Shown here: positions 1 through 64,000 of the stretch, piece after piece | Position numbering within the stretch: position 1 is the first letter of the stretch | Layout of the letters: each line of letters starts with the position of its first letter | NCBI GenBank assembly: GCA_048569615.1 | Contig: JBLIRK010000001.1 | Coordinates: 18,896 to 82,895, forward strand | Length of the DNA: 64,000 bases | Direction: 5' to 3' | From: Thermoplasmatota archaeon | GTDB taxonomy: Archaea; Thermoplasmatota; Penumbrarchaeia; Penumbrarchaeales; Penumbrarchaeaceae | The notes under the pieces: model-generated | What the model saw: the letters and a program-made list of their open reading frames with translations, nothing else | Database searches by the model: none | What the model was told of the DNA's origin: nothing | Position numbers and translations under genes: made by a program

Positions 1-47
1 TGCATAAAGAGTATTTCCCATCGTCAGAGTTCCGAAGGGGTAAATAT

Positions 48-2180
48 ATGAGGTTTCGAACTTCTGCATTGATCGTCCTGTTGATGTTGACAGCGATACT
101 GCCGTACACGACAGGGAGGGCGGACTCAGTGAGTTTCGGAGGGGGGCCGAACAGGGTGGAGCTGGATTTTGAATTGCTGATGAACATAGACCTTCCCGAT
201 GGTAACTATGTCACAGACCTGGAATTCTCTTACATGGGCGACATGCTTGCGGTCGGATGCGGTGATAAGATCGTGTACATCTACGATACCGATGAATGGA
301 CCCGTATAGCCAACCTCACAACGACATATCCTGTCTTGGATGTGGACTGGTGCCCACAGCAGCATATGGACCTTTTCGCAGTATCAACCGGACGTCAGTT
401 TCCACCTAACGGGACCGTGGAGATATACTCCACATCCAGCTGGAATCAGGTCGAGATACTAGATTACCCTAAGGAAGTCATGAGCATCGATTGGTCGCTG
501 AACGGGTCCTTACTTGCGGTCTCATCCGGGAATCCTCTTGTCATATTGAATACTGCTGATTGGACGGTGATGAAGTCCTTCGATCTTGGCCTTTATTATT
601 CCACGGCGGTAAATTGGGATCCATCCGGGGATTACTTCGCTCTAAGCAAGTTCTCCTCAACCGAAGGTTCGATGGTGGAGGTCTACAATCTCAACAACAA
701 TTGGGGACTTGTCGACCAATTCGGACATTTTCCATATCAAGTGGATGTCCTTAGCAGCGAAACCAGTCTCAAGTACCTTGCCTTCGGCAACCTTTCGTTG
801 AATGTCGTCAACATGGCAAATGGGGACTCTGTTTATTCAGAACCCAACGACGGGACCAAGAGAATCGTCGATGTCCTGTGGCACAGGAACATGGCGCTTA
901 TGGCGGTCATGAACCAGACGGTGCTGGAATTCCGCTATGCCCTTACAAGTGAGCTGATCCATACCGTGGACATGGGCGGATTTCCGAGATCGATATCATG
1001 GAGCTACAATTATTCATATATTGCCGCCGGAATGGGTGGGACTGTAGCACTATTCTATTGCGACCAGAGCGGCTCCGGAACTGTGGACGAGGATTCCGAC
1101 GGGGATGGAGTGATAGATGAATTGGATGACTTCCCTGACGATGTTTCGGCATCCGAGGATATGGATGGAGACGGGCACCCCAACAGATGGAATCCCGGAT
1201 ATGACCAAAGTGATTCGACTACAGGGCTGACGATAGACATGTTCCCTTCGGACCCCACGGAATGGAACGATTCGGACGGGGATGGCGTTGGCAACAATTC
1301 GGACAAGTTCCCGGAGGACCCCTCGGAATGGAATGATACCGACGGGGATGGAATAGGCGACAATTCGGATCCTTTTCCAAACGGCGATCCGACGGAAATT
1401 GATAGGGACGGAGATGGTGTTTCGGATGACGAGGACGAATTCCCCGATGACCCCAATGAATGGGATGACACCGATAATGATGGGATCGGAGACAACTCCG
1501 ATGATTTCCCGACGGACCCTGCGGCTTCCGAGGACACCGACGGAGACGGCTATCCGGACAGCTGGAATCCGGGCCGATCAGGGAACGACTCCACCACGGG
1601 ACTGGAACTTGATATGTTTCCATACGACGAATATGAATGGTCCGACAGCGACATGGACGGCAGGGGAGACAACTCCGATGCTTTTCCGGACAATCCCTAT
1701 GAATGGTCCGATACTGACGGCGATGGCTCGGGAGACAACTCCGATGATTTCCCAGGCGATCCGGCGGCATCTGTGGATTCGGACAGTGACGGATATCCCG
1801 ATTTCTGGAATCCGGGGAAGTCCGAAAAGGATTCAACGACGGGGCTGAAACTCGACAGATATCCCAGGGATCCCAAGAACCAACCTCCCCGATCCTTCTG
1901 GTCCTCTCCCGGTGTAATTGTACCGATAATTCTATTTAGCCTTCTGGCCTTCCTTCTGATCGCCGCCTTTCTGGTTGTGAGGGCCAGGGACCAGGGGAAG
2001 ACGGCCCTTCCCCGGGAAGACGCGGAGCTCGAAAGATACCGCAGGGAAATACTCCTTGACAGGAACGGGACGGATTACGATCTTTCCCGGGAGGAGATCA
2101 AGGATCTCCTCAAAAAGAGAAGAATGGAGGGAGAGATCTCGGAGGAAACATACGATCTCGCCCTGGAATCCATACAGTGA
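48..2180 (+). CDS. Secreted, C-terminally membrane-anchored protein: N-terminal beta-propeller (WD40-like), then tandem thrombospondin type-3-like Ca-binding repeats (DxDxDGxGDxxDxFP), a TM helix and a charged cytoplasmic tail
   Basis: Signal peptide MRFRTSALIVLLMLTAILPYTTG. About 12 DxDGDG(I/V)GDNSD(D/K)FP repeats plus an ~80-aa super-repeat (..DGDGYPDxWNPG..STTGL.LDMFP..). C-terminal TM IVPIILFSLLAFLLIAAFLVV followed by a K/E/R-rich tail. Confidence 0.6.
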   Translation: MRFRTSALIVLLMLTAILPYTTGRADSVSFGGGPNRVELDFELLMNIDLPDGNYVTDLEFSYMGDMLAVGCGDKIVYIYDTDEWTRIANLTTTYPVLDVDWCPQQHMDLFAVSTGRQFPPNGTVEIYSTSSWNQVEILDYPKEVMSIDWSLNGSLLAVSSGNPLVILNTADWTVMKSFDLGLYYSTAVNWDPSGDYFALSKFSSTEGSMVEVYNLNNNWGLVDQFGHFPYQVDVLSSETSLKYLAFGNLSLNVVNMANGDSVYSEPNDGTKRIVDVLWHRNMALMAVMNQTVLEFRYALTSELIHTVDMGGFPRSISWSYNYSYIAAGMGGTVALFYCDQSGSGTVDEDSDGDGVIDELDDFPDDVSASEDMDGDGHPNRWNPGYDQSDSTTGLTIDMFPSDPTEWNDSDGDGVGNNSDKFPEDPSEWNDTDGDGIGDNSDPFPNGDPTEIDRDGDGVSDDEDEFPDDPNEWDDTDNDGIGDNSDDFPTDPAASEDTDGDGYPDSWNPGRSGNDSTTGLELDMFPYDEYEWSDSDMDGRGDNSDAFPDNPYEWSDTDGDGSGDNSDDFPGDPAASVDSDSDGYPDFWNPGKSEKDSTTGLKLDRYPRDPKNQPPRSFWSSPGVIVPIILFSLLAFLLIAAFLVVRARDQGKTALPREDAELERYRREILLDRNGTDYDLSREEIKDLLKKRRMEGEISEETYDLALESIQ
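1080..1863 (+). repeat. Intragenic tandem repeat array encoding thrombospondin type-3-like acidic Ca-binding repeats (about 2.5 copies of an ~240-nt super-repeat, each holding three short DxDxDG units)
   Basis: Repeated protein motifs DSDGDGVGNNSDKFPEDPSEWNDTDGDGIGDNSDPFP, DTDGDGYPDSWNPG and DSTTGLxLDMFP are visible two to three times. Antisense ORFs 1055..1537 and 1219..1836 are low-complexity artefacts of the repeat. Confidence 0.6.
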
Positions 2181-2208
2181 AAGCCACCCCTGAGGAGAGA
2201 GGCCGGAC

Positions 2209-2757
2209 ATGGACTCGGGAGACAAGGTCCTCGGACATGACACAAGGAGAGCAATCTTCACCCACATTCTACTCTACCCGGGCGTTCAGTTCACGGTCCT
2301 GAAGCGGATCTTCGACCTCACGGAAGGAACGCTGAGGTACCACCTTAGATACCTGGAAAAGAATGAGCTGATCAGGGAGGAACTGGATGAAGGCAAGAAG
2401 ACCTATTACCCATGCGACCGCTCCTTCGTCCCGGAGGGGGAGAAAGGGTCCGCAACTTCAAGGGAGAGCTCGAAGGCGAAGGAGCGTTTGGTAAATACCA
2501 TAAGAAGGTACCCAGGGATAAGGCAGAAGGACCTCGCTAAGAGAACCCGGATGAACAGGTTCACCCTGATGTACAACGTCAACAAGCTGATATCCGACGG
2601 TCTGGTCAAGAAGTACTATGTGGGTAGGGAGGTCTGCTATGAGTACATATCCAGGGAGACGCTGAAAAGGGAGATCATCAGGAGGGCCACCATAGACCTG
2701 CTGAACGGAAAGATCCGGGAGGAGACCTACAGGAGGCTCATGGAGAGACTTGATTAG
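2209..2757 (+). CDS. Transcriptional regulator with two winged-helix (ArsR/MarR-like) DNA-binding domains
   Basis: Two wHTH-like segments: ..FTHILLYPGVQFTVLKRIFDLTEGTLRYHLRYLEKNELI.. and ..VNTIRRYPGIRQKDLAKRTRMNRFTLMYNVNKLISDGLV.. Gene is 29 nt downstream of the preceding CDS. Confidence 0.5.
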   Translation: MDSGDKVLGHDTRRAIFTHILLYPGVQFTVLKRIFDLTEGTLRYHLRYLEKNELIREELDEGKKTYYPCDRSFVPEGEKGSATSRESSKAKERLVNTIRRYPGIRQKDLAKRTRMNRFTLMYNVNKLISDGLVKKYYVGREVCYEYISRETLKREIIRRATIDLLNGKIREETYRRLMERLD

Positions 2758-2759
2758 GA

Positions 2760-3173
2760 TCATTTCTTCTTGATGGATATCCGCTTCTCTTCCTTTGTGG
2801 GGGCCACCTTGAAATACGATCTGTGAAAGTTTCTCTGCTTGAACGACTGAAGGGCCCTGTAAACAATGTCCTCTCCGGTCAATCCGGGATTCTGGGAATC
2901 TATGTAATCGAAGGAAAGGTGCGCAAGGCCCGTCCTCAGATAAGCAGTGAGCTTTTCCTGCGATGCCCCTTTCTTGTGAAGGATCATGAGCCAGTCCCGG
3001 AGCTTCTTCTCTCCTTTCTTGAAGTTCTCATCCGAAAGCTTTCCCCCGTAGCGCCTCATGTAGCTGTTGAGCATCGAATGAACCGTACTGTAATCACCTT
3101 TGAACTGCTTCGGAAGGACACCGTCGCTGATCAAACGATCGTCAAGCCTTGCAACTATCCTGGTATCTGCCAA
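2760..3173 (-). CDS. Hypothetical basic protein (137 aa)
   Basis: Intact ORF with no recognisable motif. It converges on the regulator gene with only 2 nt between the stop codons. Confidence 0.35.
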   Translation of the reverse strand: MADTRIVARLDDRLISDGVLPKQFKGDYSTVHSMLNSYMRRYGGKLSDENFKKGEKKLRDWLMILHKKGASQEKLTAYLRTGLAHLSFDYIDSQNPGLTGEDIVYRALQSFKQRNFHRSYFKVAPTKEEKRISIKKK

Positions 3174-3273
3174 AAAGGAACCCCCGTTTTCAGAATAATG
3201 ATGTTATTTAATTTATTGGTTTTGCAGGTCTCCATCAAGTTTATTTATCTTGGACCAATGGTCCCGTGATACC

Positions 3274-5112
3274 ATGAGGATAGCCTCTCTCATCTACGAC
3301 AGGTGCCAGCCCAGGAAATGCGGGAAGGAATGCTACAACTTCTGCCCCAGGGTCAGGGCCGGAGATGAGATCTTCTCCTTCGATTCCAAGAACAAGCCGA
3401 TCATCGATGAGGATCTCTGCGTGGGATGCGGCATATGCGTCCACAAATGCCCATTCGATGCCATCAGGATAACGAACCTTCCCGAGGAGCTCGAGGAAGA
3501 TGTGATACACCAGTTCGGCCCCAACGGTTTCCGGCTGTTCAGGATCCCATACCCCCAGGAAGGGCGGGTGCTGGGGCTACTTGGCTCAAACGGGATCGGC
3601 AAGACAACGATACTCAACGTGCTCTCGGGAACTATGCTCCCGAACTTCGCGCTTGGCATAGAAGGGGACAAGGACGAAGGGCATGAACCGAAGGCATTCG
3701 GCTCCAAGAGGCTTGACAAGGACGAGGAGGAGAAGGCTCCGGAGAACTGGGAGGATGTGATGGGCAGGTTCTCTGGCACCGGACTGTACGAGCATTTCGA
3801 AAAGGTCGCCCACGATAAGCTCATTCCGGCATTGAAACCCCAATATGTGGATTCCATTCCGAAGGCGTTCAAGGGAAAGGTCCGGGAGCTCCTCGACAAC
3901 ATCAATCCGGAGAAGACAGAGGACCTCGCGGAAGCTTTGGAGCTCAACCATATAATGGACCGGACCCTGGACAAGCTCTCGGGGGGGGAACTCCAGCGCG
4001 TTGCCATCGCGGCCACCCTGTTGAAGGAGGGCAATTTCTACTTCTTCGACGAGCCGTCGTCCTATCTGGACATCAGGCAGAGACTGAAGATCTCCCAGAT
4101 GATCAGGGAGCTTGGGGATGTAAAGCAGGTAATGGTGGTGGAGCACGACCTTGCGATCCTTGACTTCCTAGCCGACAACATCTCCCTCATGTACGGGGAG
4201 CCCGGAGGTTTCGGTGTTGTGGCCAAGCCCATGACCGTCAAGCAGGCCATCAATGTGTTCCTCGACGGCTACATGAGGGTGGAGAACGTCAGGTTCAGGG
4301 ACAAGCCTGTGGAGTTCATGGACCATCCGCCGAGAACGGACTGGGTCGGTGGAGACCTGCTGACCTTCCCCGCACTGGAGAAGAGGTTCCCTTCCTTCAC
4401 CTTCAGGTCAGAGAGAGGGACCATCCATATGGGAGAATCGGTGGGGTGCGTCGGTCCTAACGCCACCGGGAAATCCACGTTCGTCAAAATGCTGGCGGGA
4501 GAGGAGAAACCGGACAAGGGGTACATTGAGACCCCTTTCAAGATCTCCTACAAACCGCAGTATATCAGGCATGATTTCGAAGGGTCCGTCAGGGATTATC
4601 TCATAATCGAGCTCATGGAGGCCTTCGGATCGGGTTTCTACAAGGCGGAGCTGGAAGGGCCGTTGGGCCTGAAGCATCTCTATGACAAGGAGATGGCAAA
4701 GCTATCGGGAGGAGAGCAGCAGAGGGTCGCTGTGGCCCGCGCACTCGCCAAGGAGGCCGATCTCTACCTGCTTGACGAACCTTCGGCATACCTGGATGCA
4801 AACCAGAGGATGGAAGTTGCGAAGATAATACGGAGGGTCATAGAGAAGAGGGGGCGATCAGGTCTCATCGTCGACCACGACGTGTATTTCATCGACCTTG
4901 TTTCGGATACATTGATGGTCTTCAGAGGGGAGCCCTCCGTTGAAGGTTACTCCGTGGGCCCGCTGGAGCTGAGGCAGGGAATGAACCTATTCCTCAAGGA
5001 CGTGGGGATCACATTCAGACGGGACATGGAGACGAAACGCCCGAGGATCAACAAACTGGGCTCCCGCCTGGACGAGGAACAGAGAAGGAAGGGCGAATAT
5101 TACTACGCCTGA
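3274..5112 (+). CDS. abcE1: ABCE1 / RNase L inhibitor-type ribosome recycling ATPase, with an N-terminal double 4Fe-4S domain and twin ABC ATPase cassettes
   Basis: CQPRKCGKECYNFCP and CVGCGICVHKCP ferredoxin-like clusters. Two Walker A motifs (GSNGIGKTT, GPNATGKST), two ABC signatures (LSGGELQRV, LSGGEQQRV) and two Walker B motifs (FFFDEPSSYLD, YLLDEPSAYLD). Start set at the ATG giving MRIASLIYDRCQP; the track start 3250 is TTG. Confidence 0.93.
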   Translation: MRIASLIYDRCQPRKCGKECYNFCPRVRAGDEIFSFDSKNKPIIDEDLCVGCGICVHKCPFDAIRITNLPEELEEDVIHQFGPNGFRLFRIPYPQEGRVLGLLGSNGIGKTTILNVLSGTMLPNFALGIEGDKDEGHEPKAFGSKRLDKDEEEKAPENWEDVMGRFSGTGLYEHFEKVAHDKLIPALKPQYVDSIPKAFKGKVRELLDNINPEKTEDLAEALELNHIMDRTLDKLSGGELQRVAIAATLLKEGNFYFFDEPSSYLDIRQRLKISQMIRELGDVKQVMVVEHDLAILDFLADNISLMYGEPGGFGVVAKPMTVKQAINVFLDGYMRVENVRFRDKPVEFMDHPPRTDWVGGDLLTFPALEKRFPSFTFRSERGTIHMGESVGCVGPNATGKSTFVKMLAGEEKPDKGYIETPFKISYKPQYIRHDFEGSVRDYLIIELMEAFGSGFYKAELEGPLGLKHLYDKEMAKLSGGEQQRVAVARALAKEADLYLLDEPSAYLDANQRMEVAKIIRRVIEKRGRSGLIVDHDVYFIDLVSDTLMVFRGEPSVEGYSVGPLELRQGMNLFLKDVGITFRRDMETKRPRINKLGSRLDEEQRRKGEYYYA

Positions 5113-5125
5113 TCTCTCTCAAATA

Positions 5126-5755
5126 TCAATATGGCGGTTGCCTCGGATGCTGGGGGGAGTAACCAGGTTGTTGGCCGTATGTTTGCTGGTATGATTGCTG
5201 GGGAGCGTGGCCGGGTTGTTGCCCGTACAATTGCTGGTAGGTCTGTTGCGCCGGACCCGGCTCAGGTTGAGGAGGGACCGGGGCCGGTTTCTTCTTTTTC
5301 TTCAGCAAGCCCACCAAGAAAAGTACTATTCCGAGTATCAGGAGAATACCCATGAAACTTCCGCAGCAGCAACTCGGACCCCAGACTGCAGCGGAAGAAT
5401 AATCGGCGGAAGCTTCTGGACCCAATTCCCTGTATTCGATCTCCACAACTATCCTGTCCCCCTCATTACCTAAGTCCTGGGAGGAAAGGAAATTGTTATC
5501 ACACCCCTCGAATTTGTATGAATAAATGCTTACACCCAATAAAGAGGTCTCATCCTCTTCGGCAATTTTCCCGTGAAAAGTTTCCTTGTCCCCTCGGCTG
5601 GAGGACTCTACCCAATCATCATACTCCTTCTCTGCATTCTTTGGAAACATCCAAAAACCTGGAGGAAGCACAAAGCTCAATATTATCACTAAAAATATCC
5701 CTACAATGGCTATTATCCCGATTATCAATCCTGCTGTCTTTAATTTGCTCATCAA
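5126..5755 (-). CDS. Membrane protein with two TM segments and a Pro/Gln/Tyr-rich low-complexity C-terminal tail
   Basis: N-terminal TM LIIGIIAIVGIFLVIILSFVL. A CCCGSFMGILLILGIVLFLVGLL segment followed by KKKKKP. Tail repeats QQTYQQLYGQQPGHAPQQSYQQTYGQQPGYSPQHP. Confidence 0.5.
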   Translation of the reverse strand: MMSKLKTAGLIIGIIAIVGIFLVIILSFVLPPGFWMFPKNAEKEYDDWVESSSRGDKETFHGKIAEEDETSLLGVSIYSYKFEGCDNNFLSSQDLGNEGDRIVVEIEYRELGPEASADYSSAAVWGPSCCCGSFMGILLILGIVLFLVGLLKKKKKPAPVPPQPEPGPAQQTYQQLYGQQPGHAPQQSYQQTYGQQPGYSPQHPRQPPY

Positions 5756-5851
5756 ATCCCCCTCATATCTTGATAATAAATGGAATAATACAATAAATAA
5801 CTTTCATAAAAATCCCCTTTAAAATGTTAGGTATCCATTTGTGCTTGGTTA

Positions 5852-7618
5852 TCAAGGAGCAAGAGCGCAGAGGAGGTCGGATTCCAATCCCGCGGAGGAA
5901 GGTATCCTTCCTCTTTCCAGGGTCCTCAGAACATCCGACAGAGCGACCATGGACTGGATCGCCCGGATACCCTTTACGGTGTCGGCCTTGTCCGGATACG
6001 AGAGCAGCTGCTCCTTTCCGAGCCCCGTCAGCTCCGATGTGTAGCCCTGGACCAGGGAGTTCCTTATCCTCTCCTGCCACAGCGATCCTACCAGGGAGAG
6101 CTTGTAGATGTACTTGAAGGGCAGCTCCCTTCGCTCCATGACCCTCAGAACGGAGAAATCCTCCATCATCTCCGCATATCCTCCCTTGGCAAGGTTGTAA
6201 TCAAGGAAGAGGAGCTGGAGCTGCCTGCTCTCGTAGGGGAGGTCAGGATTGGAAAACAGCTGTCTGGCCGTCAGATACCTCGCCTTCATGAAGGAGTTCA
6301 TCAGCATGGATAGGTCCTTAAGGGGAAGGAACTTCTCCAGCTTCTCCTTCTCCACCCCGTAGAAATCCCATCCGAAGCCGTTCAGGATGTACCCTCCTTC
6401 GGAGTTGTGTTCTATCTTCTCAAGCCTGCAGTCCAGGGCAACGGGAAGGATAGGCGCTCCCCTGAATGACCTGATGGAGCCGAGCCTGGACCTCAGCTGT
6501 TTCTCCGATTTCATGAAACTGGTCCTGAACATATCCAGGGACAGCTCGTCCATCCCGTCCACCCTCGCGGGAATGACAGTCCTCTTGAGTGGTTTTAACC
6601 TCCTTCCGGTCTTTGGATTGACCACCTGCTTGTCCCCCAGGAGTCTGACGAATTCCCTCTTCAACTCCCCGAGATAATATGAGGAAGTACCTATGGCGGT
6701 CCCGATGTCCTCGATGTCCATGCGTGAGGGGGAGAACAGCTCGACGATATCCGTTCCAACCCTCTTGTGTCCCTCGGAATGGTGGAAGTCCTCCATGACA
6801 AGGCAGGAGTGAAGGGATCCAAGCATCCTGCCGAGCTCCACCGCCCTCCTGAAGGAGGTCCTATCCTTGGATAGCGACAGCTGAACCAGGAACCTCCTTG
6901 CCTTGTCCCCGTCCAGTTCGAGGAATGCTTTGGAGATATCTCCAAGGTCCTTCAGGAATGTCCTGAACGAGGGCTGGACCGAGCCGGTCTCTCTGGTGAG
7001 CTTCAACCAGGGCATTACCCTTCCTTTCCGCTCCCACATAGACATTCCAAGCAGTCTTGGAACGTGGTGACAGCCCATCGAATTGATCCTGGCATGCATG
7101 AAATATCCCATGGGGCTCTGTGCGAGTTTCCGGGACACCGAGAGCAGATACCTGTAACGATCAACCGTAATCCTGATCCCCAGGTCCCCGTTCTCCTTCA
7201 GGACCTCCAATCTGCTGCTCTCGGACCCGATATCCTCCTGATATCCCCCATCCCATATTCCGAAGGTCTGGTACTTGAGTCCGGAGCTCCCTGGATAATC
7301 TAGAGTATAACCGCTGTTGAAAAGGGAGAGCTGTGAAAGAACAAAGATCCTCAGGGCTCTGCTGTCAAGGTCGGATATCTCATCGCTGCCGGATCGGTCG
7401 AGCCAGATGTTCATATGATTCCCGCCGGACCCTACAAGAACCAGGCTTCCGCCCCCGTCGGGCAATTCGGCTTTCCCGAGGATCTCGACGGGATCGCGGT
7501 CGGAGAAATACCCAGAACTGGATGCGATATCCAGGGCTATTTCTCCGGCAGGCCCGATCGAATCTTCATCTTCTTCCAGCTCCGATACCTCCATTTCAGT
7601 CTGATTGACACTACCCAT
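5852..7618 (-). CDS. Large conserved hypothetical protein (588 aa), cytoplasmic, no recognisable motif
   Basis: Long intact ORF with balanced composition, an acidic N-terminus, and no TM or signal peptide. I do not recognise the family. Confidence 0.45.
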   Translation of the reverse strand: MGSVNQTEMEVSELEEDEDSIGPAGEIALDIASSSGYFSDRDPVEILGKAELPDGGGSLVLVGSGGNHMNIWLDRSGSDEISDLDSRALRIFVLSQLSLFNSGYTLDYPGSSGLKYQTFGIWDGGYQEDIGSESSRLEVLKENGDLGIRITVDRYRYLLSVSRKLAQSPMGYFMHARINSMGCHHVPRLLGMSMWERKGRVMPWLKLTRETGSVQPSFRTFLKDLGDISKAFLELDGDKARRFLVQLSLSKDRTSFRRAVELGRMLGSLHSCLVMEDFHHSEGHKRVGTDIVELFSPSRMDIEDIGTAIGTSSYYLGELKREFVRLLGDKQVVNPKTGRRLKPLKRTVIPARVDGMDELSLDMFRTSFMKSEKQLRSRLGSIRSFRGAPILPVALDCRLEKIEHNSEGGYILNGFGWDFYGVEKEKLEKFLPLKDLSMLMNSFMKARYLTARQLFSNPDLPYESRQLQLLFLDYNLAKGGYAEMMEDFSVLRVMERRELPFKYIYKLSLVGSLWQERIRNSLVQGYTSELTGLGKEQLLSYPDKADTVKGIRAIQSMVALSDVLRTLERGRIPSSAGLESDLLCALAP

Positions 7619-7739
7619 GAGGGATATGGGGATGGTAGCTCATTCAATTTAATAAATGTGATATGGTTTTTCAAAGGTTCGGGTTCGAGGATCTGTCTTC
7701 AGGAATCAGATATATAAGTATTGAGCACTTCACCGCTCC

Positions 7740-8504
7740 ATGGAGGATGTCCTCAAGGAACTGATAGACGGCAGCATAACGCTTGAAGAAGCCCTGAAGG
7801 AGCTGGAGTTGCGGATGTACGGGGAGTTCTCCCACAACATCGATACGGGAAGGGACCACAGGACTGGGATTCCCGAGGTCGTACATGCCGAAGGGAAGAG
7901 AATCCCTCACCTGATAAGGATAATGCAGGATTTCATAGACCGGAAGGGCAGGGTTCTGGTATCCAGGTTGGAAAAGGGAACCTGGGAGAGCATAAGGGGC
8001 GGGATCCAAGAGCGGTACCCGGACCATTTCGTCGAATATGACGAGGATGCCTCGTTCCTGATTGTTCGCTCCCGCTCCTTTGAGATCCCGCGAAGCGGCG
8101 GCAAGGTGGGAATCCTGACCGCGGGAACCTCCGACATACCGGTGGCGAAGGAAGCAGAGATCACGTCAAGGGAGATGGGATGCAGTGTCAAGGCATATCA
8201 TGACGTGGGGGTCGCAGGCGTACACAGGGTCATGGCTCCACTTAAGGAGCTGATCGCATGGGAAGCGGACGTTCTGATAGTCGCCGCGGGAAGGGAAGGA
8301 GCCCTTCCGACCCTTGTATCCGGACTTGTGAAGGTCCCCGTCATCGGACTGCCCGTATCCACAGGTTACGGCATCCACGGAAAAGGGGAAACAGCCCTCT
8401 TCGCGATGCTGCAGTCCTGCTCACCCATCGCGGTCGTCAACATAGATGCGGGCTTCGTGGCCGGGGCGGTCGCATCGAGGATAGCGTCGGGCTGCCACAG
8501 GTAG
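7740..8504 (+). CDS. larB: PurE-like (NCAIR mutase-related) protein of the LarB family, a nickel-pincer nucleotide cofactor biosynthesis carboxylase/hydrolase
   Basis: About 250 aa. C-terminal PurE-like fold motifs: GKVGILTAGTSDIPVAKEA, VIGLPVSTGYG and SPIAVVNIDAGFVAGAVASRI. The N-terminal ~100-aa extension is typical of LarB rather than true PurE. Confidence 0.65.
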   Translation: MEDVLKELIDGSITLEEALKELELRMYGEFSHNIDTGRDHRTGIPEVVHAEGKRIPHLIRIMQDFIDRKGRVLVSRLEKGTWESIRGGIQERYPDHFVEYDEDASFLIVRSRSFEIPRSGGKVGILTAGTSDIPVAKEAEITSREMGCSVKAYHDVGVAGVHRVMAPLKELIAWEADVLIVAAGREGALPTLVSGLVKVPVIGLPVSTGYGIHGKGETALFAMLQSCSPIAVVNIDAGFVAGAVASRIASGCHR

Positions 8505-8555
8505 CCTTTTAATAGGAGTTACCATTTACCAAGCCTCCCTCATCCAGGTGCTCAA

Positions 8556-9437
8556 ATGTCCCCAGAAGAGATCCCTCAGGAATTAATGAAGGAGCTCTCG
8601 GATTCTGAAAAGAGACTCAAAGGACTACTCGATAAAAGGGACCACTTCAACGAGGAAGCGAAGGTCATAAGGGAGATGAGGGACGACCTGCACAAGAAGA
8701 GGAAGGGCATCCTGGAACAGATACAGGACATCAGGGCCAAAAGGGGGCAGATCCTGGAGGAGCTCAAGAGCGCCAAGAGCAGGAGGGACGCCTACAACCA
8801 GAGGGTCAGGGATCTTCTCGGAATCAAGAGGCGGACGGATCAGGACATGAAGGAGAGGGACCCCTTCGAGGATATCAGCACCCTGGAGATCGAGCTGAGA
8901 AAACTGGAAGAGACCTATCAGACAAAGGCCCACTCCCTTGAAAAGGAGAGGGAGATAGTCAAGTCCATTGAAGAGAAGAGGAAGAAGCTGGAGAAACTCC
9001 AGGCCAAGGAGGTTACCTTCAAGGCGGAAAGGGTCCAGGCCCAGACCAAGGAGGATGAGATCACCGAGTACAGGAGGCTGGCGGATCAGGAGCACTCCAA
9101 TGTCAAGGAGCTATTCAACAAGCTCCAGGAGATCAACGAGAAGCTGGACGAATACTCGCCGACCCTCGACCACCTCAGGAAGGAGGGCGACAAAAGGCAC
9201 GAGGAGTTCCTCAAGACGAGAGAGCATGCCGATTCCTACCATCAGAAGGCCATGGATCTCAGAGAAAAGGTCCTCCAGCTGAGGCAGGAGAGGGACAAAC
9301 TGAAGAAGGATGCGAGGGAACTCATCGAGGATCAGAACAAGAAGGTAAGGGATGAACTGGAGGATGAGGGAAAGCTCGATGAGGCGGCCGACAAGGCCGT
9401 CGACCTGCTCCTGAAGAAGGGAAAGATCTCACTTTGA
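8556..9437 (+). CDS. Archaeal coiled-coil protein (COG1340-like), paralogue of 58577..59476
   Basis: Almost entirely charged heptad-like sequence (K/E/R/L/Q). The C-terminus ..LLLKKGKISL resembles ..KYKRGEKLSLEEL in the paralogue. Confidence 0.55.
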   Translation: MSPEEIPQELMKELSDSEKRLKGLLDKRDHFNEEAKVIREMRDDLHKKRKGILEQIQDIRAKRGQILEELKSAKSRRDAYNQRVRDLLGIKRRTDQDMKERDPFEDISTLEIELRKLEETYQTKAHSLEKEREIVKSIEEKRKKLEKLQAKEVTFKAERVQAQTKEDEITEYRRLADQEHSNVKELFNKLQEINEKLDEYSPTLDHLRKEGDKRHEEFLKTREHADSYHQKAMDLREKVLQLRQERDKLKKDARELIEDQNKKVRDELEDEGKLDEAADKAVDLLLKKGKISL

Positions 9438-9589
9438 CCAGTGAACGGTATAGAAACGGATGAAAGAATGCCAAAGGTCCAATAAGTATAAATAATACCA
9501 CTATCACAAAATATATGAGAAAAAAAGGAAGGGTCCAAGGGATGCGTCAACGACCGGGAAGATGATGGAAAGTACGGAGTGATGAATGA

Positions 9590-10456
9590 ATGAATATCAG
9601 GTTCGGTCCAGCAGGTATACCGCTCTCATGCAAGGGAAGAACCCTCAAGGACGGTATCGAAGACATACACGCACTGCAGCTGGATTCAATGGAGGTACAG
9701 CTACTCCGGCCCCTCAGGGAGATCCCGGAGGACCTAGGTCTTATCAAGGAGCTAGGTGAGGAGCTTGATGTCAAACTCTCTGTCCACGCACCCTATTACA
9801 TGGACCTTCTGGGTGACGAGAACTATCTTCAGAGGTCACTTGACAACATCATCTGGAGCGGTGAGGTCGCTCAGACACTCGGAGCGGACATCCTAGCCAT
9901 CCATGTCGGAATGTATCACAACCACGAACCCGAGGAAGCCCTGGAGATGGCGGTGAGGCAGGTCAGGTGGATCCGGGACAGGTTCAAGAAGCTGGGATAC
10001 GACATCACCATCGGACTCGAAACATCCGGGAGGCAGAAGGTCTTCGGATCCCTGGACGAGATCCTGACCATCAACAAGAGGGTCCAGAGGACCATACCGG
10101 TCCTGAACATCCCCAACCTTCATGCCAGGGAAGGAGGCTCCCTCAGGGAGCCCGAGGACTTCCACCAGCTCTTCCAGAGGGTCCACGACACCATTGGCAT
10201 AAATGACTTCTACATACACTTCTCCGGTGTGGAGCACGCCGACGGCGACAAGATAATGGCAACCCCGATCAAGAAGGGAGATCTGCGGTTCGATCCCATG
10301 GCCGAGATGATGCTTGACAAGGAGGATTGGACTTACAGGATCATCTCCGAATCCCCACTCTTGGAGCATGATGCGGTCTATATGAAGCTCATCCTGGACA
10401 GGATAATGCAGAGAAGGATACAGAAGGAGGAGAAGCAGAAGGCAAAAACCCCCTGA
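9590..10456 (+). CDS. Xylose-isomerase-like TIM-barrel protein, AP endonuclease family 2 (endonuclease IV-like)
   Basis: MNIRFGPAGIP start, HAPYY, and ..LAIHVG../..GLETSG../..IHFSG.. segments are consistent with the metal-binding beta-strand ends of the Nfo/xylose-isomerase TIM barrel. Confidence 0.55.
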   Translation: MNIRFGPAGIPLSCKGRTLKDGIEDIHALQLDSMEVQLLRPLREIPEDLGLIKELGEELDVKLSVHAPYYMDLLGDENYLQRSLDNIIWSGEVAQTLGADILAIHVGMYHNHEPEEALEMAVRQVRWIRDRFKKLGYDITIGLETSGRQKVFGSLDEILTINKRVQRTIPVLNIPNLHAREGGSLREPEDFHQLFQRVHDTIGINDFYIHFSGVEHADGDKIMATPIKKGDLRFDPMAEMMLDKEDWTYRIISESPLLEHDAVYMKLILDRIMQRRIQKEEKQKAKTP

Positions 10457-10541
10457 CCTTTCACTTCAGTCTCCAAAACATATATCAAAGACCTTCGGAT
10501 ATTACCAGAAAGAAGACACCTCAAGGGCACGGAGGAATAAG

Positions 10542-11363
10542 ATGGCGAAGAAGAAGACGTGGGGAATCGTCGGAGCCGTGGTACTGGCTGCAATCTTGCT
10601 GCTGGCCGGATGGGTCTTCGTCGGCTCCGACATCGTGGATTCCATCACCGGCAAGAAAAAGGAGGGAGGAGGGGACGGAGGGAATCAGACCGAACCCGAT
10701 CTGAACAAGCTCCCAACCGCCATACTCGAGGCTGACAACGACTTCATCAGGGAGGGCGAAATAGTCAACTTCGATGCGAACGAATCCTTCGACATAGACA
10801 AGAACGAGAGCCTCAGCGGCAACGGCATCTTCTTCTACGAATGGAACTTCAAGGACGGCTCAGACATAGAGCTGCTCCAGAACAGTACGAACTCGCATAT
10901 ATTCTCCAGGCAGGGAATTTTCAACGTGACGGTAAAGGTCTATGATGAGGATGGAGGATCGGACACGGCAATGGTGGCGATAACAGTGGTTCCCCAGGAC
11001 ACACCCATCAATGCGGTGGAGATCCTTATAGGACAACCGCTGATCCCCGGAGTGGGCGTCGTTCCCAATTCAACCGAGGTCAACTGGACGCTGAAGGAGA
11101 ACGCCAAGAAGATGAACATATCCATCGGGATCAGCGGGTACAACTTCCAGGATAGGAGGGACACCACCGTGGATGTAGTTCTCTACAATCCCTACGAGAA
11201 GATACTCAGGAACAGGACCGTGGAGGTCACCGGACAGAGGGTCATCGAATGGGATCTGGAAGAGGATGAGATACAGGTTCCGGACGAATACTACCTCTAC
11301 ATACAATGCTTCGAGGGTGCCGCCTACATCACGGTTCAGGGTCTCGTTTCATACGTTGAATGA
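10542..11363 (+). CDS. N-terminally membrane-anchored extracellular protein with a PKD domain
   Basis: TM WGIVGAVVLAAILLLAGWVFVG. PKD signature ..VNFDANESFDID...YEWNFKDGS....HIFSRQGIFNVTVKVYDEDGGSDTAMVAITV. Confidence 0.55.
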   Translation: MAKKKTWGIVGAVVLAAILLLAGWVFVGSDIVDSITGKKKEGGGDGGNQTEPDLNKLPTAILEADNDFIREGEIVNFDANESFDIDKNESLSGNGIFFYEWNFKDGSDIELLQNSTNSHIFSRQGIFNVTVKVYDEDGGSDTAMVAITVVPQDTPINAVEILIGQPLIPGVGVVPNSTEVNWTLKENAKKMNISIGISGYNFQDRRDTTVDVVLYNPYEKILRNRTVEVTGQRVIEWDLEEDEIQVPDEYYLYIQCFEGAAYITVQGLVSYVE

Positions 11364-12652
11364 TCAAGGACAGGAAAGTGATGGCCCGGAAGTGGAAGGT
11401 TAACCTTGCCATCGCATCGGTCCTGGCATTTTCGATCTATCTGGGTTTCGGTCTAATTCTCCCACTGTTCCCTCTGTATGTGGAGCTGCTGGGGGGTGGA
11501 GGGCTCGAGATCGGTCTCCTCCTTGCATCCTTCATGTTCACCAGGGCCTTCCTGGCAAGGCCCTTCGGGAGGCTATCGGACCGGATCGGGAGGAAGAAGG
11601 TCATCGTCACAGGGATGTTCCTCTATGCTATTCTGGCCTACCTGTTTACGATCCCAACCCAGTGGTGGGGGCTGTTCTTCGTCAGGATCATGCAGGGGAC
11701 AGCCTCCGCAATGGTCTGGCCTGTTGGGGAAGCCCTTGTAGTTGACTCTGCACCTCCGGAAAAGAGGTCCAGGGCCATATCAACATACATCTTCCTGACC
11801 AACCTCGGGATCGTAGCCGGTCCTCTTCTGGGCGGATTGATCCTGTTCCTATCGCAGAACGTTATGGGCTGGTCGCTTCTGACATCGTACAAGACTCCGT
11901 TCTACTTCACCAGCGGCATCTCCCTAGTTGGAGCGCTCATCGGGCTTTTCTTCCTGAAGGATGTGCTCTCCAAGGTCAAGGATGTCAAGGCCATGAGGCA
12001 AAAAGAAAGGGAGGCACTCTCGAAGTTGAAACCCTGGATGAGGAGGTCGCTTAACATGCTCTTCATGAACTCCTTCTTCGAGGGATTCTCTTGGTCGATG
12101 GCTTCTGTCGTAGCGGTCCTGTTCATGGCCCTCAACTTCGGAATGGACGCAACACAGTTCTCTATCCTTTTCGGAGTCGCCCAGGGTCTGGGTCTTCTCG
12201 TTATCGTTCCCTCCGGGGTGCTTTCGGATAAGGTGAGGAAGAAACCCTTCGTGGTTCACGGAAGCCTGTGGTCCAGGATCTCCACCATCATCCTTGCGTT
12301 CTCCCCGCTGATGCCCATAGGAGTATGGATCGCAGTCCTCACCTATTCGGGGAAGGAGGTGGGCAGACAGGTGGCTCAGCCGGCCACCAGGGCTCTGCAG
12401 GCGGACCTCTCACCTGTGAGGATAAGGGGCAGGCTCATCGGTACCATACAGGCCTTCTCGAACATCGGAGCGGTCCTTGGACCCATACTCGGTGGTTATA
12501 TATGGGACCTTACGAAGAACAGGTATTTCGATGTCTATATATTGGACCTCCCCGGCTACTCGATCCCGTTCCTCATATCTGCGCTCATGGGAATAATCGC
12601 GGCCCTTCTGGTGCTGAGATACGTTATCGAGCCTAAAAAGAGAGTTGGTTAA
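11360..12652 (+). CDS. Major facilitator superfamily transporter (12 TM)
   Basis: Twelve hydrophobic segments. MFS loop 2-3 motif GRLSDRIGRKKV, and a second-half motif near ..LSDKVRKKP. Gene overlaps the upstream gene by 4 nt. Confidence 0.8.
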   Translation: MIKDRKVMARKWKVNLAIASVLAFSIYLGFGLILPLFPLYVELLGGGGLEIGLLLASFMFTRAFLARPFGRLSDRIGRKKVIVTGMFLYAILAYLFTIPTQWWGLFFVRIMQGTASAMVWPVGEALVVDSAPPEKRSRAISTYIFLTNLGIVAGPLLGGLILFLSQNVMGWSLLTSYKTPFYFTSGISLVGALIGLFFLKDVLSKVKDVKAMRQKEREALSKLKPWMRRSLNMLFMNSFFEGFSWSMASVVAVLFMALNFGMDATQFSILFGVAQGLGLLVIVPSGVLSDKVRKKPFVVHGSLWSRISTIILAFSPLMPIGVWIAVLTYSGKEVGRQVAQPATRALQADLSPVRIRGRLIGTIQAFSNIGAVLGPILGGYIWDLTKNRYFDVYILDLPGYSIPFLISALMGIIAALLVLRYVIEPKKRVG

Positions 12653-12836
12653 GAAAAGGGCCCTATGGAACAGATCTTCCATTCATTCGTTCCCGTGCTC
12701 CCCGGTAAGCAAGAAATTTATCATCCTAAGTCCTTTCCTCATTTGGACGAAGTTGGCAATCAAATTTACCTGATTAGTAGAATAATCATTTCATAGATTT
12801 TAAAACGATGAAGCGATGGAATTATATGTATATCTT

Positions 12837-12857
12837 TACCATGGTGTTACCATGGTG
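12837..12857 (+). promoter_or_regulatory. Putative operator: tandem direct repeat TACCATGGTG-T-TACCATGGTG, each unit holding a CCATGG palindrome, just upstream of the RHH antitoxin start
   Basis: Exact 10-nt repeat seen in the sequence at 12837-12846 and 12848-12857. An AT-rich TATATGTATATC (12824-12835) lies about 30 nt upstream of the GTG start at 12863. Confidence 0.4.
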
Positions 12858-12862
12858 ATACG

Positions 12863-13102
12863 GTGACATCAATAAATGTGAAGATCACCCAAAGAATGGA
12901 TGATAGGATCGATGAATTCCTTGAAACTCACCCATACTATATGAATAAAAGTGAAATGGTCCGAGATGCAATCAGGCATCTGATCGAAGATGAAAGCAGG
13001 CTTTCCACAGAAACCATCAAGGTCATTGAGAAAGGTAAAGAACAGGTGGAGAAGGGCAAGGGTAGAACCTTGGAAGAAGTGGAGCTGGAACTGAATGACT
13101 GA
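12863..13102 (+). CDS. Ribbon-helix-helix (CopG/RelB-like) antitoxin
   Basis: N-terminal beta-strand INVKITQRMDDRIDEF, then two helices (MNKSEMVRDAIRHLIED). Overlaps the downstream toxin gene by 8 nt. GTG start. Confidence 0.65.
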   Translation: MTSINVKITQRMDDRIDEFLETHPYYMNKSEMVRDAIRHLIEDESRLSTETIKVIEKGKEQVEKGKGRTLEEVELELND

Positions 13103-13351
13103 AATCCTATTCACTGATCCGGCCTTCGATCAATTCAAAGGATTAGAGAAGGACGTTAGGAAAAGAATTTCGTCTAAATTGAAGGAAATAAAAGGATGGC
13201 CTGACCATCATCTCAAACCCTTGAAAGGAGTTCCGTATTTTAGTCTTAGGATAGGAGATTACCGAGCGATCATTGATTGGAGAAAAGATAGAGATGAACT
13301 ATGAGTGGTCGCAGTGGGCCATCGAAGGAACATCTACGAAAGAGAGCTTTG
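13095..13351 (+). pseudogene. relE: RelE/ParE-family toxin interrupted by an in-frame TGA at 13302-13304. The 69-aa product lacks the conserved C-terminal ..V(L/V)AVGHRxxIYE segment, which sits in-frame just after the stop.
   Basis: The ..KPLKGVPYFSLRIGDYRAIIDWRKDRDEL* reading frame continues as VVAVGHRRNIYEREL*. This matches the canonical RelE C-terminus carrying the catalytic Arg/Tyr. Confidence 0.6.
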
Positions 13352-13430
13352 AAAAAGAACTCTTCCGGAAAAACGATCTAACTAGCAAAAGATGTTCAAA
13401 AAGGGATTGGAATAAAAGTCCAGGTAAGAT

Positions 13431-14024
13431 TTGCTGAAAAAACAGGTTTTAAAAAACCGCCCCTTTTGGACCATTCATTCGAAATGGATATATAATTGCT
13501 GCCTTCTGGGTTTTATCATGGCCATTGATACCTGGTGGATCGCCTCGGAGCTCATGATGGTCGCAGCACTGGTCATCTTCCTTGTCGCCATGTTCATGAT
13601 ACCCTCCAAAGACAAGGTCAGATCGAGGGAGGCGGGAACCGGGCCGAGCAGGGCTGTTCCGTACCTCATCATCGGGACCTTCTTCTTCCTTGTACTTATG
13701 GGGATCTTTGCCTTCTTGATGGTAAAGGACTACTGGGTCGTTCTTGTCACCGACGCCATACTCATCGTAAGCGCGGGCATGGTCTCCATCGACTACTACA
13801 CGACCCGAAGGCTTTTCAGGTCCATGGGGCACGAGATTCACCACAATGTCGAGGTCGCCCATGGTCACGTACATCCTCAGCATAATCACCATCATGGGCA
13901 CATTTACCCGCATCAGGCAGGCACCATGACAGTGGAATGTCCGCAGTGCGGGGGCCACATAACGATCCCCGAAGGGTCGCATCAGATCACATGCCCATAC
14001 TGCGGAATATCAGGCACCATATGA
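13431..14024 (+). CDS. Membrane protein (4 TM) with a His-rich segment and a C-terminal cytoplasmic zinc ribbon
   Basis: TM helices, then HNVEVAHGHVHPQHNHHHGHIYPHQ, then CPQCGG..(16 aa)..CPYCG. Confidence 0.5.
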   Translation: MLKKQVLKNRPFWTIHSKWIYNCCLLGFIMAIDTWWIASELMMVAALVIFLVAMFMIPSKDKVRSREAGTGPSRAVPYLIIGTFFFLVLMGIFAFLMVKDYWVVLVTDAILIVSAGMVSIDYYTTRRLFRSMGHEIHHNVEVAHGHVHPQHNHHHGHIYPHQAGTMTVECPQCGGHITIPEGSHQITCPYCGISGTI

Positions 14025-14027
14025 ATT

Positions 14028-17000
14028 CTAAAGGGGATTCTTGCAGTCGGGACAGAGGAACCATCCTTTCTTCACCCTGGAGCCGCAGGTCGGACATGTC
14101 GTTTCCTGCGGTTCCGGCTCGGGGGCGGACCTCTTAGGGGGAAGATGCTCCCTCCTTTCCTCCCTGGAAGCGGAAAGGGATGCCGCATGCCCTCCAGGAT
14201 GCAATCCATGCCTTTCTCCCCCGCCAAGATGGTGGGTCCGGTCCTCATCGTAATATTCCTCCTCCGCGGGCTTGGCCCTCCTCCTGAACACGAAGAAGAG
14301 TATTGCCGCGAGCAGTATGATCAAAGCAATGACCACCAGTACGACGTACAATCCAATGTTCCCTCCAGAGCCGTTATCGTCATCATCATCGCCAATCTTC
14401 GGCTCCTCGTATTTCTGAAGGGTGAATGTAACTTTCACCTCATCGGATCGTCCGTAGTCGTCCTGCAGCCAGACAGTGACGTTCTTCATGCCGTAGGAAT
14501 CGAAGGTGTAGTTGAGGTCCCACCCTGTCTCCTCCCCCTCATCATCCATCTGCCAGTGGCATGCATAGCGCTCCCCGAAGAAGTTCAGCTTGGGCTCCTG
14601 CCACAGGTGAACGCGCAGACCCTCGATCTTCATCGGGGTCACGGAATGGTCGTCGTAGAGCGAGAACTGCGGGTCCGGCCCGGGGACCGGGAAATCCTCG
14701 GGTTTCAGGATGATATCAACGGATGCAGAGGCGGTGTTCCCGCCCGAATCCATGACCTCTATGACGATCCTTATCGTCACCTCATCCGGGTATGTCTCCC
14801 TCCAGATCAATGGGTCCCGGATTTCGAACCTCAGCTCCCCCGTGTCGAGGTTGAAGGTCCAGTCCGTTCCCTCAACAAGGCCAGCAAAGGGAAGCTGATC
14901 GACAATAGGATCGGTCTCCCCGTCGATCTCGTCCTCCATATTGCAGCGGAATGATAACGTCTCGTCGGGGTCAATATCCCTCGCTATCGGCCTGATAACG
15001 ATGGTATCACCCTGGAAGAACTCCTCGTCGATCTCCGGGAATTCTATGGTGGGATCATCCTGGGCGTTCTCCAAGGATATTAAGACCTCAAGGCGGACCT
15101 TTCCGTCGAAACCCCCGTCATCGATCTCGAATACCATCTTCTCCCTGCCGTTCTTGACATCGTCGTTGGTAGGGGTCATCGTTGCATATCCGGTATTAAC
15201 ATCGACCTCCGGATCCTTATCCCAATTATCTCCGCCGTAATATGTGAATGCCAACGGCTGCTTCTCCGCCTCCGTTTCGGGGTCCTCGGCATCGATCTCG
15301 AGTTCGAACTGCTCATCCTCCACGGCGAAGACCTTGTCGATAAGGTCTAGCTTGAGCAGATATGGGTCCTTATTTTCGGGAACGTAGTTCTTGCCGTCTA
15401 TGATCACCTTCAGGACGATAGGGGGATCGTTCTCGGGCTCCACCACGATCTCCTCCGTTGTCTCCGCAAAGGAATGCGCATCAAATCCCCTGAGCCTTAT
15501 CTCCTCGTTCCCGTTCTGGTTCGGTTTTGGAGTTATAAGAGCGTTCCATCCCCCACCGTTGACCTTCTTGATATCTATATGGAGCAATTCGGTGTCTGAC
15601 GAGCTGTACCAATCGTTCCTGCTCTCATTCCATATCTGGAAACCCACGAAGGATAGCTCGTTGTCCCTGAACATGCCTCCTCCGGAGTGGTATTCCAGAG
15701 GGATGTAAACGGTAGGTTCATCCTCGCCGATGGGCTCGATCCCCGGATAGTTGTCATCGACATAGACCGGCTCGTCGTTCCAGACCTCGAAGGCGTCATT
15801 TACATCGATGGGTCCGGTCCATCTCATAGTGCGTATGGAATTTACTGGGATAGTATCCGAAGCGTTGAACCTTATGTCATGCGGAGAGTACTGCTCACCT
15901 ATGTCCTCGCCGAGGGCGGAATAGCTGTAAACCTTGCCGTCCGTGAAATCGTCATCCCCGGTGTCAGCCTCGTACTGGATCATGTCTATGACCTTCATGG
16001 AAAGGGTATCCGGATCGATCAGGAGCTCAAGGAGCTTCGGGGGGTCGTTGTCGGCGTCCGTATAGGTGACATTGATGGTGAACTCGGTCCCGTAATGGCC
16101 TCCAGTCTCGTCATCCGGCCAGTCGGAGCTAACTTCGATATCCGAAAGGGTGGGCGGATTGTTCGGGAGCTCCTCGATAACGTTGACATCCACTGTGTAC
16201 TCGGACCAGCAGGTCCAGAAGGGATAATAGGACTGTGTAGGCACCCCATCCTCCACCTGGTACGTGGCGGGTTCCGCCAACAGCCCGAGATAAGCTTCCC
16301 TTTCGTTCGATTCGGGATATATGCTCTTCAGGCGGTAGCCCAACGTCTGGTTCTCGTTGGCGACGAAGATGCCCCCCGCAATGAAGAAGCTTAGGATGTG
16401 GTGGTAGTAGTACCACAGGTCATCATCGTTGTTCCAGATGCCGTCATCCCCCGCGTCCCTCCATACGAAGAAAACATGGAGCCAGTCATCCCATCTCCTG
16501 CCGTTCAGCGAATCGCCGGAATAAAAACCCTGCCCGTCGGTCCTATTGATGCGAACCGTGATGTTCCACAGCTTGGTGGGATCCGAACCTCCGATCCTGT
16601 ACCAATCAACAGGCTGGTAAGTCGAATGTATGTATTTCTCCCCGAGAGGAATCACCGTTGTGGCAGTTTCCCTCGTATTGGAGGCGCTATCGGTATCCTG
16701 GGTCTGCCTCGTATCGATCTCCAGGGAGTACTTCATAGTGAATGCTCCCCTTGAAGGAGCCCCTTGCCTGGTGTAAGAATTGAAGGATATGGCGACATAG
16801 TACCAACCTATCTCGGTGAGTCCGTTGGCCCACCCGTCCGGGTCCTCATCGCCAACGGAGTTCTCGGGGGTGACGAAATTGAAGCTCCAGTTATCCCTGT
16901 AGGTCCATCCGTCCCCATCGTCGTGATCGTCGAAGGATGATTCCATCCCGCCCATGTTGACAACCTGCCCCCAGGGATCTATGAATATCACGGAAAGATA

Positions 17001-17612
17001 GATCAGATCCGCATGATCGACGGTCATATTCCCCCCTTCATCGGTCTCCAGCTCGTAGAGCCCTGTGTACAGATCATTGCCGTCGGTGAGGTCGTTTATG
17101 GTCAGGGATACATTGTGAACCCCTCCAGGAGCATTGGCGGTCTCGTCGATGTCGTTCAGGGAGAACTTGAACCAGTCCCTGATATCGCTTGTACCGGCCG
17201 GATCGTAGTTCAGCGTTCCGTCGATGACCTCGACGGCGTTTGTCATCTTGGAGCCGTTTGGGAAATCGTGAATGTCCCGCTCCTTCTCCTCGTCGGAGGC
17301 CCTTGTCCTTTCATCTTCCATTTCCAGGACCGAGTAGCATCCGGACGGAGCCTCCCTCATGGAGATGCCCTTCACTCCGGTGCTCCTTACACCTTCGGAG
17401 AACAGTGCTCCCCTCTCTTGTTTCACGATCTCGGAAAGAACAACGGACTCCCCGGGTGAGAGGGCAAACAGACCGGGATTCGTACCGTCGGGAATTGACG
17501 AATCATCCGATCTTTCAACTTCAATATCCGGCCCTCTTCCTGTAGCAACAGCCGTTAAGCCCGGCACAATAAGAAGCAAAGCAGCCAAGAAGAACTTCAT
17601 TTTAGATTTCAT
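14028..17612 (-). CDS. Very large (1194 aa) secreted surface protein with a C-terminal TM anchor and an ~90-aa cytoplasmic tail ending in a zinc ribbon
   Basis: Signal peptide MKSKMKFFLAALLLIVPGLTAVATG. Acidic ectodomain rich in D/N/T/W. TM LYVVLVVIALIILLAAILFFVF, then RRRAKP... and CPTCGSRVKKGWFLCPDCKNPL. Confidence 0.6.
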   Translation of the reverse strand: MKSKMKFFLAALLLIVPGLTAVATGRGPDIEVERSDDSSIPDGTNPGLFALSPGESVVLSEIVKQERGALFSEGVRSTGVKGISMREAPSGCYSVLEMEDERTRASDEEKERDIHDFPNGSKMTNAVEVIDGTLNYDPAGTSDIRDWFKFSLNDIDETANAPGGVHNVSLTINDLTDGNDLYTGLYELETDEGGNMTVDHADLIYLSVIFIDPWGQVVNMGGMESSFDDHDDGDGWTYRDNWSFNFVTPENSVGDEDPDGWANGLTEIGWYYVAISFNSYTRQGAPSRGAFTMKYSLEIDTRQTQDTDSASNTRETATTVIPLGEKYIHSTYQPVDWYRIGGSDPTKLWNITVRINRTDGQGFYSGDSLNGRRWDDWLHVFFVWRDAGDDGIWNNDDDLWYYYHHILSFFIAGGIFVANENQTLGYRLKSIYPESNEREAYLGLLAEPATYQVEDGVPTQSYYPFWTCWSEYTVDVNVIEELPNNPPTLSDIEVSSDWPDDETGGHYGTEFTINVTYTDADNDPPKLLELLIDPDTLSMKVIDMIQYEADTGDDDFTDGKVYSYSALGEDIGEQYSPHDIRFNASDTIPVNSIRTMRWTGPIDVNDAFEVWNDEPVYVDDNYPGIEPIGEDEPTVYIPLEYHSGGGMFRDNELSFVGFQIWNESRNDWYSSSDTELLHIDIKKVNGGGWNALITPKPNQNGNEEIRLRGFDAHSFAETTEEIVVEPENDPPIVLKVIIDGKNYVPENKDPYLLKLDLIDKVFAVEDEQFELEIDAEDPETEAEKQPLAFTYYGGDNWDKDPEVDVNTGYATMTPTNDDVKNGREKMVFEIDDGGFDGKVRLEVLISLENAQDDPTIEFPEIDEEFFQGDTIVIRPIARDIDPDETLSFRCNMEDEIDGETDPIVDQLPFAGLVEGTDWTFNLDTGELRFEIRDPLIWRETYPDEVTIRIVIEVMDSGGNTASASVDIILKPEDFPVPGPDPQFSLYDDHSVTPMKIEGLRVHLWQEPKLNFFGERYACHWQMDDEGEETGWDLNYTFDSYGMKNVTVWLQDDYGRSDEVKVTFTLQKYEEPKIGDDDDDNGSGGNIGLYVVLVVIALIILLAAILFFVFRRRAKPAEEEYYDEDRTHHLGGGERHGLHPGGHAASLSASREERREHLPPKRSAPEPEPQETTCPTCGSRVKKGWFLCPDCKNPL

Positions 17613-17733
17613 CCCTTTCCCTCCTCATGTCTGCAATTATATTGATTCTTACAGTTTATAATGGTTTTTTAAAAATGGTCTTCAAAGATGTCATGACTTG
17701 TGACCTTATTTTGCCTATATTTTTTAGTTTTAG

Positions 17734-17741
17734 TTTATATA
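17734..17741 (+). promoter_or_regulatory. Candidate archaeal TATA box (TTTATATA) about 100 nt upstream of the RRM gene, implying an ~75-nt 5' leader
   Basis: Exact TTTATATA at 17734-17741 in an AT-rich intergenic region. Nearest downstream start is ATG 17843. Confidence 0.35.
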
Positions 17742-17842
17742 CTAGGAGGGATTTCGCTCAGATACCGGGTCGATGCCGAGGACCCGTCGTGGGAAACCCA
17801 TGTCCAAGGTCTGGGTTCCACTTTAGGTAGGAGATGTGTTAA

Positions 17843-18121
17843 ATGAACATATATGTGGGGAACCTCCCCTTCAGGACAACCGAGGAAGAGCTTGGGGAGC
17901 TCTTTGCCAAATTTGGAGCCGTGGAATCATCCAAGATCGTTTACGACCGCGAGACGGGAAGGTCCCGTGGATTCGGGTTCGTCGAGATGAAGAACGACGA
18001 CGAGGCCAAGGAGGCCATCGAGAATCTCGACCAGCATGATTTCCAGGGACGAGCCTTAAAGGTCAATGAAGCAAAACCCAAGCCCCCAAGGAGAGAGGGC
18101 GGGTCCGAAAGAGCCTGGTAG
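17843..18121 (+). CDS. RRM-domain RNA-binding protein (bacterial Rbp/glycine-rich RNA-binding protein type)
   Basis: RNP-2 NIYVGNL and RNP-1 RGFGFVEM in canonical spacing. Short basic C-tail. Confidence 0.85.
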   Translation: MNIYVGNLPFRTTEEELGELFAKFGAVESSKIVYDRETGRSRGFGFVEMKNDDEAKEAIENLDQHDFQGRALKVNEAKPKPPRREGGSERAW

Positions 18122-18135
18122 GTCCGAAAGGTGTC

Positions 18136-19419
18136 CTATTCCGATGGGGTTTCCCCGCTATCAGTACGGTCCTTGAAATCGACCTCCTTTTCGATTACGA
18201 AGGATCCTATGTAGTCGCACCTCTTGCAGTGATAGACATATCCAGTTATGAAACCAGACTCGTAATAGAGTTCGGTACCACCGCATTCGGGGCATTGATG
18301 CACTATCATCCTGCCGGAGCCTCCGGGCATATTTTCCAGCTGTGCGCCGATCTCCTCAGCCTCTTCCCTGCCGATGAGGTCGCGTCCCCTGGTGAGGCCG
18401 GGTTTATGTCCCTTCTCGATCTCCTCGGTTTCGGCCCTCCTCATACTTGACACTGTGATCTTGGATAGCTCGAAGTAGAGCTTTCCCAGATCCTCCTCCG
18501 GCCCGAACAGTACTATATCCCTGTTCTCGTCATTGATGATCATGGCCGGCTCATCCCGGCCGATCTTGAAATAGACCACGGCCGCAGCAAATAATGTGAT
18601 CATGGCGACGACGGCTCCAATGAAGAGGTCGAGCTGTGTGTTGGTATGGTAGTATTCAGGACCCCACTCGATCTTGATCCTGTGCTCCCCGGCGGCAATT
18701 CCGTCGGGCAGCCTTATAATGATCCTGCACCCCTTGTCGTTCACGCTTTCTCCGCTCTGCATGTTCCTGGCATCGCCCAGCTCCATTCTGTCCAGCAGGA
18801 TATCATAGGATGTCTTTCCGGTGTTAAAATCCTTGACGGTTAATGAAAAGCTCTCCCTTTCCGCCACCTTTCTCTGGTCATCCAGCACCACCATCTCGAC
18901 GTACCTGACAGTATGTCTGCTCCCGGAATCGAAGGTGATCCTGAGATGGCTGATGCCCTTGATCTTCAATTCATTCGCATCTCCCATCCACATTATGTTC
19001 AGGTCCAGACTCCGGGGGATGCTCTCCTCGATGGAGATAACGTCCCAGTAATCCTCGGCGTTGTATTCAACGCTGTTTTCCAGGTTAATATAATTCGAGC
19101 TTCCGGAGAATAAATATATCGGCGATAGGGGAGCTCCGGTTTCGTTTACGAAGGGTCTGAGATTATTCTGAGAGAGCTCCAGATAGGGGTCCGATTCGTC
19201 CTCGCTTCCGAAGAGGTATTGAACCGCAGCGAACAGGACCACCCCGGCCATGATGATGACAAACAGTATTATTATGACCTTGAGTGTCGGCATCCTCCTC
19301 CTCTTTCCCAGAGTGGCCCCCCTAACCCTGACCTCCTCACCGTCCAGAAGGAATCTTTTTCCCTTCAGCCGGACCTTCACTTCCCTGTCCTCCCTGATAA
19401 GGTCCATCTCGATCTTCAT
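18136..19419 (-). CDS. Bitopic or polytopic membrane protein with an extracellular middle domain and a C-terminal cytoplasmic zinc ribbon
   Basis: TMs VIIILFVIIMAGVVLFAAVQYLF and LFIGAVVAMITLFAAAVVYF. C-terminus HQCPECGGTELYYESGFITGYVYHCKRCDY. Start overlaps the upstream LarC-like gene by 4 nt. Confidence 0.5.
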   Translation of the reverse strand: MKIEMDLIREDREVKVRLKGKRFLLDGEEVRVRGATLGKRRRMPTLKVIIILFVIIMAGVVLFAAVQYLFGSEDESDPYLELSQNNLRPFVNETGAPLSPIYLFSGSSNYINLENSVEYNAEDYWDVISIEESIPRSLDLNIMWMGDANELKIKGISHLRITFDSGSRHTVRYVEMVVLDDQRKVAERESFSLTVKDFNTGKTSYDILLDRMELGDARNMQSGESVNDKGCRIIIRLPDGIAAGEHRIKIEWGPEYYHTNTQLDLFIGAVVAMITLFAAAVVYFKIGRDEPAMIINDENRDIVLFGPEEDLGKLYFELSKITVSSMRRAETEEIEKGHKPGLTRGRDLIGREEAEEIGAQLENMPGGSGRMIVHQCPECGGTELYYESGFITGYVYHCKRCDYIGSFVIEKEVDFKDRTDSGETPSE

Positions 19420-20192
19420 CTATCGCCCACCTCGTATATTGCTAGGGTATTGGAGAAACCACCGTCGTAGACGCGACTCCCGGCTCCGGACCCGACCCTC
19501 CTCCAGGTATCGGGAATCGTGCCCGGAACCTCGCCTTCCTGCAGCCATATCTCGACAAGGGTGTTTACCGCCGCCATTCCAGTGGGTGTTGCGAGTTCGC
19601 CCTCGACCGGGCCGGTCCTCCATGTCACGGACCTCAGCATGTGCCTTACCGCGGGAACAGGTATGTCGTAGATGCCGTGGGCGGTCGTGATCACACCCTT
19701 TCCCAGGGAAACTGGAGTGGCTTTCACCCAGTATCCGTCCACCTCGAGATCGTCGCAGAATTTGGCGATCCCGAGAACGTCAACCAGGGTGTCGGGGGTT
19801 CCAGCCTCGTGCAAGTGGACATCCCGAATTGAGGCCTCGTTGTGTACCGCAGCCTCGGCCTCCAGAATGTTCATGAGCATCCTTCTTGAAAGCCTCCTCG
19901 TCCTGTCGTTGAGGTCCATGATTTCCATACCCTTCTCCAGGTAACCGAGCATCTCGCTGCCGCTGCAGGTCCGTTTTTCCAGTTCGTCCCATTCTACATG
20001 GAGTTTTCTGGCAACTATACCGTTCCTGGAATCCGTATGAGCAACGATCCTCGTGGGGCTCTGGACCGACGCGGCCTCCTCAAGTATCTTGATATTCTCT
20101 TTCCCAACGGTGGACCTCATCGACCAGTCGACCAGGGCGGAAAGGAGCATGTCCCCCGAAACGCCGCAGCGGAGGTCGAAGAACAGGTCCAT
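19416..20192 (-). CDS. larC: LarC N-terminal domain (DUF111/UPF0272) homologue, a nickel-insertion (CTP-dependent) protein of the nickel-pincer cofactor pathway, covering the N-domain only
   Basis: Signature N-terminus MDLFFDLRCGVSGDMLLSALVD (GxSGDMxLxAL). Its 258 aa corresponds to the LarC1 portion. No LarC2-like domain is adjacent. Confidence 0.55.
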   Translation of the reverse strand: MDLFFDLRCGVSGDMLLSALVDWSMRSTVGKENIKILEEAASVQSPTRIVAHTDSRNGIVARKLHVEWDELEKRTCSGSEMLGYLEKGMEIMDLNDRTRRLSRRMLMNILEAEAAVHNEASIRDVHLHEAGTPDTLVDVLGIAKFCDDLEVDGYWVKATPVSLGKGVITTAHGIYDIPVPAVRHMLRSVTWRTGPVEGELATPTGMAAVNTLVEIWLQEGEVPGTIPDTWRRVGSGAGSRVYDGGFSNTLAIYEVGDR

Positions 20193-21029
20193 TTACCTCT
20201 TCCTCCTCCTCGCCGATCTGGAAACAGGCTCCTGGACAGGCTCCTCCTTTTTCTTCCCCGACCTTCTGATCATTATTGCGGCAACTAAAACGACCGCCGC
20301 TCCGGAGGCAAGGAGGATAACCAGAATCGCAGTGTTCCCGTTCCCGTTCTCCCCGTTGTCACCTTCATATTTATATTTCGAGAAAGGCAGCTGGAGCCAC
20401 GAATGGAATCCCTTGTTGCCGCAGTAGATCGTAAGGGTGGAATCAAGCTCGTCCTCCCTTGAGAGGGTGATCCTGATCCTGCCCCCCTCCTTTCCATCGA
20501 ATTTCTCCAGCTCGGAAATGTCAACCTGAATGGTCCCCTCCTTCACCCGGGGCTCCGAATCAGCAAGCCCCCCTATCTCGAAATAGAGCTCCTGGTCGTA
20601 GTCTCCGTCATGCTGGTAGTCCAGCTCTATCCTGACCCCGAGTCTGTAATTGAGGTCCGGCTGGAGGTCCGGGGCTATGGCGGAGATGGTGAAATTGTAC
20701 CGCAGCTGCAGCGTAGAGTTGGGTTCGAACTGCAAGAAATTGCTGTTGGGGTCCTGGGGATAGAAAAGCATCACGGTATCGTTCCCGCTCCCCTTCTGGA
20801 AGAGGGTCTTCCTGTATCCGAGGTCGTCGAAGCTGTCGTTGTAGTACTTCCCCTCAGGAGGGTGGAAATAGAGGTAGGTATCGTCCTGCACCGGGGACCT
20901 CCTGATATAGAGATGAAGAGGCTCCCCTTCTTTTACGGTCAGACCCGCCGGCTGAGCACCCGAAACCATCATGGGGAGAATGCATAGAATCAGTACCCCC
21001 GCCATTGCTTCCGTTTTCCTTATTTTCAT
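20193..21029 (-). CDS. Secreted protein with a C-terminal TM anchor and an Arg/Lys-rich tail
   Basis: Signal peptide MAGVLILCILPMMVSGAQP. TM AILVILLASGAAVVLVAAIMI, then RRSGKKKEEP...RRRKR. Confidence 0.45.
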   Translation of the reverse strand: MKIRKTEAMAGVLILCILPMMVSGAQPAGLTVKEGEPLHLYIRRSPVQDDTYLYFHPPEGKYYNDSFDDLGYRKTLFQKGSGNDTVMLFYPQDPNSNFLQFEPNSTLQLRYNFTISAIAPDLQPDLNYRLGVRIELDYQHDGDYDQELYFEIGGLADSEPRVKEGTIQVDISELEKFDGKEGGRIRITLSREDELDSTLTIYCGNKGFHSWLQLPFSKYKYEGDNGENGNGNTAILVILLASGAAVVLVAAIMIRRSGKKKEEPVQEPVSRSARRRKR

Positions 21030-21042
21030 TATATCTCCTCCT

Positions 21043-21891
21043 TCACCTGATGCATTCGTTTACCGGGATGAGCACACCGCTCCGGTCCCTGTGACCCTTT
21101 CCGAACTCCTTCAATTCCCTCACATGCCCATCGGTGAACACGGGACCGTCCATGCAGACGCGCTTCCCGGACACGGAGCAGGAATCGCAAATGCCGATAC
21201 CGCATTTCATGTATCGCTCCAGGGAGAACTGGCCTCTGACAGAGTACTCCTCCAGTATGGGCAGGACGGCCTTCATCATCATCTCCGGACCGCATGTCAG
21301 GACCAGGGTCCTGTCTCTGATCTCGAGCTTGTCAAGCTCTTCCCTCAACAGATCGGTCACGAAGCCTTTCTCACCTGCGGACCCGTCATCGGTGGAGAGC
21401 CTGAACCTGCCGGAGATATTCCTCCACCTCTCTTCAAAGAGCAGCAGTCCCTTTGACCTGGCCCCTACAAGGTTGAGTGTCTCGATGCCCCGATTCTTCG
21501 CCTCCTCCATTGCGAGCACCGTGGAGGCGCCCCCAACTCCCCCGGACACCCCTATGATCAAGTCTATGTCCGCCGGTTCCGGTATGAGAAAACCGTTCCC
21601 GTAGGGACCCCGTATTCCTATCTTGGCCCCCCTTTCTAGGGAGCAGATGGCATTTGTGGCTTCCCCCACGTCCTGAACTGTTATGCCCAGCTTGAAAGGA
21701 GCCGAGAGCTTGTATGATACGGACATGGGCACCTCGTCGATCCCGGGCACCCAGACCATCAGGAACTGACCGGGAGCCATGCTCTCCCACTTCCCGTGGT
21801 CCCGGGGAGAAAGGAAGATCGTGCCGATGTCTTCGGCCTCCTTCCTGGTCTCCACCACTTCCAGGACCTCCATCCTTCCGGGGGACCTCAT
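21043..21891 (-). CDS. pyrK: Dihydroorotate dehydrogenase electron-transfer subunit (FAD/NAD-binding, C-terminal 2Fe-2S)
   Basis: Ferredoxin-reductase-like fold. C-terminal CGIGICDSCSV cluster motif. 4-nt overlap with pyrD. Confidence 0.85.
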   Translation of the reverse strand: MRSPGRMEVLEVVETRKEAEDIGTIFLSPRDHGKWESMAPGQFLMVWVPGIDEVPMSVSYKLSAPFKLGITVQDVGEATNAICSLERGAKIGIRGPYGNGFLIPEPADIDLIIGVSGGVGGASTVLAMEEAKNRGIETLNLVGARSKGLLLFEERWRNISGRFRLSTDDGSAGEKGFVTDLLREELDKLEIRDRTLVLTCGPEMMMKAVLPILEEYSVRGQFSLERYMKCGIGICDSCSVSGKRVCMDGPVFTDGHVRELKEFGKGHRDRSGVLIPVNECIR

Positions 21892-22826
21892 TCCTCCACC
21901 TCCAGAGCAGCCCCGACCACATCTTCGATTGATGACAGGTCATTTTGTTCAAGATAGGAGACAAACCCCTTCCTGATGCTGTTGAATATATCCAGGTCGG
22001 ACCAGGTTACAGCCGTCCCTATCTGGACGGCTGATGCTCCCGCCATCAGATACTGGAGCGCATCCTCCCATCCGGAGATTCCACCCGCCCCTATGACCGG
22101 TATTTTGATCTCCGGCGATCGGCATATCTCGAATACGCACCTGATCCCTATGGGCCTCAAAGCCGGTCCGGAAAGACCTCCCGTCAGATTGGTCAAGATC
22201 GGCGCCCCGGTATGGATGTCGATCTCCATGGCGGGCATGGTATTCACCGCCACTATGCCGTCCGCCCCTGCTTCCTGGGCCGCCTCGGCAAGGGACAGGA
22301 TGTTTGAAGTTGCAGGTGTGAGCTTGAAGAACAATGGCAAGTCTATCCTGGACCTGACCTCCATTATGAGCTCGTCTATGACCTCCGGGTCCTGCCCGAA
22401 CTGGAGCCCGAGGCCCTTGGCATTGGGGCAGGAGCCGTTGATCTCCACCGCGTCCACGCCTATCTCCTGGGCCCCCTTTGCAGCGAGTCCGTATTCCTCG
22501 ATGGTGGAACCGAATACCGATCCGATGACGGGGGCCCTGCTTCCGATAAGCTTCCGGTACTCCTTGATCTCGGAGCCGTATTCCTTGATGCCGGGATTCG
22601 GCAGGCCCATGGCGTTTATGAGACCGAAGGGAAGCTCCACTATGCAGGGATTGGGATGACCCTCCCTGGATTCTAGGCTGAGGGATTTCGTGACCACTGC
22701 TCCGGCCCCTCTTTTCACTGCTTCCGCCATGGAGGCCCCGGTCTCGTCTGCGATCCCGGAGGCCAGCATCAGCGGGTTCCTCAGCTTGAGTCCGGCTATC
22801 TCGGTTTCCAGTGATGGAGCGGCCAT
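21888..22826 (-). CDS. pyrD: Dihydroorotate dehydrogenase catalytic subunit (class 1B)
   Basis: MAAPSLETEIAGLKLRNPLMLASG..., ..GAGAVVTKS.., ..SCPN.., ..AVNT.., ..GGI.G... Start set at the internal ATG 22826. Confidence 0.9.
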   Translation of the reverse strand: MAAPSLETEIAGLKLRNPLMLASGIADETGASMAEAVKRGAGAVVTKSLSLESREGHPNPCIVELPFGLINAMGLPNPGIKEYGSEIKEYRKLIGSRAPVIGSVFGSTIEEYGLAAKGAQEIGVDAVEINGSCPNAKGLGLQFGQDPEVIDELIMEVRSRIDLPLFFKLTPATSNILSLAEAAQEAGADGIVAVNTMPAMEIDIHTGAPILTNLTGGLSGPALRPIGIRCVFEICRSPEIKIPVIGAGGISGWEDALQYLMAGASAVQIGTAVTWSDLDIFNSIRKGFVSYLEQNDLSSIEDVVGAALEVEE

Positions 22827-22957
22827 TTTAACCTCTGGACCATGAATGTATCGATATTTTATGATTATCTTTTCATGAAGTGGGCTGTCGGTAATGGATT
22901 GGCCTGTAGGATTTATATGGTGCTCCCCCATAACCTTCGGGATATGGGGGATTCTCG

Positions 22958-23578
22958 ATGAACAGGTTTAAGAAGTTCCTTTGGACCACCCTGATAGGAG
23001 GATTGGGGGTAATACTGCCGCTGGCCATCATTGCCTGGGTCTTTTACTGGATCTATTCGCTGATCCTTGACCTTGTGAGTCCCATTTCGGAGCCTTTGGG
23101 ACACTATATAGGTGTGAGCATTTCACTTGCGGGCATCCTGACGGTCATCATAATACTTACCGCCTCCTTTCTGCTGGGAATGGCGCTCAAGACGGAGCTG
23201 GGATACCTTTTCCATAGCAGACTTGAGGGAAAGTTCCTGAAGAAGATCCCGGGATATACCGTCACGAAGGAGGTGATCCTCCACTTCTCGGGGGAGGAGG
23301 AGGTTCCCTTCTCGGCTGTTGCCATGTGCAGCCCATTCGGGGACGGGAACGTGCTCATGACAGGTTTCATAACCGACAGGCATGCGGTCAACGGCTACGT
23401 CACGGTCTTCGTCCCGACCGGTCCCAATCCGACATCGGGAAATATCTACCATCTGCCGGTGGACAAGGTGGTGGAAATCGAGGCTTCAGTGGAAAGGGGT
23501 ATAAAGAGCGTAGTAGGTTGTGGTGCGGGTACCAAGCCCCTCATGCAGGATTACCATGCAAAGTTACATGGGAGCTGA
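22958..23578 (+). CDS. DUF502-family membrane protein
   Basis: N-terminus MNRFKKFLWTTLIGGLGVILPLAIIAWVFYWIY, and a second TM. Size and pattern fit COG2928/DUF502. Confidence 0.55.
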   Translation: MNRFKKFLWTTLIGGLGVILPLAIIAWVFYWIYSLILDLVSPISEPLGHYIGVSISLAGILTVIIILTASFLLGMALKTELGYLFHSRLEGKFLKKIPGYTVTKEVILHFSGEEEVPFSAVAMCSPFGDGNVLMTGFITDRHAVNGYVTVFVPTGPNPTSGNIYHLPVDKVVEIEASVERGIKSVVGCGAGTKPLMQDYHAKLHGS

Positions 23579-23582
23579 GAAT

Positions 23583-24077
23583 ATGGAGTGGTCAAAAGCC
23601 CATCCGGACATAAAGATCAGAAAGGCCGTTCCCAAGGATGCTGCGAAGCTCGCGGACTTCAGGGTCGGTTTCCTCAACGAATTCTTCGAGCACCCTGCCG
23701 ATGAGGAATCTGAGAGGCTCAGGGAGAACATCGCTCTCTATTACAGGGAGCACCTCGACAAAGGGGACTTCATCGCGCTTATCTGCGAGAAGGATAAAAA
23801 GCTGATAGCGTCCATCGGCATGATAATCCGTACTATGCCCCCGGTGTACGGGAACCTGATGAACGGAAAGCTCGGTTATCTGCTGAACATCCACACCCTA
23901 CCCGCATACCATGGTATGGGCATAACTGGGGAGCTCACGAGAATAATGGTCCAGGAAGCTAGGGAGCTGGATCTGGGATACATACATCTCCACACCGGAC
24001 TCGACGCGGTAAGGATCTACCAGAAGATGGGGTTTAAGGAGGTCACCGCAACGGAGCTCCGAATGGACCTGAAATGA
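23583..24077 (+). CDS. GNAT-family N-acetyltransferase
   Basis: Acetyl-CoA-binding motif A region ..LLNIHTLPAYHGMGITGELTRIM.. (Q/RxxGxG/A-like). About 165 aa. Confidence 0.7.
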   Translation: MEWSKAHPDIKIRKAVPKDAAKLADFRVGFLNEFFEHPADEESERLRENIALYYREHLDKGDFIALICEKDKKLIASIGMIIRTMPPVYGNLMNGKLGYLLNIHTLPAYHGMGITGELTRIMVQEARELDLGYIHLHTGLDAVRIYQKMGFKEVTATELRMDLK

Positions 24078-24179
24078 AGATCGTCAATTTCTCATCTCCT
24101 TCGTTGGCTCGCATTTTTATCATATTTTGAAATGTTTCCAATAATAAAGTTAATAACCCTAATACTTCTCACATTGCAC

Positions 24180-26330
24180 TTAAAAGTACCAATAGCTGTA
24201 GTCATCTTCTTCTACGGAGTTGGGTAGGTCGGTCTTACTGATCTCCATGAGAGAAGACAGCGATGTTGCTTTGACCATATTATAGGAAACCGTGTAGAGT
24301 GCATCATCGATGTAGAAGGATCTGTAGATCGTAGTAGGTCCGTATTCATCCCACCATCGACGACCTGTGATCCTGTCATCATCAGAATGGGTAATTTTAC
24401 CTCTGAGTTGAAATCCATTCTCCGGTGTCACATCGAAAACATACGCCCCTTCCCATGCAAATTCCCCGTAAGTGTTAGGGCTTACCTGGTATTTCGATAC
24501 CTCCAGTTCATACAGCTCTACGGGAATGACAAGCAGATTCCTGTGAAGACTGAACAAGAAAGCATGGGGATCATTCTGTGCAAGAGAGTAGGTTCCCCTG
24601 TCTCCTATGATATACTTTGATATCTCCTTGGGATTATTCACGTCCGTTACATCGAAAAGAGAGAGCTTGACACCCTGGAACCATGAAAATGTCCCTTCCT
24701 CGGCCAGGACCGTATCAAGACCAAGTCCAATCACATGATCATCATCATACGGATGGAGGTAATCGGAATAGCCAGGTATCTTCAATTCTCCGAGGATTAT
24801 CGGTAAGTAAGGATTGGAGAGATCGATAACAAAGAACGGATCAACTTTATCAAAGGTGACCAGATAAGCTCTTTCACCCATGAACCTGGCAGAGTATATC
24901 CTCTCTCCCGGGGCAATGTCCTTTATGCTTCCAACTATTTCGAGATCCATGTTAAGGACATAGATATGATTCCTTGCATCTCCCTCATCATACCTTGAAA
25001 CGTGACCTGTCGTTGTGGCTATTCGAAAATGATCATCATACTCTCCCATCGAGAACCTGTTCAATATATACCCCGGAACCTCGCCGCTGGCTCTGAAATT
25101 GATATAACCGCGATAGATCGATATCCTGTGTATTGCAGTCCTTTCCACATTGACATTCGTCCTATCATTGAATTCTTCCTCCTTTCCCTGCCATTGGTCA
25201 TAGAACGAGTCCATTTCCTGACGGGTAAGGTTATCCAAATAATCCCCCATAATATTGTCAATCCTTCCGATCCTTTCCGACCTGGAAAGGTCCATGTCCT
25301 TCGTTTCCTCTATAGGTATCTTTACTTCATCCGGAAGTATCGGAACCATGACCTCATCGATCTTCATCTCGATCTCCTCCACCCAGCTGATCATTTTGGT
25401 ATGGGTGATGTAAATATTGTCGAGGGAAACGTAGACCTCGGAAGACTTTCCGATCAGCATCATCCGGGTGTTCGGCGGTTCAGTGATCGAATTGATGTTA
25501 ATGGAGGTTATGCCGGTGAAGATGTAGCTTGTATCATATATGTCCGCATAGGAGATCTCATCGGCAGGAGCGGGCAGATCTGATTCATTATCTATGAGAC
25601 CGGTGTACCTCCTGGAAATTACGTAGTAATGTTCGCCTATGACCCTGGAAGTCACGTAGCTCCCTTCTATGACATCCTCCCTCAATAAAGTGGGGGTGTT
25701 CCTATCTTCGATCCGATATACATTTATGAGTATCTCGGGTTTTTCATAATGATCGTAAAAATACCAATCGTAGTAGTAATAATCGTTTCCCCTTGTCCCC
25801 ATAACGATCAGTTTATCTCCGCTCAGATAGATTTCATTTATACTGAAATCATCCATTTCAATTGTTGATACAATGCTCATTTCCTCGGCGGGATAGACGT
25901 CAAGGATGTAAACGCTCTTCCTGTCATTGGATACTATGAAAGCGTGATCACCATCGTTCTTTACAACATCCCCTTCATCAACTCCGCTCTCCTGGTTGTT
26001 TGTCGTTGAATAATCCCGAGCATCTCCCATGGATGGATCTGCTATGCAATAACAGCAATCGGCATAAGAGTCTATATAATCACGATAATAACTGGAACTG
26101 TAAAGGTTCTTATAAGTCCAATAACTGCCTTCCAGATCATCTTTCTCTTTGATGAATGATTGGAAATCATTGAAAGATCCAAAGGTTTGGAAGTCGGTCT
26201 CTTCATCACGTGGAATGATCATTTGATCCGGACTATACCTCGGGTCCTGGTCCTGAATCGATATTCCGCCTATTAGGATCGAACTGACGACCATGACCAA
26301 GACGCATGTGGAGACGATCTCTTCCTTCAT
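24180..26330 (-). CDS. Secreted beta-propeller repeat protein (716 aa)
   Basis: Signal or anchor sequence STCVLVMVVSSILIGGISI. Repeated ~45-aa units rich in Y/D/G/V through the body. No C-terminal TM. Confidence 0.5.
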   Translation of the reverse strand: MKEEIVSTCVLVMVVSSILIGGISIQDQDPRYSPDQMIIPRDEETDFQTFGSFNDFQSFIKEKDDLEGSYWTYKNLYSSSYYRDYIDSYADCCYCIADPSMGDARDYSTTNNQESGVDEGDVVKNDGDHAFIVSNDRKSVYILDVYPAEEMSIVSTIEMDDFSINEIYLSGDKLIVMGTRGNDYYYYDWYFYDHYEKPEILINVYRIEDRNTPTLLREDVIEGSYVTSRVIGEHYYVISRRYTGLIDNESDLPAPADEISYADIYDTSYIFTGITSININSITEPPNTRMMLIGKSSEVYVSLDNIYITHTKMISWVEEIEMKIDEVMVPILPDEVKIPIEETKDMDLSRSERIGRIDNIMGDYLDNLTRQEMDSFYDQWQGKEEEFNDRTNVNVERTAIHRISIYRGYINFRASGEVPGYILNRFSMGEYDDHFRIATTTGHVSRYDEGDARNHIYVLNMDLEIVGSIKDIAPGERIYSARFMGERAYLVTFDKVDPFFVIDLSNPYLPIILGELKIPGYSDYLHPYDDDHVIGLGLDTVLAEEGTFSWFQGVKLSLFDVTDVNNPKEISKYIIGDRGTYSLAQNDPHAFLFSLHRNLLVIPVELYELEVSKYQVSPNTYGEFAWEGAYVFDVTPENGFQLRGKITHSDDDRITGRRWWDEYGPTTIYRSFYIDDALYTVSYNMVKATSLSSLMEISKTDLPNSVEEDDYSYWYF

Positions 26331-26459
26331 TTCACTCCTCTCCCGGATACCAATTGGTTTCCCGGTTATAAATGAAGTGTGGAACAGATTTTACCGGTCT
26401 ATTTTAAAAAGACCTGTCCAATGCAAATGAGATGTTTCAGTTTAAGCGCAGATCCTATT

Positions 26460-26957
26460 TTAGCCGAATATGACCTGGAGCTTGAAACCGTCGGTTAAAA
26501 AATGTGTGATGATGATAACCCCTATCGCCATCATCGCTATCTTAACCGTAGGGTGGAAATTCTGCTTGACAAATGGGGCCATGAAGAACAGAAAGCTGAG
26601 CATCAATACGCCCATCGTGAAGAGTATGTCGGCGGTGTTCTGAAAGATATTTATTATGTTGTTATACCTCTCCAATGCATCCATATATTCATCATGGTCC
26701 CAATAATCGTTGGAACTTGGGGGGCTTGGATAATTTGATGCACCCATTACTATCACTGCAACCAGGATTAAAATGAACGGGAAGAAGAACAATCTCTTAT
26801 AGTTCCGCGTCAAGAAATCCCGATCTTGGAAATTTTCATTGGGGGGTGTTGATGGCGGATTCTCCCACCTGACACTCCTGCCTTCGATTGGATTAACCTT
26901 CCTTTTTCTAACTACTTTTCCATTTTCCACTTCATTCTCCTCATACATGGGATCCAC
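26460..26957 (-). CDS. Membrane protein (3 TM), hypothetical
   Basis: Three hydrophobic helices. No motif. Confidence 0.4.
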   Translation of the reverse strand: MDPMYEENEVENGKVVRKRKVNPIEGRSVRWENPPSTPPNENFQDRDFLTRNYKRLFFFPFILILVAVIVMGASNYPSPPSSNDYWDHDEYMDALERYNNIINIFQNTADILFTMGVLMLSFLFFMAPFVKQNFHPTVKIAMMAIGVIIITHFLTDGFKLQVIFG

Positions 26958-27171
26958 CTCTATCCTTGGCCGTTAAATAGATGGCTTTTCAATACAATTA
27001 TTATTTGTGGAATGATTTTTGTCGACTAATATAATATACCAAACCTATCCAATCCGAAATGGAACGAAAAAAACTCCTTACAAATTTCTTTCCAGTGGGA
27101 ACTATCTTTAATATCGCATTCAAATAATGATAATCTAGAGTATTATTCAGATAGAAATATGTATCAAGTTC

Positions 27172-28119
27172 GTGGATGTTTTCTCGGGGAAGTTGAAAAC
27201 AATGTCGAGAGCTGTTTCATTTCTTCTCATCGGTGTTTTAATGATTTCTATTTTAAACATCGAAAACAACGTTATAATTGGAGACGCCGACGCCGCTCCG
27301 GCGGAGGACCCCTCCTTCGTTATCGTGATCGAGGACATTTACGATCCCGAATTGAGATCCGACCCCTACATCCTGGAAGGAACGATGGTGGGAGCAGTGC
27401 ATATGGATTATTCCTGGGATGATGAGAGTATCCAATACCTGATCGTTGAGCTGTCGGTCTTTTGCGAAGGTTTCTCCTGCTGGATCGAACCGGATGAGAT
27501 ATTTTTCAGCAGAGCACAGAAGTTACAACGCTTCACGGTGATCATCGAGGCTCCCCTGAGCACTTCATCGAAGCTAACCAACGAGCTGAAGTTGGAGGGG
27601 AGCTGGCATTCGGATCCCGGAGAGCGTACCGGAACGATAGCTCCCGAGACCGTTCCCTTCAATGTGAAGGAGCACTACCACCACGAATTGGAGCCTGTTG
27701 ATACTTACGCCGAAGCGGATATTGGCGACACCGTGACTTTTCGATGCCTTATGATAAACAGGGGAAACGGGGATGACGTGGTGAGGGTGTATATAGTCAA
27801 TGATTATGTTTTCGAGGACCTGGGATGGACCATTGAGATAATCAACGGGACAGACCTCATCCCGGAGGGTGAGCGCAGGGAGCTGAAAGTAAAAATAACA
27901 ACCAGCAAAGCAACTCCCTCTGGTGTACATACAATGAGGCTCAGGATCGTCTCCAATGAGGCGGAGTCCAAGGGCGAAATAAGCTATGTGGTCGACCAGA
28001 ACCTCACTGTCAAGATAGGTGAAAATAAAGAATACTTAGCCTTCGGAACCCTGCCCATTATTTTTAGTCTCCTTTTCCTTCTAGGATCGTCCTCATTCAT
28101 TATTAGGAGGAGAAGATAG
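27172..28119 (+). CDS. Secreted protein with a C-terminal TM anchor ending RRRR
   Basis: Signal peptide VSFLLIGVLMISILNI. TM LAFGTLPIIFSLLFLLGSSSFII, then RRRR. Confidence 0.45.
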   Translation: MDVFSGKLKTMSRAVSFLLIGVLMISILNIENNVIIGDADAAPAEDPSFVIVIEDIYDPELRSDPYILEGTMVGAVHMDYSWDDESIQYLIVELSVFCEGFSCWIEPDEIFFSRAQKLQRFTVIIEAPLSTSSKLTNELKLEGSWHSDPGERTGTIAPETVPFNVKEHYHHELEPVDTYAEADIGDTVTFRCLMINRGNGDDVVRVYIVNDYVFEDLGWTIEIINGTDLIPEGERRELKVKITTSKATPSGVHTMRLRIVSNEAESKGEISYVVDQNLTVKIGENKEYLAFGTLPIIFSLLFLLGSSSFIIRRRR

Positions 28120-28280
28120 ATATTAATTGTATTCCTGATACGATTCCAAAGATGCCAACTGAACCCTATCATATGGAGTGACCAATACACATACCATTGA
28201 AAAACGAAAATGAACATCTCTTCCTGGATAGAACCTTTCGGTTATCACCAAAAAGCAGGACATGCAGTATTGGAATCTTC

Positions 28281-28643
28281 TCATTTCTTTCGGGGGGTCA
28301 TCCTACCGATATTGACCATTTCCTCCGCATAGGACTGCCTTCCGTTCTTCTTAATCATCTCCAATGCGGAGCCCCTGTCGGAGCCGAATATCAATGAAAA
28401 CGCCTTCGCCATCAAATTGTTCAACTGCTTGCACTCATACGGATCCGAGAATTCCCTGCAGTCCGCACATGTATGGTAACCGTGGTCGATGCAGCAGGAC
28501 CTGATCTTGCACCATGATGCTTTCTCATTCCCTGCGCATCCCTGGCATCTACCTTTCTTGAACTTCCCGCATTCACCGCAGTACAGTCCGCAGTAGGCCA
28601 CAAGGTCCTTATTCGGTTTTACCGGCACCATGTCGATCGCCAT
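28281..28643 (-). CDS. Cys-rich DUF3795-like protein (putative metal/FeS-binding)
   Basis: YCGLYCGECGKFKKGRCQGCAGN...WCKIRSCCIDHGYHTCADC. Confidence 0.55.
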   Translation of the reverse strand: MAIDMVPVKPNKDLVAYCGLYCGECGKFKKGRCQGCAGNEKASWCKIRSCCIDHGYHTCADCREFSDPYECKQLNNLMAKAFSLIFGSDRGSALEMIKKNGRQSYAEEMVNIGRMTPRKK

Positions 28644-28709
28644 TGATAGTTCCCAAGGTGTTATTTAAACAAGAATTCGGAGGGGAGCACTCCGAATGTG
28701 AAATACAAT

Positions 28710-29363
28710 TCACAATTTCCTTCTGAGGAGATAGGCCCAGTTGTGGAACATCTCTCCATCCTCTGGGTCCACCCCTCCGACGAAAAGAAGCGAATCCATT
28801 AATTCGAAACCGGATATTTCGGCAACTTTTTCGACGTAGCCCCTACCGTGCAGTATAACCTTTCTCCCCCATTCGGTATCCATGTTCTCGATCCCGTCCC
28901 CAACGGGACCTCCGTCTTTCCCGCACATGGTGGTGAAGACGAATGTTCCTCCGGTTTTGATCACTCTTGCTGCTTCCCTGAAGATGAAGGAAAGGTCCTC
29001 GAAGAAATGGAGGACGCCGTGGGCCAAGCCATGATGGAAGAAACCATCATCATACGGCAATGGGTCCTTTGAGATGTCGAGAACCTTCAGCTCTTTGGCA
29101 AAATCCTTCCTTTCGCATTGAAACAGCATTTCCCTTGATATGTCGACTCCATATACTTCAAGACCGTATCTGCCATACCTCTGCGAGGACAGGCCTGTTC
29201 CTATGCCTATGTCCAGGAGCCGCTCCCCCGGTGAGAGTCTGTCGAACTGCAGTCCGAAGAGAACATTGCCTCCAAACGACCTGTATTCCGAGGTCATATC
29301 GTCGTAGGATTCGGCGAAGCTTCCTTTCAACTCCTCTTCGGGCATACCCATGTCGATGGACAA
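28710..29363 (-). CDS. Class I SAM-dependent methyltransferase
   Basis: Motif I LLDIGIGTGLSS. Post I acidic residue region ..VYGVDISREML.. Motif II/III region. Confidence 0.75.
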   Translation of the reverse strand: MSIDMGMPEEELKGSFAESYDDMTSEYRSFGGNVLFGLQFDRLSPGERLLDIGIGTGLSSQRYGRYGLEVYGVDISREMLFQCERKDFAKELKVLDISKDPLPYDDGFFHHGLAHGVLHFFEDLSFIFREAARVIKTGGTFVFTTMCGKDGGPVGDGIENMDTEWGRKVILHGRGYVEKVAEISGFELMDSLLFVGGVDPEDGEMFHNWAYLLRRKL

Positions 29364-29371
29364 GGACCACC

Positions 29372-29851
29372 TTAAAATTGACTGATGATCTTAACGACCG
29401 CTTCAAACGGGAGCTGGCTCTTCATCGATATCTCATCCGTATCGTAACCCTCCTCATGGAGCCTCTTGACAACATTCTCGATTGGCTCTCCAACTTCAAT
29501 TACGTAGCCGTCCGGGTCGAGGAACCTCATATTTCTCTGCCCCCATGCCTCTTCCTTTATGGTATGGATGAATTCCACGCCATTCTCGAGGAGCCTGTCC
29601 TGGACCTCCTCGATATCGTCGGATTCGAAATAGAGCTCCACTGATTTGATCTCCCCATCATCACCAAATCTCCCTGGCTCACCGAAGACGATCTCGGAGG
29701 CCCTTTCCCTGTCCCAGAGTGATATCGAATCCCTGAAGGCGATGTTCGCTCCGAAGTCGTACTGGACCTCGAGCCCTATCAGCTCCTCGTAGAACTTCCT
29801 GGAAATCGAAATATCGCTAACGGTTATGACCGGCATCTCGAATTTCATCAT
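29372..29851 (-). CDS. VOC/glyoxalase-bleomycin-resistance family protein
   Basis: Paired beta-alpha-beta-beta-beta modules (..VITVSDISISRKFYEELIGLEV..). Confidence 0.6.
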   Translation of the reverse strand: MMKFEMPVITVSDISISRKFYEELIGLEVQYDFGANIAFRDSISLWDRERASEIVFGEPGRFGDDGEIKSVELYFESDDIEEVQDRLLENGVEFIHTIKEEAWGQRNMRFLDPDGYVIEVGEPIENVVKRLHEEGYDTDEISMKSQLPFEAVVKIISQF

Positions 29852-29864
29852 ACATGCTCACCAT

Positions 29865-30359
29865 TCATCCGATCGGTGCGTGTATCTCGGTGAGCAGCTC
29901 CTCCGGGGGAACCTCCCGGGGGCTGTTCCAGTACAGTTCCCTCAGATCTCCCTTGAGCTCCTTTCCGTTCTCCGCCATCCACGCGAACAATCTGCTGTAT
30001 GCCGGACCCATGGAATCATAGGGGCCTTTATGAACCATCTTCGCGACCGTGCCCCCCGGGAGCTCGTAGCATTTTATCTCATCCGTCTCCGGAGCGATGT
30101 CTCCGGCGATGGGAAAAGCAGCTTCCAGGTCCGCGTTGTTCTCCGCCATTGCCTTCATAGCCTCCTCCTCGGACCTCTCGTGGCTCACGAAGATGGCGGG
30201 TCCCTTGAGCTGGATGTTGTTCGCCATCGCGTGATGTACAAGCGACATGAAAAGGTTGGGTATCTCGTGATATCCTCCCGTCTTCCTGATCCCGATGACC
30301 TTTATCGATTCCACTTCAATGATCTCTATCTCTCCCATTTGCTCACCACTATCCATCAA
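29865..30359 (-). CDS. GyrI-like small-molecule-binding domain protein
   Basis: ..IEIIEVESIKVIGIRKTG....ELPGGTVAKMVHKGPYDSMGPAYSRLFAWMAENG.., typical of the GyrI/SbmC/AraC-effector fold. Confidence 0.6.
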   Translation of the reverse strand: MMDSGEQMGEIEIIEVESIKVIGIRKTGGYHEIPNLFMSLVHHAMANNIQLKGPAIFVSHERSEEEAMKAMAENNADLEAAFPIAGDIAPETDEIKCYELPGGTVAKMVHKGPYDSMGPAYSRLFAWMAENGKELKGDLRELYWNSPREVPPEELLTEIHAPIG

Positions 30360-30433
30360 TGCAATTCATTATAAAAACAAGACCTGTGGGGAGGGAGATC
30401 GAAGTAAAACGAAAGTAAGTATCATTATAAAAT

Positions 30434-30880
30434 TCAATACGCTGAACTATATGATTTCGCTATGATATCTTTTTCCCAGACGACCTTGTTCTCGTCAATA
30501 TTGATTATTATTACCGAATATGTCTCGCCCTGGGTTAGGGCTGGAAGTCCGGTTGCGATTGTGAGAGTATCTCCGGCGTTCGAGGTTGTAGTGTCAGTCA
30601 GAGTCGTTGTATCAATCTTGATATCATAGTCTCCCCAGTTGATCTGTCCATATACGATCTCTATTTCGATCATGTCAGCCGTATTTGGTCCGGATACATC
30701 CGCATAGAGATTAACCTTAATGCCTAAGGTTTCAACCTCATCTTCCTCATGATGATAAGGTTCAGAAATTAGAAAAGCAACAAAGCATCCAATGAAAAAG
30801 AATGTAACGAATGAGAAAACCATCGGACATGATATATTCCCTACTTTCTCTTCATTATCGATATATTTCATACTAGACAT
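30434..30880 (-). CDS. Paralogue A of a small N-terminally membrane-anchored protein family associated with the rSAM/SPASM gene
   Basis: MSSMKY...TM FSFVTFFFIGCFVAFLI; core ..KVNLYADVSGPNTADMIEIEIVYGQINWGDYDIKIDTTTLTDTT..; C-terminus ..NKVVWEKDIIAKSYSSAY. About 75% nt identity to paralogue B over the 3' half. The track start 30988 was rejected. Confidence 0.6.
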   Translation of the reverse strand: MSSMKYIDNEEKVGNISCPMVFSFVTFFFIGCFVAFLISEPYHHEEDEVETLGIKVNLYADVSGPNTADMIEIEIVYGQINWGDYDIKIDTTTLTDTTTSNAGDTLTIATGLPALTQGETYSVIIINIDENKVVWEKDIIAKSYSSAY

Positions 30881-30930
30881 GATATTTACCGAATTAATAT
30901 GAATAAATATATACCTTCCCCTTTTATAAA

Positions 30931-31092
30931 TCAAGGATTTGATAATTCTGGTCTGTACACTGGCGTTCCATACATAGATTGGCCCCAAAGGAATACATAT
31001 GTTATTGAAAATCCGATAAGGAATCCCAACACCGCGCTAGAGATGATGAGTATCCAATTACCGACACTCATAGAAGTGAAATAACTGAACAT
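30931..31092 (-). CDS. Unannotated 53-aa small membrane peptide, paralogue of 31622..31768, with a conserved C-terminal YGTP[IV]YRP motif
   Basis: Hand translation: MFSYFTSMSVGNWILIISSAVLGFLIGFSITYVFLWGQSMYGTPVYRPELSNP. ATG start, TGA stop. Aligns with the other peptide over NWILIISSAVLGFLIGF/QWIILISTALVSFSIGF and MYGTPVYRP/HYGTPIYRP. Confidence 0.45.
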   Translation of the reverse strand: MFSYFTSMSVGNWILIISSAVLGFLIGFSITYVFLWGQSMYGTPVYRPELSNP

Positions 31093-31157
31093 TAATATAT
31101 CTTTTACTATTATAGTTAATATTCAACGATAATGGAAAAAAATTTTAACTTTCTCTG

Positions 31158-31595
31158 TCAATATGAAGAAACATATGATTTTGCAATGATATCTTTTTCC
31201 CAAACGACCTTGTTCATAACTATATCTATTATTTTAACATTGTATTCATCGCCCTGAGTGAGTGTCAGCCCAGTGCTGATGACCAGGGTCTCACCAGCGG
31301 TTGTAACGGTGGTATTTGTCAAGGTTGTCGTTCCTACTATGATCCGGTAGTCTCCCCATTCAATCGTCCCGGAAATAACCTCTATTTCAATCTTGTCTGC
31401 CCCTGCTATCTCTGTATCCTCGTAGAGATTGACTTTGATATTCAAAGGACGATGAAAAGGTTCAGATCCATCTTCCCATGGAAACACTATAACTCCTAAT
31501 ATAAATCCACCGATAAAAGATAATATTATTACTATTACAAATGCTATGGCCATCCATGGTGTCCAGATCCTTTCTCTTTCATAAACATCGACCAT
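31158..31595 (-). CDS. Paralogue B of the small membrane-anchored protein family
   Basis: TM MAIAFVIVIILSFIGGFILGVIVF. Core ..KVNLYEDTEIAGADKIEIEVISGTIEWGDYRIIVGTTTLTNTT.. C-terminus ..NKVVWEKDIIAKSYVSSY. Confidence 0.6.
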   Translation of the reverse strand: MVDVYERERIWTPWMAIAFVIVIILSFIGGFILGVIVFPWEDGSEPFHRPLNIKVNLYEDTEIAGADKIEIEVISGTIEWGDYRIIVGTTTLTNTTVTTAGETLVISTGLTLTQGDEYNVKIIDIVMNKVVWEKDIIAKSYVSSY

Positions 31596-31621
31596 ATATC
31601 AATCCCCAATTTTTCATTTTA

Positions 31622-31768
31622 TTATTTTATCGCTGGACGATATATCGGTGTACCATAGTGTTCCTCTGGCATATTGCTCGATAAGGCTATGAATGCGGCA
31701 CATGCGAATCCAATGGAAAAGCTAACCAACGCGGTTGATATCAATATTATCCACTGTGCTAACTTCAT
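31622..31768 (-). CDS. Unannotated 48-aa small membrane peptide immediately downstream of the rSAM/SPASM gene (candidate precursor peptide)
   Basis: Hand translation: MKLAQWIILISTALVSFSIGFACAAFIALSSNMPEEHYGTPIYRPAIK. ATG start, TAA stop. It lies 69 nt after the rSAM stop and 26 nt before paralogue B. Confidence 0.45.
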   Translation of the reverse strand: MKLAQWIILISTALVSFSIGFACAAFIALSSNMPEEHYGTPIYRPAIK

Positions 31769-31837
31769 GTATATACATACAATAATGGAAATTTATATCT
31801 ATCTAAGAGCTTTTACGAATGAATATTTTTAATATTA

Positions 31838-33190
31838 TTAATTATTCCTTGATATTTCATATAAGCATAGATCATTGTGTTTTAAATCCGTACCCTGGGT
31901 TACCATCGAGGTCACACATCCTCCCCTGCATGTTACCGAGTACTTGCATTTGGCGCAAAAGCCATCAAGTTCCCTTTCCTTCCTGTTGAAGGAGAATGTG
32001 TTTATGTTCCGCCATAGATCGAAAAAATCATGTGTCCTGATATTGCCGACAACGAAATTGTCGGGTTGTATGGGGCATCCTTTAATTTCCCCTTCAGGAC
32101 CTATTGCTGCATGATTCAATCCTGCCATGCAACCTTTCCATTCATGATCTCTTAGGTCATGATTGGAATGGTAACCGAGGCTGTCTCCCACGAAAACCTT
32201 GCATTTCCCTTCTAATTGATGTCTGAACTCTGATACCTTGTCAGCAAGTTTTACATATTCCCCCTTGCTCAAAGACATCTCGCTGGAGAGATTTCCCAAG
32301 GGGATTGCATAGAATATCTCCCAGGATGTTATCTTTTTTTGGATAATGAGTTCCTTGATATTATCAAGATCATCGAAGTTCTTCTTTGAGATGGAGGTCG
32401 TTACTCCGAAAGGGATTTTGTATTTTCGAAATAACGATATCGTATTCATGACCTTTTCGAAAACTCCCTCCATATTTCTAAAATCATCATGTACTTTACC
32501 TACTCCATCCAGACTTATGTGTATATTGAACGTATCCAATTCTTTTATCTTCGTGGCCATTTCATCATCAATCAATGTTCCATTGGTTGTTATGCCTACT
32601 TCGATACCGCTTTTCCTCGCTTCACCTAGGATCTGGAAGATGTCTGGTCTTATGAAGGGCTCCCCTCCAGATACATTTATTATGAACACTCCATTTTCAG
32701 CCCAGCCCTTCACGCAATCGATAGCCTCTGTAGTGGAGAGTTCTCTTTTTCTCTTCACATTGTCCCTGTTGGCGCAATGCGAGCATCGGAGGTTGCACTC
32801 ATTTGTGATGATCCAAGAGAGCTGATTTGGTGCTGAAAGAAATGGGTATTTTTCCTTACTTTTAAAGTATTTTGATTGAGGAATTTCTTTATCCATCTCG
32901 ATGAATCCAGATCCCTGAAGGACTGCAATCGAATTTAGGAAAAACACAGCATCGACAAAACGCGAACCCACTTTCTTCTCTTTATATAATTCGAATAGCT
33001 CTTCAATCGTTTTCTTCCCATCAATCAAAAATAGTATATCACTGATCTCCTCCCCGACATGGAGTAAGAATAGGTCTTCAGGATTGAAAATTGTATGACC
33101 AAATGATTCCTTTCTTATCTTAAGTTCTTTTTTTTGGGGGATCGAACTTGAATATTCCATTAGAAGTATCTTTTCAAACATTGTTATCAT
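31838..33190 (-). CDS. Radical SAM enzyme with an N-terminal PqqD-like RiPP-recognition element (RRE) and a C-terminal SPASM (auxiliary 4Fe-4S) domain
   Basis: rSAM cluster motif ITNECNLRCSHCANRD (CxxxCxxC). GGEPF. C-terminal Cys-rich SPASM region ..KGCMAGLNHAAIGPEGEIKGCP...FCAKCKYSVTCRGGCV.. N-terminal ~120 aa: ..GHTIFNPEDLFLLHVGEEISDILFLIDGKKTIEELFELYKEK.. resembles PqqD/RRE. Confidence 0.85.
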   Translation of the reverse strand: MITMFEKILLMEYSSSIPQKKELKIRKESFGHTIFNPEDLFLLHVGEEISDILFLIDGKKTIEELFELYKEKKVGSRFVDAVFFLNSIAVLQGSGFIEMDKEIPQSKYFKSKEKYPFLSAPNQLSWIITNECNLRCSHCANRDNVKRKRELSTTEAIDCVKGWAENGVFIINVSGGEPFIRPDIFQILGEARKSGIEVGITTNGTLIDDEMATKIKELDTFNIHISLDGVGKVHDDFRNMEGVFEKVMNTISLFRKYKIPFGVTTSISKKNFDDLDNIKELIIQKKITSWEIFYAIPLGNLSSEMSLSKGEYVKLADKVSEFRHQLEGKCKVFVGDSLGYHSNHDLRDHEWKGCMAGLNHAAIGPEGEIKGCPIQPDNFVVGNIRTHDFFDLWRNINTFSFNRKERELDGFCAKCKYSVTCRGGCVTSMVTQGTDLKHNDLCLYEISRNN

Positions 33191-33205
33191 CTATCTTTTT
33201 ATTTT

Positions 33206-33682
33206 TTAATCTCCCCACCCGTAACTGGCGTAGACGTAATCCCTCCAGACCAGGTCGTCCCAGTAATCATATATGGTTACCTCGTAGTATTCATCGGATT
33301 CTATATCCATATCGTAGATATGGAAAACCATCTCGTCTCCGGAATATGACCAGTAGTCGTAATAGGTGTCGGGATGGACCCTTTCGTTACCGACATAGAC
33401 CTGATAGTCGCTCCAGTAGATCCTTCCGTAATAAACGTATATGACCAGTGTGTCATCCTCGGAATAGAGGTTGGCATTAATATCCCAGTCTTCCCCGTAA
33501 TAATCATCATCGTAGCTCTCCTCCCAGGGATCATCGGGAAATGCGACATAAACCACTATTACGGACACCACGATCCCTGAAACGAAAAATGCCGGAAGCA
33601 GGAAGAAGAAGACCTTCAGCCACATTGGGTCCTGCCCACCAGATTCCCTCTCCATGGAAAGAGCATCGAAAGGATAGTTCAA
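33206..33682 (-). CDS. Paralogue C (divergent) of the small membrane-anchored protein family, with an ectodomain extremely rich in Tyr/Asp/Trp
   Basis: TM LKVFFFLLPAFFVSGIVVSVIVVYVAF. ..INANLYSEDDTLVIYVYYGRIYWSDYQVYVGNERV.. aligns to ..KVNLYxD...IEIE...G.I.WGDY.I.. of A/B. C-terminus ..LVWRDYVYASYGWGD resembles VVWEKDIIAKSY. Confidence 0.55.
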   Translation of the reverse strand: MNYPFDALSMERESGGQDPMWLKVFFFLLPAFFVSGIVVSVIVVYVAFPDDPWEESYDDDYYGEDWDINANLYSEDDTLVIYVYYGRIYWSDYQVYVGNERVHPDTYYDYWSYSGDEMVFHIYDMDIESDEYYEVTIYDYWDDLVWRDYVYASYGWGD

Positions 33683-33697
33683 ATAGCTTTCCGAAAT

Positions 33698-36600
33698 CTA
33701 TGCCGCCCTGGTCCTGGCCAGAAGGTCCTCCCTTGCCGTCCTTATAACGAAGTTAAGCCTGTTGTAGAGGTTGACCTCCGATGTGCCGGGATCCATATCC
33801 AGATACAGGACATTGAGGTCTGGATATTTCTTCTTCAGGGCCTTCTCAACCCCTTTCCCGATGATATGGTTCGATATGCATCCGAAGGGCTGAACGCATA
33901 TTACGTTGTTTACATCATCCTCGGCGAAGGCACCGATCTCCCCGGGTATGAGCCATCCCTCACCGAACTGGTCAACAAGGCTGACGACGTCCCTGGACTT
34001 CTTTGCCAGGGACCCGACGTAGTGGTTCCTTCTGTAGTACTTGAACTTGGCCCTGACCTTCTCGTACATCCTCATGTAGTATCTGGCGATCCACTCCTCG
34101 GGATAGGAGAGCACCGTCTTCAATCCTCTATTACCGGTATCGTTATCGGCATGGAACCTTACGTTCAAATATTCCTGGGCGAAGAAATCAGTGATAGGAG
34201 GCACTATCACATCGATGCCCTGCTCCACCATGTAATCGACGATGAAGAAATGTCCGAAGGGATTGTACTTGGCATAGATCTCTCCCACCAGGCCTATGGT
34301 CGGATGCTCCTCATCGTCCGTTTCCACCCGGTTGAACTCGAGAACCGCCTGCTCCAGGAGCTCCGGGAGCTCCCCCTCCCTCCCGAACTCTATCGCCCTG
34401 CCCGCCATCTGTATGTACTTGTCGGAAAGATCCGAGGCCTCGCCCTTGTTGATCTCCCTGACGGCAGTGGAATAGTACATCTGCATCACTGCATCCGCAA
34501 ACAGGACGCCGTGGAGACCCTGGAGCACCATTTTCCTCTTGTTTATCCTGAATCCCGGCTGGTAGTTGAGCTGCTTGCTGGACATGGACAGCGTTATCAC
34601 CGGCACATCCTCGAAACCGGCCGATACGAGTCCCTTCTGCAGGAGAGAGAGGTAGGAGGAGGCACGGCATTGGCCTCCCGTCTGGGTTATCCCTGCGGCA
34701 ACGTCCCTTTGATCGTACCTGCCGGAAAGTAGAGCCTTGAGGATATCACCGATGACTATCACCGCCGGATAGCATATCTCGTTGTTGCAGTACTTCAAAC
34801 CGACTTCCACCGATTCCCTGTCAGGAGGAGGAAGCACCTCCAGGTCGTATCCCAATGAAGAGAACGATGATATCAGGAGGGGGGAGTAGAACCTGGAGAA
34901 GAAGGGAGCGATTATCTTCCTTTTCCTGTCCTGGATCGTATAGGCCGGCGTGACCTTTCTTTTCATGGGCCGGAACCTCTTCCCGAGCCCCCTTATCTCC
35001 AGGGACTCCATCATGGACCTGAGCCTCAACCGTATAGAGCCGGGGGAGCTCACCTCGTCGATCCTCAGGAGAGTGTGGTTCTTGCCCGCCTCGGCAAGCA
35101 AGGTCCTGGCCTCATCGCAAACGAGCGCATCCGGACCGCAGCCGAAGGAATTCAACTGAACTACCTCGACGTTGTCCTGCTCCTTTGCCCACTGGACCGC
35201 TTTGTATACCCTGTTGGGATACTGCCACTGGGTGAGCACTCCCACATCGGCAAGGGTTCTGTCGGAAACGGGAACCGAATCCTCGGTGATCACATCCGCT
35301 CCCAGACCTGCCAGCATCTCCGTGAGCTTGTGGTTGATGAGGTGATCGATATGATAGGGTCTTCCCACCAGAAGGACCACCAGCCTTTTTTCCTTTTTAG
35401 CCTCCGAGATGATCCCAAGGGCCTTCTCCCTCACGCTCTCCTTGTAGGATATCTGCTCCCGCAAAGCCTTCTCGAAGGCTTCCCTTGCCTTCTTTCCCTC
35501 CACCCCGAGGCCCTTGAGGTACTTCATGCAGCCTTTCCTGAGCAATCTCCTGTCCTTGAATGAGATAGTTGGAGAATCGAAGGGTATTCCCAGACGCTCC
35601 TCAGGATCCAAGGCGCTTCTTACAACATCGGAGTAGCCGGAAACGACAGGGCAGTTGAATGAATCCAGCTGACCCTCGAACTCCTGCTCCTCGAACAACA
35701 CCATCGGTAAGAATATCCTGTCAACCTTCATCTCCGCAAGTTTCTTTACGTGGCCGTTGACGAGCTTTGCGGGGAAACAGATGTTCTCCGACATCGTGCT
35801 CCTTGTCCCCAGCTCGTTTATCTCCGGGGTGGATGGAGGAGAGAGGACGAACTCGAAACCGCTCTCCCGAAGAAGAGTGGCCCAGAAGGGGAAGTTCTCG
35901 TATATGTTCAGGACCCTCGGTATTCCTATCCTTCCAAGGGGGAGTCCTTCCGGTGAAAGCTTGCGGTCGAAGAGTAGATCGAGCTTGATATCGGCCAGGT
36001 TGCAACCCTTTCTCGTACCCGTTCCTGCGTTATTGAAGATCTTCTCGCACTTGTTCCCGGTGTAGAAGAGCTTGCCGTTCCCGAAGGTGAACTGGGTGAC
36101 AGTGCAGCTGTTCCGGCAGCCGCCGCATCTGATGAAACACGCGGTATTCTCCGTTGCCATGTCAAGACTGCCGAAACCGACAAATGTGGATGCCTGGGCA
36201 TCCTTTGAATACGAATCCGCTGCGGTCAAAGCCGCTCCGTATGCTCCCATGAGCTCAGGTGAATCGGAGCAGATCAGTTCCTTTCCGAGTAACAGCTCGA
36301 ATGCCCTGTGAACGGCAGGATTCCTGAACGTGCCCCCTTGGACTACGATATTATCACCAAGAACATCCGGGTCCTTGATCTTCAGGACCTTGTAAAGGCA
36401 GTTCTTCACCACAGAGAACGCCAATCCTGCCGAGATATCCGGGACCGAGGCCCCCTCCCTCAATGCCTGCTTCACTTTGGAGTTCATGAAAACGGTGCAT
36501 CTTGTGCCCAGGTCGTAGGGTCTTTTGGATTCGCAGGCCATCCTGGTAAAATCCTCGACGCTCTCTCCGAGGTTGTTGGCGAATGTCTCTATGAACGAGC

Positions 36601-37975
36601 CGCATCCGGAGGAGCAGGCCTCGTTTATCTCAATATCATTTATCACGCCCGCATGGATAAAGATGGCCTTCATGTCCTGACCGCCTATGTCGAGGATGAA
36701 GCTCGCATCATCCGCGAACTCCCTCGCGGCCCTGAAATGGGCCAGGGTCTCGACCATTCCGATATCCAAGCCGTAGGCGGCCCTGATCAGGTCTTCGCCG
36801 TAACCCGTCACAGCTGTCTTGGCCACATCAAGCGCTATTCCAACCTCGCAGGCCCTTTCATCAAGCTCTTCCAGGCCCTTCCTGACCGTCCCTATGGGAT
36901 CGCCGCCGTTGGGGGAGTAGAAGCTGAATGCAATGCCGCCTTCTCCATCCGCCAGGACGATTTTTGTCGTTGTGGATCCGGAATCTATTCCAAGGAAGCA
37001 TTTTCCATCCTTCAGGTCACCCACCTCCACGGTCCTTACTATCGGCCTCATCCTCCTCGAATCCCATTCCAGGAACTCGTTACGGTCCCCGAAAAGCGGG
37101 TCCAGCCTGCTGCCCAGGAAGTCGTTCGAATCGGGCTCTCTTCCCAGTTTGTCCTCTAATTCGGAGACAGTTACCTCCATTCTATCTATGTCATCGTACA
37201 TTGCCGTCCCCAGGGCCGGAAACAGCTCCGGATGCTTCGGGTCCGCGACATCCGCTTCCGGGACCTCCAGGACCTCTAGGTAATATCTCCTCAGTTCCGG
37301 CAGGAAGGTGAAGGGTCCTCCGCAGAACAGGACCTTTGGTCTGGGATCATATCCCCTCGACAGGCTTGAAACAGTCTGAAGGGCAACAGAATGGAAGATG
37401 GATGATGCAATCTCCTCCTTCGATATCTTCCTAGCCATTAGGTTTTGTACATCGGTCTTTGCGAAGACGCCGCATCTGGATGCCATGCTGTGATGTCTTT
37501 CGGCCTTCTTCGCCAGGTCGTTAAGGTCAACGAGGGATACATTCAGAAGTGTCGCCATCTGGTCTATGAAAGCCCCCGTGCCTCCAGCGCAACTTCCGTT
37601 CATTCTGATATCTATCCTCATCCTGTCATCGAAGAAGATCATCTTGGAATCTTCCCCTCCAACGTCTATGAGGGTCCTCACATCCGGATGGCGCCTCCTC
37701 ACCACCTCAGCCGCGGCGACAACTTCCTGAACGAAGGGGATCCCGTACCTCTCGGAAACGCCGAAACCGGCGGAGCCCGTGACAGATATGCTGAGCCTGG
37801 TATCTCCAAGCTCCAGTTTTGCATCTTCCAGCATGTCGATCAGTGTCTTGGATACCTGGGCGTTATGCCTTCTGTAATCCCTGTATAGAATTCCATTTCC
37901 ATGGTCCAGGACCACGATCTTGGCTGTTGTGGACCCAAGATCTATGCCGGCCCTCAACGCCTTTTGATCTGCCAA
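33698..37975 (-). CDS. Giant fusion protein: two BadF/BadG/BcrA/BcrD (HgdC-type) acetate/sugar-kinase-fold ATPase domains plus a C-terminal HgdB/D-component-like (DUF2229) domain ('CoA-substrate-specific enzyme activase' family)
   Basis: GIDLGSTTAKIVVLD and FLGIDSGSTTTKIVLADGEG phosphate-1 motifs. Cys pairs typical of the bridging [4Fe-4S] site. Long C-terminal domain. 1425 aa, no internal stops. Confidence 0.75.
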   Translation of the reverse strand: MADQKALRAGIDLGSTTAKIVVLDHGNGILYRDYRRHNAQVSKTLIDMLEDAKLELGDTRLSISVTGSAGFGVSERYGIPFVQEVVAAAEVVRRRHPDVRTLIDVGGEDSKMIFFDDRMRIDIRMNGSCAGGTGAFIDQMATLLNVSLVDLNDLAKKAERHHSMASRCGVFAKTDVQNLMARKISKEEIASSIFHSVALQTVSSLSRGYDPRPKVLFCGGPFTFLPELRRYYLEVLEVPEADVADPKHPELFPALGTAMYDDIDRMEVTVSELEDKLGREPDSNDFLGSRLDPLFGDRNEFLEWDSRRMRPIVRTVEVGDLKDGKCFLGIDSGSTTTKIVLADGEGGIAFSFYSPNGGDPIGTVRKGLEELDERACEVGIALDVAKTAVTGYGEDLIRAAYGLDIGMVETLAHFRAAREFADDASFILDIGGQDMKAIFIHAGVINDIEINEACSSGCGSFIETFANNLGESVEDFTRMACESKRPYDLGTRCTVFMNSKVKQALREGASVPDISAGLAFSVVKNCLYKVLKIKDPDVLGDNIVVQGGTFRNPAVHRAFELLLGKELICSDSPELMGAYGAALTAADSYSKDAQASTFVGFGSLDMATENTACFIRCGGCRNSCTVTQFTFGNGKLFYTGNKCEKIFNNAGTGTRKGCNLADIKLDLLFDRKLSPEGLPLGRIGIPRVLNIYENFPFWATLLRESGFEFVLSPPSTPEINELGTRSTMSENICFPAKLVNGHVKKLAEMKVDRIFLPMVLFEEQEFEGQLDSFNCPVVSGYSDVVRSALDPEERLGIPFDSPTISFKDRRLLRKGCMKYLKGLGVEGKKAREAFEKALREQISYKESVREKALGIISEAKKEKRLVVLLVGRPYHIDHLINHKLTEMLAGLGADVITEDSVPVSDRTLADVGVLTQWQYPNRVYKAVQWAKEQDNVEVVQLNSFGCGPDALVCDEARTLLAEAGKNHTLLRIDEVSSPGSIRLRLRSMMESLEIRGLGKRFRPMKRKVTPAYTIQDRKRKIIAPFFSRFYSPLLISSFSSLGYDLEVLPPPDRESVEVGLKYCNNEICYPAVIVIGDILKALLSGRYDQRDVAAGITQTGGQCRASSYLSLLQKGLVSAGFEDVPVITLSMSSKQLNYQPGFRINKRKMVLQGLHGVLFADAVMQMYYSTAVREINKGEASDLSDKYIQMAGRAIEFGREGELPELLEQAVLEFNRVETDDEEHPTIGLVGEIYAKYNPFGHFFIVDYMVEQGIDVIVPPITDFFAQEYLNVRFHADNDTGNRGLKTVLSYPEEWIARYYMRMYEKVRAKFKYYRRNHYVGSLAKKSRDVVSLVDQFGEGWLIPGEIGAFAEDDVNNVICVQPFGCISNHIIGKGVEKALKKKYPDLNVLYLDMDPGTSEVNLYNRLNFVIRTAREDLLARTRAA

Positions 37976-38144
37976 GGTCTATCGACTCTCCTGCCGAATG
38001 CGTAATCCTGACTACCTTATCACGTTTATGGTTTTCCACAATCCACGATATAGTGTCATATGAAATTGTTGAACAACACCTCGCTCAGCCGTCAATGGAA
38101 AAAGAAATAATCCCATGAACCAATGGATATCCGAGGGAGCTCAT

Positions 38145-38597
38145 ATGAAGAAATATAAGAGGATCCTGGTGCCCGTTGACGGCTCTAAGCTATCATGGCT
38201 TGCCTTCGAGCAGGGTTCGTCACTGGCAAAGCTTGTGGACGGGAATGTATCCATAATGCATGTTATCGAGATTCACTACGAAGCCTATCCCATGCCTGAG
38301 GGGGTGAGCGTCCTCACCGCTGCAACCCTGCTCAGATCGGAAACCGAGGAGCATGTGAAGAAGCTCATGGAAGAATACCAAGAATACGCTCAAAAGGAGG
38401 GAGTGAGGACAAAGGTCCTCGTGAAGGAGGGGCATGTGGCAAACGAGATAATAAACGAATCCAAGGGATACGACGTGGTCATCATGGGAACCCAGGGCAG
38501 GAACATGCTAACCTCCCTGCTTCTGGGCAGCACCGCCGAAAAGGTGGTGCGCCACGCACACTGCCCCGTGATGCTGGTGAGGGAAAAGATGGAGTAG
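38145..38597 (+). CDS. Universal stress protein (UspA family)
   Basis: KRILVPVDGSKLS....VVIMGTQGRNMLTSLLLGSTAEKVVRHAHCPVMLV. Start set at the internal ATG. Confidence 0.8.
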   Translation: MKKYKRILVPVDGSKLSWLAFEQGSSLAKLVDGNVSIMHVIEIHYEAYPMPEGVSVLTAATLLRSETEEHVKKLMEEYQEYAQKEGVRTKVLVKEGHVANEIINESKGYDVVIMGTQGRNMLTSLLLGSTAEKVVRHAHCPVMLVREKME

Positions 38598-38600
38598 GCC

Positions 38601-39416
38601 TTACAGGAACAACAATAAACTGAGCGCCATCACTCCCATCCCCGCTATCAATCCGTAGATCGACAGATGATGCTTCCCGAACTCCCTTGCCGTGGGGAGC
38701 AGCTCGTCGAGCGATATGAATACCATGATCCCTGCCACGGCTGCAAACACTATACCGAACACCAGGTCGTTGAAGAGCCATAAGAAAATGAAGAACCCCA
38801 GCAGGGCGCCGACAGGTTCCGATATCCCCGAGAGGAAGGAATAGAAGAACGCCTTCTTCCTGTTCCCTGTTGCGTAGTAGATGGGAATCGATACAGCTAT
38901 CCCTTCCGGAATGTTATGGATAGCGATGGCTATTGCGATCGGTACACCAAGGGTCAGATCCTTCAAAGCGGAAGCGAATGTCGCAAGTCCCTCTGGGAAA
39001 TTATGTATGCCGATTGCAAGTGCGGTGAACATCCCCATTCGGTATAGCTTCCTGAACTTCTTCGATTCCTTGCTCTTCTGCATATCCTCGATCCTGTGGA
39101 CCTCGTGGGGATTCTCGAAGGACGGGACCACCTTGTCGATGAGGGCTATTACAAGGATGCCTAGGAAGAACGAAAGGACCGTTGCCCAGGTGCCGTAGGC
39201 TTCGCTGCCGAGATCCTCGACCAGCGCGTCCTTTGCCTTGAAGAAGATCTCCACGAAGGAGACGTATATCATCACACCGGCCGAGAATCCAAGGGCCATG
39301 GACAGGAAGCTTGTATTGGTCCTCTTGGAGAAAAAGGCGAGAGCGCTGCCTATGCCCGTTGCAAGACCCGCGAAAAGGGTCAGACCGAAGGCTATCAGCA
39401 CTGTCGTCAGTTCCAT
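38601..39416 (-). CDS. zupT: ZIP-family divalent metal (zinc) transporter
   Basis: 8 TM. Conserved HNFPEG and HNIPEG motifs. ..[15 protein letters not shown].. Confidence 0.9.
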
Positions 39417-39473
39417 TCCGATGCTCCGTTATCCGAACTCCCCGTATTCGTATAAATCGTTTTCACCACATTA

Positions 39474-41126
39474 TCAAGGATACTTCGCCCTCTTCCTTCT
39501 CCTTGCCAGGGAGAATACCGATATTATGACCACAACGACCAGGGCTATCACCCCGAGTGCGATGCCTCCGTATTTCATTATCGAGTACTCGTCCATTGAG
39601 ATGGCGGGCTCTGTGGGCTCCGGGGTCGGTTCTTCCTGTACCTTGCCGCTCCCGTGCCCCGCATAATCGAAGATCAGCTCGATCACCATATCCTCCACAT
39701 CCTCCTCGAAGAGGAATGCCGGATCTGCATCCGCAAGCATCACGAAGACCTCGAAATTCACATCTAGCCCCATCTCCATAAGCTCCCCCAGATCTCCACG
39801 TAATGTGAGCCTGCTCCCGGACCTTTCGACTGTCGTATACCAGAAATCACCGCTTGCGAAAATGCTGTTTGAGGCAAGGGCGTTGTTAGGTTCATACTGG
39901 AGTATGGAGCCGTCCTCGATATCCTCCTTGTAGTAGTTCCTCTGATTGTGGCTGTCATCGGCTAGTATGTATGCAGTGGCTCCAGTCCATCCTCTCACAG
40001 GGCCTCCGGTGTTTATCTCGATGACAAGATCCTCCCCGTCCCTCCGGACATCCATGGTCCTTACATCCACCTGGGGATTTCTCCCTATGTTATAGTTCAT
40101 CATATCCCAGGTAGCTCTGATATAGACCTCGTCGCCCTTGTCGTCGGTGTAGGACCTCCTGCAGAGGTCCGCGTCGAGCAGCTCGATGGGAATTTCCGGC
40201 TCGTCGTCGTCAGGCGGCAATATGTCATCATCATCAGCCGGAGGCGGGACAGGTGCCGAACCCATGGTAATCGTAAACACCGCATTGTGGAGCTCCCTGG
40301 TCCTTTGGGCGTCATAAAGCTGAAGTTCGAGCCCCACCTCCGCTTCCTCCTCCGCATAGGAAGCATCAAGGTAAAGGGTGAGCTCCCCCAGCTTCTCTCC
40401 GTATTCCCCGGTGTATTCGATGTCATGCTCTATATCGATGTCCTCCCTTGCTGCATCGCCGATCCCTTCAATATCAACCGAAAGCTCTGCATCATAAACG
40501 TTCCCGTTGTTGAGGATGTCGATGGAATACTCCAGCTCCTCTCCAATTTCGATGTAGACGGCATGCTCCGATTCATCAAAACCAGCGGAGACAACGGGTG
40601 AGATGAAAAGCGGAGAGGAACCCGCAGGTGTTGTTCCGCCCATTATCCCCGGGGAATAGGACCATCTTCCAAAGATCGATATCCAGTTTTCACCGGCAGG
40701 TACATCCTTATCCAGTCTTAGCTGCAAAGTGTAGTTCTGGGTCCGGGTCTCCCCTGGCATCATTTCCCGGAACACCATCTGTTCGGGTGTGAACTGATAT
40801 TCGATTTCCAATTCGCCGTAGATATCGTTCGCTATACCGGCAAACAAGACCACGATTAACTCCTGGACCATCACGGGAAACCGGGAGCTCACTTCCACTG
40901 ATCCCTCAACGGTGATGGTCGTGGTCTTCACAGCCGGTGAGTCCTCATCGAAATAATGGATCCCGGTTGACAAATCCAGTGGAGCATCCTCCCGATACCC
41001 GGGATAATCAAGGACCACTGAGATTGTTATCTCCGGAGTCCCTACGGCCTCAGATTCATTGTTAAATACTGGAATGGCGGCGATCACGATCAATATCAAG
41101 ACAGTGGCTGCAGCGGCTCTCCTCAT
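39474..41126 (-). CDS. Secreted protein (550 aa) with a C-terminal TM anchor and an RRRKRAKYP tail
   Basis: Signal peptide MRRAAAATVLILIVIAAIPV. Acidic ectodomain. TM GIALGVIALVVVVIISVFSLA. Confidence 0.5.
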   Translation of the reverse strand: MRRAAAATVLILIVIAAIPVFNNESEAVGTPEITISVVLDYPGYREDAPLDLSTGIHYFDEDSPAVKTTTITVEGSVEVSSRFPVMVQELIVVLFAGIANDIYGELEIEYQFTPEQMVFREMMPGETRTQNYTLQLRLDKDVPAGENWISIFGRWSYSPGIMGGTTPAGSSPLFISPVVSAGFDESEHAVYIEIGEELEYSIDILNNGNVYDAELSVDIEGIGDAAREDIDIEHDIEYTGEYGEKLGELTLYLDASYAEEEAEVGLELQLYDAQRTRELHNAVFTITMGSAPVPPPADDDDILPPDDDEPEIPIELLDADLCRRSYTDDKGDEVYIRATWDMMNYNIGRNPQVDVRTMDVRRDGEDLVIEINTGGPVRGWTGATAYILADDSHNQRNYYKEDIEDGSILQYEPNNALASNSIFASGDFWYTTVERSGSRLTLRGDLGELMEMGLDVNFEVFVMLADADPAFLFEEDVEDMVIELIFDYAGHGSGKVQEEPTPEPTEPAISMDEYSIMKYGGIALGVIALVVVVIISVFSLARRRKRAKYP

Positions 41127-41223
41127 TTGTCTACCCGCTTGGGTAATTGCACCCAGATGTAATAATATTACTGCGAATATGGGCCTGGCATAAGCTGCTC
41201 CATGAAAATGAAAAGGAATAAAC

Positions 41224-41733
41224 TCACTGGTGCTCTTCCCTTTCCAGGACCCTGACGGCGTCGCCCTTGATGGTGACGGGTATTGAGACCATGGCCTCGA
41301 AGAGCTCCACGGTGATCTCTTCCTTGGCTGTGTCGATCTGCTTCACCCTGGCCTTCTCTCCCTTGAACGGACCGTTGATGATCTCCACTATGTCGCCTTC
41401 CGTGATATCGGCGACAATTGGTTTGGGCGAGAGGTAGTGCTCTATCTCGTTCAGCGATATGTCCTTGTCACCGCCTACCAAACCCCTGACATACTGCATA
41501 CCCTTGAGGAGGTCCTCTATGGCCTTGGTGTTCTTCTCTCCCTCGATCAGAACATATCCTCTCAGCTTTGTCGGGGCAATGATCGCAGTTATGTTCGCCC
41601 CCTTCCTCTTGGCCTTGGTCCCAAGATTCTCTGCCACGGTCTTTTCATGGCCAAGTGCGGTCTTGATAGCAAATATTGTGTGGGGGAAGTCCGCAACTTC
41701 TGAATCCCCGCCCCCCTGCTCTTCTTCTGTCAA
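41224..41733 (-). CDS. spt5: Transcription elongation factor Spt5 (NusG homologue) with NGN and KOW domains
   Basis: ..TIFAIKTALGHEKTVAENL...GYVLIEGE...GDIVEIINGPFKGEKARVKQID... The track start 41763 is a GTG that overlaps secE by 19 nt. Start moved to the TTG just after the secE stop; this is uncertain. Confidence 0.8.
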   Translation of the reverse strand: MTEEEQGGGDSEVADFPHTIFAIKTALGHEKTVAENLGTKAKRKGANITAIIAPTKLRGYVLIEGEKNTKAIEDLLKGMQYVRGLVGGDKDISLNEIEHYLSPKPIVADITEGDIVEIINGPFKGEKARVKQIDTAKEEITVELFEAMVSIPVTIKGDAVRVLEREEHQ

Positions 41734-41744
41734 ACTATCACCTA

Positions 41745-41996
41745 CTAGAGTGCAAAGGCCCACTCGATGAATTCGGGGAAGTACTCCCAGATAAGATAGA
41801 TCGCAAATCCCAGTCCCCCGATGATGACTATCCCTATGCCGGTGATGATCAGGGTCTTGGAATACTCCTCACTGGTGGGCTTCCGGGCCATCTTCAGGAC
41901 CCTTCCATACTTGCCTTTTCCAGTGTTCTTTATCCTGGATTCGATCTTTGACTGCCATTTCCAGGATCCGGTCCAGGTCTTCTTCAGAAGGTCCAT
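41745..41996 (-). CDS. secE: Preprotein translocase subunit SecE (Sec61-gamma)
   Basis: About 80 aa. ..ARKPTSEEYSKTLIITGIGIVIIGGLGFAIYLI.. single TM. Conserved position directly upstream of spt5. Confidence 0.7.
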   Translation of the reverse strand: MDLLKKTWTGSWKWQSKIESRIKNTGKGKYGRVLKMARKPTSEEYSKTLIITGIGIVIIGGLGFAIYLIWEYFPEFIEWAFAL

Positions 41997-42010
41997 GTAC
42001 TATTCTCCGC

Positions 42011-43216
42011 TCATCTTATGAAATCAATTCCGAAACGGTCGGTTCCGACCTTCTTCAATGATTTGCCGAAAATCTGTTTCGATTTGACACCGGTTATCAC
42101 AAGCATGACCCTGATGGTATCCCTCAGCTCGGGATCGATCTGGGCTCCCCATATTATCCTTGCCATGGGATTGACCCTCTTGTGGATCTCCTCTGCGACG
42201 AGTTCTGCCTCTGAGACAGTCATGCTCTCCCCGCCGGATACGTTTACCAAGGCTCCGGTAGCGTCGCCGATATCCACTTCCAGCAGGGGCGAATCAAGTG
42301 CAGCATTTACAGCCTTCATCGCCCTGTCGTCGTCATCGGACTCGCCGATACCGATCATCGCCACTCCTCCGCCCTTCATGATGGTCTTGAGGTCGGCAAA
42401 GTCCAGGTTGACCAGTCCGACCTTTGTGATGATCTCGGTTATGCCCTTTATTGATCTCATCAGTATCTCGTCAGCCACCTTGAAAGCCGCATTCAGGGGA
42501 AGCCTTGGGACTATCTCCAGTAGCTTGTCGTTGGGTATGACTATCACTGTGTCCGTGAATTCCTGAAGCTTGTCAAGCCCGTATTCCGCATTCTGCATCC
42601 TTACAACACCTTCTGCAGAAAAGGGCTGGGTGACTATCGCTATTGTCAGGGATCCAACTTCCTTGGCGATCCTGGCGACCTCTGGGGCGGATCCTGTACC
42701 GGTCCCACCGCCGAGACCGGCGGTAACGAAAACGATATCGGATCCCATCAGGGAGGTCCTTATCTCGTCCTCTGCCTCCCTGGCGGCTTCACTCCCAATC
42801 TGAGGTACTGAACCGGCTCCGAGTCCCCTGGTCGATCTCCTGCCTATGAGGATCTTGTGGGGTGCGTGGACAGTGAGAAGGTGTTGTGCATCGGTATTGA
42901 GGGCGAAAATATCAGCTCCAACTATCCCCTCCTCGACGACCCTGTTGATCGTATTGCATCCAGCACCGCCGCAACCGACGATCTTGATGTTGGTTTTCAG
43001 ACTTGCAAGAACTCTGCGAAGTTCCTCGTCTTCGGGATTGGCCCCTGATATCTGCTCATCCACGGGAACCCTCTCAACGGACTGCTGGGAGGGCATCTCC
43101 CTCTGCAGTTTTGCAGCGAAACCACCGCCCGTGGGTCTCTGTGGTGCTGCCTGGGGCGCATCGCCCCGGCCCTTCTTTTCTTCGCGCTCTAGGACGCCCT
43201 TTATGATGGATTTCAT
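42011..43216 (-). CDS. ftsZ: Cell division GTPase FtsZ
   Basis: Tubulin signature [37 protein letters not shown]. Confidence 0.93.
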
Positions 43217-43366
43217 TTTTCCTACCCCCGGTCAATTCCGATATTTAAGCTATTCGCCCTTTTTAACTATTAGCCCCTTAAAGTTTAATCTATATAAAAA
43301 TGTTATCAGGTTGGCTCCGATCAATGATACCAGCCAGACACCTTTGCCATTCGCCATCTATACTGC

Positions 43367-43660
43367 TCACTCCTTGGTTCCCTTCAGGACCAGTATATCG
43401 GACTGTCCACCGTCTATCACGCCGAAGGTCGATATGGAGAAGGGTTTGCCGCTTGCAGCGCCAAGCTCCTGATTGTTCCCCTCGTAGGTGTAGATAGGGA
43501 CCTTCTGGTCCTTCAGCTCCTTCAGGTCCTCATCGGGACAGTTCTTTGCAACTATGACCATCTTGACCTTCTTCTTCTTTATCTGTTTCATGGTCTCCTT
43601 GAATCCCAAGGTGACCTTTCCTGTTTCCTGAACGTTCCTCAGCGCTCTCTTGATATCCAT
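43367..43660 (-). CDS. rpl30e: Ribosomal protein L30e
   Basis: 97 aa. ..ALRNVQETGKVTLGFKETMKQIKKKKVKMVIVAKNCPDE...GKPFSISTFGVID.. Confidence 0.9.
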   Translation of the reverse strand: MDIKRALRNVQETGKVTLGFKETMKQIKKKKVKMVIVAKNCPDEDLKELKDQKVPIYTYEGNNQELGAASGKPFSISTFGVIDGGQSDILVLKGTKE

Positions 43661-43671
43661 GGATATACCTC

Positions 43672-45867
<2,196 letters not shown>

Positions 45868-48531
45868 TTACTGCACCTCCCTCACTGCCATGCTTATGAT
45901 GTCATCGTAGTCGATTGGATCGGAACGAACGGACCTTGTCGGGTCCACACCATCCTCCCCGTACATGAACTGGACCACAACCCCGCTTGTGTTGCGGACG
46001 GTCCTGTCCGGCAGGACCTTCAGGTCCTCGAGGGCGTTGATCAGCCTCCTCTGCATGTAACCCGACCTGCTTGTCCTGACGGCTGTGTCCACAAGTCCCT
46101 CCCTTCCACCCATAGAGTGGAAGAAATATTCGGTGGGTGTCAGACCCTTCTTGTAGCAGGATTTGACGAAGCCCTTGGCTGCAGCGCCAAGATCGTCCGG
46201 TTTGAAATGGGGTAGGGTTCTCTTTTGATATCCCCTATGGATCCTCTCACCCCTGACTGCCTGTTGCCCGATGGACCCGGACATCTGCGAGAGGTTCAGC
46301 ATTGAGCCCCTTGCTCCGGACCTCGCCATGATGACGGCCGAGTTCTTCAGTCCGAGATACTTGGAAGCGATCTGCCCTGCAGTGTCCCTGGCCCTACCCA
46401 GTGTCCTCATGGCCTCCACTTCAAGGGTTTCCTTCAGGGACCTTCCAGGAAGCGATTCAAGGAAGCCGGAATTGTATTTCTTAACATAGTCGTCCACCCT
46501 GGCCTCGGCATCGTCCAGTGTTTCCGCGATCCTGAGTTTCGCCTCCTCGGGAATATCCTCCTCGTCTATGCCCGTGGAGAATCCGAGGACCATGATGGAG
46601 GCTATTCCCATCCTGGTGGCGTCATCCAGGAACTGCCGTCCCCTGTCAGTGCCGTGGTCCCTCACGATCTTCTCGAGCAGTTTTCCCTTGAAGGCCCCGA
46701 TGGACTTCTCGTCTATTGGGCCCGTGACCAGAACGGACCTTCCCTCATCATCTGTATCGATCCTGACCCAGGAATCCTCCTTCGGATCGTCATCCGGACC
46801 ACCGTAGATCGCCGATGGATATTCAAGATGAAGCCCGGGGGGTAGTATCATGGAGAAGATGGTCTTGCCTCCCCAGAAAGGCACGCCGTTCCCTGAAACC
46901 TCATCCGGATCGGGCAGGGCTCCCTGGAAAGAGGTCCGTGACAGCATGTGGTATGCCTGCTCCCTGGTGAACATCGGGTTCTTGTGGGTGAGCAGGAATA
47001 CTCCCGAAATGTGATCGTGTATCGCCCCTATGACGGGACCGCCGAACCTGGGGGAGAGGATGTGCTCCTGCACCCTCATTATTATCTTGGCCTCGGCCCT
47101 GGCCTCCTCTCCCTGCAGGCAGTGGAGGTTCATCTCATCACCGTCGAAATCCGCGTTGTAGGGTGGACAGTCGGGAAGGTTCAACCTGAAGGTCTTTCCT
47201 CCCATGACCCTGACCTCATGGGCCATCATTGACATCCTGTGGAGGGAGGGCTGCCTGTTGAATAGGACTATGTCACCGTCCATCAGATGCCTTTCCACAA
47301 CAAAACCGACCTGCACCTTCTCCACGAGGGTATCCTTGTTCCTGTCGGTGATCCTGAGCCTCTGACCGTCGGGCCTGATGATGTAATTGGCTCCCGGATG
47401 CACCTCTGGACCCCTGAGGACGAAGTTCTTTGCGATCTCGTAATTGAACTCGTTGACCCTTATGGGAACGGTGAGCTCCATGGCGATGGGCATCGGAACA
47501 CCGACCTCGTTTATGGATATGTAGGGATCCGGAGAGATAACGGTCCTTGCTGAGAAGTTGACCCTCTTCCCAGAGAGGTTCGATCTGAACCTCCCCTCCT
47601 TGCCCTTGAGCCTCTGGGCCAGGGTTTTAAGGGGCCTTCCGGATCTGTGTCTGGCCGGGGGTATGCCCGAGGTCTGGTTGTCGAAATAAGTGGTAACATG
47701 GTATTGAAGGAGCTCCCAGAGGTCCTCAACGATAAGCTGGGGAGCGCCGGAATCCCTGTTCTCCTGGAGGCGCTGGTTTATCCTGAGCACATCCACGAGC
47801 TTGTGTGTGAGGTCGTCCTCGGAGCGGTCCCCCGATTCGAGGGTTATCGATGGCCTGACAGTGACAGGAGGAACCGGAAGGGATGTCAGTATCATCCATT
47901 CCGGCCGGGCGACCTCGGGATTCAAACCAAGCAGCGGGAGGTGATCGTCGGGTATCCTCTCGAGCCTCTCGCGAATCTCCTTGGGTGTCAGCTTATGTCC
48001 TTCCTCCCTGAAGGTCGTCGGTTTGTCCAGGGTGATGTTTTTGGTCATCTCACCGCAGTCGGGGTGGGGGCACTGCTGAATCCCCATCGCGTCGGTCCTC
48101 ATGGAGGTGGATATGGCCTGGAAAGGGAAGGGATTCAAGGCTATTTCGCCGATTTCCCTCAATTTCTGTGAGTATTCCTTGATCTTGTCAGTCGGGAGTT
48201 TTATCCTTCCGCAGGTCCTGCATGTTGCCGAGAGCAGCTCCTTGATGAGCTTCGTGTAGCCCTCGTGGATCACCGGCATGGCAAGATCGATATGTCCGAA
48301 ATGCCCCGGACATTCATCGACCTTCCTCCCGCAGGTCTTGCACTTAAGCCCTGGCTCTATGACCCCGAGCCTCGGGTCCATGAGGCCCATATCTATGGGG
48401 AACCCATCATCATCGTATGTATCCGCCGTGATTATCTTTGTGGCGGACATCTTCCTTATCTCTTCGGGGGAAAGCAGGGCGAACTGTATCTTTCCGATCT
48501 TCTTTGGTATGTACTGGTAGCTTACCATCAT
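45868..48531 (-). CDS. rpoA1: DNA-directed RNA polymerase subunit A' (Rpo1N)
   Basis: Zinc ribbon CKTCGRKVDECPGHFGHIDL. ..NADFDGDEMN.. catalytic motif. Start set at MMVSYQYIPKK just after the rpoB stop. Confidence 0.93.
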   Translation of the reverse strand: MMVSYQYIPKKIGKIQFALLSPEEIRKMSATKIITADTYDDDGFPIDMGLMDPRLGVIEPGLKCKTCGRKVDECPGHFGHIDLAMPVIHEGYTKLIKELLSATCRTCGRIKLPTDKIKEYSQKLREIGEIALNPFPFQAISTSMRTDAMGIQQCPHPDCGEMTKNITLDKPTTFREEGHKLTPKEIRERLERIPDDHLPLLGLNPEVARPEWMILTSLPVPPVTVRPSITLESGDRSEDDLTHKLVDVLRINQRLQENRDSGAPQLIVEDLWELLQYHVTTYFDNQTSGIPPARHRSGRPLKTLAQRLKGKEGRFRSNLSGKRVNFSARTVISPDPYISINEVGVPMPIAMELTVPIRVNEFNYEIAKNFVLRGPEVHPGANYIIRPDGQRLRITDRNKDTLVEKVQVGFVVERHLMDGDIVLFNRQPSLHRMSMMAHEVRVMGGKTFRLNLPDCPPYNADFDGDEMNLHCLQGEEARAEAKIIMRVQEHILSPRFGGPVIGAIHDHISGVFLLTHKNPMFTREQAYHMLSRTSFQGALPDPDEVSGNGVPFWGGKTIFSMILPPGLHLEYPSAIYGGPDDDPKEDSWVRIDTDDEGRSVLVTGPIDEKSIGAFKGKLLEKIVRDHGTDRGRQFLDDATRMGIASIMVLGFSTGIDEEDIPEEAKLRIAETLDDAEARVDDYVKKYNSGFLESLPGRSLKETLEVEAMRTLGRARDTAGQIASKYLGLKNSAVIMARSGARGSMLNLSQMSGSIGQQAVRGERIHRGYQKRTLPHFKPDDLGAAAKGFVKSCYKKGLTPTEYFFHSMGGREGLVDTAVRTSRSGYMQRRLINALEDLKVLPDRTVRNTSGVVVQFMYGEDGVDPTRSVRSDPIDYDDIISMAVREVQ

Positions 48532-48539
48532 CTCACCCC

Positions 48540-51500
48540 CTAACGCAGGTCCTCCAGGTGCAGCCTCATGGCGACGCACATCGACTTCAACTCGTCCATT
48601 AGCAGCTTGAATGCATAGCTTGTCTGGACGGGATGGATGTTCCCCGTTTCACCGCATACGGGGCATCTGAGGGCTCCCCTCTTGTCCAGCATCGCAACGT
48701 TGCCGCATTTGGGATTGCCGCAGACGAACTCTATGGTCCCATCCGATTCGTCAAGCAACCTGTCCTTGATAACCATTGATACACCATGGGCTATCAGACA
48801 ATCCCTTTCCATCTCACCGAATCTCAGACCTCCCTGTCTTGACCGTCCCTCGGTCGGCTGCCTCGTGAGGATCTGTACCGGACCCCTCGATCTCACATGC
48901 ATCTTGCCCGAGACCATGTGGTGCAGCTTCTGGTAGTAGATGACCCCCTTGAAGATCTCGGCACGCAGCTTTTCCCCGGTGAAGGGATTGTACATCACTT
49001 CCTTGCCTGTCGGCTTGAAACCTACCTCGAGAAGCTGCTTCCTTATCCTATCTTCGGGCTCCCCTGAGAAGGCAGTCCCGTCTATGGTCCTTCCCTGCAT
49101 CGAACCGACCTTCCCGCCGATCATCTCCAATACATGGGCAACGGTCATACGGGATGGAATGGCGTGGGGATTTGTAACGAGGTCCGGAATTATCCCCTCC
49201 TCATTGAACGGCATGTCCTCCGGATCGGCGATCAATCCGATGACACCCTTCTGACCATGCCTGGAGGCGAACTTGTCACCGACCTCGGGTATCTTCTCAC
49301 TCCTGACCGTGACCTTCACCAGCCTCAGACCGTTCTCCGATTCTGTTATCATCACGGTATCCACATAGCCGGATTCCCGCGGTCTGACGGTGAGGGAGGT
49401 CTCCCTCCTCCTTCTCGGTGTCAGGAAGTCCGTGTGCTCCTCGAGGAACCTGGGTGGAGATGTCCTGCCTATGAGCACATCCTTCCCCAGGACCTCGAAC
49501 TCGGGCGAGATTATGCCGTCCTCGTCCAGGTTGTTGTAGGCTTCCTCGGACCTGGAGCCCATGACGTCGGGAGCGGGGATCTCGATCCTGTCCTCCTGAC
49601 CTCCTGGATACCTCCTCTCCTCTACGGGATAGGACCTTATGAAGGTGGACCTGCCCAGACCTCTGTCGATGGATGCCCTGTTAAAGATCAGCGCATCCTC
49701 CATGTTGTATCCCTCGAAGGAGAGCACTGCCACGACGAAGTTCTGACCTCCGGGCCTCTTATTGAAATTTACGAAATCCATGGTCTTCGTCTGCACCAGG
49801 GGCCTCTGGGGATAGTGGAGCAGATGTGCTCTTGTGTCGCACCTTATCCTGTAGTTTGAGGCTCCGAGACCAAGTGACTGCTTTGCCATTCCAGCTCCCA
49901 TGGTGATCCTGGGAGAGGAGTTGTGGTGCGGGTAGCAGACGAGCCCTGAACAGGTTCCGAGAATTACCATGGGATCGATCTCCATGTGCGTATGCTCGGT
50001 TGTAACGTGACCCTCGTCCACGGCAATGAAGAGGTCCTCCTCCTCCTCCGCATCGATCCATTCGATGATGCCCTGCTGGATCAGGTCCTCCCAGTTTATC
50101 TTTCCCTCGTTGAGTGAGGCCCTCATCCTATCAGTGATCTTTGTCTGGCCTTTATCCATGACGAACAGAGGCCTTCTGACCCTGCCGTCGTCGCAGTTTA
50201 TTATGACCGAATTTATCTGGGAATTGAATCTGACGTTTATCTCGTGGGACTTCTCCTGCGGCATTGCGAGGAAGCCCTGTCTCCTCCTTCTCCTTACGGA
50301 TTCCACAAGTCCCTGGGGGTCATGATGGATCCCAATTAGATTGCCATTGAGGTAAACCCTTGCTTCGTCGGTCAGCTCCTTTTCGATCCTCCTAACGCCC
50401 ATGTCGAAGAGGGTGGATTCGAGCTTTCTCTCGTCGTATCCCTCAGATATGTCCACAATGAGGGCGAGGTTCTTCACGAGACCGCAGTTCTGACCCTCGG
50501 GTGTCTCGTTGGGGCAGAGCCTTCCCCACTGCGTGGGATGGAGGTCCCTAGCCTCGAAATGGGGCTGGGACCTGGTCAGTGGAGATGTGATCCTTCGAAG
50601 GTGAGATATGGTGGACATATTGCACGTCCTGTCCAGAAGCTGGGAAACACCGTCCCTTCCCCCGACCCAGTTTCCCGTGGCCAGGGCATGGATTATCCTC
50701 TGTGAGAGAACGTCTGGACGGATGGCCGATCCCACCCTCAGCTTTCTCTTCCTGGTTATGGTCCTCTCCAACTGATACTTTAGGTCCTTCATCAACGAGG
50801 TAAAAGCAACCCGGAACAGGTCCTCCATCAGGTCGCCAGCAAGGGAGATCCTCTTGTTTGCATAGTGGTCCTTGTCGTCGGGATCCCTCTGGCCAAGCTT
50901 AAGCTCAAGGACCGACCTTGCTATCCTCCCCAGGTAGATGGCCTTCTTGATCCTCTGGTCCCTGTGGTCACCCAGGTGAGGGAGCAGGGACTTGTCGATT
51001 ATCGATTCCACCTTCTTCTCCCTGAATTCCTTCGCCTGTCCCGTTGCGAACTTCTTCTCCAGGTAGTTCAATGCATCCTCGATGGTGTTCACACCGTATG
51101 TCGCCGAGCATTCCTCGAGATTTGCGAAGATGACATTGTTCATCCTCTCATCCGAGACAATGGCCTTGGCAATGTCCTCGTCCGCATCCATCCCCAGTGC
51201 CTTCATAAGGATTACCAAAGGTATCTGGGTGGGGGCCGCCGGAACGGAGACCATCAATATCCCGTCCTTCTTGAGCTCAACCGAGGTCAGGGCCCTGAAG
51301 CCCTCCCTCTGGGAGAATACCTTGGCCACCGCCATGGGTGTTCCGTATTTCTCTTCCCACTCGACGAGGACCCTGTTTGGTGAGAGGTCCTCCAACGATA
51401 TTAGGGAGCGCTCAGTCCCGTTGATTATGAAATAGCCGCCGGGATCAAGGGGGTCCTCACCCATCTCCTGGAGCTTTCTGTAGTACTGGTCGTCGGTAAG

Positions 51501-51953
51501 GTTCCTGTCCTGGCTCATCATGTCCATGTGGAGGTTGCATCTCTTGGACTTGACCATTATCGGGAGGTCTCCGATCTTGACCTTCTCGGGCTCCCTGTCG
51601 ATACCGTTCTCGATTATCGTGAACTCCAGGAAGATGGGGGCGGAATAGGTAAGGTCCCTGAGCCTTGCTTCCATGGGAGTGAGCTCGTGTGTGGCTCCGT
51701 TTGCCTCCTTCACTATGGGAGTACCCACGGTGATCCTTCCGAGCTTGATATCCACACTGTCCTCGTCCAGCTTGTCGACATCAAGCCTGATTATTCCCCT
51801 CTCGTTCTCAACCTCTCCTATCCGGATGGAATCAATTATCCTCTGCATCCTGGACCTTGGATTGTCGTGTGTAGGGAGGAAATCGTTGAAGCTTGCAAGC
51901 TGATGGTTGATTATGTTCCTGCTTTTAAAGAAGGATTCCACTACCTCTTTCAA
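48540..51953 (-). CDS. rpoB: DNA-directed RNA polymerase subunit B (unsplit Rpo2, 1137 aa)
   Basis: ..GDKFASRHGQKGV.., C-terminal zinc ribbon CGNPKCGNVAMLDKRGALRCPVCG. A single ORF spans the B''+B' equivalents. Confidence 0.95.
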   Translation of the reverse strand: MKEVVESFFKSRNIINHQLASFNDFLPTHDNPRSRMQRIIDSIRIGEVENERGIIRLDVDKLDEDSVDIKLGRITVGTPIVKEANGATHELTPMEARLRDLTYSAPIFLEFTIIENGIDREPEKVKIGDLPIMVKSKRCNLHMDMMSQDRNLTDDQYYRKLQEMGEDPLDPGGYFIINGTERSLISLEDLSPNRVLVEWEEKYGTPMAVAKVFSQREGFRALTSVELKKDGILMVSVPAAPTQIPLVILMKALGMDADEDIAKAIVSDERMNNVIFANLEECSATYGVNTIEDALNYLEKKFATGQAKEFREKKVESIIDKSLLPHLGDHRDQRIKKAIYLGRIARSVLELKLGQRDPDDKDHYANKRISLAGDLMEDLFRVAFTSLMKDLKYQLERTITRKRKLRVGSAIRPDVLSQRIIHALATGNWVGGRDGVSQLLDRTCNMSTISHLRRITSPLTRSQPHFEARDLHPTQWGRLCPNETPEGQNCGLVKNLALIVDISEGYDERKLESTLFDMGVRRIEKELTDEARVYLNGNLIGIHHDPQGLVESVRRRRRQGFLAMPQEKSHEINVRFNSQINSVIINCDDGRVRRPLFVMDKGQTKITDRMRASLNEGKINWEDLIQQGIIEWIDAEEEEDLFIAVDEGHVTTEHTHMEIDPMVILGTCSGLVCYPHHNSSPRITMGAGMAKQSLGLGASNYRIRCDTRAHLLHYPQRPLVQTKTMDFVNFNKRPGGQNFVVAVLSFEGYNMEDALIFNRASIDRGLGRSTFIRSYPVEERRYPGGQEDRIEIPAPDVMGSRSEEAYNNLDEDGIISPEFEVLGKDVLIGRTSPPRFLEEHTDFLTPRRRRETSLTVRPRESGYVDTVMITESENGLRLVKVTVRSEKIPEVGDKFASRHGQKGVIGLIADPEDMPFNEEGIIPDLVTNPHAIPSRMTVAHVLEMIGGKVGSMQGRTIDGTAFSGEPEDRIRKQLLEVGFKPTGKEVMYNPFTGEKLRAEIFKGVIYYQKLHHMVSGKMHVRSRGPVQILTRQPTEGRSRQGGLRFGEMERDCLIAHGVSMVIKDRLLDESDGTIEFVCGNPKCGNVAMLDKRGALRCPVCGETGNIHPVQTSYAFKLLMDELKSMCVAMRLHLEDLR

Positions 51954-52029
51954 AGGACCACCTCGAACTCTTCATACATTCTCTTAACTGCTGGAAACGG
52001 GTTAGCGGGGTTCATCTTTTCATACTCCA

Positions 52030-52281
52030 TCAGATCGTGGATCGCTCTTCTACAACAAGGCGGTAGTAAAGGGATGTTCCTGCGGTTGGGCTCTGTCTCT
52101 CGACCTGGATCACATCCCCGGATTTGGCGTTCAGAGCTTTGGCGCAGGGATCCATCATCAGTATCTTGGGCAGCTGGGCTTTGGTGATAGAATACTTCTC
52201 CAGGAGCTTCTCCACCTCCTCCTCCGGTATAATCGTATGTCTCGGAACGAGGTAGTTCTCCATTACATTGAACCTGGGCAT
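52030..52281 (-). CDS. rpoH: DNA-directed RNA polymerase subunit H (Rpo5)
   Basis: 83 aa. ..HYLVPRHTIIPEEEVEKLLEKYSITKAQLPKI...DPCAKALNAKSGDVIQVER.S.TAG.SLYYRLVV. Directly upstream of rpoB. The longer overlapping track ORF 51950..52468 was rejected. Confidence 0.85.
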   Translation of the reverse strand: MPRFNVMENYLVPRHTIIPEEEVEKLLEKYSITKAQLPKILMMDPCAKALNAKSGDVIQVERQSPTAGTSLYYRLVVEERSTI

Positions 52282-52339
52282 TTGGCGGCCTCCGATGGTA
52301 GCGGGTCGTGCTCGAGCTCGGACACTGGGAAAACGGACT

Positions 52340-52456
52340 TGGCGGGTCCGAGGGGATTCGAACCCCCGGCCATCTGGTTAAAAGCCAGACGCTCTTTCTA
52401 GGGAAGATGGCGGACACTAAACCACCATTCAACCTACCTAGCTGAGCTACGGACCC
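52340..52456 (-). tRNA. tRNA-Lys (anticodon UUU) with an encoded CCA and a putative ~40-nt non-canonical intron in the D-arm
   Basis: Minus strand: GGGTCCG-TA-GCTC-AGCTAGGTA-[40 nt]-GAGC-G-TCTGG-CTTTTAA-CCAGA-TGGCC-GGGGG-TTCGAAT-CCCCT-CGGACCC-G-CCA. The acceptor and anticodon stems pair perfectly. Intron coordinates are about 52395..52434. Confidence 0.6.
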
Positions 52457-52517
52457 AGAATTTGCCAATTCCCACTACCCGATGCGGTCAAGACGGTGTC
52501 GTGCATAAGGCCTCTAT

Positions 52518-52525
52518 TATATAAA
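52518..52525 (-). promoter_or_regulatory. Candidate archaeal TATA box (TTTATATA on the minus strand) upstream of tRNA-Lys and the rpoH-B-A'-A'' operon
   Basis: The minus strand reads AAAGATTTATATAATAGAGG. It sits about 65 nt upstream of the tRNA 5' end. No plus-strand gene is nearby. Confidence 0.35.
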
Positions 52526-52756
52526 TCTTTTCAATATTTCACCCCTCACTGGGACATGACGTGGAATATGTGCTCTTTCGGGATTTAACTTATACACGTA
52601 TGTAGATGAGAAACCTCAGGACAACGCAAACCTTAAATGGAATACACCCGAATCGATGATTGCCCGAACTCGATGCGGTTTTAACTACGAGGGGAGCCGG
52701 AATATTCTGGGGATTGTACCGTTTATCAGATTGGATTGACCTTGCAGCATGCTGCC

Positions 52757-53884
52757 TCAAACATAACCCGGATAATGGATGTTCTGGCCTGGGATCGCCA
52801 CGCCCTTGCCTTCCTCAACGAAACCTATCCTTCTTCCTCCGGCATCCTTCAATCTGACCAGAGCTTCATCGGCATGGTCCGGATGTACGGCAATGCACAT
52901 ACCCAATCCCATGTTGAAGGTCTGGTGCATCTCATTCTCCTCGATCCCCCCAAGCACCTGTAACAATCTGAAGACAGGAGGGACTGGGAGTGGTGTTGCC
53001 ACAACATATTTCAATCCGTCCTTCATCCTGCAGACGTTGCGGATCCCGCCCCCGGTGATGTTCGACATTCCCTGAACAGCCCCCTTCGGAAGCGCCCTGA
53101 TGAGCGGGATCACATCCTTAACGTATATCCGGGTCGGAGTAAGCAGGATTTCCCCCAGGATGGATGAACCGTCCGAGGCGGCCCATTCCTCAACCTCCTT
53201 CATGTACCCGGGGAACCTCCTCTTACCACTCCACTCCTTGCTTGATACGACCTCTGCCAGCGGGCTTACGTAAGACAGAGAGTTGTCCATGATGACCTTT
53301 CTCACGAGAGAGAAACCGTTGGAATGCAGACCGGTTGACGGAAGACCTATCAGAATGGTCCCAGCCCCTATGCTCTCTCCCGTTATCAGGTCTTCTTTCT
53401 TCACGTATCCTAGGCAGGTCCCTGCAAGATCCAGGTGCTTGACGATCTCCGGAAGGGAGGCCGTCTCTCCTCCGACAATGGAGAGATTGCTCTGCCTCGC
53501 CCCTTCATTGAGGCCGATACCTATCTCTCTGAGGATCCCAGGATCCGGGGACTCGGCGGCTATGTAATCCACGAAGGCCAGTGGTTCGGCTCCGATGCAG
53601 ATCATGTCATTTACGTTCATTGCCATGCAGTCGATCCCAACCGTATCCCACTTCTGCAGGACCTTGGCAATGATGAGCTTGGAGCCCACGCCGTCGGTGC
53701 AAAGGGAGAGATAGTGATCTCCAAGGTCTATCAATCCGGTGAAACCCCCCTCGAGATCGGCCATCTTCCCGAATCCTTCCCTTCTGAACTTCAACGCAGA
53801 GATGAGCCCTCTTATGGCTCTGCCCTCTCCTTCTATGTCCACACCGGCTTCCGCATAGGTAGAGCCCTTCTCTTCCGGATCCAT
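52757..53884 (-). CDS. purM: Phosphoribosylformylglycinamidine cyclo-ligase (AIR synthetase)
   Basis: ..YAEAGVDIEGEGRAI....GGFTGLIDL....CTDGVGSKLIIA...DTVGIDCMAMNVNDMICIGAEPLAFVDYIA.. Confidence 0.85.
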   Translation of the reverse strand: MDPEEKGSTYAEAGVDIEGEGRAIRGLISALKFRREGFGKMADLEGGFTGLIDLGDHYLSLCTDGVGSKLIIAKVLQKWDTVGIDCMAMNVNDMICIGAEPLAFVDYIAAESPDPGILREIGIGLNEGARQSNLSIVGGETASLPEIVKHLDLAGTCLGYVKKEDLITGESIGAGTILIGLPSTGLHSNGFSLVRKVIMDNSLSYVSPLAEVVSSKEWSGKRRFPGYMKEVEEWAASDGSSILGEILLTPTRIYVKDVIPLIRALPKGAVQGMSNITGGGIRNVCRMKDGLKYVVATPLPVPPVFRLLQVLGGIEENEMHQTFNMGLGMCIAVHPDHADEALVRLKDAGGRRIGFVEEGKGVAIPGQNIHYPGYV

Positions 53885-53906
53885 TTTTTCACATCCTTCA
53901 TGGAAA

Positions 53907-54797
53907 TCAATAGGTCAGCACCTTGCATCCCTTTTCGGTTACATATACCGTATGCTCCCACTGGGAGACCATCCCGCCGGAGACCTCCCTCAATATGGGA
54001 TATGAATAGACGGAGCCGGCCCGTACAAGGCCTTTAAGGGGCCTATCGGACCTGTCCATGCTATGATCAAGCCATCTCTCGGAGAATGGAAGTCTGGGCT
54101 TTCCCTCCTGGATCAACTTCATTGCCCTCTCCTGATCGTCCTTCAGCCTGCCTCTGGGCCTGACAAACCTGTAGATGTTGGACCTCTTCCAGGATTGGAC
54201 CTCTCCCACCCCGGTGGTCGCAAAGGGCTCAATTGCCACCACGGTACCTCCGGGTATGTACTCCCTCCCCCTATCGTCGTAATTGGGAACGGAGAGACCG
54301 GCATGAAGGTTGTACCTCTCTATGGAGTGACCGGTGAGGTTGACTATCGGCTTGAAGCCCATGGAGTTCATCGTGCGCTCGACTATGGATCCGATCGTGG
54401 AGAGCGCGATACCCGCCCTTACGACCTCCAATGCGGATTCAAGTGCCCTCTTGGAAGCCTGGACAAGGTCTGAATGGGTCGTTGTTCCCACCTCAACGGT
54501 CTTGGCCGTATCCCCTATCCTTCCATCGATATGGGCCCCGACGTCGACCTTTACGAGATCTCCCAATTTGAACCTGGTCTTCTCACTCGGTCTGGGAGTG
54601 TAATGAGCGGCAACCTCGTTGACAGCAATGTTCGTCGGGAATGCCACTTCGGCTCCCTGCTCCAGGATGAAGGATTCAACGGTTTCCACGACTTCCAGAT
54701 ATGTGATCCCCTCCTCCACCATTCCAACGCCGAGATCCCTGGCCTTGGAGGCAATGGAGCCTGCATCCTTCCACAACTGAAGCTCCTCATCGTCCAT
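53907..54797 (-). CDS. map: Methionine aminopeptidase, type 2 (archaeal)
   Basis: ..AFPTNIAVNEVAAHYTP...VKVDVGAHIDGRIGD...TGHSIERYNLHAG... Confidence 0.9.
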   Translation of the reverse strand: MDDEELQLWKDAGSIASKARDLGVGMVEEGITYLEVVETVESFILEQGAEVAFPTNIAVNEVAAHYTPRPSEKTRFKLGDLVKVDVGAHIDGRIGDTAKTVEVGTTTHSDLVQASKRALESALEVVRAGIALSTIGSIVERTMNSMGFKPIVNLTGHSIERYNLHAGLSVPNYDDRGREYIPGGTVVAIEPFATTGVGEVQSWKRSNIYRFVRPRGRLKDDQERAMKLIQEGKPRLPFSERWLDHSMDRSDRPLKGLVRAGSVYSYPILREVSGGMVSQWEHTVYVTEKGCKVLTY

Positions 54798-55407
54798 TGG
54801 TCTCCCCCATTATATCATGAATATTAACCTTTCCTTCCCTTAGCATCCTGATATTCCTGTCCGTTAGGTCGATAATGGCAGAGGGTGAGCCGCTTATCGA
54901 GTCGTTGTCCCCTATGATGAGGAGATCTCCCCTGAATTGATCATCCAGTTCCTCGGCGGTAATGATATTCTCCGATCCGTGAAGGTTCGCGCTTGTAAGA
55001 CCCAAAGGTCCCGCTTCAGCACACAACGGGATGAAGACAGGGTGCCTCGGCACCCTCACCGCAATGGTTCCTTTCCGTACAACCAGGGGATCGAGATCCT
55101 CCTTCGCTTCGAGTACGAATGTCACGGGTCCCGGAAGGTTGTCTCTCAGTGTGGTCTTCTGCCATCGGTGGACCCTTGCTATCTCGTCCACCATATACAA
55201 TGCTCCGACCGCTACCGGGAGTGTAAGCTCCTTCGGCCGGTTCTTGATCTTAAAAACCGCCTCTAGGGTCCCTGGGCTCGATACGGGGGCGGCGATCCCG
55301 TAGATCGTATCGGTGGGTAAGATAACCGGCCTGCTCTTCCAAAACTCTAGCAGTATCTCCTCAACGATCACAGTCTGATCTTCCCTGTTCCAACTGATTA
55401 CCGTCAC
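54787..55407 (-). CDS. tsaC: L-threonylcarbamoyladenylate synthase (YrdC/Sua5 family, YrdC domain only)
   Basis: ..VILPTDTIYGIAAP...KNRPKELTLPVAV....TSANLHG.. Confidence 0.8.
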   Translation of the reverse strand: MTVISWNREDQTVIVEEILLEFWKSRPVILPTDTIYGIAAPVSSPGTLEAVFKIKNRPKELTLPVAVGALYMVDEIARVHRWQKTTLRDNLPGPVTFVLEAKEDLDPLVVRKGTIAVRVPRHPVFIPLCAEAGPLGLTSANLHGSENIITAEELDDQFRGDLLIIGDNDSISGSPSAIIDLTDRNIRMLREGKVNIHDIMGETNGR

Positions 55408-55457
55408 GGTCCTTCATCCCGGAGAGCTTATATCTATTGTTTGGAACACCGGTTGTC

Positions 55458-56471
55458 TCATTTCCTTTCCAGAAGGAGAAGATGGTCCCTTTCCTTGACC
55501 TTCATGCTGTCCAGCTCATCGAAGCTGTGGACCTTGTCCTTGCGGACAATACCGATGACAACCGCTCCCTTGAGCTTCTTCGGAAGGGCGCCCAGCTCGT
55601 CGGGTCTTGCCTCCCTCTCGCTAATGTACATGCCGGCGCTTGCGGTCATCACGTCCTCCAGAAGGTGGACCACATTTGGCTGCGTGGTCGCTGTCGCCAT
55701 AAGGTTGCCGGATGTGACCGCAGGTGCTATTATTACCTCCACGCCCGATTTCTTCAGGAGCTTGATGTTCTCGAGCTCCGTTACCCTGGATATTATCCTG
55801 ATGCCGGGATTGAGATACCTGGCCGTAAGTGCGATAAGGATGTTCGAATCGTCCTTCCTCGTAGCTATTATCAGCGAGGACGCCTTCTTTACAACCGCAT
55901 CTTCCAGTATCCCTTCCTTGGTGGCATCGCCGTTGATGGAAACGTACCCCTCCTCGGCCGCCTTCTGGGCCGCCTCGGGATCTGTTGTTATCACCACGAT
56001 GTTGCTCTTCTTGTTGCCCTTTGCCACGAGCTCCCTGGCCGCCGATTCCCCCGTTGTTGAGAAACCGGCGATGATGGTATGCCCGGAAAGCCTCTTCTGG
56101 ATCGCCTTCATCATGAACGCCTCCCTGTACCTCTCGAAAATGAACTGATAAGCCGTTCCTACTATCACGAACCACATTGCCGCCCTGCCGAAGGTGATGA
56201 AAACGGTGTCGATGATCCTCGCATCCTGGGTGACCGGAACGATGTCACCGTACCCGGTGGTGGTGATGGATACCACAGTGAAATAGACGGCATCGAGGGG
56301 GGATATCCTGTCGTCCCTGGAATCCTCGTATCCCGAGCGGTCCAGGAACACTATCGTCGAAATGGCGGCTATGACCAGAAGGAGAGCTCCGAACCTGATG
56401 AGCACCGTCTTCAAGGTCGCTCTTCTCTTCTTGTAAATGAAGTTCGCCTTCTCCCTCAGAGGCCCTGCCAA
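55458..56471 (-). CDS. MthK-like potassium channel: 2-TM pore domain with a TTGYGD selectivity filter fused to an RCK/TrkA-N domain
   Basis: ..YFTVVSITTTGYGDIVP.. RCK GxGxxG-like HTIIAGFSTTGESAA. Confidence 0.85.
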   Translation of the reverse strand: MAGPLREKANFIYKKRRATLKTVLIRFGALLLVIAAISTIVFLDRSGYEDSRDDRISPLDAVYFTVVSITTTGYGDIVPVTQDARIIDTVFITFGRAAMWFVIVGTAYQFIFERYREAFMMKAIQKRLSGHTIIAGFSTTGESAARELVAKGNKKSNIVVITTDPEAAQKAAEEGYVSINGDATKEGILEDAVVKKASSLIIATRKDDSNILIALTARYLNPGIRIISRVTELENIKLLKKSGVEVIIAPAVTSGNLMATATTQPNVVHLLEDVMTASAGMYISEREARPDELGALPKKLKGAVVIGIVRKDKVHSFDELDSMKVKERDHLLLLERK

Positions 56472-56569
56472 GATGCTCCCCCGTTAATATCCAGTAAACG
56501 GAAAGGCTCCCCTGATTTAAAAAAGTAGTTGGAAAAAAAGAATGATTTTTAATGGATGCTTGATCTTTC

Positions 56570-58567
56570 CTACTGGTCGGCGTCCCCGTTGTGCCAGGGA
56601 TCGAAATCACCCTGACCGCCGCTTGGGTCTATGGCGGGCCGGAAGGCCGGGTCGCCGTAAACAGCGAAGAAGGTTACCTCGTACCAGTCCACCTCCCCGT
56701 TGGGTTTCATGGGAGAAGGCTGGTTGTTTGGAGGATATCTGATATACCGGTTCTCGGACCACTGCACAGCCTTTCCGACAGTCCCGTGGTCCCCCGGGTG
56801 GTTCAGGATACCGTCCCAGACAAATGCATACCATGCATCGTTGTGGTCCCACTGGTGGTCGTCTATGAAAGGCAGATACTCGGCCGGGATCGAGGTCAGG
56901 TCCTGACCGATATTGGAGAAGCTCACCTCGGTTGCCCCGACCAGAACCGCGGGACCGGCAGAGAGATAGTTGAGCGTGAAGAGCTTGTCGAAGGCGACAT
57001 CGTTTGCCGGGTCCGTTCCGGGACCGTGTCCGTATATCTTTCCGTTGAGACAGCTCACGAAGAATGCCACCTGGGGCGGTATATCCATATTGGCTGCGTC
57101 CGAGTACCTGAGCTGGTGCTCCTCTCCGTTGGGTCCGTAAACCCTGATGCCGTACAACGACCCAGTATCCGATCCGTGCCCCCTGTATGCAACATATCCC
57201 GAGACCTCGCAGATCTCGGAGATGTCGTTCTCCATGGAATTAATGACCCCGTCGAAGAACTTGTTCCCGGTATTGAACGGGCCCACGTAGTCGTAGGAGA
57301 ATCCCGCATCCTCGTAGTCGTTGCAAATCCACCTTCCCGGTGTTGCCTGCATCCTCTCGTAGGTTATCTCGAAACCGGAAAAGGACGCACCGTGCTTCTT
57401 CCACTCCTTCTCGTGGGTGCCCCCTGCAACATCGCGGTACTCCGCCGCCACCGTATCCGAGTAATCGTCGAAGAGGTAGGTCTTGAGAAGCTGGTTCGAT
57501 GCCAACGATGCATCATACTGGATTATCCTTCCAACCGCGGCATCCATCTGGGAGTCGTCTGTGTCGAGGAAGCCGTAGATCACATCGGAGTTGACGATAT
57601 CGCCTTCCATCCCCCCGGACCTGACAAGGAACTGGGGTATCGCAGGGGCGGACCCTGCAAGGGTTATGTACTCAGCAGGTCCGAACTCCGTATTAATCTG
57701 TTTCATCTTCTCATGCACGCCGACAGCTCTCCTGTTGGGGGAGAGCTCCATATCGAGCTCCCATTCGACACTGTCCACGGGGGTCGTATTGGTGATGACG
57801 AAGGCATCGTGATATGCCGCCATCTGGGCGGCCATGACTGACATGTCCGGTGTGAAGAAGGCGTCGTCGTATGTATCGTAATCAGGTGTTCCGCGGATCG
57901 ATTCCACGGAATGGTCCCTGGGATTGGCCACGATGACATAGTCAGCCGTGAGGTCCATGGTTCTGAGCTCGGCCCACACCTGCTCCTGGCTGTTGAAGGT
58001 CGACCCGCCCTTCATCATTCCCAGGTTGTTCTTCTTGGCATAGACCGTGGACCAGAGCGCCTCCTCGTAGGATGCAACGGTCATCATCCCGCTGAACCCC
58101 TTGAACCTGGCAGATACGCCATTTATGAGCGGATAGACGTTCTCCTCCTTGATCGGGGAAACACCGACATCCCCCAGCTGTGTATTTAATCGGGTGAGCG
58201 TGCCTTCTTCGTTGGTGAATAGGATCTTTTCCCTGTCCGTCTTCAAATTTGACAGCGTGAACTGCAACTGCCTCGAGAGCCCGCCCTCGGGATCGCAGAT
58301 GACCAGAGGGTGGTATTCTCCGCCGTGGAACTGAACTGTCGTCAGGGTCGCGATCGAGAGCTGCTCCTCCTCCGAGGAAGGATAGTCGGTGATGATCATG
58401 AAATCCGCCGGGAGTTCGATATCAGGCAAGTACTTCCATTCCTTCTCCTTCTCCTCCCTTGACATGATATACAGAGCTAATCCGCCGATCAGGATGATCA
58501 CCGCTGCGGCCGCGAATGCTATCCTGAACATAGAAGGCTTGGAAAGCTTCTTAACGGAATTCTCCAT
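56570..58567 (-). CDS. N-terminally membrane-anchored extracellular clan-CD cysteine peptidase-like protein (C25/gingipain or C11-like)
   Basis: TM FRIAFAAAAVIILIGGLALYIM. Candidate catalytic His in ..GYVAYRGHGSDTG.. and Cys in ..VAFFVSCLNGKIYG.. after hydrophobic strands, as in clan CD. Confidence 0.45.
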   Translation of the reverse strand: MENSVKKLSKPSMFRIAFAAAAVIILIGGLALYIMSREEKEKEWKYLPDIELPADFMIITDYPSSEEEQLSIATLTTVQFHGGEYHPLVICDPEGGLSRQLQFTLSNLKTDREKILFTNEEGTLTRLNTQLGDVGVSPIKEENVYPLINGVSARFKGFSGMMTVASYEEALWSTVYAKKNNLGMMKGGSTFNSQEQVWAELRTMDLTADYVIVANPRDHSVESIRGTPDYDTYDDAFFTPDMSVMAAQMAAYHDAFVITNTTPVDSVEWELDMELSPNRRAVGVHEKMKQINTEFGPAEYITLAGSAPAIPQFLVRSGGMEGDIVNSDVIYGFLDTDDSQMDAAVGRIIQYDASLASNQLLKTYLFDDYSDTVAAEYRDVAGGTHEKEWKKHGASFSGFEITYERMQATPGRWICNDYEDAGFSYDYVGPFNTGNKFFDGVINSMENDISEICEVSGYVAYRGHGSDTGSLYGIRVYGPNGEEHQLRYSDAANMDIPPQVAFFVSCLNGKIYGHGPGTDPANDVAFDKLFTLNYLSAGPAVLVGATEVSFSNIGQDLTSIPAEYLPFIDDHQWDHNDAWYAFVWDGILNHPGDHGTVGKAVQWSENRYIRYPPNNQPSPMKPNGEVDWYEVTFFAVYGDPAFRPAIDPSGGQGDFDPWHNGDADQ

Positions 58568-58576
58568 GGGAACACC

Positions 58577-59476
58577 TCATTTCATCTCGCCGGACTCCAT
58601 GACCAAGCTCAGCTCCTCAAGAGATAGCTTTTCACCCCTTTTGTACTTTGCCACCGCATCCTGGGCCTTCCTGTTCATGTCGGACCTCATCCTCTCCTTG
58701 GGGGTCTTCTTGAACTCCTTCTTCCACTCGTCTATCTCGCGGTAGAGGTTCTGGATCTTCTTTCTCCTCTCCCATACCTGTTTCTTCATGGTCTTGAGCT
58801 GCTTCACGGCCTCGATGTATGCCTTGTGTTTGTCCTGGGCCTGCTTCCTCACATCGTCCCTCTGGGACCAGAGATCCCTTGCCTCTACCAATCCCTCGTG
58901 GGACTGCTCCTTGAGCTCCCCGATCTGTGATTCCATCTCCGTTAGCTCTTTGTTGTACTTGGCGAGGTCCACTTCCTTGACCTTAATGATCTCCTGGTGG
59001 ATGGTGTCGGCCCTGGCCTTGACGACGAGCCGGTCCCTGAGCTCGAAGAGATACTGGTAAAGGAACAGCTCGTTCTTGAGGTTCACATCGGAGGTCAGAA
59101 GGTTCTCCTTGGTGGAGCGGTAATTCTCCAGGAGCCTGTCCAGGGTGCCCCTGCTCGCTTCATTGTGGATGTCGCGGAGCTTCCTGAGCTCTCCTATTTT
59201 CTGGAGGTAGGGCTGCATCTCCTTGAATACCTTCTTTTTCTCCTCGTTGGTCTCTTCGATGTTATCCCAGTAGTCCTTCCTCTCCTTCATTATCTCCTTT
59301 GGCTTCCTGGAGAGTTCCTGTACCTTCTCGTTTAGCTTGTCCCTGCTCTCCTTCAGCGAATCAACCTCGGTGATCTTGTTCTGAACGCGCACCTGGATGA
59401 TGTCCGCCTCTTCCATTATTTCGGAGATCTTCTCCCTGATATCCCTTATCTTCTGGGCTATCTCGAAGTTCTGCAT
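58577..59476 (-). CDS. Archaeal coiled-coil protein (COG1340-like), paralogue of 8556..9437
   Basis: Charged heptad-rich 299 aa. C-terminus KYKRGEKLSLEELSLV. Confidence 0.55.
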   Translation of the reverse strand: MQNFEIAQKIRDIREKISEIMEEADIIQVRVQNKITEVDSLKESRDKLNEKVQELSRKPKEIMKERKDYWDNIEETNEEKKKVFKEMQPYLQKIGELRKLRDIHNEASRGTLDRLLENYRSTKENLLTSDVNLKNELFLYQYLFELRDRLVVKARADTIHQEIIKVKEVDLAKYNKELTEMESQIGELKEQSHEGLVEARDLWSQRDDVRKQAQDKHKAYIEAVKQLKTMKKQVWERRKKIQNLYREIDEWKKEFKKTPKERMRSDMNRKAQDAVAKYKRGEKLSLEELSLVMESGEMK

Positions 59477-60759
59477 CAGGCACCACCCCCCTCATCTGTC
59501 GGAGCCTTTTCCTCATCCAAGACCCCGGTACTTCGATCATCGCCCTGACCTCCGGATCCCCCCGACTCCTTGTGCTCAGCTTCGGGCATCTGGCCTGTGG
59601 CTTCACTCCGTCCGGCGTCCTTCGGCCCACTTGATCTGACATTGTGCCTTCTCCGATCCCGCGGCTCGCTCCTTTCCTTCGGCTGATCCTTCTCGGCCTG
59701 TTTCTCTTCCTGCTCTCCCTGCTGGCTCTCATCCCTCTCCTTGAATATCGAGAGAAGGAACTCGCGTATCTGGTCGAGGCTCCTTTTCGAATCCTCCTCG
59801 TCCTGCTTGGAAGCAGTCTCGATCTGATTTGACCAGAATGTGTGCATCTCCTTGTGAAGGTCGATCCTTCTCTTCAGCCATCCTTTCTTGGATTCCCTTT
59901 CCCTCAGCTGCTTCTTTGCATCGATGAACTTTCCATGGTGTTTCTGGCTCTCCTCGACATTCTCGAGCATCGCCCTATGGTAGTCCTCTATCTGCATCAG
60001 ATTGCTCCCCATCTCCTCCTGGATCTCAGTGAGCCTGGTCTTGATCTCCTCGGGGGTTAATCCATCGGATATGGACCTCATCTTATCCATGGTGTCCCTC
60101 AACTCGTCCAGAAGCCTCCTTTCGGTCTCGATGGTAATGGCTTCGGTCTCGAGCTTCCATTCCAGGTCTCTGGAGAACTGCGAGTACATGGCCACATCCT
60201 TTCTGTGGGACTTCAGCTTCTCCTCCTTTTCCAGAAGGTCGAAGAACTCGTTCCTGAGCTCCTTGTTCCTGTCCTTCAGGGACTTCCTGCACCCTTTCAG
60301 CTTCGCCACTTCCTCGTTTATCTCGTCCCTCTTGGACTTCTCCTCGTCCTTTACCTCGTCGGCCTCCACGGGCTCGGATGCCATTTTGTTCAATTCATCG
60401 GAGAAATTCTGGACAAGTTCCGAATGCTTCCTGACGAGAGCTTCCACAATGCTTCTGCGGTCGAGGAATTCGAATCCCTCCAGGGGATCCCTGGACTCGA
60501 AGGGAGCGAATTCGGGGGTGTCCTTGCTCTCTTTCTGCTCAGCAACCTCGCTCCCCGGACCCTCTCCGGCTTTTCCGCTCGGCGAAGCAACCTCCGCATT
60601 CGCAGGCGGAGCAGGATCCTGCGGTCCGCCGGGTGAGCCGGTACTTTCAGGCGCAGTTGTTTCCTGTTCTGTTTTTTCTGGCGCATGAGTTTCTGGTTCA
60701 ACCTCTGGACCTTCTTCTGCCGGGGGCAGATGTTCATTCTCGATCTCATCTTTGTTCAT
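59476..60759 (-). CDS. Coiled-coil protein with an acidic/Pro-rich low-complexity N-terminus and a basic C-terminal tail
   Basis: N-terminus ..PEVEPETHAPEKTEQETTAPESTGSPGGPQDPAPPAN.. Long K/E/R-rich helical body. 1-nt overlap with the downstream gene. Confidence 0.5.
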   Translation of the reverse strand: MNKDEIENEHLPPAEEGPEVEPETHAPEKTEQETTAPESTGSPGGPQDPAPPANAEVASPSGKAGEGPGSEVAEQKESKDTPEFAPFESRDPLEGFEFLDRRSIVEALVRKHSELVQNFSDELNKMASEPVEADEVKDEEKSKRDEINEEVAKLKGCRKSLKDRNKELRNEFFDLLEKEEKLKSHRKDVAMYSQFSRDLEWKLETEAITIETERRLLDELRDTMDKMRSISDGLTPEEIKTRLTEIQEEMGSNLMQIEDYHRAMLENVEESQKHHGKFIDAKKQLRERESKKGWLKRRIDLHKEMHTFWSNQIETASKQDEEDSKRSLDQIREFLLSIFKERDESQQGEQEEKQAEKDQPKERSEPRDRRRHNVRSSGPKDAGRSEATGQMPEAEHKESGGSGGQGDDRSTGVLDEEKAPTDEGGGA

Positions 60760-60777
60760 GGGGGGATCCGCTCCTGT

Positions 60778-62373
60778 TCATTCATATCCAAGCAGGTCAT
60801 CGGAGTTCTCGTTCCAGTAATTATAAGGGGAATACTGCTGACTCTGTGATTCCGACATCTCGTTGAGGAGTCCCGATTGGTAATGGCCGAACCTTTCCTT
60901 GATCTGTTCCTCAGCGGACTTGCTCTTCTTCACCGCCAACTCCACATGGCGGGATGTGATCAATTCAGAGCCCTCGGCCTTTGCAATGTCGCCGGCCGCC
61001 CTGATGACGCCCCCCATGTCCCTTAATCTAAGGGTAAGGGATCTCTTCTTCCTGTCGAATCTCAGTGCTCTTCTCCTTGCTTCCTTTAAAAGTGAATCGA
61101 TCCCGGTCCTGTCCACATGGGGGATCCTTCCATCCATGCGGACCTCCTGGGAAATGAACTGAACGAACTTCATCCTGTTCCGGTTGTTATCCGGCATTGT
61201 TGTCTCCACGAGCACCTCGTAACCCGAACCCGTAATCCTTGACCTGAGTGGGGATATGATATGAGGTAGGTCCTGAATGTTGCAGGCCCCCACGAATACG
61301 AAATCGCAGGGGACGCCGTCCACCTTGACGCTCGCCCCCGCACTCTGGGGATTCCTGCCGGATATGGAAAAATGCTTCTCCTGCATAGCGGTCAGAATGA
61401 ACCTCTGCAGGTGCCCCAGCTGGGGGAGCTCATCTATGAAAAGGACACCCTCGTGTGCCTCGTGTATCGCCCCGGGGACGACCCTCTCATACGGAGGTGT
61501 TCCAAGCCCCTTGTGGCCGCCGTAAGGATCATGACGCACGTCTCCGAGAAGCTCCGTCTCAGAGGCCCCCGTGGCCATTATGAAGGTATTCCTCTTGAGG
61601 GGTATCAGGACCTTTTTTGGGGAGCTCTTCTCCTTCTCTCGCCTGGCTTGCAGGGCTTTCTCATCCACGACCCTTATCTTTGGACCCGACGCCTCGTAGA
61701 CCACGACCTCCTCCTTTCCATCGACCAGCCGGGTCGTCTGTACCCTAGCCTTGTCCGCTCCCAGCTGGTTCAGGGTAACCTTCAGGATATCCTCTATACC
61801 CTGGAGCATATTGTTCATGTTCATGTCCACCCTGGCCACCTTGGGGGAGCTGGATGGGGTCTTATAGGCATTGCAGTTCGGGCATATGGTTTGGTCCCGG
61901 GGTGAATACGTTCCGCATTTGGAGCAGCGGTATCCCAGCTTCTCCGCAACCTCGACCGGAGCGTCCACGGGAGATATCAGATGCTCCCGGGTCAGTTTGC
62001 TCCTCTGATCCTCCTCCTCGACCTCATCCTTTGTCCGTGTCTGAATGAAGGGTCTTTCGGGGGATTCCGGATTAGAGACAACATAGACCTGGACATTGGG
62101 TGTCGGAAGATGGGCGGCCAATGCCTGGGCGATCATTGATTTGCCAGTTCCGGGAGGACCCACAAGCAGCAGATGTCTTCTCTGGTAGGCGGCAACCTTG
62201 GCCAGCCCGATAATTTCATCCTGTCCGATAACCCGGGAAAGCGGATCCGGAGGGATGATGATCTGGGACGTGTCCGACATATCGTTCAGGTCGAATCCCC
62301 TCTCCGGGTCGAGGGTGATTTCCCCATCGGTTCCTTTCCTTCCGCTTCCCTGTTTTCGTTTCGGTCTCTTCAT
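60778..62373 (-). CDS. Lon-related AAA+ ATPase (LonB-type ATPase module) with an inserted zinc ribbon, no TM segments and no recognisable Ser-Lys protease domain
   Basis: Walker A LLLVGPPGTGKSMIAQALAAHLP. Insertion with CSKCGTYSPRDQTICPNCNAYK. LonB-like ..HDPYGGHKGLGTPPYERVVPGAIHEAHEGVLFIDELPQL.. No GPSAG-type protease motif in the C-terminal ~150 aa. Confidence 0.6.
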   Translation of the reverse strand: MKRPKRKQGSGRKGTDGEITLDPERGFDLNDMSDTSQIIIPPDPLSRVIGQDEIIGLAKVAAYQRRHLLLVGPPGTGKSMIAQALAAHLPTPNVQVYVVSNPESPERPFIQTRTKDEVEEEDQRSKLTREHLISPVDAPVEVAEKLGYRCSKCGTYSPRDQTICPNCNAYKTPSSSPKVARVDMNMNNMLQGIEDILKVTLNQLGADKARVQTTRLVDGKEEVVVYEASGPKIRVVDEKALQARREKEKSSPKKVLIPLKRNTFIMATGASETELLGDVRHDPYGGHKGLGTPPYERVVPGAIHEAHEGVLFIDELPQLGHLQRFILTAMQEKHFSISGRNPQSAGASVKVDGVPCDFVFVGACNIQDLPHIISPLRSRITGSGYEVLVETTMPDNNRNRMKFVQFISQEVRMDGRIPHVDRTGIDSLLKEARRRALRFDRKKRSLTLRLRDMGGVIRAAGDIAKAEGSELITSRHVELAVKKSKSAEEQIKERFGHYQSGLLNEMSESQSQQYSPYNYWNENSDDLLGYE

Positions 62374-62417
62374 CCTTTCACCGAACTGTCCTATGGTATT
62401 CCACTATGTGGCATCTT

Positions 62418-63752
62418 TCACATGTTTAGGTCGCTCTTTGAAAGTACGAGCACACCTTCAGGCTCCTTGGTGAGGTTGCCCTTTTTGGAGCCGACCAGGT
62501 ACTTGACCTTCTGTTCGAAGGCGATATCCAGGAGCCTCTGTGAGATTATCCCGTCGAATACGACCGCATGTATCTCGGACGGCGGTGTTTTCAGGGTATC
62601 CGCAAGCTGCCTTACCGCCAGCTCCTGGACCACCTCGCCGTTCTCGTTCAAAAGCATCGCTTTCAAGGTCCCGGATAGGGTCTTAAGGATGTCCTTGTAT
62701 CTGGTCATCTCGGCTCCCATCTGATCGGATTCCTGCTTGGGTTTGCCTGTAACCGCCTTGATGGGAGGTTTCTCCGGTGCCGGCGGCTGAACCGGTTCCT
62801 TCTGCTCCGGCTCCTTCTTCTTCTCCTGCTCCTTCTTGTACGGCTGTTCCGGCCTTAGTTCCTTCTTCTCCTCCTCGACATGCTTCTTCTCGGTCCTGGG
62901 AATGTCGAAGCGGAGATCGTTCATCTCCATGTACTGCTCCACGGGTATCTTGTTCCTGAGGGCCTTTATTATCTGCTTCTGGGTGAGCTCCTCGACCTCG
63001 AGGGATTTCGGAGCCCTGGCAACGAAATCTATCTCCGCCACCTGGAAGAGTTCCTTCAGGATGAGCTCGCCGCCCCTGTCGCCGTCGACGAAGGCTGTAA
63101 CAACCTTCTCATTGGAGAGCTTCTGAATGGTGACCGGGACGTTGGTACCTCCGATGGCCACCGTGTTCTTTATACCGTACTTCAACAGGTTGATCACGTC
63201 CGATCTACCTTCCACCAGAATTATCGCATCGGATGTGTCCACATTCGGCCCCGCGGGGCATTTGTCCTCGCCGTAATTGACAACTTCATCTATCTGGACC
63301 GCCTGTCTGACCGAGTCGGTAAGGTCGAGGCCTCCGGTCTTCGTCTGGTCCAGGAGTCTGCTCAGAAGCTCCTTGGCCCTGTCCACTATCTTCTGCTTCT
63401 TCTTTATCCTGACATCGTCTATCTTTTCGATGGAGATCTTCGCCCTGCAGGGTCCGATCCTGTCGATGGTCTCCAGGGCGGCCGCGAGTATGGCGGTCTC
63501 AACCTGGTCCAGACTTGAGGGGAGCAGTACCGTCCCTTCGGATTTGCCCTTCTTCGAGTTAATATCCACTTCTATCCTGCCCATCCTCCCCGTCTTCTGG
63601 AGATCCCTGAGGTCCAGTTCATCACCGAGCAGACCTTCGGTCTGGCCGAATATGGCCCCGACCACATCGGGTTTCTCCACCACGCCGTCCGCCACAAGTT
63701 TTGCCTCTATGAGGTATTTTGTCGTTGCTGGATCGAGATTCATTTGATACAC
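62418..63752 (-). CDS. dnaG: Archaeal DnaG primase (TOPRIM)
   Basis: ..KYLIEAKLVADGVVEKPDVVGAIFGQTEGLLG.. archaeal DnaG N-terminus. TOPRIM ..ILVEGRSDVINLLKYGIKNTVAIGGT...DGDRGGELI.. Confidence 0.9.
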   Translation of the reverse strand: MYQMNLDPATTKYLIEAKLVADGVVEKPDVVGAIFGQTEGLLGDELDLRDLQKTGRMGRIEVDINSKKGKSEGTVLLPSSLDQVETAILAAALETIDRIGPCRAKISIEKIDDVRIKKKQKIVDRAKELLSRLLDQTKTGGLDLTDSVRQAVQIDEVVNYGEDKCPAGPNVDTSDAIILVEGRSDVINLLKYGIKNTVAIGGTNVPVTIQKLSNEKVVTAFVDGDRGGELILKELFQVAEIDFVARAPKSLEVEELTQKQIIKALRNKIPVEQYMEMNDLRFDIPRTEKKHVEEEKKELRPEQPYKKEQEKKKEPEQKEPVQPPAPEKPPIKAVTGKPKQESDQMGAEMTRYKDILKTLSGTLKAMLLNENGEVVQELAVRQLADTLKTPPSEIHAVVFDGIISQRLLDIAFEQKVKYLVGSKKGNLTKEPEGVLVLSKSDLNM

Positions 63753-64000
63753 CTTCTTTTTAATTGATTTTCAGGTTGCTTCGAAAAGGTAATACCGATG
63801 ACGAAGACCAGATAGGCCAAGGATCCATTCCTTCCATTTCCTCTGCGGAACCAACTCTTTTGCCCTGCCCCAAACGGAGCCGGGTTAGGATGATTGGTGA
63901 TCGTGATGTGATTTTATCATGGTCCAACCCGTCAAGGTAGGTACCTTTTCAACCTTGGATGATGGATTTTCTATAAATAGGTTTCCAAGGGGTATTATAT

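Follow-up and report, generated by a model that had tools for sequence, protein, structure and literature searches.

A premature TGA at a conserved tryptophan codon in the toxin gene of an archaeal relBE-type toxin-antitoxin cassette

What becomes of a toxin-antitoxin (TA) locus when the toxin reading frame carries a stop codon ahead of its last fifteen codons? The question is raised by a pair of overlapping genes on the forward strand of the window, the whole 64,000-nucleotide stretch of a Thermoplasmatota archaeon contig that was analyzed here. The original prediction read the in-frame TGA in the second gene as a single nonsense mutation that disarmed a RelE/ParE toxin and left its antitoxin in place. 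The analysis supports this reading; the homologues have TGG at the site, and the stop removes the catalytic C-terminus. The locus is, with a probability of roughly three in four, a horizontally acquired relBE-type type II TA cassette in which the toxin was recently killed by the mutation W70* and an orphan antitoxin remains. It is a new example of a well-known route of TA decay and not a new kind of event.

The two genes have the adjacent, co-oriented and overlapping architecture of a TA module, and this architecture is conserved. The antitoxin gene (12863..13102, + strand) consists of 79 codons with a GTG start and a TGA stop. The ATG of the toxin at 13095 overlaps the 3' end of the antitoxin by 8 nt, ATGACTGA, an overlap that is invariant in the homologues. 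The truncated RelE-type toxin ORF (13095..13304, +) consists of 69 codons that end in IGDYRAIIDWRKDRDEL (...DWRKDRDEL) and the premature TGA at codon 70 (13302..13304, +); the coordinates and the frame of this break are those first claimed for it. A further 15 in-frame codons, VVAVGHRRNIYEREL, follow and lead to a second TGA at 13349-13351, the original stop. In this untranslated 3' remnant (13305..13351, +) lie the codons for most of strand beta4 and for the G75-H76-R77 / I80-Y81 motif of the toxin. A functional type II TA module has both genes intact; here the toxin is interrupted at codon 70.

The ancestral codon could be read from the homologues. In the protein alignment, Trp is present at position 70 in every homologue with at least 62% identity. 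In the DNA alignment, five homologous loci out of five have TGG opposite the TGA of the window, and thus the lesion is a single G>A transition, TGG>TGA, that produces W70*. The same five loci stop, with TGA or TAA, exactly at the second TGA of the window. The closest homologues (protein P0002 and loci L001, L003 and L004) end in a 15-residue tail of exactly the same protein sequence. This identity, together with the gain in Pfam score when the tail is included (below), shows that the tail is not a chance open frame. Among the about 170 homologues listed, which are 80-96 residues long, none shares the stop at codon 70 and none ends naturally at ...DRDEL. Metagenome DNA scans for the allele of the window, with A or G accepted at the lesion, and for any TGA followed by VVAVGHRRNIY were empty, and exact-protein look-ups of the truncated toxin, the antitoxin and the adjoining MFS transporter found no record.

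The first protein search with the toxin returned 56 homologues, nearly all of them exactly 85 residues long and the closest 88-89% identical. At E<=1e-8 the family comprises 4459 clusters in a profile search; the best 120 of these are all 82-96 residues long with coverage of 96-100%, that is, full-length, a view that is blind to truncated relatives. Alignment to intact RelE homologues, as originally proposed, places the stop at the conserved Trp with the C-terminal segment missing. Against the Pfam family PF05016, which has a gathering cutoff of 23 bits, the 69 residues as encoded score 17.3 bits over profile positions 1-71 of 89 and the product does not qualify as a whole protein, whereas the 85 residues with the stop read through score 32.2 bits over positions 1-89 of 89. 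The toxin gene is a member of the RelE/ParE superfamily (PF05016) by descent, and its product is a fragment.

The fold was assessed on P0002, an intact protein of equal length (counting the stop as read through) that is 88% identical to the window toxin. Its AF2 model has a pLDDT of 93.6. The strands are beta1 (residues 3-6), beta2 (49-53), beta3 (56-63) and beta4 (68-76), and the helices are Helix 1 (8-15), Helix 2 (19-31) and Helix 3 (36-39), giving the RelE-type order beta1, alpha1, alpha2, (alpha3), beta2, beta3, beta4. The window product ends at residue 69, inside beta4. When the PDB was searched with this model using Foldseek, the top eight matches were RelE proteins. The best RelE matches include 2KHE (TM 0.87), followed by 9G12, 4FXE, 3BPQ and, further down, 1WMI; M. 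tuberculosis RelE1 and RelE2 are also among them. ParE proteins appeared from rank 26. Since the best structural matches are RelE and ParE ranks lower, the toxin gene is a RelE-type member of the superfamily.

The segment beyond the stop contains two invariant residues, G75 and R77, and three with at least 90% conservation, H76, I80 and Y81. The catalytic Arg/Arg/Tyr triad of E. coli RelE consists of R61, R81 and Y87. In the phmmer alignment R57 of the window corresponds to R61 and R77 to R81, and Y81 matches Y87 through an 'IY' vs 'VY' motif with a 2-residue indel; the alignment to 2KHE also extends to Y81. R77 and Y81 lie after the stop and are not translated, which bears out the claim that the conserved Arg and Tyr follow the stop, and R57 is the only member of the triad that is translated. 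In E. coli RelE, the single mutations R61A, R81A and Y87A lower the cleavage efficiency (Neubauer et al., PMC2807027), and when R81 and Y87 are mutated together mRNA cleavage is almost abolished (PMC2807027). With a core strand and R77/Y81 lost, the toxin should be disarmed, and we infer from these residues that the W70* product is no longer toxic.

The antitoxin ORF aligns without gaps to the 79-residue homologues and is therefore intact. Its omega is 0.038 vs L004. Its family is less sharply defined. The RHH_1 profile matches at 19.7 bits vs a cutoff of 20.5, and four of seven homologues also match below threshold. The ParD model TIGR02606 matches with an E-value of 9.6e-6 and 25.6 bits vs a cutoff of 46.2, the antitoxin profile also matches NikR N-terminal domains at a sub-threshold level, the PDB profile search was not significant, and single-sequence AF2 gave an all-helix model of low confidence. 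The antitoxin is probably a ribbon-helix-helix protein of ParD/CopG-like type. The original statement that the RHH antitoxin is intact holds as to intactness; the RHH label comes from sub-threshold matches only.

The upstream region retains what appear to be control elements of the operon. A TATA-like box, TTATATGTATAT (12822..12833, +), recognized by reading the sequence, is centered about 35 nt 5' of the antitoxin start codon and is the putative operon promoter. An A/T-rich box is present at equal distance from the start in L001, L002, L004 and L005. A scan with a bacterial promoter/terminator model, which is not suited to an archaeon, gave nothing above background. The interval from the TATA-like box to the start codon contains two tandem copies of an 11-nt repeat, TTACCATGGTG (12836-12846 and 12847-12857, +), each with one palindrome, ACCATGGT (12838-12845 and 12849-12856, +), as expected of a palindromic operator at the promoter of a type II TA module. 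The window shares both palindromes with L001 and L002, at positions -25 and -14 relative to the start codon. L004 and L005 keep the first copy and have ACCAAGGT as the second, and L006-L008 have the variants ACTATAGT or ACTATGGT. The repeat pair as a whole is unchanged between the window, L001 and L002, and the other relatives have near-identical or variant copies, even though synonymous sites in the coding region are near saturation (dS at least 0.87). The repeats at 12836-12857 are intact and are probably the operator of the antitoxin, to which binding is predicted.

Promoter, operator, antitoxin and toxin together form a conserved unit. The blastn homology to the eight loci L001-L008 delimits a TA cassette at 12812..13352 (+); individual alignments start at 12812-12849 (12947 in L003) and stop at 13341-13366, and the flanks beyond the cassette are unrelated in every one of these loci. 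The GC content is 39-41% at 12500-13500 vs 53-57% in the flanks, and this low-GC island, which consists of the TA cassette and its intergenic flanks, suggests horizontal acquisition. One relative of the cassette resides on a Haloarcula plasmid. The TA module is a small mobile cassette. A search of the 64-kb window for another toxin or antitoxin gene as a possible partner of the orphan antitoxin found none. In one of the relatives, L003 (240-503), the toxin is intact, and the first approximately 28 codons of the antitoxin and the promoter are replaced by unrelated sequence.

The genes downstream of the cassette have features of their own. Two convergent ORFs without a Pfam match occupy 13431-17612. 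One, of 197 aa, is a membrane protein with a CxxC...CxxC zinc-ribbon motif at its end; the other, of 1194 aa, is a very acidic surface protein that ends in a transmembrane segment and CxxC...CxxC. Further on, at 18136-20192 (-), a LarC/Ni_insertion-like ORF of 258 aa matches profile positions 1-230 of 375 only and is followed by an overlapping ORF of 427 aa without a Pfam match; the two may be a split or divergent LarC.

How old is the lesion? Over the toxin gene, omega is 0.065 vs the nearest DNA relatives, and 0.034 between two intact genes. The 15 post-stop codons differ from those of L003 and L004 by 6 synonymous and 0 non-synonymous changes, and from those of L001 by 9 synonymous and 0 non-synonymous changes. 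No second lesion was found in the toxin ORF of the window. With 6-9 synonymous and no non-synonymous differences in the tail the lesion appears young, and continued selection on the tail would fit equally. Either W70* is very recent relative to the divergence from the known relatives, or the tail is still selected.

Lesions of related toxins were sought with an HMM scan of the six-frame translations of 134 sequences, which yielded 136 full-span toxin matches. Five of these contain an internal stop. In addition to the TGA at W70 in the window, a Thermoplasmatota MAG (L007) has TGA at 3103-3105 and a Methanobacteriota MAG (L021) has TGA at 495-497, replacing the conserved Trp residues W35 and W62, respectively, in ORFs that are otherwise intact. 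The fourth, from Methanosarcinales (L085), is a TAG at about 3190-3192 at a non-Trp position. Inspection at the codon level covered L007, L021 and L085. The Methanosarcinales order uses pyrrolysine, and this in-frame TAG could be a nonsense lesion or a Pyl codon. The fifth is a TAG in a viral contig (L130); the relatives on viral contigs are all distant, with 39% identity or less, and are of little use for a tally of Trp codons. A different lesion is seen in the toxin P0031 from two JGI samples (L134 644-913 and L135 755-1024). Residues 1-69 are kept (...RDQL) and are followed by 20 unrelated codons, so that the 3' end is replaced from codon 70, the same codon at which the window has its stop. 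DUF1670 genes lie downstream of the toxin in these two loci. L007, L021 and L134/L135 all retain an unbroken antitoxin ORF upstream of the toxin, and toxin loss with retention of the antitoxin is therefore recurrent.

The internal stops are also an argument for the most probable of the alternatives, a leaky stop. The UGA at the Trp codon would occasionally be read by near-cognate tRNA-Trp, and a low dose of wild-type toxin would be made; the toxin would be down-tuned. Three of the five internal stops are TGA, each at a different Trp codon (W70, W35, W62) of an ORF that is otherwise intact, and in the archaeal loci such stops make up three of four nonsense events, which is above the expectation of simple mutation models. 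These models expect 7-26% of the nonsense events per gene to be W>TGA, and for all three events the product of these probabilities is 0.0003-0.012. In addition, neither the window nor L007 shows relaxed constraint in the codons after the stop. However, the test is post hoc with very few events, and the window itself triggered the idea; without it, for 2/2 or 2/3 events, p is about 0.01-0.2 depending on transition bias, by a hand calculation from the model probabilities. G>A at TGG is among the likeliest paths to a nonsense codon. The codon-70 stop is private to the window among the homologues listed and in the metagenome scan described above. RNA folding 3' of the premature stop is not significant (z -1.84), the tRNA-Trp gene is not in the window, and the intact tail is no less expected of a young pseudogene. 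Given a hypothesis formed post hoc on tiny numbers, and a likely mutational path, leaky UGA is retained as an unlikely explanation.

A broader form of this idea applies to the whole subfamily, in which TGG>TGA at Trp codons would be a recurrent and selectable way to turn the toxin down through leaky UGA, not a plain knockout. With tRNA-Trp reading UGA as a near-cognate codon, small amounts of toxin with exactly the wild-type sequence would be restored, and the stop would act as a dosage valve. This would explain why three independent lineages have TGA at three different Trp codons, why no second lesion accompanies any of them and why the codons beyond the stop still appear constrained. It is a speculative proposal that we consider improbable.

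A sequencing or assembly error is less probable still. The true base at 13304 would then be G and the toxin would be intact. The difference is a single base in an otherwise perfectly conserved ORF, tail and cassette, and the allele is known from one assembly, no second copy of the strain having been found. Against this, substitution errors in a consensus are rare compared with real toxin lesions, of which there are at least three others in about 135 loci from independent studies, and nothing else looks broken among the genes checked in the 64-kb window.

A split toxin is very improbable. In this case translation would re-initiate at the GTG at 13305, and the resulting 15-residue peptide would complement the 69-residue fragment. 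The codon after the stop is indeed GTG, a possible start, where the homologues have GTA, GTT or GTC, and termination-reinitiation coupling is known in archaea (PMC6728339). But GTG is just one of four Val codons, the break inside beta4 is a poor site for fragment complementation, and the arrangement is without precedent in the family of this toxin.

Recoding of the TGA, whether as Trp throughout the genome (code 4-like) or as selenocysteine, is suggested by its position exactly on a conserved Trp codon and can be rejected, since TGA terminates both the antitoxin and the toxin exactly where the proteins of the homologues end and closes 64 of the 108 long ORFs in the window, more than any other stop codon, the homologues have Trp at the site and not Cys or Sec, and the Rfam search of the window returned no SECIS element. 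TGA functions as an ordinary stop here. The stop usage and gene ends exclude a reassigned code, in agreement with the original view of recoding as much the less likely option. Programmed readthrough, or a selenoprotein, was likewise rejected, with no codon-70 stop among the homologues listed, an empty metagenome scan, no SECIS element and no notable 3' structure. Among the adjacent same-frame ORF pairs of the window that one stop separates, two pairs split by TGA were compared with Pfam, and no family spans the stop in either.

A suppressor tRNA was also considered and rejected; ARAGORN finds no tRNA, and the sole tRNA that Rfam finds in the window is a tRNA-Lys(UUU), which is not a suppressor. 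This tRNA-Lys(UUU) (52340-52456, -) has an encoded CCA end and an Rfam score of 35.9 bits, and was missed by ARAGORN. Its D-loop region carries about 40 extra nt, possibly an archaeal intron of non-canonical type. The window is archaeal, encoding ABCE1/RLI and the split RNA polymerase subunits A' and A''. The polymerase region (43672-48648, -) is itself unusual. A' (926 aa) is followed directly by a same-frame open segment for A'' that is unusually long (731 aa), and the Rpb1_5 match in this segment is stretched and begins no earlier than residue 348, pointing to an inserted sequence or an extended N-terminus.

The preferred reading, recent death of the toxin by W70* in an acquired cassette, gives the following picture. 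A single G>A transition turned the TGG at codon 70 into TGA. Translation ends inside beta4 and yields a 69-residue product that lacks most of this strand and the C-terminal GHR...IY motif; without them it is expected to misfold and to be unable to cleave mRNA on the ribosome. The lesion leaves the antitoxin gene, the overlap of the two genes and the promoter/operator intact, and the locus would now express an orphan antitoxin that presumably binds its operator and regulates itself. The orphan may be heading for loss, or it may still neutralize related incoming toxins in an anti-addiction role.

The locus is a clean and datable case of the usual course of TA decay, in which decay starts with the toxin while the antitoxin and operator persist, and it comes from an archaeal lineage in which few such TA systems have been examined so far. 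For annotation, the toxin is a pseudogene and the antitoxin an orphan. Wider interest attaches only to the small and unproven excess of TGA at Trp codons; if it is true, leaky UGA would be a dosage valve for the toxin.

Among known systems, E. coli RelBE (RelE; PDB 4FXE, 4V7J/4V7K) resembles the window module in toxin fold (Foldseek TM 0.75-0.79) and in its bicistronic operon with the antitoxin first. The sequence match to E. coli RelE is weak (E 0.014), with R57/R77 aligned to R61/R81. The identity is only about 20%, however, and K52 and K54 are not conserved. The C-terminus of the window toxin is shorter and without helix alpha4, its origin is archaeal, and it is cut at codon 70 with R77 and Y81 untranslated. 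T. thermophilus RelE (2KHE) is the best structural match, with 29% identity at a TM of 0.87, and M. jannaschii 3BPQ and the P. horikoshii aRelE-aRelB complex 1WMI hold structural ranks 4 and 11. All three, like the window toxin with its stop read through, are small toxins, about 85-90 residues in length, that carry a basic/aromatic motif at the C-terminus. Unlike the archaeal RelBE toxins and 2KHE, the window toxin belongs to a distinct subfamily, LRIGDYR...GHRRNIY, which is widespread in Thermoplasmatota, haloarchaea, DPANN and Methanosarcinales. The antitoxin, in contrast to aRelB, looks ParD/CopG-like.

The closest parallels to the lesion itself are bacterial. Loss of the toxin with retention of the antitoxin has been reviewed in bacteria, and the degraded TA loci with orphan antitoxins include a Caulobacter parE pseudogene that leaves an orphan ParD and a Shigella YacB with a premature stop (PMC7354431). 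The window locus differs from these in its archaeal host, in the toxin subfamily, in the nonsense mutation at a Trp codon and in the absence of further decay. As in the Caulobacter and Shigella loci, the toxin was killed by a point lesion with the antitoxin intact, and the same outcomes are possible: a remnant, a regulator or an anti-addiction module.

Follow-up and report, generated by a model that had tools for sequence, protein, structure and literature searches.

Stand-alone proteins with an RNA recognition motif (RRM) are a hallmark of eukaryotes and occur scattered in bacteria. Among the described bacterial systems, the Bacteroides genes rbpA, rbpB and rbpC have 5' UTRs of 122-155 nt, are under feedback control and play a role in cold adaptation (PMC13370968). 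Cyanobacterial Rbps have roles in cold adaptation, too; the interaction partners of Rbp3 are ribosomes and the 3' ends of photosynthesis mRNAs (PMC9333190, PMC12232666). In a 2023 analysis of spliceosome origin, the eukaryotic RRM was regarded as a bacterial contribution, since the domain occurs in bacteria (PMC9887622). Archaea without Csp have TRAM proteins, which are small, abundant and cold-shock-like and bind RNA non-specifically (PMC5572242, PMC6705878). A literature search for stand-alone RRM proteins in archaea yielded no specific paper.

Here, an RRM gene is described that is located in a 64-kb stretch of archaeal DNA, in the following called the window. We consider it probable that an ancestor of a narrow archaeal lineage took this Rbp-family gene from bacteria, and that it has since descended vertically, adapted to its host and equipped with a native TATA box, Shine-Dalgarno (SD) region and leader. 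A role as regulator is proposed by analogy.

A bona fide Rbp-family protein in an archaeal host

The gene and its immediate surroundings comprise the following features:

17843-18121, plus strand: RRM gene, encoding a single-RRM RNA-binding protein of the Rbp family (ORF, Pfam, NCBIfam, AF2, Foldseek)
18136-19419, minus strand: convergent neighbour gene, 427 aa, no Pfam domain, lineage marker for the syntenic slot
17654-17697, minus strand: promoter elements of the surface-protein gene, not part of the RRM unit, with TATA-like GTTTATAA (17654-17661) and palindrome GTCATGAC (17690-17697)
17698-18135, no strand assigned: RRM unit (promoter, leader and ORF), ~440 bp, present or absent as a block across genomes

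The ORF starts with ATG and encodes 92 aa. Residues 2-80 form the RRM domain. They are followed by a basic, disordered tail (residues 81-92) that ends with Trp; in the AF2 model, disorder begins at residue 84. Exactly as the earlier note had stated, the protein contains IYVGNL and RGFGFVEM, and Pfam, NCBIfam and AF2 agree that it is an RRM protein. Pfam RRM_1 (PF00076) matches over its entire profile (1-70 of 70) with 88.5 bits (cut-off 20.7; E = 2.7e-25). NCBIfam NF058537 ('Rbp_regulator'), whose curated equivalog_domain cut-off is 100 bits, matches over positions 1-79 of 79 with 121.3 bits. RNP-2, IYVGNL, comprises residues 3-8 on β1 and agrees with the consensus [ILV]-[FY]-[ILV]-x-N-L. RNP-1, RGFGFVEM, comprises residues 42-49 on β3. 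Compared to the consensus used, [RK]-G-[FY]-[GA]-[FY]-[ILV]-x-[FY], its final position is M, which is shared with most bacterial homologues; M49 is invariant (alignments A2, A5). The exposed aromatic residues Y4, F44 and F46 are conserved. Since the RNP motifs are intact, the protein is expected to bind single-stranded RNA through these three residues on the β-sheet, by analogy with characterised bacterial Rbps. Its role would then be that of a broad post-transcriptional regulator or RNA chaperone, plausibly when the cell adapts to stress or cold.

The AF2 model, based on a 36-sequence alignment (mean pLDDT 83), shows the order β1α1β2β3α2β4 with the elements E2-6, H14-22, E27-34, E41-49, H52-62 and E73-76. 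Foldseek found 870 PDB matches at E <= 0.001, and the 50 matches listed are all RRM domains with query-normalised TM values of 0.73-0.84. The top match is the bacterial RNA-binding protein 7jly (57% identity; target-normalised TM 0.92). In the PDB sequence matches, 7jly is followed by the prokaryotic entries 2ki2 and 7qzp and then by many eukaryotic RRMs. No second domain was found by Pfam in the 92 aa, i.e. the protein has a single-domain architecture. DUF8400 (PF28442), a weak precomputed match on many homologues, was not detected in our own Pfam search even at E <= 10. The window contains no other RRM gene. Altogether, the protein is a bona fide Rbp-family RRM protein that displays every testable defining feature of RRM_1 and NF058537. 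Its sole departure from NF058537 is the archaeal host, which concerns the taxonomic range and not the molecular identity. In GenBank, it is already labelled 'RNA recognition motif domain-containing protein'.

The host is genuinely archaeal, an uncultured member of the Thermoplasmatota. The archaeal context proposed in the earlier note is borne out by markers on the same contig: an unsplit RpoB (48540-51953), split RpoA' (45868-48579) and RpoA'' (43672-45867), and ABCE1/RLI with its Fe-S domain (3250-5112). DUF7121 (8556-9437) and FtsZ are encoded in the window, too. Both the RRM protein and its convergent neighbour are 100% identical to entries of a 'Thermoplasmatota archaeon' MAG on a 181-kb contig. 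RpoB belongs to a tight group of ~17 sequences with 88-95% identity. Its next relatives share 77% and 73%, and named Thermoplasmata and Methanomassiliicoccales entries 65-69%.

The stop codon of the convergent neighbour gene is located 14 nt from that of the RRM gene. Only 18 homologues of the neighbour were found, and every named one derives from Thermoplasmatota, so that it can serve as lineage marker rather than as a candidate functional partner of the RRM gene. On the other side, a 230-nt intergenic region (17613-17842) is common to the RRM gene and a divergent gene for a 1194-aa surface protein. The GTCATGAC palindrome and the GTTTATAA box in this region were considered as RRM regulatory elements and rejected: Both persist upstream of the surface-protein gene in RRM-less genomes. 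The RRM unit is bounded by the stop codon of the neighbour gene on one side and by the palindrome of the surface-protein promoter on the other. Position 17700, the first coordinate of the range given in the earlier note, is only the GTG of a spurious 48-aa ORF.

Orthologues of the RRM gene fall into two groups. In an NJ tree of the RRM domain (195 sequences, 82 residues, 200 bootstraps), group A consists of the window protein and P0002 (94% bootstrap), and group B of P0020, L085, L086, P0022, P0011 and P0015 (95%).

Promoter, leader and early codons

Upstream of and within the beginning of the ORF, the following elements were delineated:

17734-17741, plus strand: TTTATATA, candidate TATA box of archaeal type for the RRM gene, 102-109 nt ahead of the ATG
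17765-17842, plus strand: predicted 5' UTR of the RRM mRNA, ~78 nt, deduced from the TATA-to-TSS spacing
17766-17786, plus strand: hairpin H1, CGGGUC-N9-GACCCG, with 6-bp stem and 9-nt loop, predicted in every orthologue
17789-17801, plus strand: second small hairpin GUGGG-AAA-CCCAU (ViennaRNA MFE)
17814-17819, plus strand: GGUUCC, complementary to GGAACC of codons 6-8 (alignments A1, A3)
17829-17837, plus strand: Shine-Dalgarno region AGGAGAUGU, unchanged in every orthologue, at a distance of 5 nt from the AUG (4-5 nt across the orthologues; alignments A1, A3)
17857-17869, plus strand: GGGGAACCUCCCC, codons 5-9 with frozen synonymous sites; a local 5-bp hairpin GGGGA/UCCCC is predicted

The upstream box reported previously is indeed present. 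A TATA-like octamer is found at the equivalent place in 7/7 orthologous leaders, 21-23 nt before a GC hairpin (23 nt in the window), and the spacer between octamer and hairpin ends in TA in all seven. The usual archaeal spacing between TATA box and TSS sets the predicted TSS. With this TSS, H1 would be situated at the very 5' end of the mRNA, where it would most likely stabilise the transcript against 5'-end-dependent decay. For L084, the predicted leader comprises ~84 nt, and for group B ~105-108 nt.

The earlier note had also proposed that the leader is GC-rich and structured; the string quoted there corresponds to 17761-17793. This proposal holds for H1 in the comparative analysis, and fails for the leader as a whole: Its fold has -31.3 kcal/mol compared to -31.1 kcal/mol for dinucleotide shuffles (z = -0.07). 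The H1 stem reads CGGGUC/GACCCG in group A and GGGACC/GGUCCC in group B, yet both groups agree in the length of this stem, the size of the loop and the distance to the TATA box. In a five-row alignment with a register set by hand, 96.7% of the cells pair, compared to at most 67% in slid-register controls, and three of the six pairs are changed on both sides, these compensatory changes representing one A-versus-B split. We regard this as supportive of, not as proof for, a conservation of H1 between the subgroups. The second small hairpin stands where group B has a larger, variable P2 domain, and homology between the two is uncertain. For P2, RNAalifold predicts a long-range helix CGUGACC/GGUCAUG and an apical hairpin CAUCC/GGAUG. 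The covariation term for group B is unfavourable (+2.92); this means, the architecture is plausible and net covariation support is nil.

The earlier note had also been reminded of the 5' UTRs of bacterial rbp genes. The leaders share no sequence with the upstream regions of bacterial homologues; the signals for expression thus originated within the archaeal lineage and were not imported with the gene. At the gathering score, Rfam 15 detected only one tRNA across the window and thus no family for the leader. At E <= 10, a lone 15-bit chance match to a snoRNA model was obtained in 17550-18250, upstream of the leader. Hence, with neither shared sequence nor Rfam match nor thermodynamic excess, the likeness to bacterial rbp 5' UTRs is a functional speculation by analogy and not homology.

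Around the start codon, the nucleotides are strikingly constant. The SD-like AGGAG occupies 17829-17833. GGUUCC is present in six of the seven leaders, whereas L084 has GGUUCG. According to RNAalifold, it pairs in group B with the coding sequence and encloses SD and AUG; all pairs are invariant, so that covariation is silent. The codons GTG GGG AAC CTC CCC (codons 5-9) are invariant in 8/8 archaeal genes. Among 20 amino-acid-invariant codons with at least fourfold degeneracy, five are unchanged, and four of these are codons 5, 6, 8 and 9; outside these four, 15/16 such codons vary. When all 15,504 ways of placing five invariant codons are enumerated, a span of five codons contains four of them in only 16 cases. 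The GGGGAACCUCCCC hairpin is predicted in 7/7 folds and pairs four of the five frozen third positions; in addition, the CUCC of this stretch is the complement of GGAG in the SD. The frozen 15-mer is absent from all 80 bacterial loci. It cannot be regarded as unique to the clade: A metagenome scan with a clade-specific 27-mer yielded nine contigs and no new clade member, and all nine carry the 15-mer in genes for different RRM proteins with GC-rich, unrelated leaders. The frozen nucleotides (SD region and codons 5-9) most likely modulate translation initiation, and a regulatory role of leader and early coding sequence is plausible from the sequence.

Such a role could go further. It is possible, though doubtful, that the leader is a dedicated cis-regulatory RNA, i.e. 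an RNA thermometer or a site to which the RRM protein binds for autoregulation, instead of a stabilising hairpin plus spacer. The architecture is kept in seven leaders, the freezing extends from the SD to codon 9, the ribosome-binding site could be masked by pairing of GGUUCC with GGAACC and of GGAG with CUCC, and in bacteria, feedback control of rbp genes operates through long 5' UTRs (PMC13370968). However, thermodynamic excess is absent, as is net covariation in group B. The candidate occluding helix is invariant in sequence and weakened in L084, and the comparison comprises only about six independent sequences. Moreover, most orthologues have an AUG with high predicted accessibility, and the predicted accessibility of the SD rises with temperature no more than for any RNA. 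It is unlikely that TATA box, 5' hairpin, variable P2 and the structure of ribosome-binding site and early coding sequence form an archaeal module around a bacterial Rbp that confers autoregulated or temperature-responsive translation. The reading of a stabilising 5'-terminal hairpin followed by a spacer is preferred.

Origin and age of the locus

At least 8,000 homologues were found at E <= 0.001, a threshold that all scored candidates passed. The earlier note had suggested to look at the taxonomy of the best hits, and these point to bacteria. The best 80 loci listed among GTDB species representatives are all bacterial (49-69% identity), and the named matches in the best 120 come from many bacterial phyla, except two entries from one Thermoplasmatota clade. 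The rarity of RRM proteins in archaea is judged here from such ranked match lists. Identity between groups A and B amounts to 62-74% and is no higher than identity to bacterial sequences. The NJ tree of the 82-residue domain resolves neither a sister relationship of A and B nor the donor. P0005, which clusters with the archaeal sequences in this tree, is flanked by FtsY, RadC, Fpg and RfaE-like genes, i.e. it has a bacterial context. An affinity to Mariprofundaceae, at which a similar C-terminal tail had hinted, is not supported by the tree. As judged from these comparisons, the RRM gene is of bacterial type and nested within bacterial diversity, and the reading that fits best is horizontal acquisition from bacteria.

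The syntenic slot is filled in some relatives and empty in others. It contains the RRM gene in the window and in L081, L082, L084, L085, L086 and L093; at least five of these assemblies are independent, and they belong to a narrow clade with 88-95% identical RpoB. Their sources are NCBI, ENA and Logan. In L081, L085, L086 and L093, the gene order is RRM, ~420 aa, Ni_insertion, ~270 aa, DHOD-B Fe-S and DHO_dh in the same orientation as in the window. The other flank varies by genome and consists either of the surface-protein gene or of the MFS, PKD, AP-endonuclease and DUF7121 genes that are located at 8.5-14 kb in the window. The closest relative, P0002 (L084; 85% identical), has the same flanks on a 1-kb contig. 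By contrast, the RRM gene is absent from L088, L090 and L091/92, where the surface-protein gene follows 125-147 nt after the neighbour gene. L087 has a methyltransferase gene in the slot with a different junction. Absence was judged at the syntenic site: In L087, L088, L090 and L091/92, no RRM gene is found within ±4-5 kb of the marker gene. Searches for RRM remnants in the empty sites with blastn-short and tblastn revealed only chance matches. Ubiquitous, vertically inherited orthologues, which the earlier note had named as evidence against acquisition, are not what is seen in these related genomes, whose site is cleanly empty.

The acquisition appears to be old and not recent, because the composition of the gene is host-like and synteny extends across two RRM-bearing sublineages that share only ~54% identity in the five flanking proteins. 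The GC content of the RRM gene is 0.548 compared to a host mean of 0.545, and GC3 is 0.688 compared to 0.700 (28 host genes). Its codon score corresponds to the 16th percentile of random 92-codon host windows. This means, the comparison of GC content and codon usage with the neighbours, by which a foreign gene was to be recognised, reveals no compositional trace of transfer; the gene is indistinguishable from its host. The horizontal acquisition proposed from the sequence is upheld by bacterial best matches, embedded phylogeny and empty sites in relatives, and is to be qualified in one point: Host-like composition and synteny contradict a recent transfer.

To place the filled and empty sites, a host tree was built from the five flanking proteins (1,505 ungapped columns). 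It groups the window with the RRM-less L090 (98% bootstrap) and contains a group B clade and a clade of L088 and L091 (100% each). The simplest history that the sequences suggest is a single insertion followed by at least one loss, because A and B share slot, orientation, SD region and first codons; the first ten codons are near-identical at the nucleotide level. The assumption of a single acquisition rests on synteny, since the 82-residue domain cannot resolve the monophyly of A and B. The insertion would have brought the gene between the promoter of the large surface-protein gene and a membrane-protein gene specific to the lineage. Afterwards, at least two sublineages would have passed it on vertically, and others would have lost it or never fixed it.

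Three other histories were weighed. First, the RRM gene might be ancestral to Thermoplasmatota or to archaea and have been widely lost, its bacterial look reflecting the denser sampling of bacteria. The host tree, with the window beside L090, demands at least one loss anyway, the phylogeny of so short a domain lacks resolution, and the bacterial-only result covers the best 80 GTDB loci listed. However, the named archaeal matches in the best 120 all belong to one narrow clade, the empty sites lack remnants, and the archaeal sequences lie inside bacterial diversity and are as distant from bacteria as from each other. Furthermore, the RRM counts as a domain of bacteria and eukaryotes in the published analysis (PMC9887622). 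An ancestral origin is thus quite improbable.

Second, groups A and B might go back to two independent acquisitions, or the gene might have spread among related archaea by homologous recombination in the flanks. The tree does not resolve A and B as sisters, the two groups have different leaders and TATA boxes, and the RRM-less L090 interrupts the RRM-positive lineages. Nevertheless, both groups have the same slot and orientation, the same AGGAGAUGU, near-identical nucleotides in the first ten codons and the same geometry from TATA box to hairpin; with these common features, two insertions from different donors at one site are not expected. Recombinational spread among relatives is possible in itself; taken together, two gains or spread have only a slim chance of being correct.

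Third, the gene might have been transferred recently, or a bacterial fragment might have entered an archaeal MAG by an error of assembly or binning. The closest database neighbours outside the clade are bacterial, and the RRM unit is small and self-contained and comes or goes as a block. This history is nevertheless effectively refuted and has hardly any probability left: The RRM gene shares its contig with RpoB/RpoA and ABCE1, its neighbourhood recurs in independent NCBI, ENA and Logan assemblies, which excludes mis-assembly and mis-binning, its composition and codon usage are host-like, its promoter is of the TATA type with a leader unrelated to bacterial loci, and the divergence of its orthologues, to 62-69% identity, keeps step with that of the flanking genes. 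Old acquisition from bacteria with subsequent vertical descent remains the preferred reading.

Significance and comparison with known systems

The protein family itself is known. New are the old acquisition, the single syntenic slot, the polymorphism of filled and empty sites in a narrow clade and the lineage-specific architecture of the leader. A long-resident, host-adapted RRM gene would imply that archaea can recruit the RRM module and supply native expression signals. The filled and empty locus among close relatives represents a natural experiment on the contribution of the protein. If autoregulation or a temperature response proved true, no post-transcriptional circuit based on an RRM would have been described in an archaeon before, and the leader would represent, in addition, a new class of archaeal 5' UTR elements. 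The locus is relevant for archaeal RNA biology and for the origin of eukaryotic RNA-binding proteins. In practical terms, its value is modest: The lineage is uncultured, an annotation of the protein already exists, and there is no sign of a new biochemical mechanism.

Four groups of known proteins can be compared with the window protein. Archaeal stand-alone TRAM-domain RNA chaperones have a role which the RRM protein might fill. This likeness is functional only, since their TRAM/OB-like fold is unrelated to the βαββαβ fold of the window protein. Eukaryotic CIRBP and plant GR-RBPs have the same fold and RNP motifs, and sequence matches to 1x5s and 5tbx (CIRBP) and 4c7q (NtGR-RBP1) in the PDB reach E = 1e-16 to 1e-20. 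In contrast to them, the window protein has a tail of 12 residues and no glycine-rich low-complexity tail, and the eukaryotic matches are more distant than the bacterial ones. The cyanobacterial Rbps (Synechocystis Rbp1, Rbp2 and Rbp3, Anabaena RbpA-F) are small stand-alone RRM proteins, too, and Rbp2-like members likewise lack a long Gly-rich tail. No counterpart of the 5' UTR elements of cyanobacterial rbp genes was found in the window leader, which is without Rfam or sequence match. The bacterial single-RRM Rbps (NF058537; Bacteroides RbpA, RbpB and RbpC, 7jly) differ from the window protein in that the latter has an archaeal host, a TATA-type promoter and a leader of unshared sequence. Bacteroides rbp genes have a long leader (122-155 nt) as the window gene does (predicted ~78 nt). 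Like the window protein, the bacterial Rbps consist of one ~80-aa RRM_1 domain with canonical RNP motifs and a short basic tail.

Genes flanking the RRM gene

The gene for the 92-aa single-RRM protein of the Rbp family lies between two genes encoded on the opposite strand:

14028-17612, minus strand, surface-protein gene (1194 aa), divergent from the RRM gene
17654-17697, minus strand, promoter of the surface-protein gene
17843-18121, plus strand, RRM gene
18136-19419, minus strand, neighbour gene (427 aa), convergent with the RRM gene

The stop codons of the RRM gene and the neighbour gene are just 14 nt apart in the window (18121-18136) and 42-105 nt apart in group B, an archaeal RRM subgroup. 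With so short a spacing, the RRM transcript would have to end within the coding region of the neighbour. This implies that the 3' ends of both transcripts overlap in antisense, as predicted from the 14-nt distance.

The surface-protein gene (~1,200 aa) has a perfect palindrome with the centre GTCATGAC ~28 nt upstream of its TATA box. Its centre reads ATATGTCATGACATAT in the related loci L088 (palindrome/promoter counterpart at 6318-6368) and L091 and CATGTCATGACATG in L090; in L090 and L091, intergenic regions were compared. The palindrome is kept in every relative, regardless of the presence of the RRM gene. It is likely a transcription-factor operator of the surface-protein gene.

Both the surface protein and the neighbour protein contain hydrophobic segments and end in a zinc-ribbon-like CxxC...CxxC motif (CPTCGS...CPDCKN and CPECGG...CKRCDY, respectively). 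Neither matched a family in Pfam or NCBIfam.

Other features of the window

Three further features were recorded:

~24000-34000, low-GC island encoding a PF09826 beta-propeller protein, a methyltransferase, a radical SAM/SPASM enzyme and several ORFs without domain match
43672-45867, minus strand, RpoA'' ORF (731 aa)
52350-52425, minus strand, tRNA (Rfam tRNA model, 35.9 bits, model positions 7-64)

GC content is 0.37-0.47 in the island compared to 0.52-0.57 elsewhere. In locus L087, which lacks the RRM gene, a methyltransferase and radical SAM/SPASM block immediately adjoins the neighbour gene. The Rpb1 domain-5 match is limited to RpoA'' residues 348-673, and Pfam yielded no match over the N-terminal ~350 residues, which directly follow the RpoA' stop. 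At this place, RNA polymerase may carry an insertion or extension specific to the lineage. ARAGORN called no tRNA at 52350-52425; the tRNA may be atypical or intron-containing.

Rbp homologues elsewhere

The same 27-mer, ATGAAYATHTAYGTGGGGAACCTCCCC, opens the RRM genes on nine JGI metagenome contigs (L095-L103), whose upstream regions are GC-rich and unrelated to the archaeal leaders. Another homologue, P0016 (92 aa, 61% identical), is encoded in L083 (6001-6279) with a TTG start preceded by AGGAGA. Its gene neighbours encode FIST, Yip1, MFS, transketolase and NTPase_1 (THEP1-like) proteins. Should this contig be archaeal, it would point to another archaeal lineage, the second, that has an Rbp.

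In alignment A2, most Rbp homologues, archaeal as well as bacterial, have an aromatic last residue after R/N/D (…RAW, …RNW, …RNFY, …GRW, …DRW and …DRY were seen), however long the Gly-rich tail is. The aromatic end and the R/N/D before it seem to be conserved at the C-terminus in this Rbp family.

Follow-up and report, generated by a model that had tools for sequence, protein, structure and literature searches.

Does the radical SAM (rSAM) enzyme encoded in a compact gene block of a Thermoplasmatota MAG modify one of its gene-encoded neighbours and, if so, which one and by what chemistry? The block occupies positions 30434-33682 of the window (the whole stretch of DNA that was analysed, 64,000 nucleotides). 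The original prediction read it as a modification locus whose enzyme acts on two small peptides or on three paralogous membrane-anchored proteins. The peptides turn out to be by far the better candidates, on account of a C-terminal tail that they share with membrane proteins encoded beside homologous enzymes.

The gene block and its setting

The ORF list places six co-directional genes on the minus strand of the block; strand and co-directionality are as originally described, the number (given as seven) is not. The gaps, in order from paralogue C to paralogue A, are 15, 69, 26, 65 and 50 nt, matching the 15-69 nt first reported, and the unit of peptide plus paralogue is indeed present twice.

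33206-33682, minus strand: paralogue C, 158 aa (divergent; shares 25-28% identity with A and B)
31838-33190, minus strand: RRE-radical SAM-SPASM enzyme, 450 aa (Pfam, homologue alignment, AF2 model, Foldseek)
31622-31768, minus strand: pep2, 48 aa, predicted substrate (ORF; tail common to peptides beside homologous enzymes)
31634-31657, minus strand: pep2 motif codons, Y-G-T-P-I-Y-R-P (sequence read and alignment)
31158-31595, minus strand: paralogue B, 145 aa (N-terminal helix and Ig-like beta-sandwich, the archaeal type IV pilin fold)
30931-31092, minus strand: pep1, 53 aa, predicted substrate (ORF; tail motif comparison)
30949-30972, minus strand: pep1 motif codons, Y-G-T-P-V-Y-R-P (sequence read and alignment)
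30434-30880, minus strand: paralogue A, 148 aa, pilin-fold membrane protein (ATG at 30880; 54% identical to B)
30380-33650, no strand: low-GC island holding exactly these six genes (GC and GC3 contrast)

The island has a GC content of 0.39 against 0.53; values along the block run from 0.31 to 0.46 and in the flanks from 0.50 to 0.57, the sharp drop coinciding with the block. The rSAM gene, A and B have GC3 values of 0.37-0.43, the flanking genes of 0.70-0.72; paralogue C (0.60) is less AT-rich than the other block genes. The whole block is probably a horizontally acquired low-GC island, and no convincing direct repeats flank it.

The most likely start codon of paralogue A is the ATG at 30880 rather than the TTG at 30988, so that the gene does not overlap pep1. 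NCBI locus tags assign ACMUIE_00205 to A, ACMUIE_00210 to B and ACMUIE_00220 to C. Only 00215 remains for the enzyme, so pep1 and pep2 appear to be unannotated, as had been claimed; database searches gave no entry for either peptide.

An RRE-rSAM-SPASM enzyme

The enzyme combines an RRE-like N-terminal domain (residues ~18-95), an rSAM core (residues 127-281, with C132, C136 and C139) and a SPASM domain (residues 354-442) with seven cysteines (C354, C372, C412, C415, C421, C425 and C442). Its rSAM motif (CNLRCSHC) and C-terminal SPASM region, both noted at the outset, are borne out by scores above the Pfam cut-offs (Radical_SAM, 95.6 bits; SPASM, 31.8 bits), and the CxxxCxxC motif and all seven SPASM cysteines are invariant in 37 family members. 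In the AF2 model (pLDDT 89) the N-terminal domain is predicted to fold as beta-beta-beta followed by three helices, in the manner of an RRE. Structurally the enzyme most resembles SuiB, SkfB and CteB, SuiB being the top Foldseek match over the full length (TM 0.72), and profile alignments to SuiB and CteB reach into the N-terminal domain. An RRE is supported by predicted fold and alignment; a profile search with PF05402 (PqqD) gave no match to the domain. The overall layout is that of a typical peptide maturase, as proposed. (It is not archaeal-only, however: Patescibacteria and Peregrinibacteria carry the enzyme too.)

Assignment to a function is another matter. No curated NCBIfam equivalog cut-off is reached, all matches falling far below: NirJ2 scores 186 and AhbD 175 bits (cut-offs of 500), TIGR04103 166 (725), MftC (TIGR03962) 159 (265) and TIGR03913 153 (592). 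The family joins MftC/AhbD-like enzymes in 59 of 60 neighbor-joining bootstrap replicates, and no cross-linking maturase groups with it. Judged by these sub-cut-off scores and this placement, the chemistry is not transferable by homology.

A conserved membrane-anchored tail and its proposed modification

Pep2 and pep1 each consist of a single hydrophobic helix and a C-terminal tail (HYGTPIYRPAIK and MYGTPVYRPELSNP, respectively). A membrane peptide or protein with the tail Y-G-[TAV]-P-x-[YHF]-R-P adjoins the enzyme gene on the same strand in 15 of 15 assessable loci, that is, distinct loci with readable flanks and an enzyme at least 41% identical (the window, L001/4, L002, L003, L005-L009, L083/84, L085, L086, L088, L166 and L167). 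Their hosts are DPANN-like archaea, Methanoperedens/Methanosarcinales, Patescibacteria and the source MAG. Where checked directly, enzyme and tail ORFs are ~6 nt (L001) or 1 nt (L002, L003) apart, or overlap (L005, L006, L007). The identical regular expression found nothing in ~150 control loci of other rSAM/SPASM families (1.5 Mb, six-frame translation), and several tail-peptide matches lie on contigs equal in length to enzyme-bearing ones. The peptides of the window thus end in a motif found only beside homologous enzymes, and the pairing is more than chance. A point against their being substrates is that they lie downstream of the enzyme gene rather than upstream; L088, too, has one copy in this position.

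The tail directly follows the last transmembrane helix and conforms to x-Y-G-[T/A/V]-P-x-[Y/H/F]-R-P-x(1-5), with one longer case. Y, G, P, R and P show no variation in the alignment; the residue before Y-G does vary (K, T, M, H, L, S or E). Its carriers are single-helix peptides of 42-56 aa, multi-helix proteins of 70-186 aa, and proteins of 318-349 aa with an ectodomain and four helices, and conservation across them is confined to the tail. An exhaustive profile search of 1.84 billion representatives yielded only 27 matches (cluster representatives), each ending at the protein C-terminus and none named. The substrate family has neither a Pfam or NCBIfam model nor a name in the databases searched, and to that extent its original description as novel stands.

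Enzyme and tail-bearing membrane substrate quite probably constitute a two-gene module: one gene would specify a cytoplasmic RRE-radical SAM-SPASM enzyme, and the other, in one or more copies, a membrane-anchored substrate conserved only in its C-terminal tail. In the window the module would comprise two substrate peptides, interleaved with the pilin-fold paralogues B and A, with C upstream of the enzyme. Across the family loci the enzyme recurs with a tail-bearing peptide or protein, and with A, B and C only in the window. Enzyme and substrates aside, no neighbor recurs in more than three of the compared loci. Taken together, the sequence comparisons point to an apparently undescribed protein-modification system, an rSAM/SPASM maturase with a gene-encoded substrate.

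The RRE domain would dock the substrate tail; a 5'-deoxyadenosyl radical, generated from SAM bound to a [4Fe-4S] cluster, would take a hydrogen within the tail, and two SPASM auxiliary clusters would finish the redox chemistry. Our best guess at the outcome, a tentative one, is that a C-C (or C-O) bond forms within the molecule and links the invariant Tyr to a residue further downstream: perhaps the invariant Arg, which would resemble RrrB, or else residue 3 at its beta-carbon, which would resemble triceptides. The product would be a small rigid ring still joined to its membrane anchor. Thioether formation, another of the chemistries initially suggested, is excluded by the lack of Cys in the conserved tail. 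As to biological role, we infer that a modified membrane protein is more likely than a released natural product, since neither a protease nor an exporter gene accompanies the module consistently in the compared loci. A point against the proposal is the predicted topology of carriers of the Methanoperedens type, which have a signal peptide, an ectodomain and four helices: it would put the tail outside the cell, so that a cytoplasmic Fe-S enzyme would need to act on it before membrane insertion.

The same enzyme-substrate pair could instead carry out a splicease-like excision of a tyramine equivalent at the invariant x-Y-G, a reading that we consider possible though on the unlikely side; the membrane-anchored tail would then contain an alpha-keto-beta-amino amide, which is a pharmacophore of protease inhibitors. 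An invariant Y-G after a variable residue follows the XYG logic of spliceotides (PMC11414181, PMC11626197), and leader-independent modification of proteins by spliceases is known (PMC11414181). The splicease models TIGR04103 and TIGR03913 are among the better NCBIfam matches. The archaeal rSAM/SPASM proteins that lie nearest outside the family, as judged by mean distance, have those two models as their best NCBIfam matches and membrane proteins as neighbors, which often end in x-Y-G-V-Y. On the other hand, NirJ2, AhbD and MftC score similarly or higher, the family joins splicease-like groups in none of the 60 bootstrap replicates, and known spliceases rely on a separate Y protein or on a leader-peptide helix, not on a fused RRE (PMC11414181). 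Moreover, splicing would leave the other invariant residues (P4, R7 and P8) unexplained, and in the sister group the Gly is replaceable by Asn or Asp.

PqqE and MftC act on Tyr-containing peptides with the assistance of a PqqD-like RRE. This precedent, the placement with MftC/AhbD-like enzymes and an MftC score that comes closer to its own cut-off, as a fraction, than that of any other listed match would suit a tail that is turned into a small molecule or redox cofactor derived from the peptide, its membrane anchor being a leader that is later cleaved. This is improbable: MftC chemistry requires a C-terminal Tyr, which the tail Tyr is not, no tailoring gene, whether for a protease, an oxidase, a glycosyltransferase or another enzyme, accompanies the module consistently, and large multi-domain membrane carriers are hard to square with a disposable leader.

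That the enzyme acts on A, B and C, not on the small peptides, is more doubtful still. They are co-directional with the enzyme, tightly spaced and within one compositional island, are paralogous as stated (amino acid identity of 54% for A-B and 28% for A-C; the ~75% DNA identity of A and B holds for the last 105 nt, the overall value being 58%), and share a conserved aromatic C-terminal motif. However, in no other family locus is the enzyme accompanied by a homologue of A, B or C, which makes them unlikely substrates. A search of 5.8 billion proteins turned up only eight homologues, and none of those looked at has an rSAM neighbor; P0127 is one of three tandem Pilin_N genes, an array with neither tail motif nor rSAM gene. 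The C-terminal motif, VVWEKDIIA, also occurs in unlinked pilin homologues and is thus a pilin-domain feature rather than a recognition tag. A, B and C have the fold of archaeal type IV pilins (Pilin_N/PF07790), and the globular domain of one annotated Thermoplasmatota type IV pilin (P0124) is 60% identical to that of A; unlike their relatives, A, B and C have no canonical class III signal peptide (…G/VSPVIAVILMVAITVVLAG), and a profile search with PF07790 matched none of the three.

Least credible is that the rSAM enzyme works on something other than a peptide, for example as an AhbD/NirJ-like modifier of tetrapyrroles, and that the small ORFs beside it are unrelated or spurious: NirJ2 and AhbD give the top NCBIfam scores, and one homologue is labeled heme synthase by one database source, but those scores are about one-third of their cut-offs, the RRE is fused, no heme-pathway genes lie nearby, and the small-ORF motif is conserved across domains of life exclusively beside this enzyme family.

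Comparison with known systems

MftC, the partner of MftB and MftA, is likewise an rSAM/SPASM protein; it relies on a PqqD-like RRE, its target is a Tyr close to the C-terminal end of a short peptide, and it is within the set that groups with the present family. It differs in its separate MftB (the RRE is fused here), in a substrate ending in Tyr (there is no G-V-Y terminus here), and in the accompanying mftD, mftE and mftF genes, which are absent here; the TIGR03962 score is below cut-off.

Spliceases and their spliceotides (PlpX/RhaX; TIGR04103 and TIGR03913, the latter 'GDL-motif trio') resemble the module in their rSAM/SPASM enzyme, in a Tyr-Gly site preceded by a residue that varies, in modifying proteins as well as peptides (PMC11414181), and, for the binary types, in consisting of two components, enzyme and substrate. 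The present enzyme is set apart by its fused RRE, its low splicease-model scores and its bootstrap placement, and its motif runs past XYG to P-x-[YHF]-R-P. A published survey found PlpX-like enzymes in 189 bacterial genera, according to a review (PMC10849128); the splicease sources consulted make no mention of an archaeal or membrane-tail type.

The architecture is shared with SuiB/StrB (the streptide Lys-Trp cyclase), CteB, SkfB, AlbA and the RaS-RiPP enzymes, including the Arg-Tyr cross-linker RrrB, RRE-fused maturases that likewise combine an N-terminal RRE, an rSAM core and a seven-Cys SPASM domain; a further common feature is a substrate encoded next door that bears a short conserved motif. 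SuiB is the best full-length structural match and its sequence alignment extends into the RRE, but sequence identity to these maturases is only 16-20%. The putative substrates here are membrane-anchored, a transmembrane helix or whole membrane protein taking the place of a soluble leader, their motif contains no Cys, Lys or Trp, and the module has no conserved exporter or peptidase gene; its hosts are mainly archaea and CPR bacteria.

The gene block and its low-GC island

By ORF calling, the span 30434-33682 comprises six co-directional minus-strand ORFs separated by gaps of 15, 69, 26, 65 and 50 nt. (The original prediction spoke of seven genes in the block, and itself named six.)

Genes of the block (called as ORFs except where marked)
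33206-33682, minus strand, paralogue C
31838-33190, minus strand, radical SAM enzyme, 450 aa
31622-31768, minus strand, small membrane peptide pep2, 48 aa
31158-31595, minus strand, paralogue B
30931-31092, minus strand, small membrane peptide pep1, 53 aa
30434-30880, minus strand, paralogue A, 148 aa if read from its likely ATG start codon at 30880 (DNA read directly)

With this likely start, A and pep1 do not overlap. The locus tags ACMUIE_00205, 00210 and 00220 belong to A, B and C, and the remaining room fits the enzyme alone, so that pep1 and pep2 are apparently unannotated. This carries a lesson for annotation, since these are the decisive genes and they seem to be absent from the public annotation of the genome.

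The block is a sharp compositional island, with a GC content of 0.31-0.46 inside as against 0.50-0.57 outside. The genes for A, B and the enzyme have a GC3 of 0.37-0.43 and the flanking genes one of 0.70-0.72, with C in between (0.60). The borders of the island show no convincing flanking repeats and no tRNA, and the genes around it (a fused BcrAD_BadFG/DUF2229 activase, a GyrI-like protein, a glyoxalase, a methyltransferase and a DUF3795 protein) are unrelated to those of the block. The first of these, a 1425-aa fused BcrAD_BadFG ATPase/DUF2229 'CoA enzyme activase' (33698-37975, minus strand), lies on the same strand as C and ends 15 nt upstream of it; its GC3 of 0.70 is host-like and a functional link to the island is not evident. 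A second stretch of lower GC lies at 24000-27300 of the window (0.44 overall, 0.34 at 27000-27299) and encodes a 716-aa Beta_propel protein (minus strand, 24180-26330) besides uncharacterised ORFs, one of which, at 27172-28119, specifies a 315-aa putative surface protein. At 52350-52425 (minus strand) there is an Rfam tRNA match of 35.9 bits covering model positions 7-64 of 71, at which ARAGORN reports no tRNA; this may represent a tRNA fragment, or else an archaeal tRNA that is atypical or has an intron.

The enzyme, its tail-bearing partners and the paralogues

The enzyme has the RRE-radical SAM-SPASM architecture originally ascribed to it. Pfam places Radical_SAM at residues 127-281 (95.6 bits, above cut-off) and SPASM (PF13186) at residues 354-416 (31.8 bits, cut-off 21.5). 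The CxxxCxxC motif for the [4Fe-4S] cluster that cleaves SAM, CNLRCSHC, at C132/C136/C139 is invariant in an alignment of 37 full-length homologues, as are seven SPASM cysteines (C354, C372, C412, C415, C421, C425 and C442) in the pattern expected for two auxiliary clusters. Profile searches had been proposed as a check on both accessory domains: SPASM is borne out, while the PqqD HMM (PF05402) finds no match in the enzyme in the Pfam scan, and the RRE assignment rests on the AF2 model (pLDDT 89), on its full-length superposition on SuiB and on profile-sequence alignments to SuiB and CteB that take in the N-domain. In the model this domain (residues 24-93, high pLDDT) consists of strands 24-27, 31-36 and 41-46 followed by helices 47-55, 62-71 and 77-93; three strands and then three helices are, as modelled, the topology of an RRE (a PqqD-like winged helix). 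Among PDB structures SuiB matches best, along the entire length and with a TM of 0.72; SkfB, CteB, PqqE and anSME come next.

No NCBIfam equivalog is reached at its cut-off (NirJ2 185.7, AhbD 174.7, nif11-class maturase 3 166.5, MftC 159, GDL-trio maturase 153.3 bits, each score falling well short), and the enzyme's family is without a curated model. A search of 5.8 billion proteins yields ~60 full-length relatives of ~450 aa at roughly 38-54% identity, from uncultured archaea, Methanoperedens, Nanoarchaeota and Patescibacteria; outside this set similarity falls abruptly to generic rSAM/SPASM proteins. The family spans DPANN-like archaea, Methanoperedens, CPR bacteria and a single Thermoplasmatota island.

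What accompanies the enzyme is a C-terminal motif. In 15 of 15 assessable loci, a same-strand ORF adjoining the enzyme gene ends in Y-G-[TAV]-P-x-[YHF]-R-P (the tail), with Y, G, P, R and P invariant, T, A or V at position 3, and Y, H or F at position 6. The proteins that carry it are diverse: single-helix peptides of 42-52 aa (loci L001, L002 with two copies, L003, L083/84 and L085), multi-helix proteins of up to 186 aa (L005, L006, L009, L086, L088 and, cut short where its contig stops, L166), and proteins of 318-349 aa with signal peptide, ectodomain and four helices (L007, L008 and L167, from Methanoperedens and Methanosarcinaceae). The same tail ends pep1 (…MYGTPVYRPELSNP) and pep2 (…HYGTPIYRPAIK), both of which lie downstream of the enzyme; a downstream copy also occurs in L088.

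Linkage of the motif to the enzyme family is exclusive. A regular expression for the tail has no match in ~150 control loci of other rSAM/SPASM families (1.5 Mb, six-frame translation). A peptide-profile search of the 5.8 billion proteins returns 16 matches, all with the tail and none meaningfully named, several of them on contigs of the same size as enzyme-bearing contigs, and HMMER, run exhaustively against 1.84 billion representatives, returns only 27, each ending at the protein C-terminus. Scans of peptides, paralogues and carrier proteins against Pfam and NCBIfam assign no family. In an all-against-all clustering of neighbours at 14 loci no gene other than enzyme and substrates recurs in more than three, and this, together with the linkage of the tail, defines the conserved unit as the enzyme plus a tail-bearing membrane protein. 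An adjacent, gene-encoded candidate substrate with a family-specific motif is among the marks of an RRE-dependent rSAM/SPASM maturase. On this basis pep1 and pep2 are genuine genes and the strongest candidates for the substrate, and enzyme and predicted membrane-anchored substrates appear to form a small and sharply defined family. The original observation was largely correct, and the reading given to it holds for the enzyme and for the peptides as putative substrates.

LemA was considered as a conserved partner and rejected, being found in two DPANN-like loci only, where its gene lies directly upstream of the substrate peptide(s) (L001, 4196-4831; L002, 4082-4657). An M48 peptidase gene downstream in L001 (7677-8591) is likewise not a conserved neighbour across the other loci. 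Locus L003 holds a second gene clustering with rSAM enzymes (854-2242), ~3.7 kb upstream of the family enzyme.

The paralogues A, B and C were the other proposed substrates, and this part of the prediction is not sustained. They have the pilin fold, an N-terminal helix followed by a beta-sandwich head domain, with protein identities of 54% between A and B and 25-28% between C and either. (The 75% DNA identity noted for A and B applies to the last 105 nt only and drops to 58% overall.) Only eight relatives are found in the 5.8-billion-protein database. Three of these, annotated as type IV pilins, carry a canonical class III signal peptide, and their head domains reach as much as 60% identity to that of A; one relative lies within a tandem array of three pilin genes that has no rSAM gene and no tail motif. 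Archaeal type IV pilins among the homologues (database entries P0124, P0127 and P0128) carry the canonical G|VSPVIAVILMVAIT, whereas A, B and C have a different hydrophobic N-terminus in its place and no match to Pilin_N (PF07790) at E<1. The aromatic C-terminal motif to which attention had been drawn, VVWEKDIIA, also occurs in pilins unlinked to any rSAM gene. It follows that A, B and C do not accompany the enzyme as conserved partners, and it is unlikely that they are its substrates; conserved co-occurrence across genomes, which had been put forward as a check, holds for the tail-bearing peptides and proteins and fails for A, B and C, which are absent from the other loci. The way they alternate with the peptides is peculiar to the island in the window. 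Homology between A/B/C and the ectodomain of the Methanoperedens carriers, as a split or fused arrangement, was also considered and rejected, since BLASTP finds nothing (E 6.4). Two further entries, P0125 (ACMUIE_09840, from a different contig of this MAG) and P0126, contain two tandem A/B/C head domains behind lipoprotein-like N-termini (…AAGC and …LSGC), so that this domain is also used outside the pilin context.

Candidate chemistry and membrane topology

Tyrosine-centred radical chemistry is carried out by PqqE, MftC, RrrB, triceptide cyclases and spliceases, and by analogy the invariant Tyr of the tail is the obvious candidate for its reactive residue. The RRE domain would dock the tail, and the 5'-deoxyadenosyl radical would then start chemistry within it, assisted by the SPASM clusters. 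We tentatively favour a cross-link from Tyr to Arg7 or to residue 3, because RRE-fused SPASM maturases are overwhelmingly cross-linkers and because the residues of the motif are evenly placed from one tail to the next and include two prolines. The tail contains two aromatic-X-X triplets, Y-G-[TAV] and [YHF]-R-P; in triceptides the ring of such an aromatic-X-X motif is cross-linked to the beta-carbon of residue 3. No triceptide maturase model is among the best 25 NCBIfam matches to the enzyme.

The main alternative, which we consider less likely, is splicease-like excision of tyramine at the invariant x-Y-G, which would leave an alpha-keto-beta-amide. Spliceotides are defined by an XYG splice motif, and loss of tyramine (C8H9NO, -135.06 Da) generates the alpha-keto-beta-amide product (PMC11414181, PMC11626197). 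That motif is present here, x-Y-G being invariant in every tail of both tail alignments (A6 and A7) and in the further profile matches. By mean distance, the nearest sequences outside the family belong to archaeal rSAM/SPASM proteins that lack an RRE; in NCBIfam these match the splicease models TIGR04103 and TIGR03913 best, and their neighbours, mostly membrane proteins, end in x-Y-[G/N/D]-V-[Y/F]-[K/S/T]. Against this, the enzyme itself scores far below the cut-offs that would place it in a PlpX-like clade (TIGR04103, 166.5 vs 725 bits; TIGR03913, 153.3 vs 591.75 bits), and a bipartition joining the family to splicease-like sequences appears in 0/60 neighbour-joining bootstraps. The same tree, a crude neighbour-joining one built without characterised reference sequences, groups the family with MftC/AhbD-like sequences in 59/60 replicates. 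Mean distances point to the splicease-like archaeal group and the bootstrap to the MftC/AhbD-like set; since the two conflict, derivation of the chemistry from phylogeny was rejected and none is assigned by homology. Thioether (sactipeptide or ranthipeptide) chemistry, one of the options first offered, is ruled out because the conserved tail contains no Cys in any member.

The RRE-less archaeal enzymes and their neighbours constitute a sister system (loci L012-L033, L046, L056, L074, L093-L099, L111, L112, L126 and L143; for example L013 3739-4122 and 4037-4468, and L027 5448-5961). The enzymes, of 336-343 aa, come from Asgard archaea, Thermoplasmata and others, often with a ~430-aa methyltransferase-TPR protein adjacent, and the proteins carrying the corresponding tails match no Pfam family above cut-off. 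In a Thermoplasmatales MAG (L017), an 85-aa peptide at 5603-5860 with three repeats, …DVYKAGT(D/Y)YGT(V/I)S…, lies between two rSAM/SPASM genes (4355-5500 and 6031-7023). At L041 (5297-7488, Flavobacterium pectinovorum), three tandem peptides of 56-58 aa start M-G-x-x-(M)P/M-Y-G-A/V-A-I-R and contain a GDL motif; the rSAM/SPASM protein downstream scores 538 bits with TIGR03913 and 422 with TIGR04103, which places the Y-G site of that rSAM/SPASM family at the N-terminus.

The helix count of the Methanoperedens-type carriers puts their tail, by prediction, outside the cell, so that modification would be needed before membrane insertion. No protease or exporter is conserved with the module in the comparison of neighbours at 14 loci, and the product therefore probably stays on its membrane anchor.

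Significance and comparison with known systems

The rSAM/SPASM maturases are a major source of new peptide chemistry, and the present enzyme and candidate substrate form a new pair, with only five invariant substrate residues and with no curated model or name in the databases searched. The carriers of the tail extend from peptides of 42 aa to ectodomain proteins of 349 aa, which points to membrane proteins as the target and away from a secreted natural product; such a target would be unusual for this enzyme class. The hosts (reduced-genome DPANN and CPR, and Methanoperedens) are also unusual, and such modifications are almost unexplored in them. A more speculative thought, which we consider improbable as it stands, is that this family is the first of an archaeal and CPR-wide class of rSAM/SPASM enzymes that act on membrane proteins, at their juxtamembrane C-terminal tails, instead of on released peptides. 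The tail would become a group that is reactive or redox-active and stays tethered to the membrane surface, either a spliced alpha-keto-beta-amide or a cross-linked cofactor derived from Tyr. If that were true, this family and its RRE-less sister would represent a new kind of post-translational membrane-protein tag in DPANN, Asgard, Thermoplasmatota and ANME-2d archaea.

Literature searches combining LemA with rSAM, and DPANN with SPASM and RiPP, retrieve no description of the enzyme-tail system. The same holds for the tail motif in the literature consulted, in which the splicease survey, covering 189 bacterial genera according to a review (PMC10849128), is represented by reviews, so that an earlier mention there is possible.

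Measured against established groups, the enzyme falls, on sequence criteria, outside the spliceases, MftC, AhbD/NirJ and the sactisynthases. It scores below the mycofactocin cut-off (TIGR03962, 159 vs 265 bits), no separate MftB or mftD/E/F genes neighbour it in the family loci or the window flanks, and the mycofactocin substrate ends G-V-Y, whereas the tails here end R-P-x(1-5) and not in Tyr. NirJ2 (185.7 bits) and AhbD (174.7 bits) both fall short of cut-offs of 500, and the flanking genes are unrelated. The predicted working principle is that of an rSAM/SPASM maturase with a gene-encoded substrate; the enzyme is closest in architecture to the SuiB, CteB and AlbA-type enzymes, and the tails are closest in motif logic to the spliceotides.

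Follow-up and report, generated by a model that had tools for sequence, protein, structure and literature searches.

Two small membrane peptides with a conserved YGTPxYRP tail and an adjacent radical SAM/SPASM enzyme look like an undescribed peptide-modification system in a Thermoplasmatota archaeon

We analyzed a 64,000-nt stretch of a Thermoplasmatota archaeon genome (referred to here as the window) and found two small paralogous genes next to a radical SAM/SPASM gene; together, the peptides and the enzyme look like an undescribed peptide-modification system. The two peptides are probably membrane-anchored substrates whose C-terminal tail would be modified by the adjacent enzyme. Among the loci that we compared, the motif-bearing ORF is the sole constant gene companion of this radical SAM/SPASM family.

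Peptide 1 (positions 31622..31768, minus strand, 48 aa, ATG start) is what we propose the radical SAM enzyme acts on, and peptide 2 (30931..31092, minus strand, 53 aa, ATG start) is a paralogue of peptide 1; the coordinates, strand and translations given for the two ORFs by the first-pass annotation all agree with ours. That annotation had described a pair of paralogous membrane peptides with a YGTP[IV]YRP C-terminus, and the description held up, as each peptide carries one transmembrane (TM) helix and the two match each other with a BLASTP E-value of 7e-12 (18/48 identical residues). In peptide 1, the residues MK are followed by the helix (∼residues 3-31 by hydropathy) and the tail SSNMPEEH-YGTPIYRP-AIK; in peptide 2, the helix is followed by the tail GQSM-YGTPVYRP-ELSNP. 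The motif is encoded on the minus strand at 31634..31657 in peptide 1 (TAT GGT ACA CCG ATA TAT CGT CCA) and at 30949..30972 in peptide 2 (TAT GGA ACG CCA GTG TAC AGA CCA), and a six-frame scan of the 64 kb for YG[TS]PxY[RK]P returned these two sites only. Against the family HMM the peptides scored E = 3.7e-18 and 2.5e-15, respectively. Peptide 2 may alternatively start at an internal Met at 31071 (MSVGNW...), giving 46 aa; in the alignment, peptide 1 and the one-helix homologues begin at this same place. The spacing was also as first reported: the radical SAM stop codon lies 69 nt from the ATG of peptide 1, and the peptides sit directly 5' of the neighboring genes B (26 nt after the peptide 1 stop) and A (∼50 nt after the peptide 2 stop).

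On sequence evidence, both ORFs are almost certainly genuine small genes. The first-pass view that the peptides are conserved in spite of divergence at the DNA level is borne out most clearly in the motif: seven residues are shared by the two copies, and a different codon is used at five of the seven. Over the eight motif codons, synonymous differences were counted at 5.5 of 6.3 sites and non-synonymous differences at 2.5 of 17.7 sites (pS = 0.87, pN = 0.14). The proposed dN/dS check between the two copies was precluded in its classical form by saturation of synonymous sites (pS = 0.76, pN = 0.44 over the whole alignment); for this reason selection was judged by codon diversity across loci. 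The residues Y, G, P, R, and P do not vary among 19 aligned tails, and these five residues are encoded by both Tyr codons, four Gly codons, four Pro codons (at each Pro position), and five Arg codons. Such synonymous variety at invariant residues indicates that selection acts on the protein. One could still regard the two reading frames as chance ORFs in AT-rich intergenic DNA, since they are short, were left uncalled by the annotation pipeline and lie in locally AT-rich DNA, but this reading is refuted by the BLASTP match between the paralogues, by HMM matches to family members from other phyla (E = 1e-15 to 1e-18) and by the codon variety just described. The Rfam search, which found no RNA family in the region, also speaks against it, and we give it practically no credence. 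In an alignment of the two peptide units, DNA divergence was too high for reliable shared promoter elements.

The remark that the ORFs had been missed by the ORF track extends to public data. The sequences of peptides 1 and 2 are absent from a collection of 15 billion proteins. In the deposited MAG, B and C are numbered ACMUIE_00210 and ACMUIE_00220 and only 00215 is left, for the radical SAM gene; peptide 1 therefore has no annotated number. A word-indexed protein search with peptide 1 as the sole query found nothing. A protein search with the tail alignment recovered 10 proteins, and an exhaustive HMMER search recovered 25 clusters among 1.84 billion representatives. Pfam and NCBIfam hold no model for the family, and their profiles gave only scattered sub-threshold matches to hydrophobic proteins when run on 32 family members; in the literature, neither the motif nor membrane-anchored radical SAM precursors were found described. 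The family occurs in Thermoplasmatota, Methanoperedens, unclassified archaea, and Patescibacteria. In a Patescibacteria-type clade, a conserved alpha/beta hydrolase gene (Abhydrolase_1/S33-type) abuts the enzyme gene; it is convergently transcribed, and its product has no obvious signal peptide.

The family tail reads Y-G-[T/V/A]-P-x-[Y/H/F/A]-R-P, followed by 2-5 residues and the stop codon, with one motif per protein. Y-G-[T/V/A] is universal and Y/H/F-R-P is found in most members; L010 and L011 have Ala at tail position 6. No Cys was seen after the last helix in any of the tails listed. A genome-contig scan with the single enzyme sequence gave no matches, and the loci compared here came from an alignment-based scan. 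By six-frame motif scan and tail HMM, a motif ORF adjoins the radical SAM/SPASM orthologue in 18/18 other loci, i.e., all of those with upstream DNA (L001-L006, L010-L013, L015-L018, L020-L022, and L027). Its usual place is 0-10 nt upstream of the enzyme gene or overlapping the enzyme start codon. The homologous small ORFs that the first-pass annotation had proposed to look for beside the same enzyme in other genomes were thus found, and together with the codon variety they substantiate its claim of real coding. No motif ORF was found alongside the more distant radical SAM enzymes of L008, L009, and L023 (27-36% identity). The linkage can also be read from the peptide side: P0130 is followed by a 451-aa Radical_SAM/SPASM gene that overlaps the P0130 stop codon, and peptide P0123 is followed by a gene fragment matching the enzyme N-terminus. 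Across the family loci, no other conserved gene was found beside the peptide/enzyme pair. We concluded from these comparisons of sequence and gene order that the motif is under protein-level selection and tied to the enzyme family across domains of life.

The radical SAM/SPASM enzyme (31838..33190, minus strand) is a 450-aa ORF, the deposited protein beginning three residues later, with Pfam matches to Radical_SAM (E = 4.8e-27) and SPASM (E = 1.8e-7). Its CX3CX2C motif is C132-x3-C136-x2-C139, with all three Cys invariant in 28 orthologues, and the seven-Cys SPASM motif (C354, G367-x4-C372, C412-x2-C415-x5-C421-x3-C425, and C442) is likewise all invariant. The AlphaFold2 (AF2) model of the enzyme (pLDDT 88) contains an N-terminal RRE-like domain (∼residues 20-95, pLDDT >90) built of three strands (24-27, 31-36, and 41-46) and three helices (47-55, 62-71, and 77-93). 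The best PDB matches were SuiB, SkfB, CteB, and PqqE, and GDGT-MAS was also matched; the top Foldseek match, SuiB, was full-length (E = 6e-21, TM 0.72). The family profile aligned residues 21-431 to SuiB residues 23-444 and residues 37-242 to CteB residues 18-227, so that the N-terminal domains (RREs) of both proteins are covered. The modeled architecture is that of a peptide maturase. Features of the general class of RRE-dependent radical SAM/SPASM peptide maturases were found, namely the CX3CX2C motif, the seven-Cys SPASM motif, the RRE-like domain, and a co-located precursor with a conserved motif.

No described enzyme family claimed the protein, every match among the best 25 of 90 NCBIfam matches being below its cut-off. 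The best scores were 186 bits for NirJ2 and 175 bits for AhbD (cut-offs 500), followed by the Nif11-class radical SAM maturase 3 (166 bits, cut-off 725). Current labels of the enzyme family, which counts roughly 60 orthologues, are 'heme synthase', 'pterin dimethyltransferase' and 'radical SAM protein', assigned because the peptides were missed by standard annotation. Assignment to the heme and heme d1 enzymes (AhbD, NirJ, NirJ2) was rejected, as the scores are far below 500 and no recurring tetrapyrrole gene lies beside the enzyme. The protein also has the RRE-like N-terminal domain, which is not expected in AhbD. For the radical SAM/SPASM system with an associated lipoprotein (TIGR04133/TIGR04134), the enzyme scored 149.5 bits against a cut-off of 425 and the family peptide P0122 scored 15.4 against a cut-off of 39.8 for the partner, with only the hydrophobic N-terminus of the profile covered; this assignment fails on both scores.

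These matches bear on whether the tail is modified at all. It could instead be a docking partner that recruits the enzyme to the membrane via the RRE-like domain, the tail itself staying unmodified while the enzyme acts on another substrate (lipid, tetrapyrrole, or membrane protein). Conservation of the tail alone, on any membrane protein as carrier, is what pure tethering predicts; the top NCBIfam scores belong to the tetrapyrrole enzymes NirJ2 and AhbD, and the PDB matches include GDGT-MAS, a radical SAM enzyme that modifies lipids. On the other hand, the NirJ/AhbD scores reach only about one third of what those families require, the proteins matched best in structure over the full length are peptide maturases that share the three-domain layout, the tail resembles known cross-link motifs in having an invariant Tyr and Arg within a loop constrained by Gly and Pro, and no conserved candidate gene for a second substrate was found nearby. 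We consider docking without modification unlikely, and we are fairly confident, from the gene linkage and the tail conservation, that the tail is the enzyme's substrate.

In the window, the peptides and the enzyme share a compositional island (30400..33650; GC 33-45% vs. 50-58% in both flanks) with three further genes, its content being exactly A, peptide 2, B, peptide 1, the radical SAM gene, and C. A (30434..30880, minus strand, 148 aa), downstream of peptide 2, is a paralogue of B with 54% identity; B (31158..31595, minus strand, 145 aa), downstream of peptide 1, consists of a TM helix and a beta-sandwich in a pilin-like architecture; and C (33206..33655, minus strand, 149 aa as annotated), just upstream of the radical SAM gene, is a distant A/B paralogue. 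C has no motif, yet it fills the slot that is held by the precursor in every other locus. The gene order of the window is unlike that of every other locus in that the peptides lie downstream of the enzyme, across the 69-nt gap. A search around the low-GC island for insertion-site repeats and tRNA genes gave nothing convincing. The first-pass annotation had suggested, as one of two options, that the peptides and A/B form a membrane complex with the peptides as its small subunits, which would make them parts of a membrane or surface complex with pilin-like proteins, unrelated to the radical SAM enzyme. HMM and phmmer searches detected no homologue of A, B, or C in the 27 other loci, the protein collection contains B and C only as singletons, and the motif accompanies the enzyme everywhere. 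The conserved partner is therefore the enzyme and not A/B, and we consider the subunit reading highly improbable. The idea that the window holds a 'split' version of the Methanoperedens carrier was rejected too, as A/B/C showed no relation to the Methanoperedens ectodomain at the profile level (profile-profile probability 0.1%).

The other first-pass option, that the peptides are RiPP precursors, stands in part: the constant companionship of a radical SAM enzyme and the RRE-like domain favor it, but the classical leader/core organization does not apply. Conservation is restricted to the last 10-13 residues and nothing N-terminal of the motif is conserved, while the architecture of the carrier varies from one helix up to a signal peptide, an ectodomain, and four helices (as in Methanoperedens), and a carrier can be a 320-aa multi-pass protein. 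The hydrophobic part is best read as an interchangeable membrane carrier rather than a sequence-specific leader. In 37/42 carriers, the last helix has more positive charge on its N-terminal flank than on its C-terminal flank, and this charge asymmetry predicts that the last helix is oriented from inside to outside. The net charge of the tail is positive in most members, which speaks against an outside location, and the predicted topology should be read with both observations in mind.

If the helix served as a signal or leader and the modified tail of 10-15 residues were freed as a diffusible signal or antimicrobial, the system would be a classical secreted RiPP. The one-helix forms do resemble signal peptides (basic N-terminus, hydrophobic segment, and small-residue stretch; e.g., P0121, ...QALHA-TVKYGTPHYRPKIQ), the charge asymmetry predicts tail export, and the conserved alpha/beta hydrolase lies beside the enzyme in the Patescibacteria-type clade. 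Yet the hydrophobic stretch of ∼20-29 residues has the length of an anchor rather than of a signal peptide, many carriers are multi-pass or bear a 150-aa ectodomain, no family-wide protease or exporter was found, and the hydrolase gene is convergent and its product lacks an obvious signal peptide. Secretion of this kind is improbable in our judgment; it is a sub-variant of the membrane-anchored substrate reading and differs from it solely in the fate of the product.

Among characterized systems, that of streptide (SuiB/StrB and its precursor SuiA/StrA; cross-link from Lys-C-beta to Trp-C7) shares with the window the layout of RRE, radical SAM barrel and two-auxiliary-cluster SPASM domain; a small precursor gene is adjacent in both, and SuiB and our enzyme are 16-17% identical. 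The streptide precursor is soluble, with a leader and a K...W core, and is encoded in a streptococcal quorum-sensing operon with an exporter, whereas the window system has a membrane-anchored precursor with YGxPxxRP, no Trp/Lys pair, and no exporter. Triceptides carry three-residue cyclophanes at aromatic-X-X motifs including those with Tyr and His, for example by WprB on WPR (literature cited in PMC11851443); the invariant Tyr-Gly-[Thr/Val/Ala] is formally an aromatic-X2-X3 sequence with a C-beta-bearing X3. A radical SAM enzyme with a C-terminal auxiliary-cluster domain, encoded beside the precursor, is a further likeness. Triceptide precursors usually have several motif repeats and are soluble, in contrast to the one motif, the additional P..RP, and the membrane carrier seen here. 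No triceptide maturase model was among the best 25 of the 90 NCBIfam matches. The ryptides (RrrB/RrrA) have an Arg-C-delta to Tyr-C3 cross-link made by a radical SAM/SPASM enzyme (PMC11851443). Their likeness to our family lies in the invariant Tyr and Arg of the tail; ryptides are streptococcal, shp/rgg-regulated, soluble, and exported, and in our tails Tyr1 and Arg7 are six residues apart.

In mycofactocin and PQQ biosynthesis (MftC/MftA and PqqE/PqqA), a radical SAM/SPASM enzyme likewise targets a Tyr that lies close to the C-terminal end of a short peptide, and MftC ranks among the top NCBIfam matches, but the C-terminal Gly-Val-Tyr, the Glu-x3-Tyr, the MftB/PqqD chaperone, and the downstream tailoring genes are missing here. 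Assignment to mycofactocin was rejected on the TIGR03962 (MftC) score (159 bits, cut-off 265), on tails ending in RP plus 2-5 variable residues, and on the lack of a conserved MftB-like neighbor; assignment to PQQ was rejected on the TIGR02109 (PqqE) score (101 bits, cut-off 381) and the lack of a conserved Glu in the tail. Sactipeptides and ranthipeptides were rejected as well, as the listed tails have no thioether-donor Cys and the enzyme scored under the cut-offs of the PapB, AlbA, and StsB models. NHLP/Nif11-type precursors are a known case in which a short core at the C-terminus is modified while attached to a long protein-derived N-terminal part; their leaders are soluble and conserved in sequence, whereas the N-terminal part here is hydrophobic, variable in architecture, and not conserved in sequence.

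If the peptides are membrane-anchored substrates, the RRE-like domain and the active site would capture the conserved C-terminal tail, the radical SAM cluster would cleave S-adenosylmethionine, and the 5'-deoxyadenosyl radical would take a hydrogen from a tail residue. A new bond would form within the tail, most likely a carbon-carbon or carbon-oxygen bond to the ring of the invariant Tyr, and an electron would be passed to the SPASM clusters. The bond could produce a cyclophane from the three residues Tyr-Gly-[Thr/Val/Ala], or it could close a Tyr...Arg macrocycle; since position 6 can be Ala, a bond that needs an aromatic residue there would not be universal. We propose such a Tyr-centered cross-link only tentatively. 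Modification would take place in the cytoplasm, ahead of insertion, and the tail would finish on the cell surface, either kept tethered or released by a protease. Several points run counter to this scheme: RiPP precursors do not usually have a transmembrane carrier, the aligned family has no conserved N-terminal segment that could act as an RRE leader, and the gene order of the window departs from that of the other loci. A broader and rather doubtful reading takes the cassette not as a natural-product pathway but as a portable pair of genes by which integral membrane proteins are modified post-translationally, which would place a Tyr-derived cross-link or redox-active group on a short C-terminal tag of any membrane carrier, display it on the surface, and be horizontally transferred among anaerobic archaea and reduced-genome DPANN/CPR organisms. 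If so, the tag could provide these hosts with a tethered cofactor or a ligand, or it could serve in recognition.

Much new bond-forming chemistry comes from radical SAM/SPASM-peptide pairs, and almost all of the pairs characterized belong to cultivated bacteria, with substrate peptides that are soluble and exported. The pair described here is distinctive in that it spans Archaea and candidate-phyla-radiation Bacteria, that two genes suffice, that the eight-residue motif has no Cys and matches no described core, and that the membrane anchor is freely exchanged. If the tail is modified, the system would define a new RiPP-like class, and it would be among the few candidate peptide-modification systems from Thermoplasmatota, Methanoperedens, DPANN, and CPR organisms.

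The window encodes two short minus-strand ORFs, peptide 1 (31622..31768, ATG start, 48 aa) and peptide 2 (30931..31092, ATG start, 53 aa), with coordinates and translations in agreement with the first-pass annotation. Across all 64 kb of the window, translated in six frames, YG[TS]PxY[RK]P occurs at these two peptides only, and the pair aligned with E = 7e-12 (BLASTP). The motif spans eight codons; seven of its residues are common to both peptides, and five of these are specified by different codons (pN 0.14, pS 0.87 over the motif); the full alignment gave pN 0.44 and pS 0.76 (saturated). The ORFs had been described as missed by the ORF track, and indeed both peptides are absent from a 15-billion-protein collection; in the deposited Thermoplasmatota archaeon MAG, the neighboring small proteins B and C are numbered ACMUIE_00210 and ACMUIE_00220, so that no locus tag remains for peptide 1.

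We compared loci with relatives of the neighboring radical SAM/SPASM enzyme (23 from alignment-based scans and four from look-ups); tail ORFs were detected by a six-frame motif scan and by an HMM built from the tails. Adjoining the enzyme gene was an ORF with the C-terminus Y-G-[T/V/A]-P-x-[Y/H/F/A]-R-P plus 2-5 residues (the tail) in L001-L006, L010-L013, L015-L018, L020-L022, and L027, that is, in every locus with DNA upstream of an orthologue; L007, L014, and L019 start inside the enzyme gene and have no upstream DNA. No tail ORF was found in the negative controls L008, L009, and L023, which carry more distant enzymes (27-36% identity). The peptide stop and the enzyme start lie 0-10 nt apart or overlap, and the two genes are therefore probably translationally coupled. 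Reverse look-up from peptide P0130 found a 451-aa Radical_SAM/SPASM protein as the next gene, and the gene fragment following peptide P0123 matches the enzyme N-terminus. Judged by record titles, the hosts belong to Thermoplasmatota, Methanoperedens and Methanosarcinales, Nanoarchaeota, unclassified archaea, Patescibacteria, and Peregrinibacteria. The family is rare: an exhaustive HMMER search of 1.84 billion representatives yielded only 25 clusters (E <= 1e-3), all ending in the motif. As in the window, the precursor for a single enzyme is duplicated in L022, where paralogous multi-helix precursors of 102 aa (5631-5939 and 7343-7651) are encoded both upstream and downstream of the radical SAM gene. 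In the archaeal MAG locus L001, the cassette has a second radical SAM/SPASM gene (833-2242, 469 aa) 3.7 kb upstream.

Across 19 aligned tails, Y, G, P, R, and P never vary. In 20 tails, each of these residues is specified by several synonymous codons: both for Tyr, all four for Gly, five for Arg, and all four for Pro at each Pro position. Such synonymous variation indicates that conservation acts at the protein level; that the peptides are chance ORFs is extremely improbable. Only the last 10-13 residues of the precursors are conserved. The membrane carrier preceding the tail may have one helix (42-59 aa, including the window peptides), two or three helices (78-154 aa), or about five helices (L003 and L004); in the Methanoperedens-type loci (L005 and L016, with L020 and L021 related) it combines a signal peptide with a ∼150-aa ectodomain and four helices.

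The two peptides lie in a compositional island (30400-33650) with a GC content of 33-45%, sharply bordered by flanks of 50-58% on both sides, which suggests horizontal acquisition. No tRNA gene was found in the window, and the island region showed no convincing flanking repeats and no Rfam match. The island holds exactly six genes, in minus-strand order C (33206-33655), the radical SAM/SPASM enzyme (31838-33190), peptide 1 after a gap of 69 nt, B (31158-31595) after a further 26 nt, peptide 2, and A (30434-30880) about 50 nt downstream. Upstream of C, a 1425-aa protein (33698-37975, minus strand; acyl-CoA dehydratase activase type) fuses two BcrAD_BadFG ATPase domains to DUF2229; its gene stops 15 nt short of the longest C reading frame (33682) and is probably outside the island because its GC content is host-like. 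A Cys-rich DUF3795 protein (120 aa, 28281-28643, minus strand) is encoded ∼1.8 kb beyond A, outside the island; by eye from translations, the intervening genes resemble those for a methyltransferase, a glyoxalase, and a GyrI-type protein.

The proteins A, B, and C are paralogous (A vs. B 54% identity, C vs. B 30%), each with a single N-terminal helix and a ∼100-residue beta-strand domain. Immediately before the radical SAM gene, with 15 nt to the enzyme start, lies C, in a position that every other locus gives to a motif-bearing precursor. C lacks the motif and ends in ...YASYGWGD; it may have replaced a precursor or may itself be a substrate. The first-pass annotation had offered a membrane complex of the peptides with A/B. 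All three proteins share the island with the peptides and enzyme in this genome, but they have no homologue at any other locus, the protein collection contains B and C only as singletons, and the three are unrelated to the Methanoperedens ectodomain. Such a complex is thus unsupported as a general explanation, and we regard it as very unlikely. The only other recurrent neighbor is a convergent alpha/beta hydrolase, limited to the Patescibacteria-type clade. It is ∼265 aa long (Abhydrolase_1 and Hydrolase_4/S33 matches) and its gene adjoins or overlaps the radical SAM gene at the latter's 3' end, on the minus strand of each locus (L006 6995-7789, L017 3764-4597, L018 7280-8032, L007 1130-1930, L019 777-1589, and L027 1893-2693); it may process the tail or be unrelated. 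Since only the tail is conserved, A/B/C occur in no other locus, and the hydrolase is clade-limited, we concluded that the universal unit is two genes, a tail-bearing membrane carrier and the enzyme.

The enzyme has Radical_SAM and SPASM domains (Pfam) and about 60 full-length orthologues (40-54% identity). C132-x3-C136-x2-C139 and a canonical seven-Cys SPASM set (C354, G367-x4-C372, C412-x2-C415-x5-C421-x3-C425, and C442) are invariant in 28 orthologues. Ninety NCBIfam models match, and none of the best 25 of the 90 comes near its curated cut-off (NirJ2 186/500, AhbD 175/500, nif11 maturase-3 166/725, MftC 159/265, and PqqE 101/381). Orthologues are named "AdoMet-dependent heme synthase" or "7,8-dihydro-6-hydroxymethylpterin dimethyltransferase" in the sources (P0002 and P0010); with scores below threshold and a peptide partner that is conserved, these names are probably over-annotations. 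In the AlphaFold2 model (pLDDT 88), residues 24-93 form three strands followed by three helices, the topology of an RRE (PqqD-like). The family profile aligns residues 21-431 with SuiB 23-444 and residues 37-242 with CteB 18-227. Among PDB structures, Foldseek ranks peptide maturases first, namely SuiB (E = 6e-21, TM 0.72), SkfB, CteB, and PqqE, with anSME and TigE next. The enzyme has the defining features of the general RRE-radical SAM-SPASM maturase class, and its predicted architecture is that of an RRE-dependent peptide maturase in no described subfamily. Assignment as MftC, PqqE, or AhbD/NirJ was rejected on the sub-cut-off NCBIfam scores, and assignment as a sactipeptide or ranthipeptide maturase or to TIGR04133/04134 was rejected as well.

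The evidence best supports the tail as the probable substrate of the enzyme, because the tail-bearing gene is the enzyme's only constant partner, the two genes are probably coupled, and the enzyme has a putative peptide-binding domain and nearest structural relatives that all modify peptides. Alternatively, the tail might serve only as a membrane docking site for the enzyme, whose substrate would be a different molecule, in keeping with tail-only conservation and the weak NirJ/AhbD similarity; this is unlikely in view of the peptide-maturase architecture and the lack of a conserved second substrate gene.

If the tail is the substrate, sactipeptide/ranthipeptide chemistry is excluded since the tails shown contain no Cys. 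The invariant Tyr and Arg sit within a Gly/Pro-constrained loop, and the radical SAM cross-links documented in PMC11851443 include those from Arg-C-delta to Tyr-C3 (RrrB), from Trp-C5 to Arg-C-gamma at WPR motifs (WprB), and from Lys to Trp (StrB), as well as three-residue cyclophanes on Tyr and His motifs. On these grounds we propose that the enzyme might form a Tyr-centered carbon-carbon or carbon-oxygen cross-link within the tail, either from Tyr1 to residue 3 (T, V, and A all have a C-beta hydrogen) or from Tyr1 to Arg7. Because L010 and L011 have Ala at position 6, this residue cannot be essential.

Net positive charge is higher in the 15 residues ahead of the last helix than in the 15 that follow it in 37 of 42 carriers. 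Together with the Methanoperedens-type arrangement, whose signal peptide looks cleavable, this asymmetry points to a tail outside the cell, although the whole tail is net positive in most members. With the tail outside, the cytoplasmic enzyme would have to act before insertion, and the product would be surface-displayed or released. A secreted RiPP of the classical kind, with a signal-like leader, would be a variant of the tail-as-substrate reading that differs in product fate alone; we assign it a low probability.

No Pfam or NCBIfam model matches the peptides, and our literature search, thin for subscription journals so that a prior mention is possible, found no description of the system. 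The enzyme belongs to a familiar class; the membrane-anchored precursor family and its core motif, present in both prokaryotic domains, appear to be undescribed.
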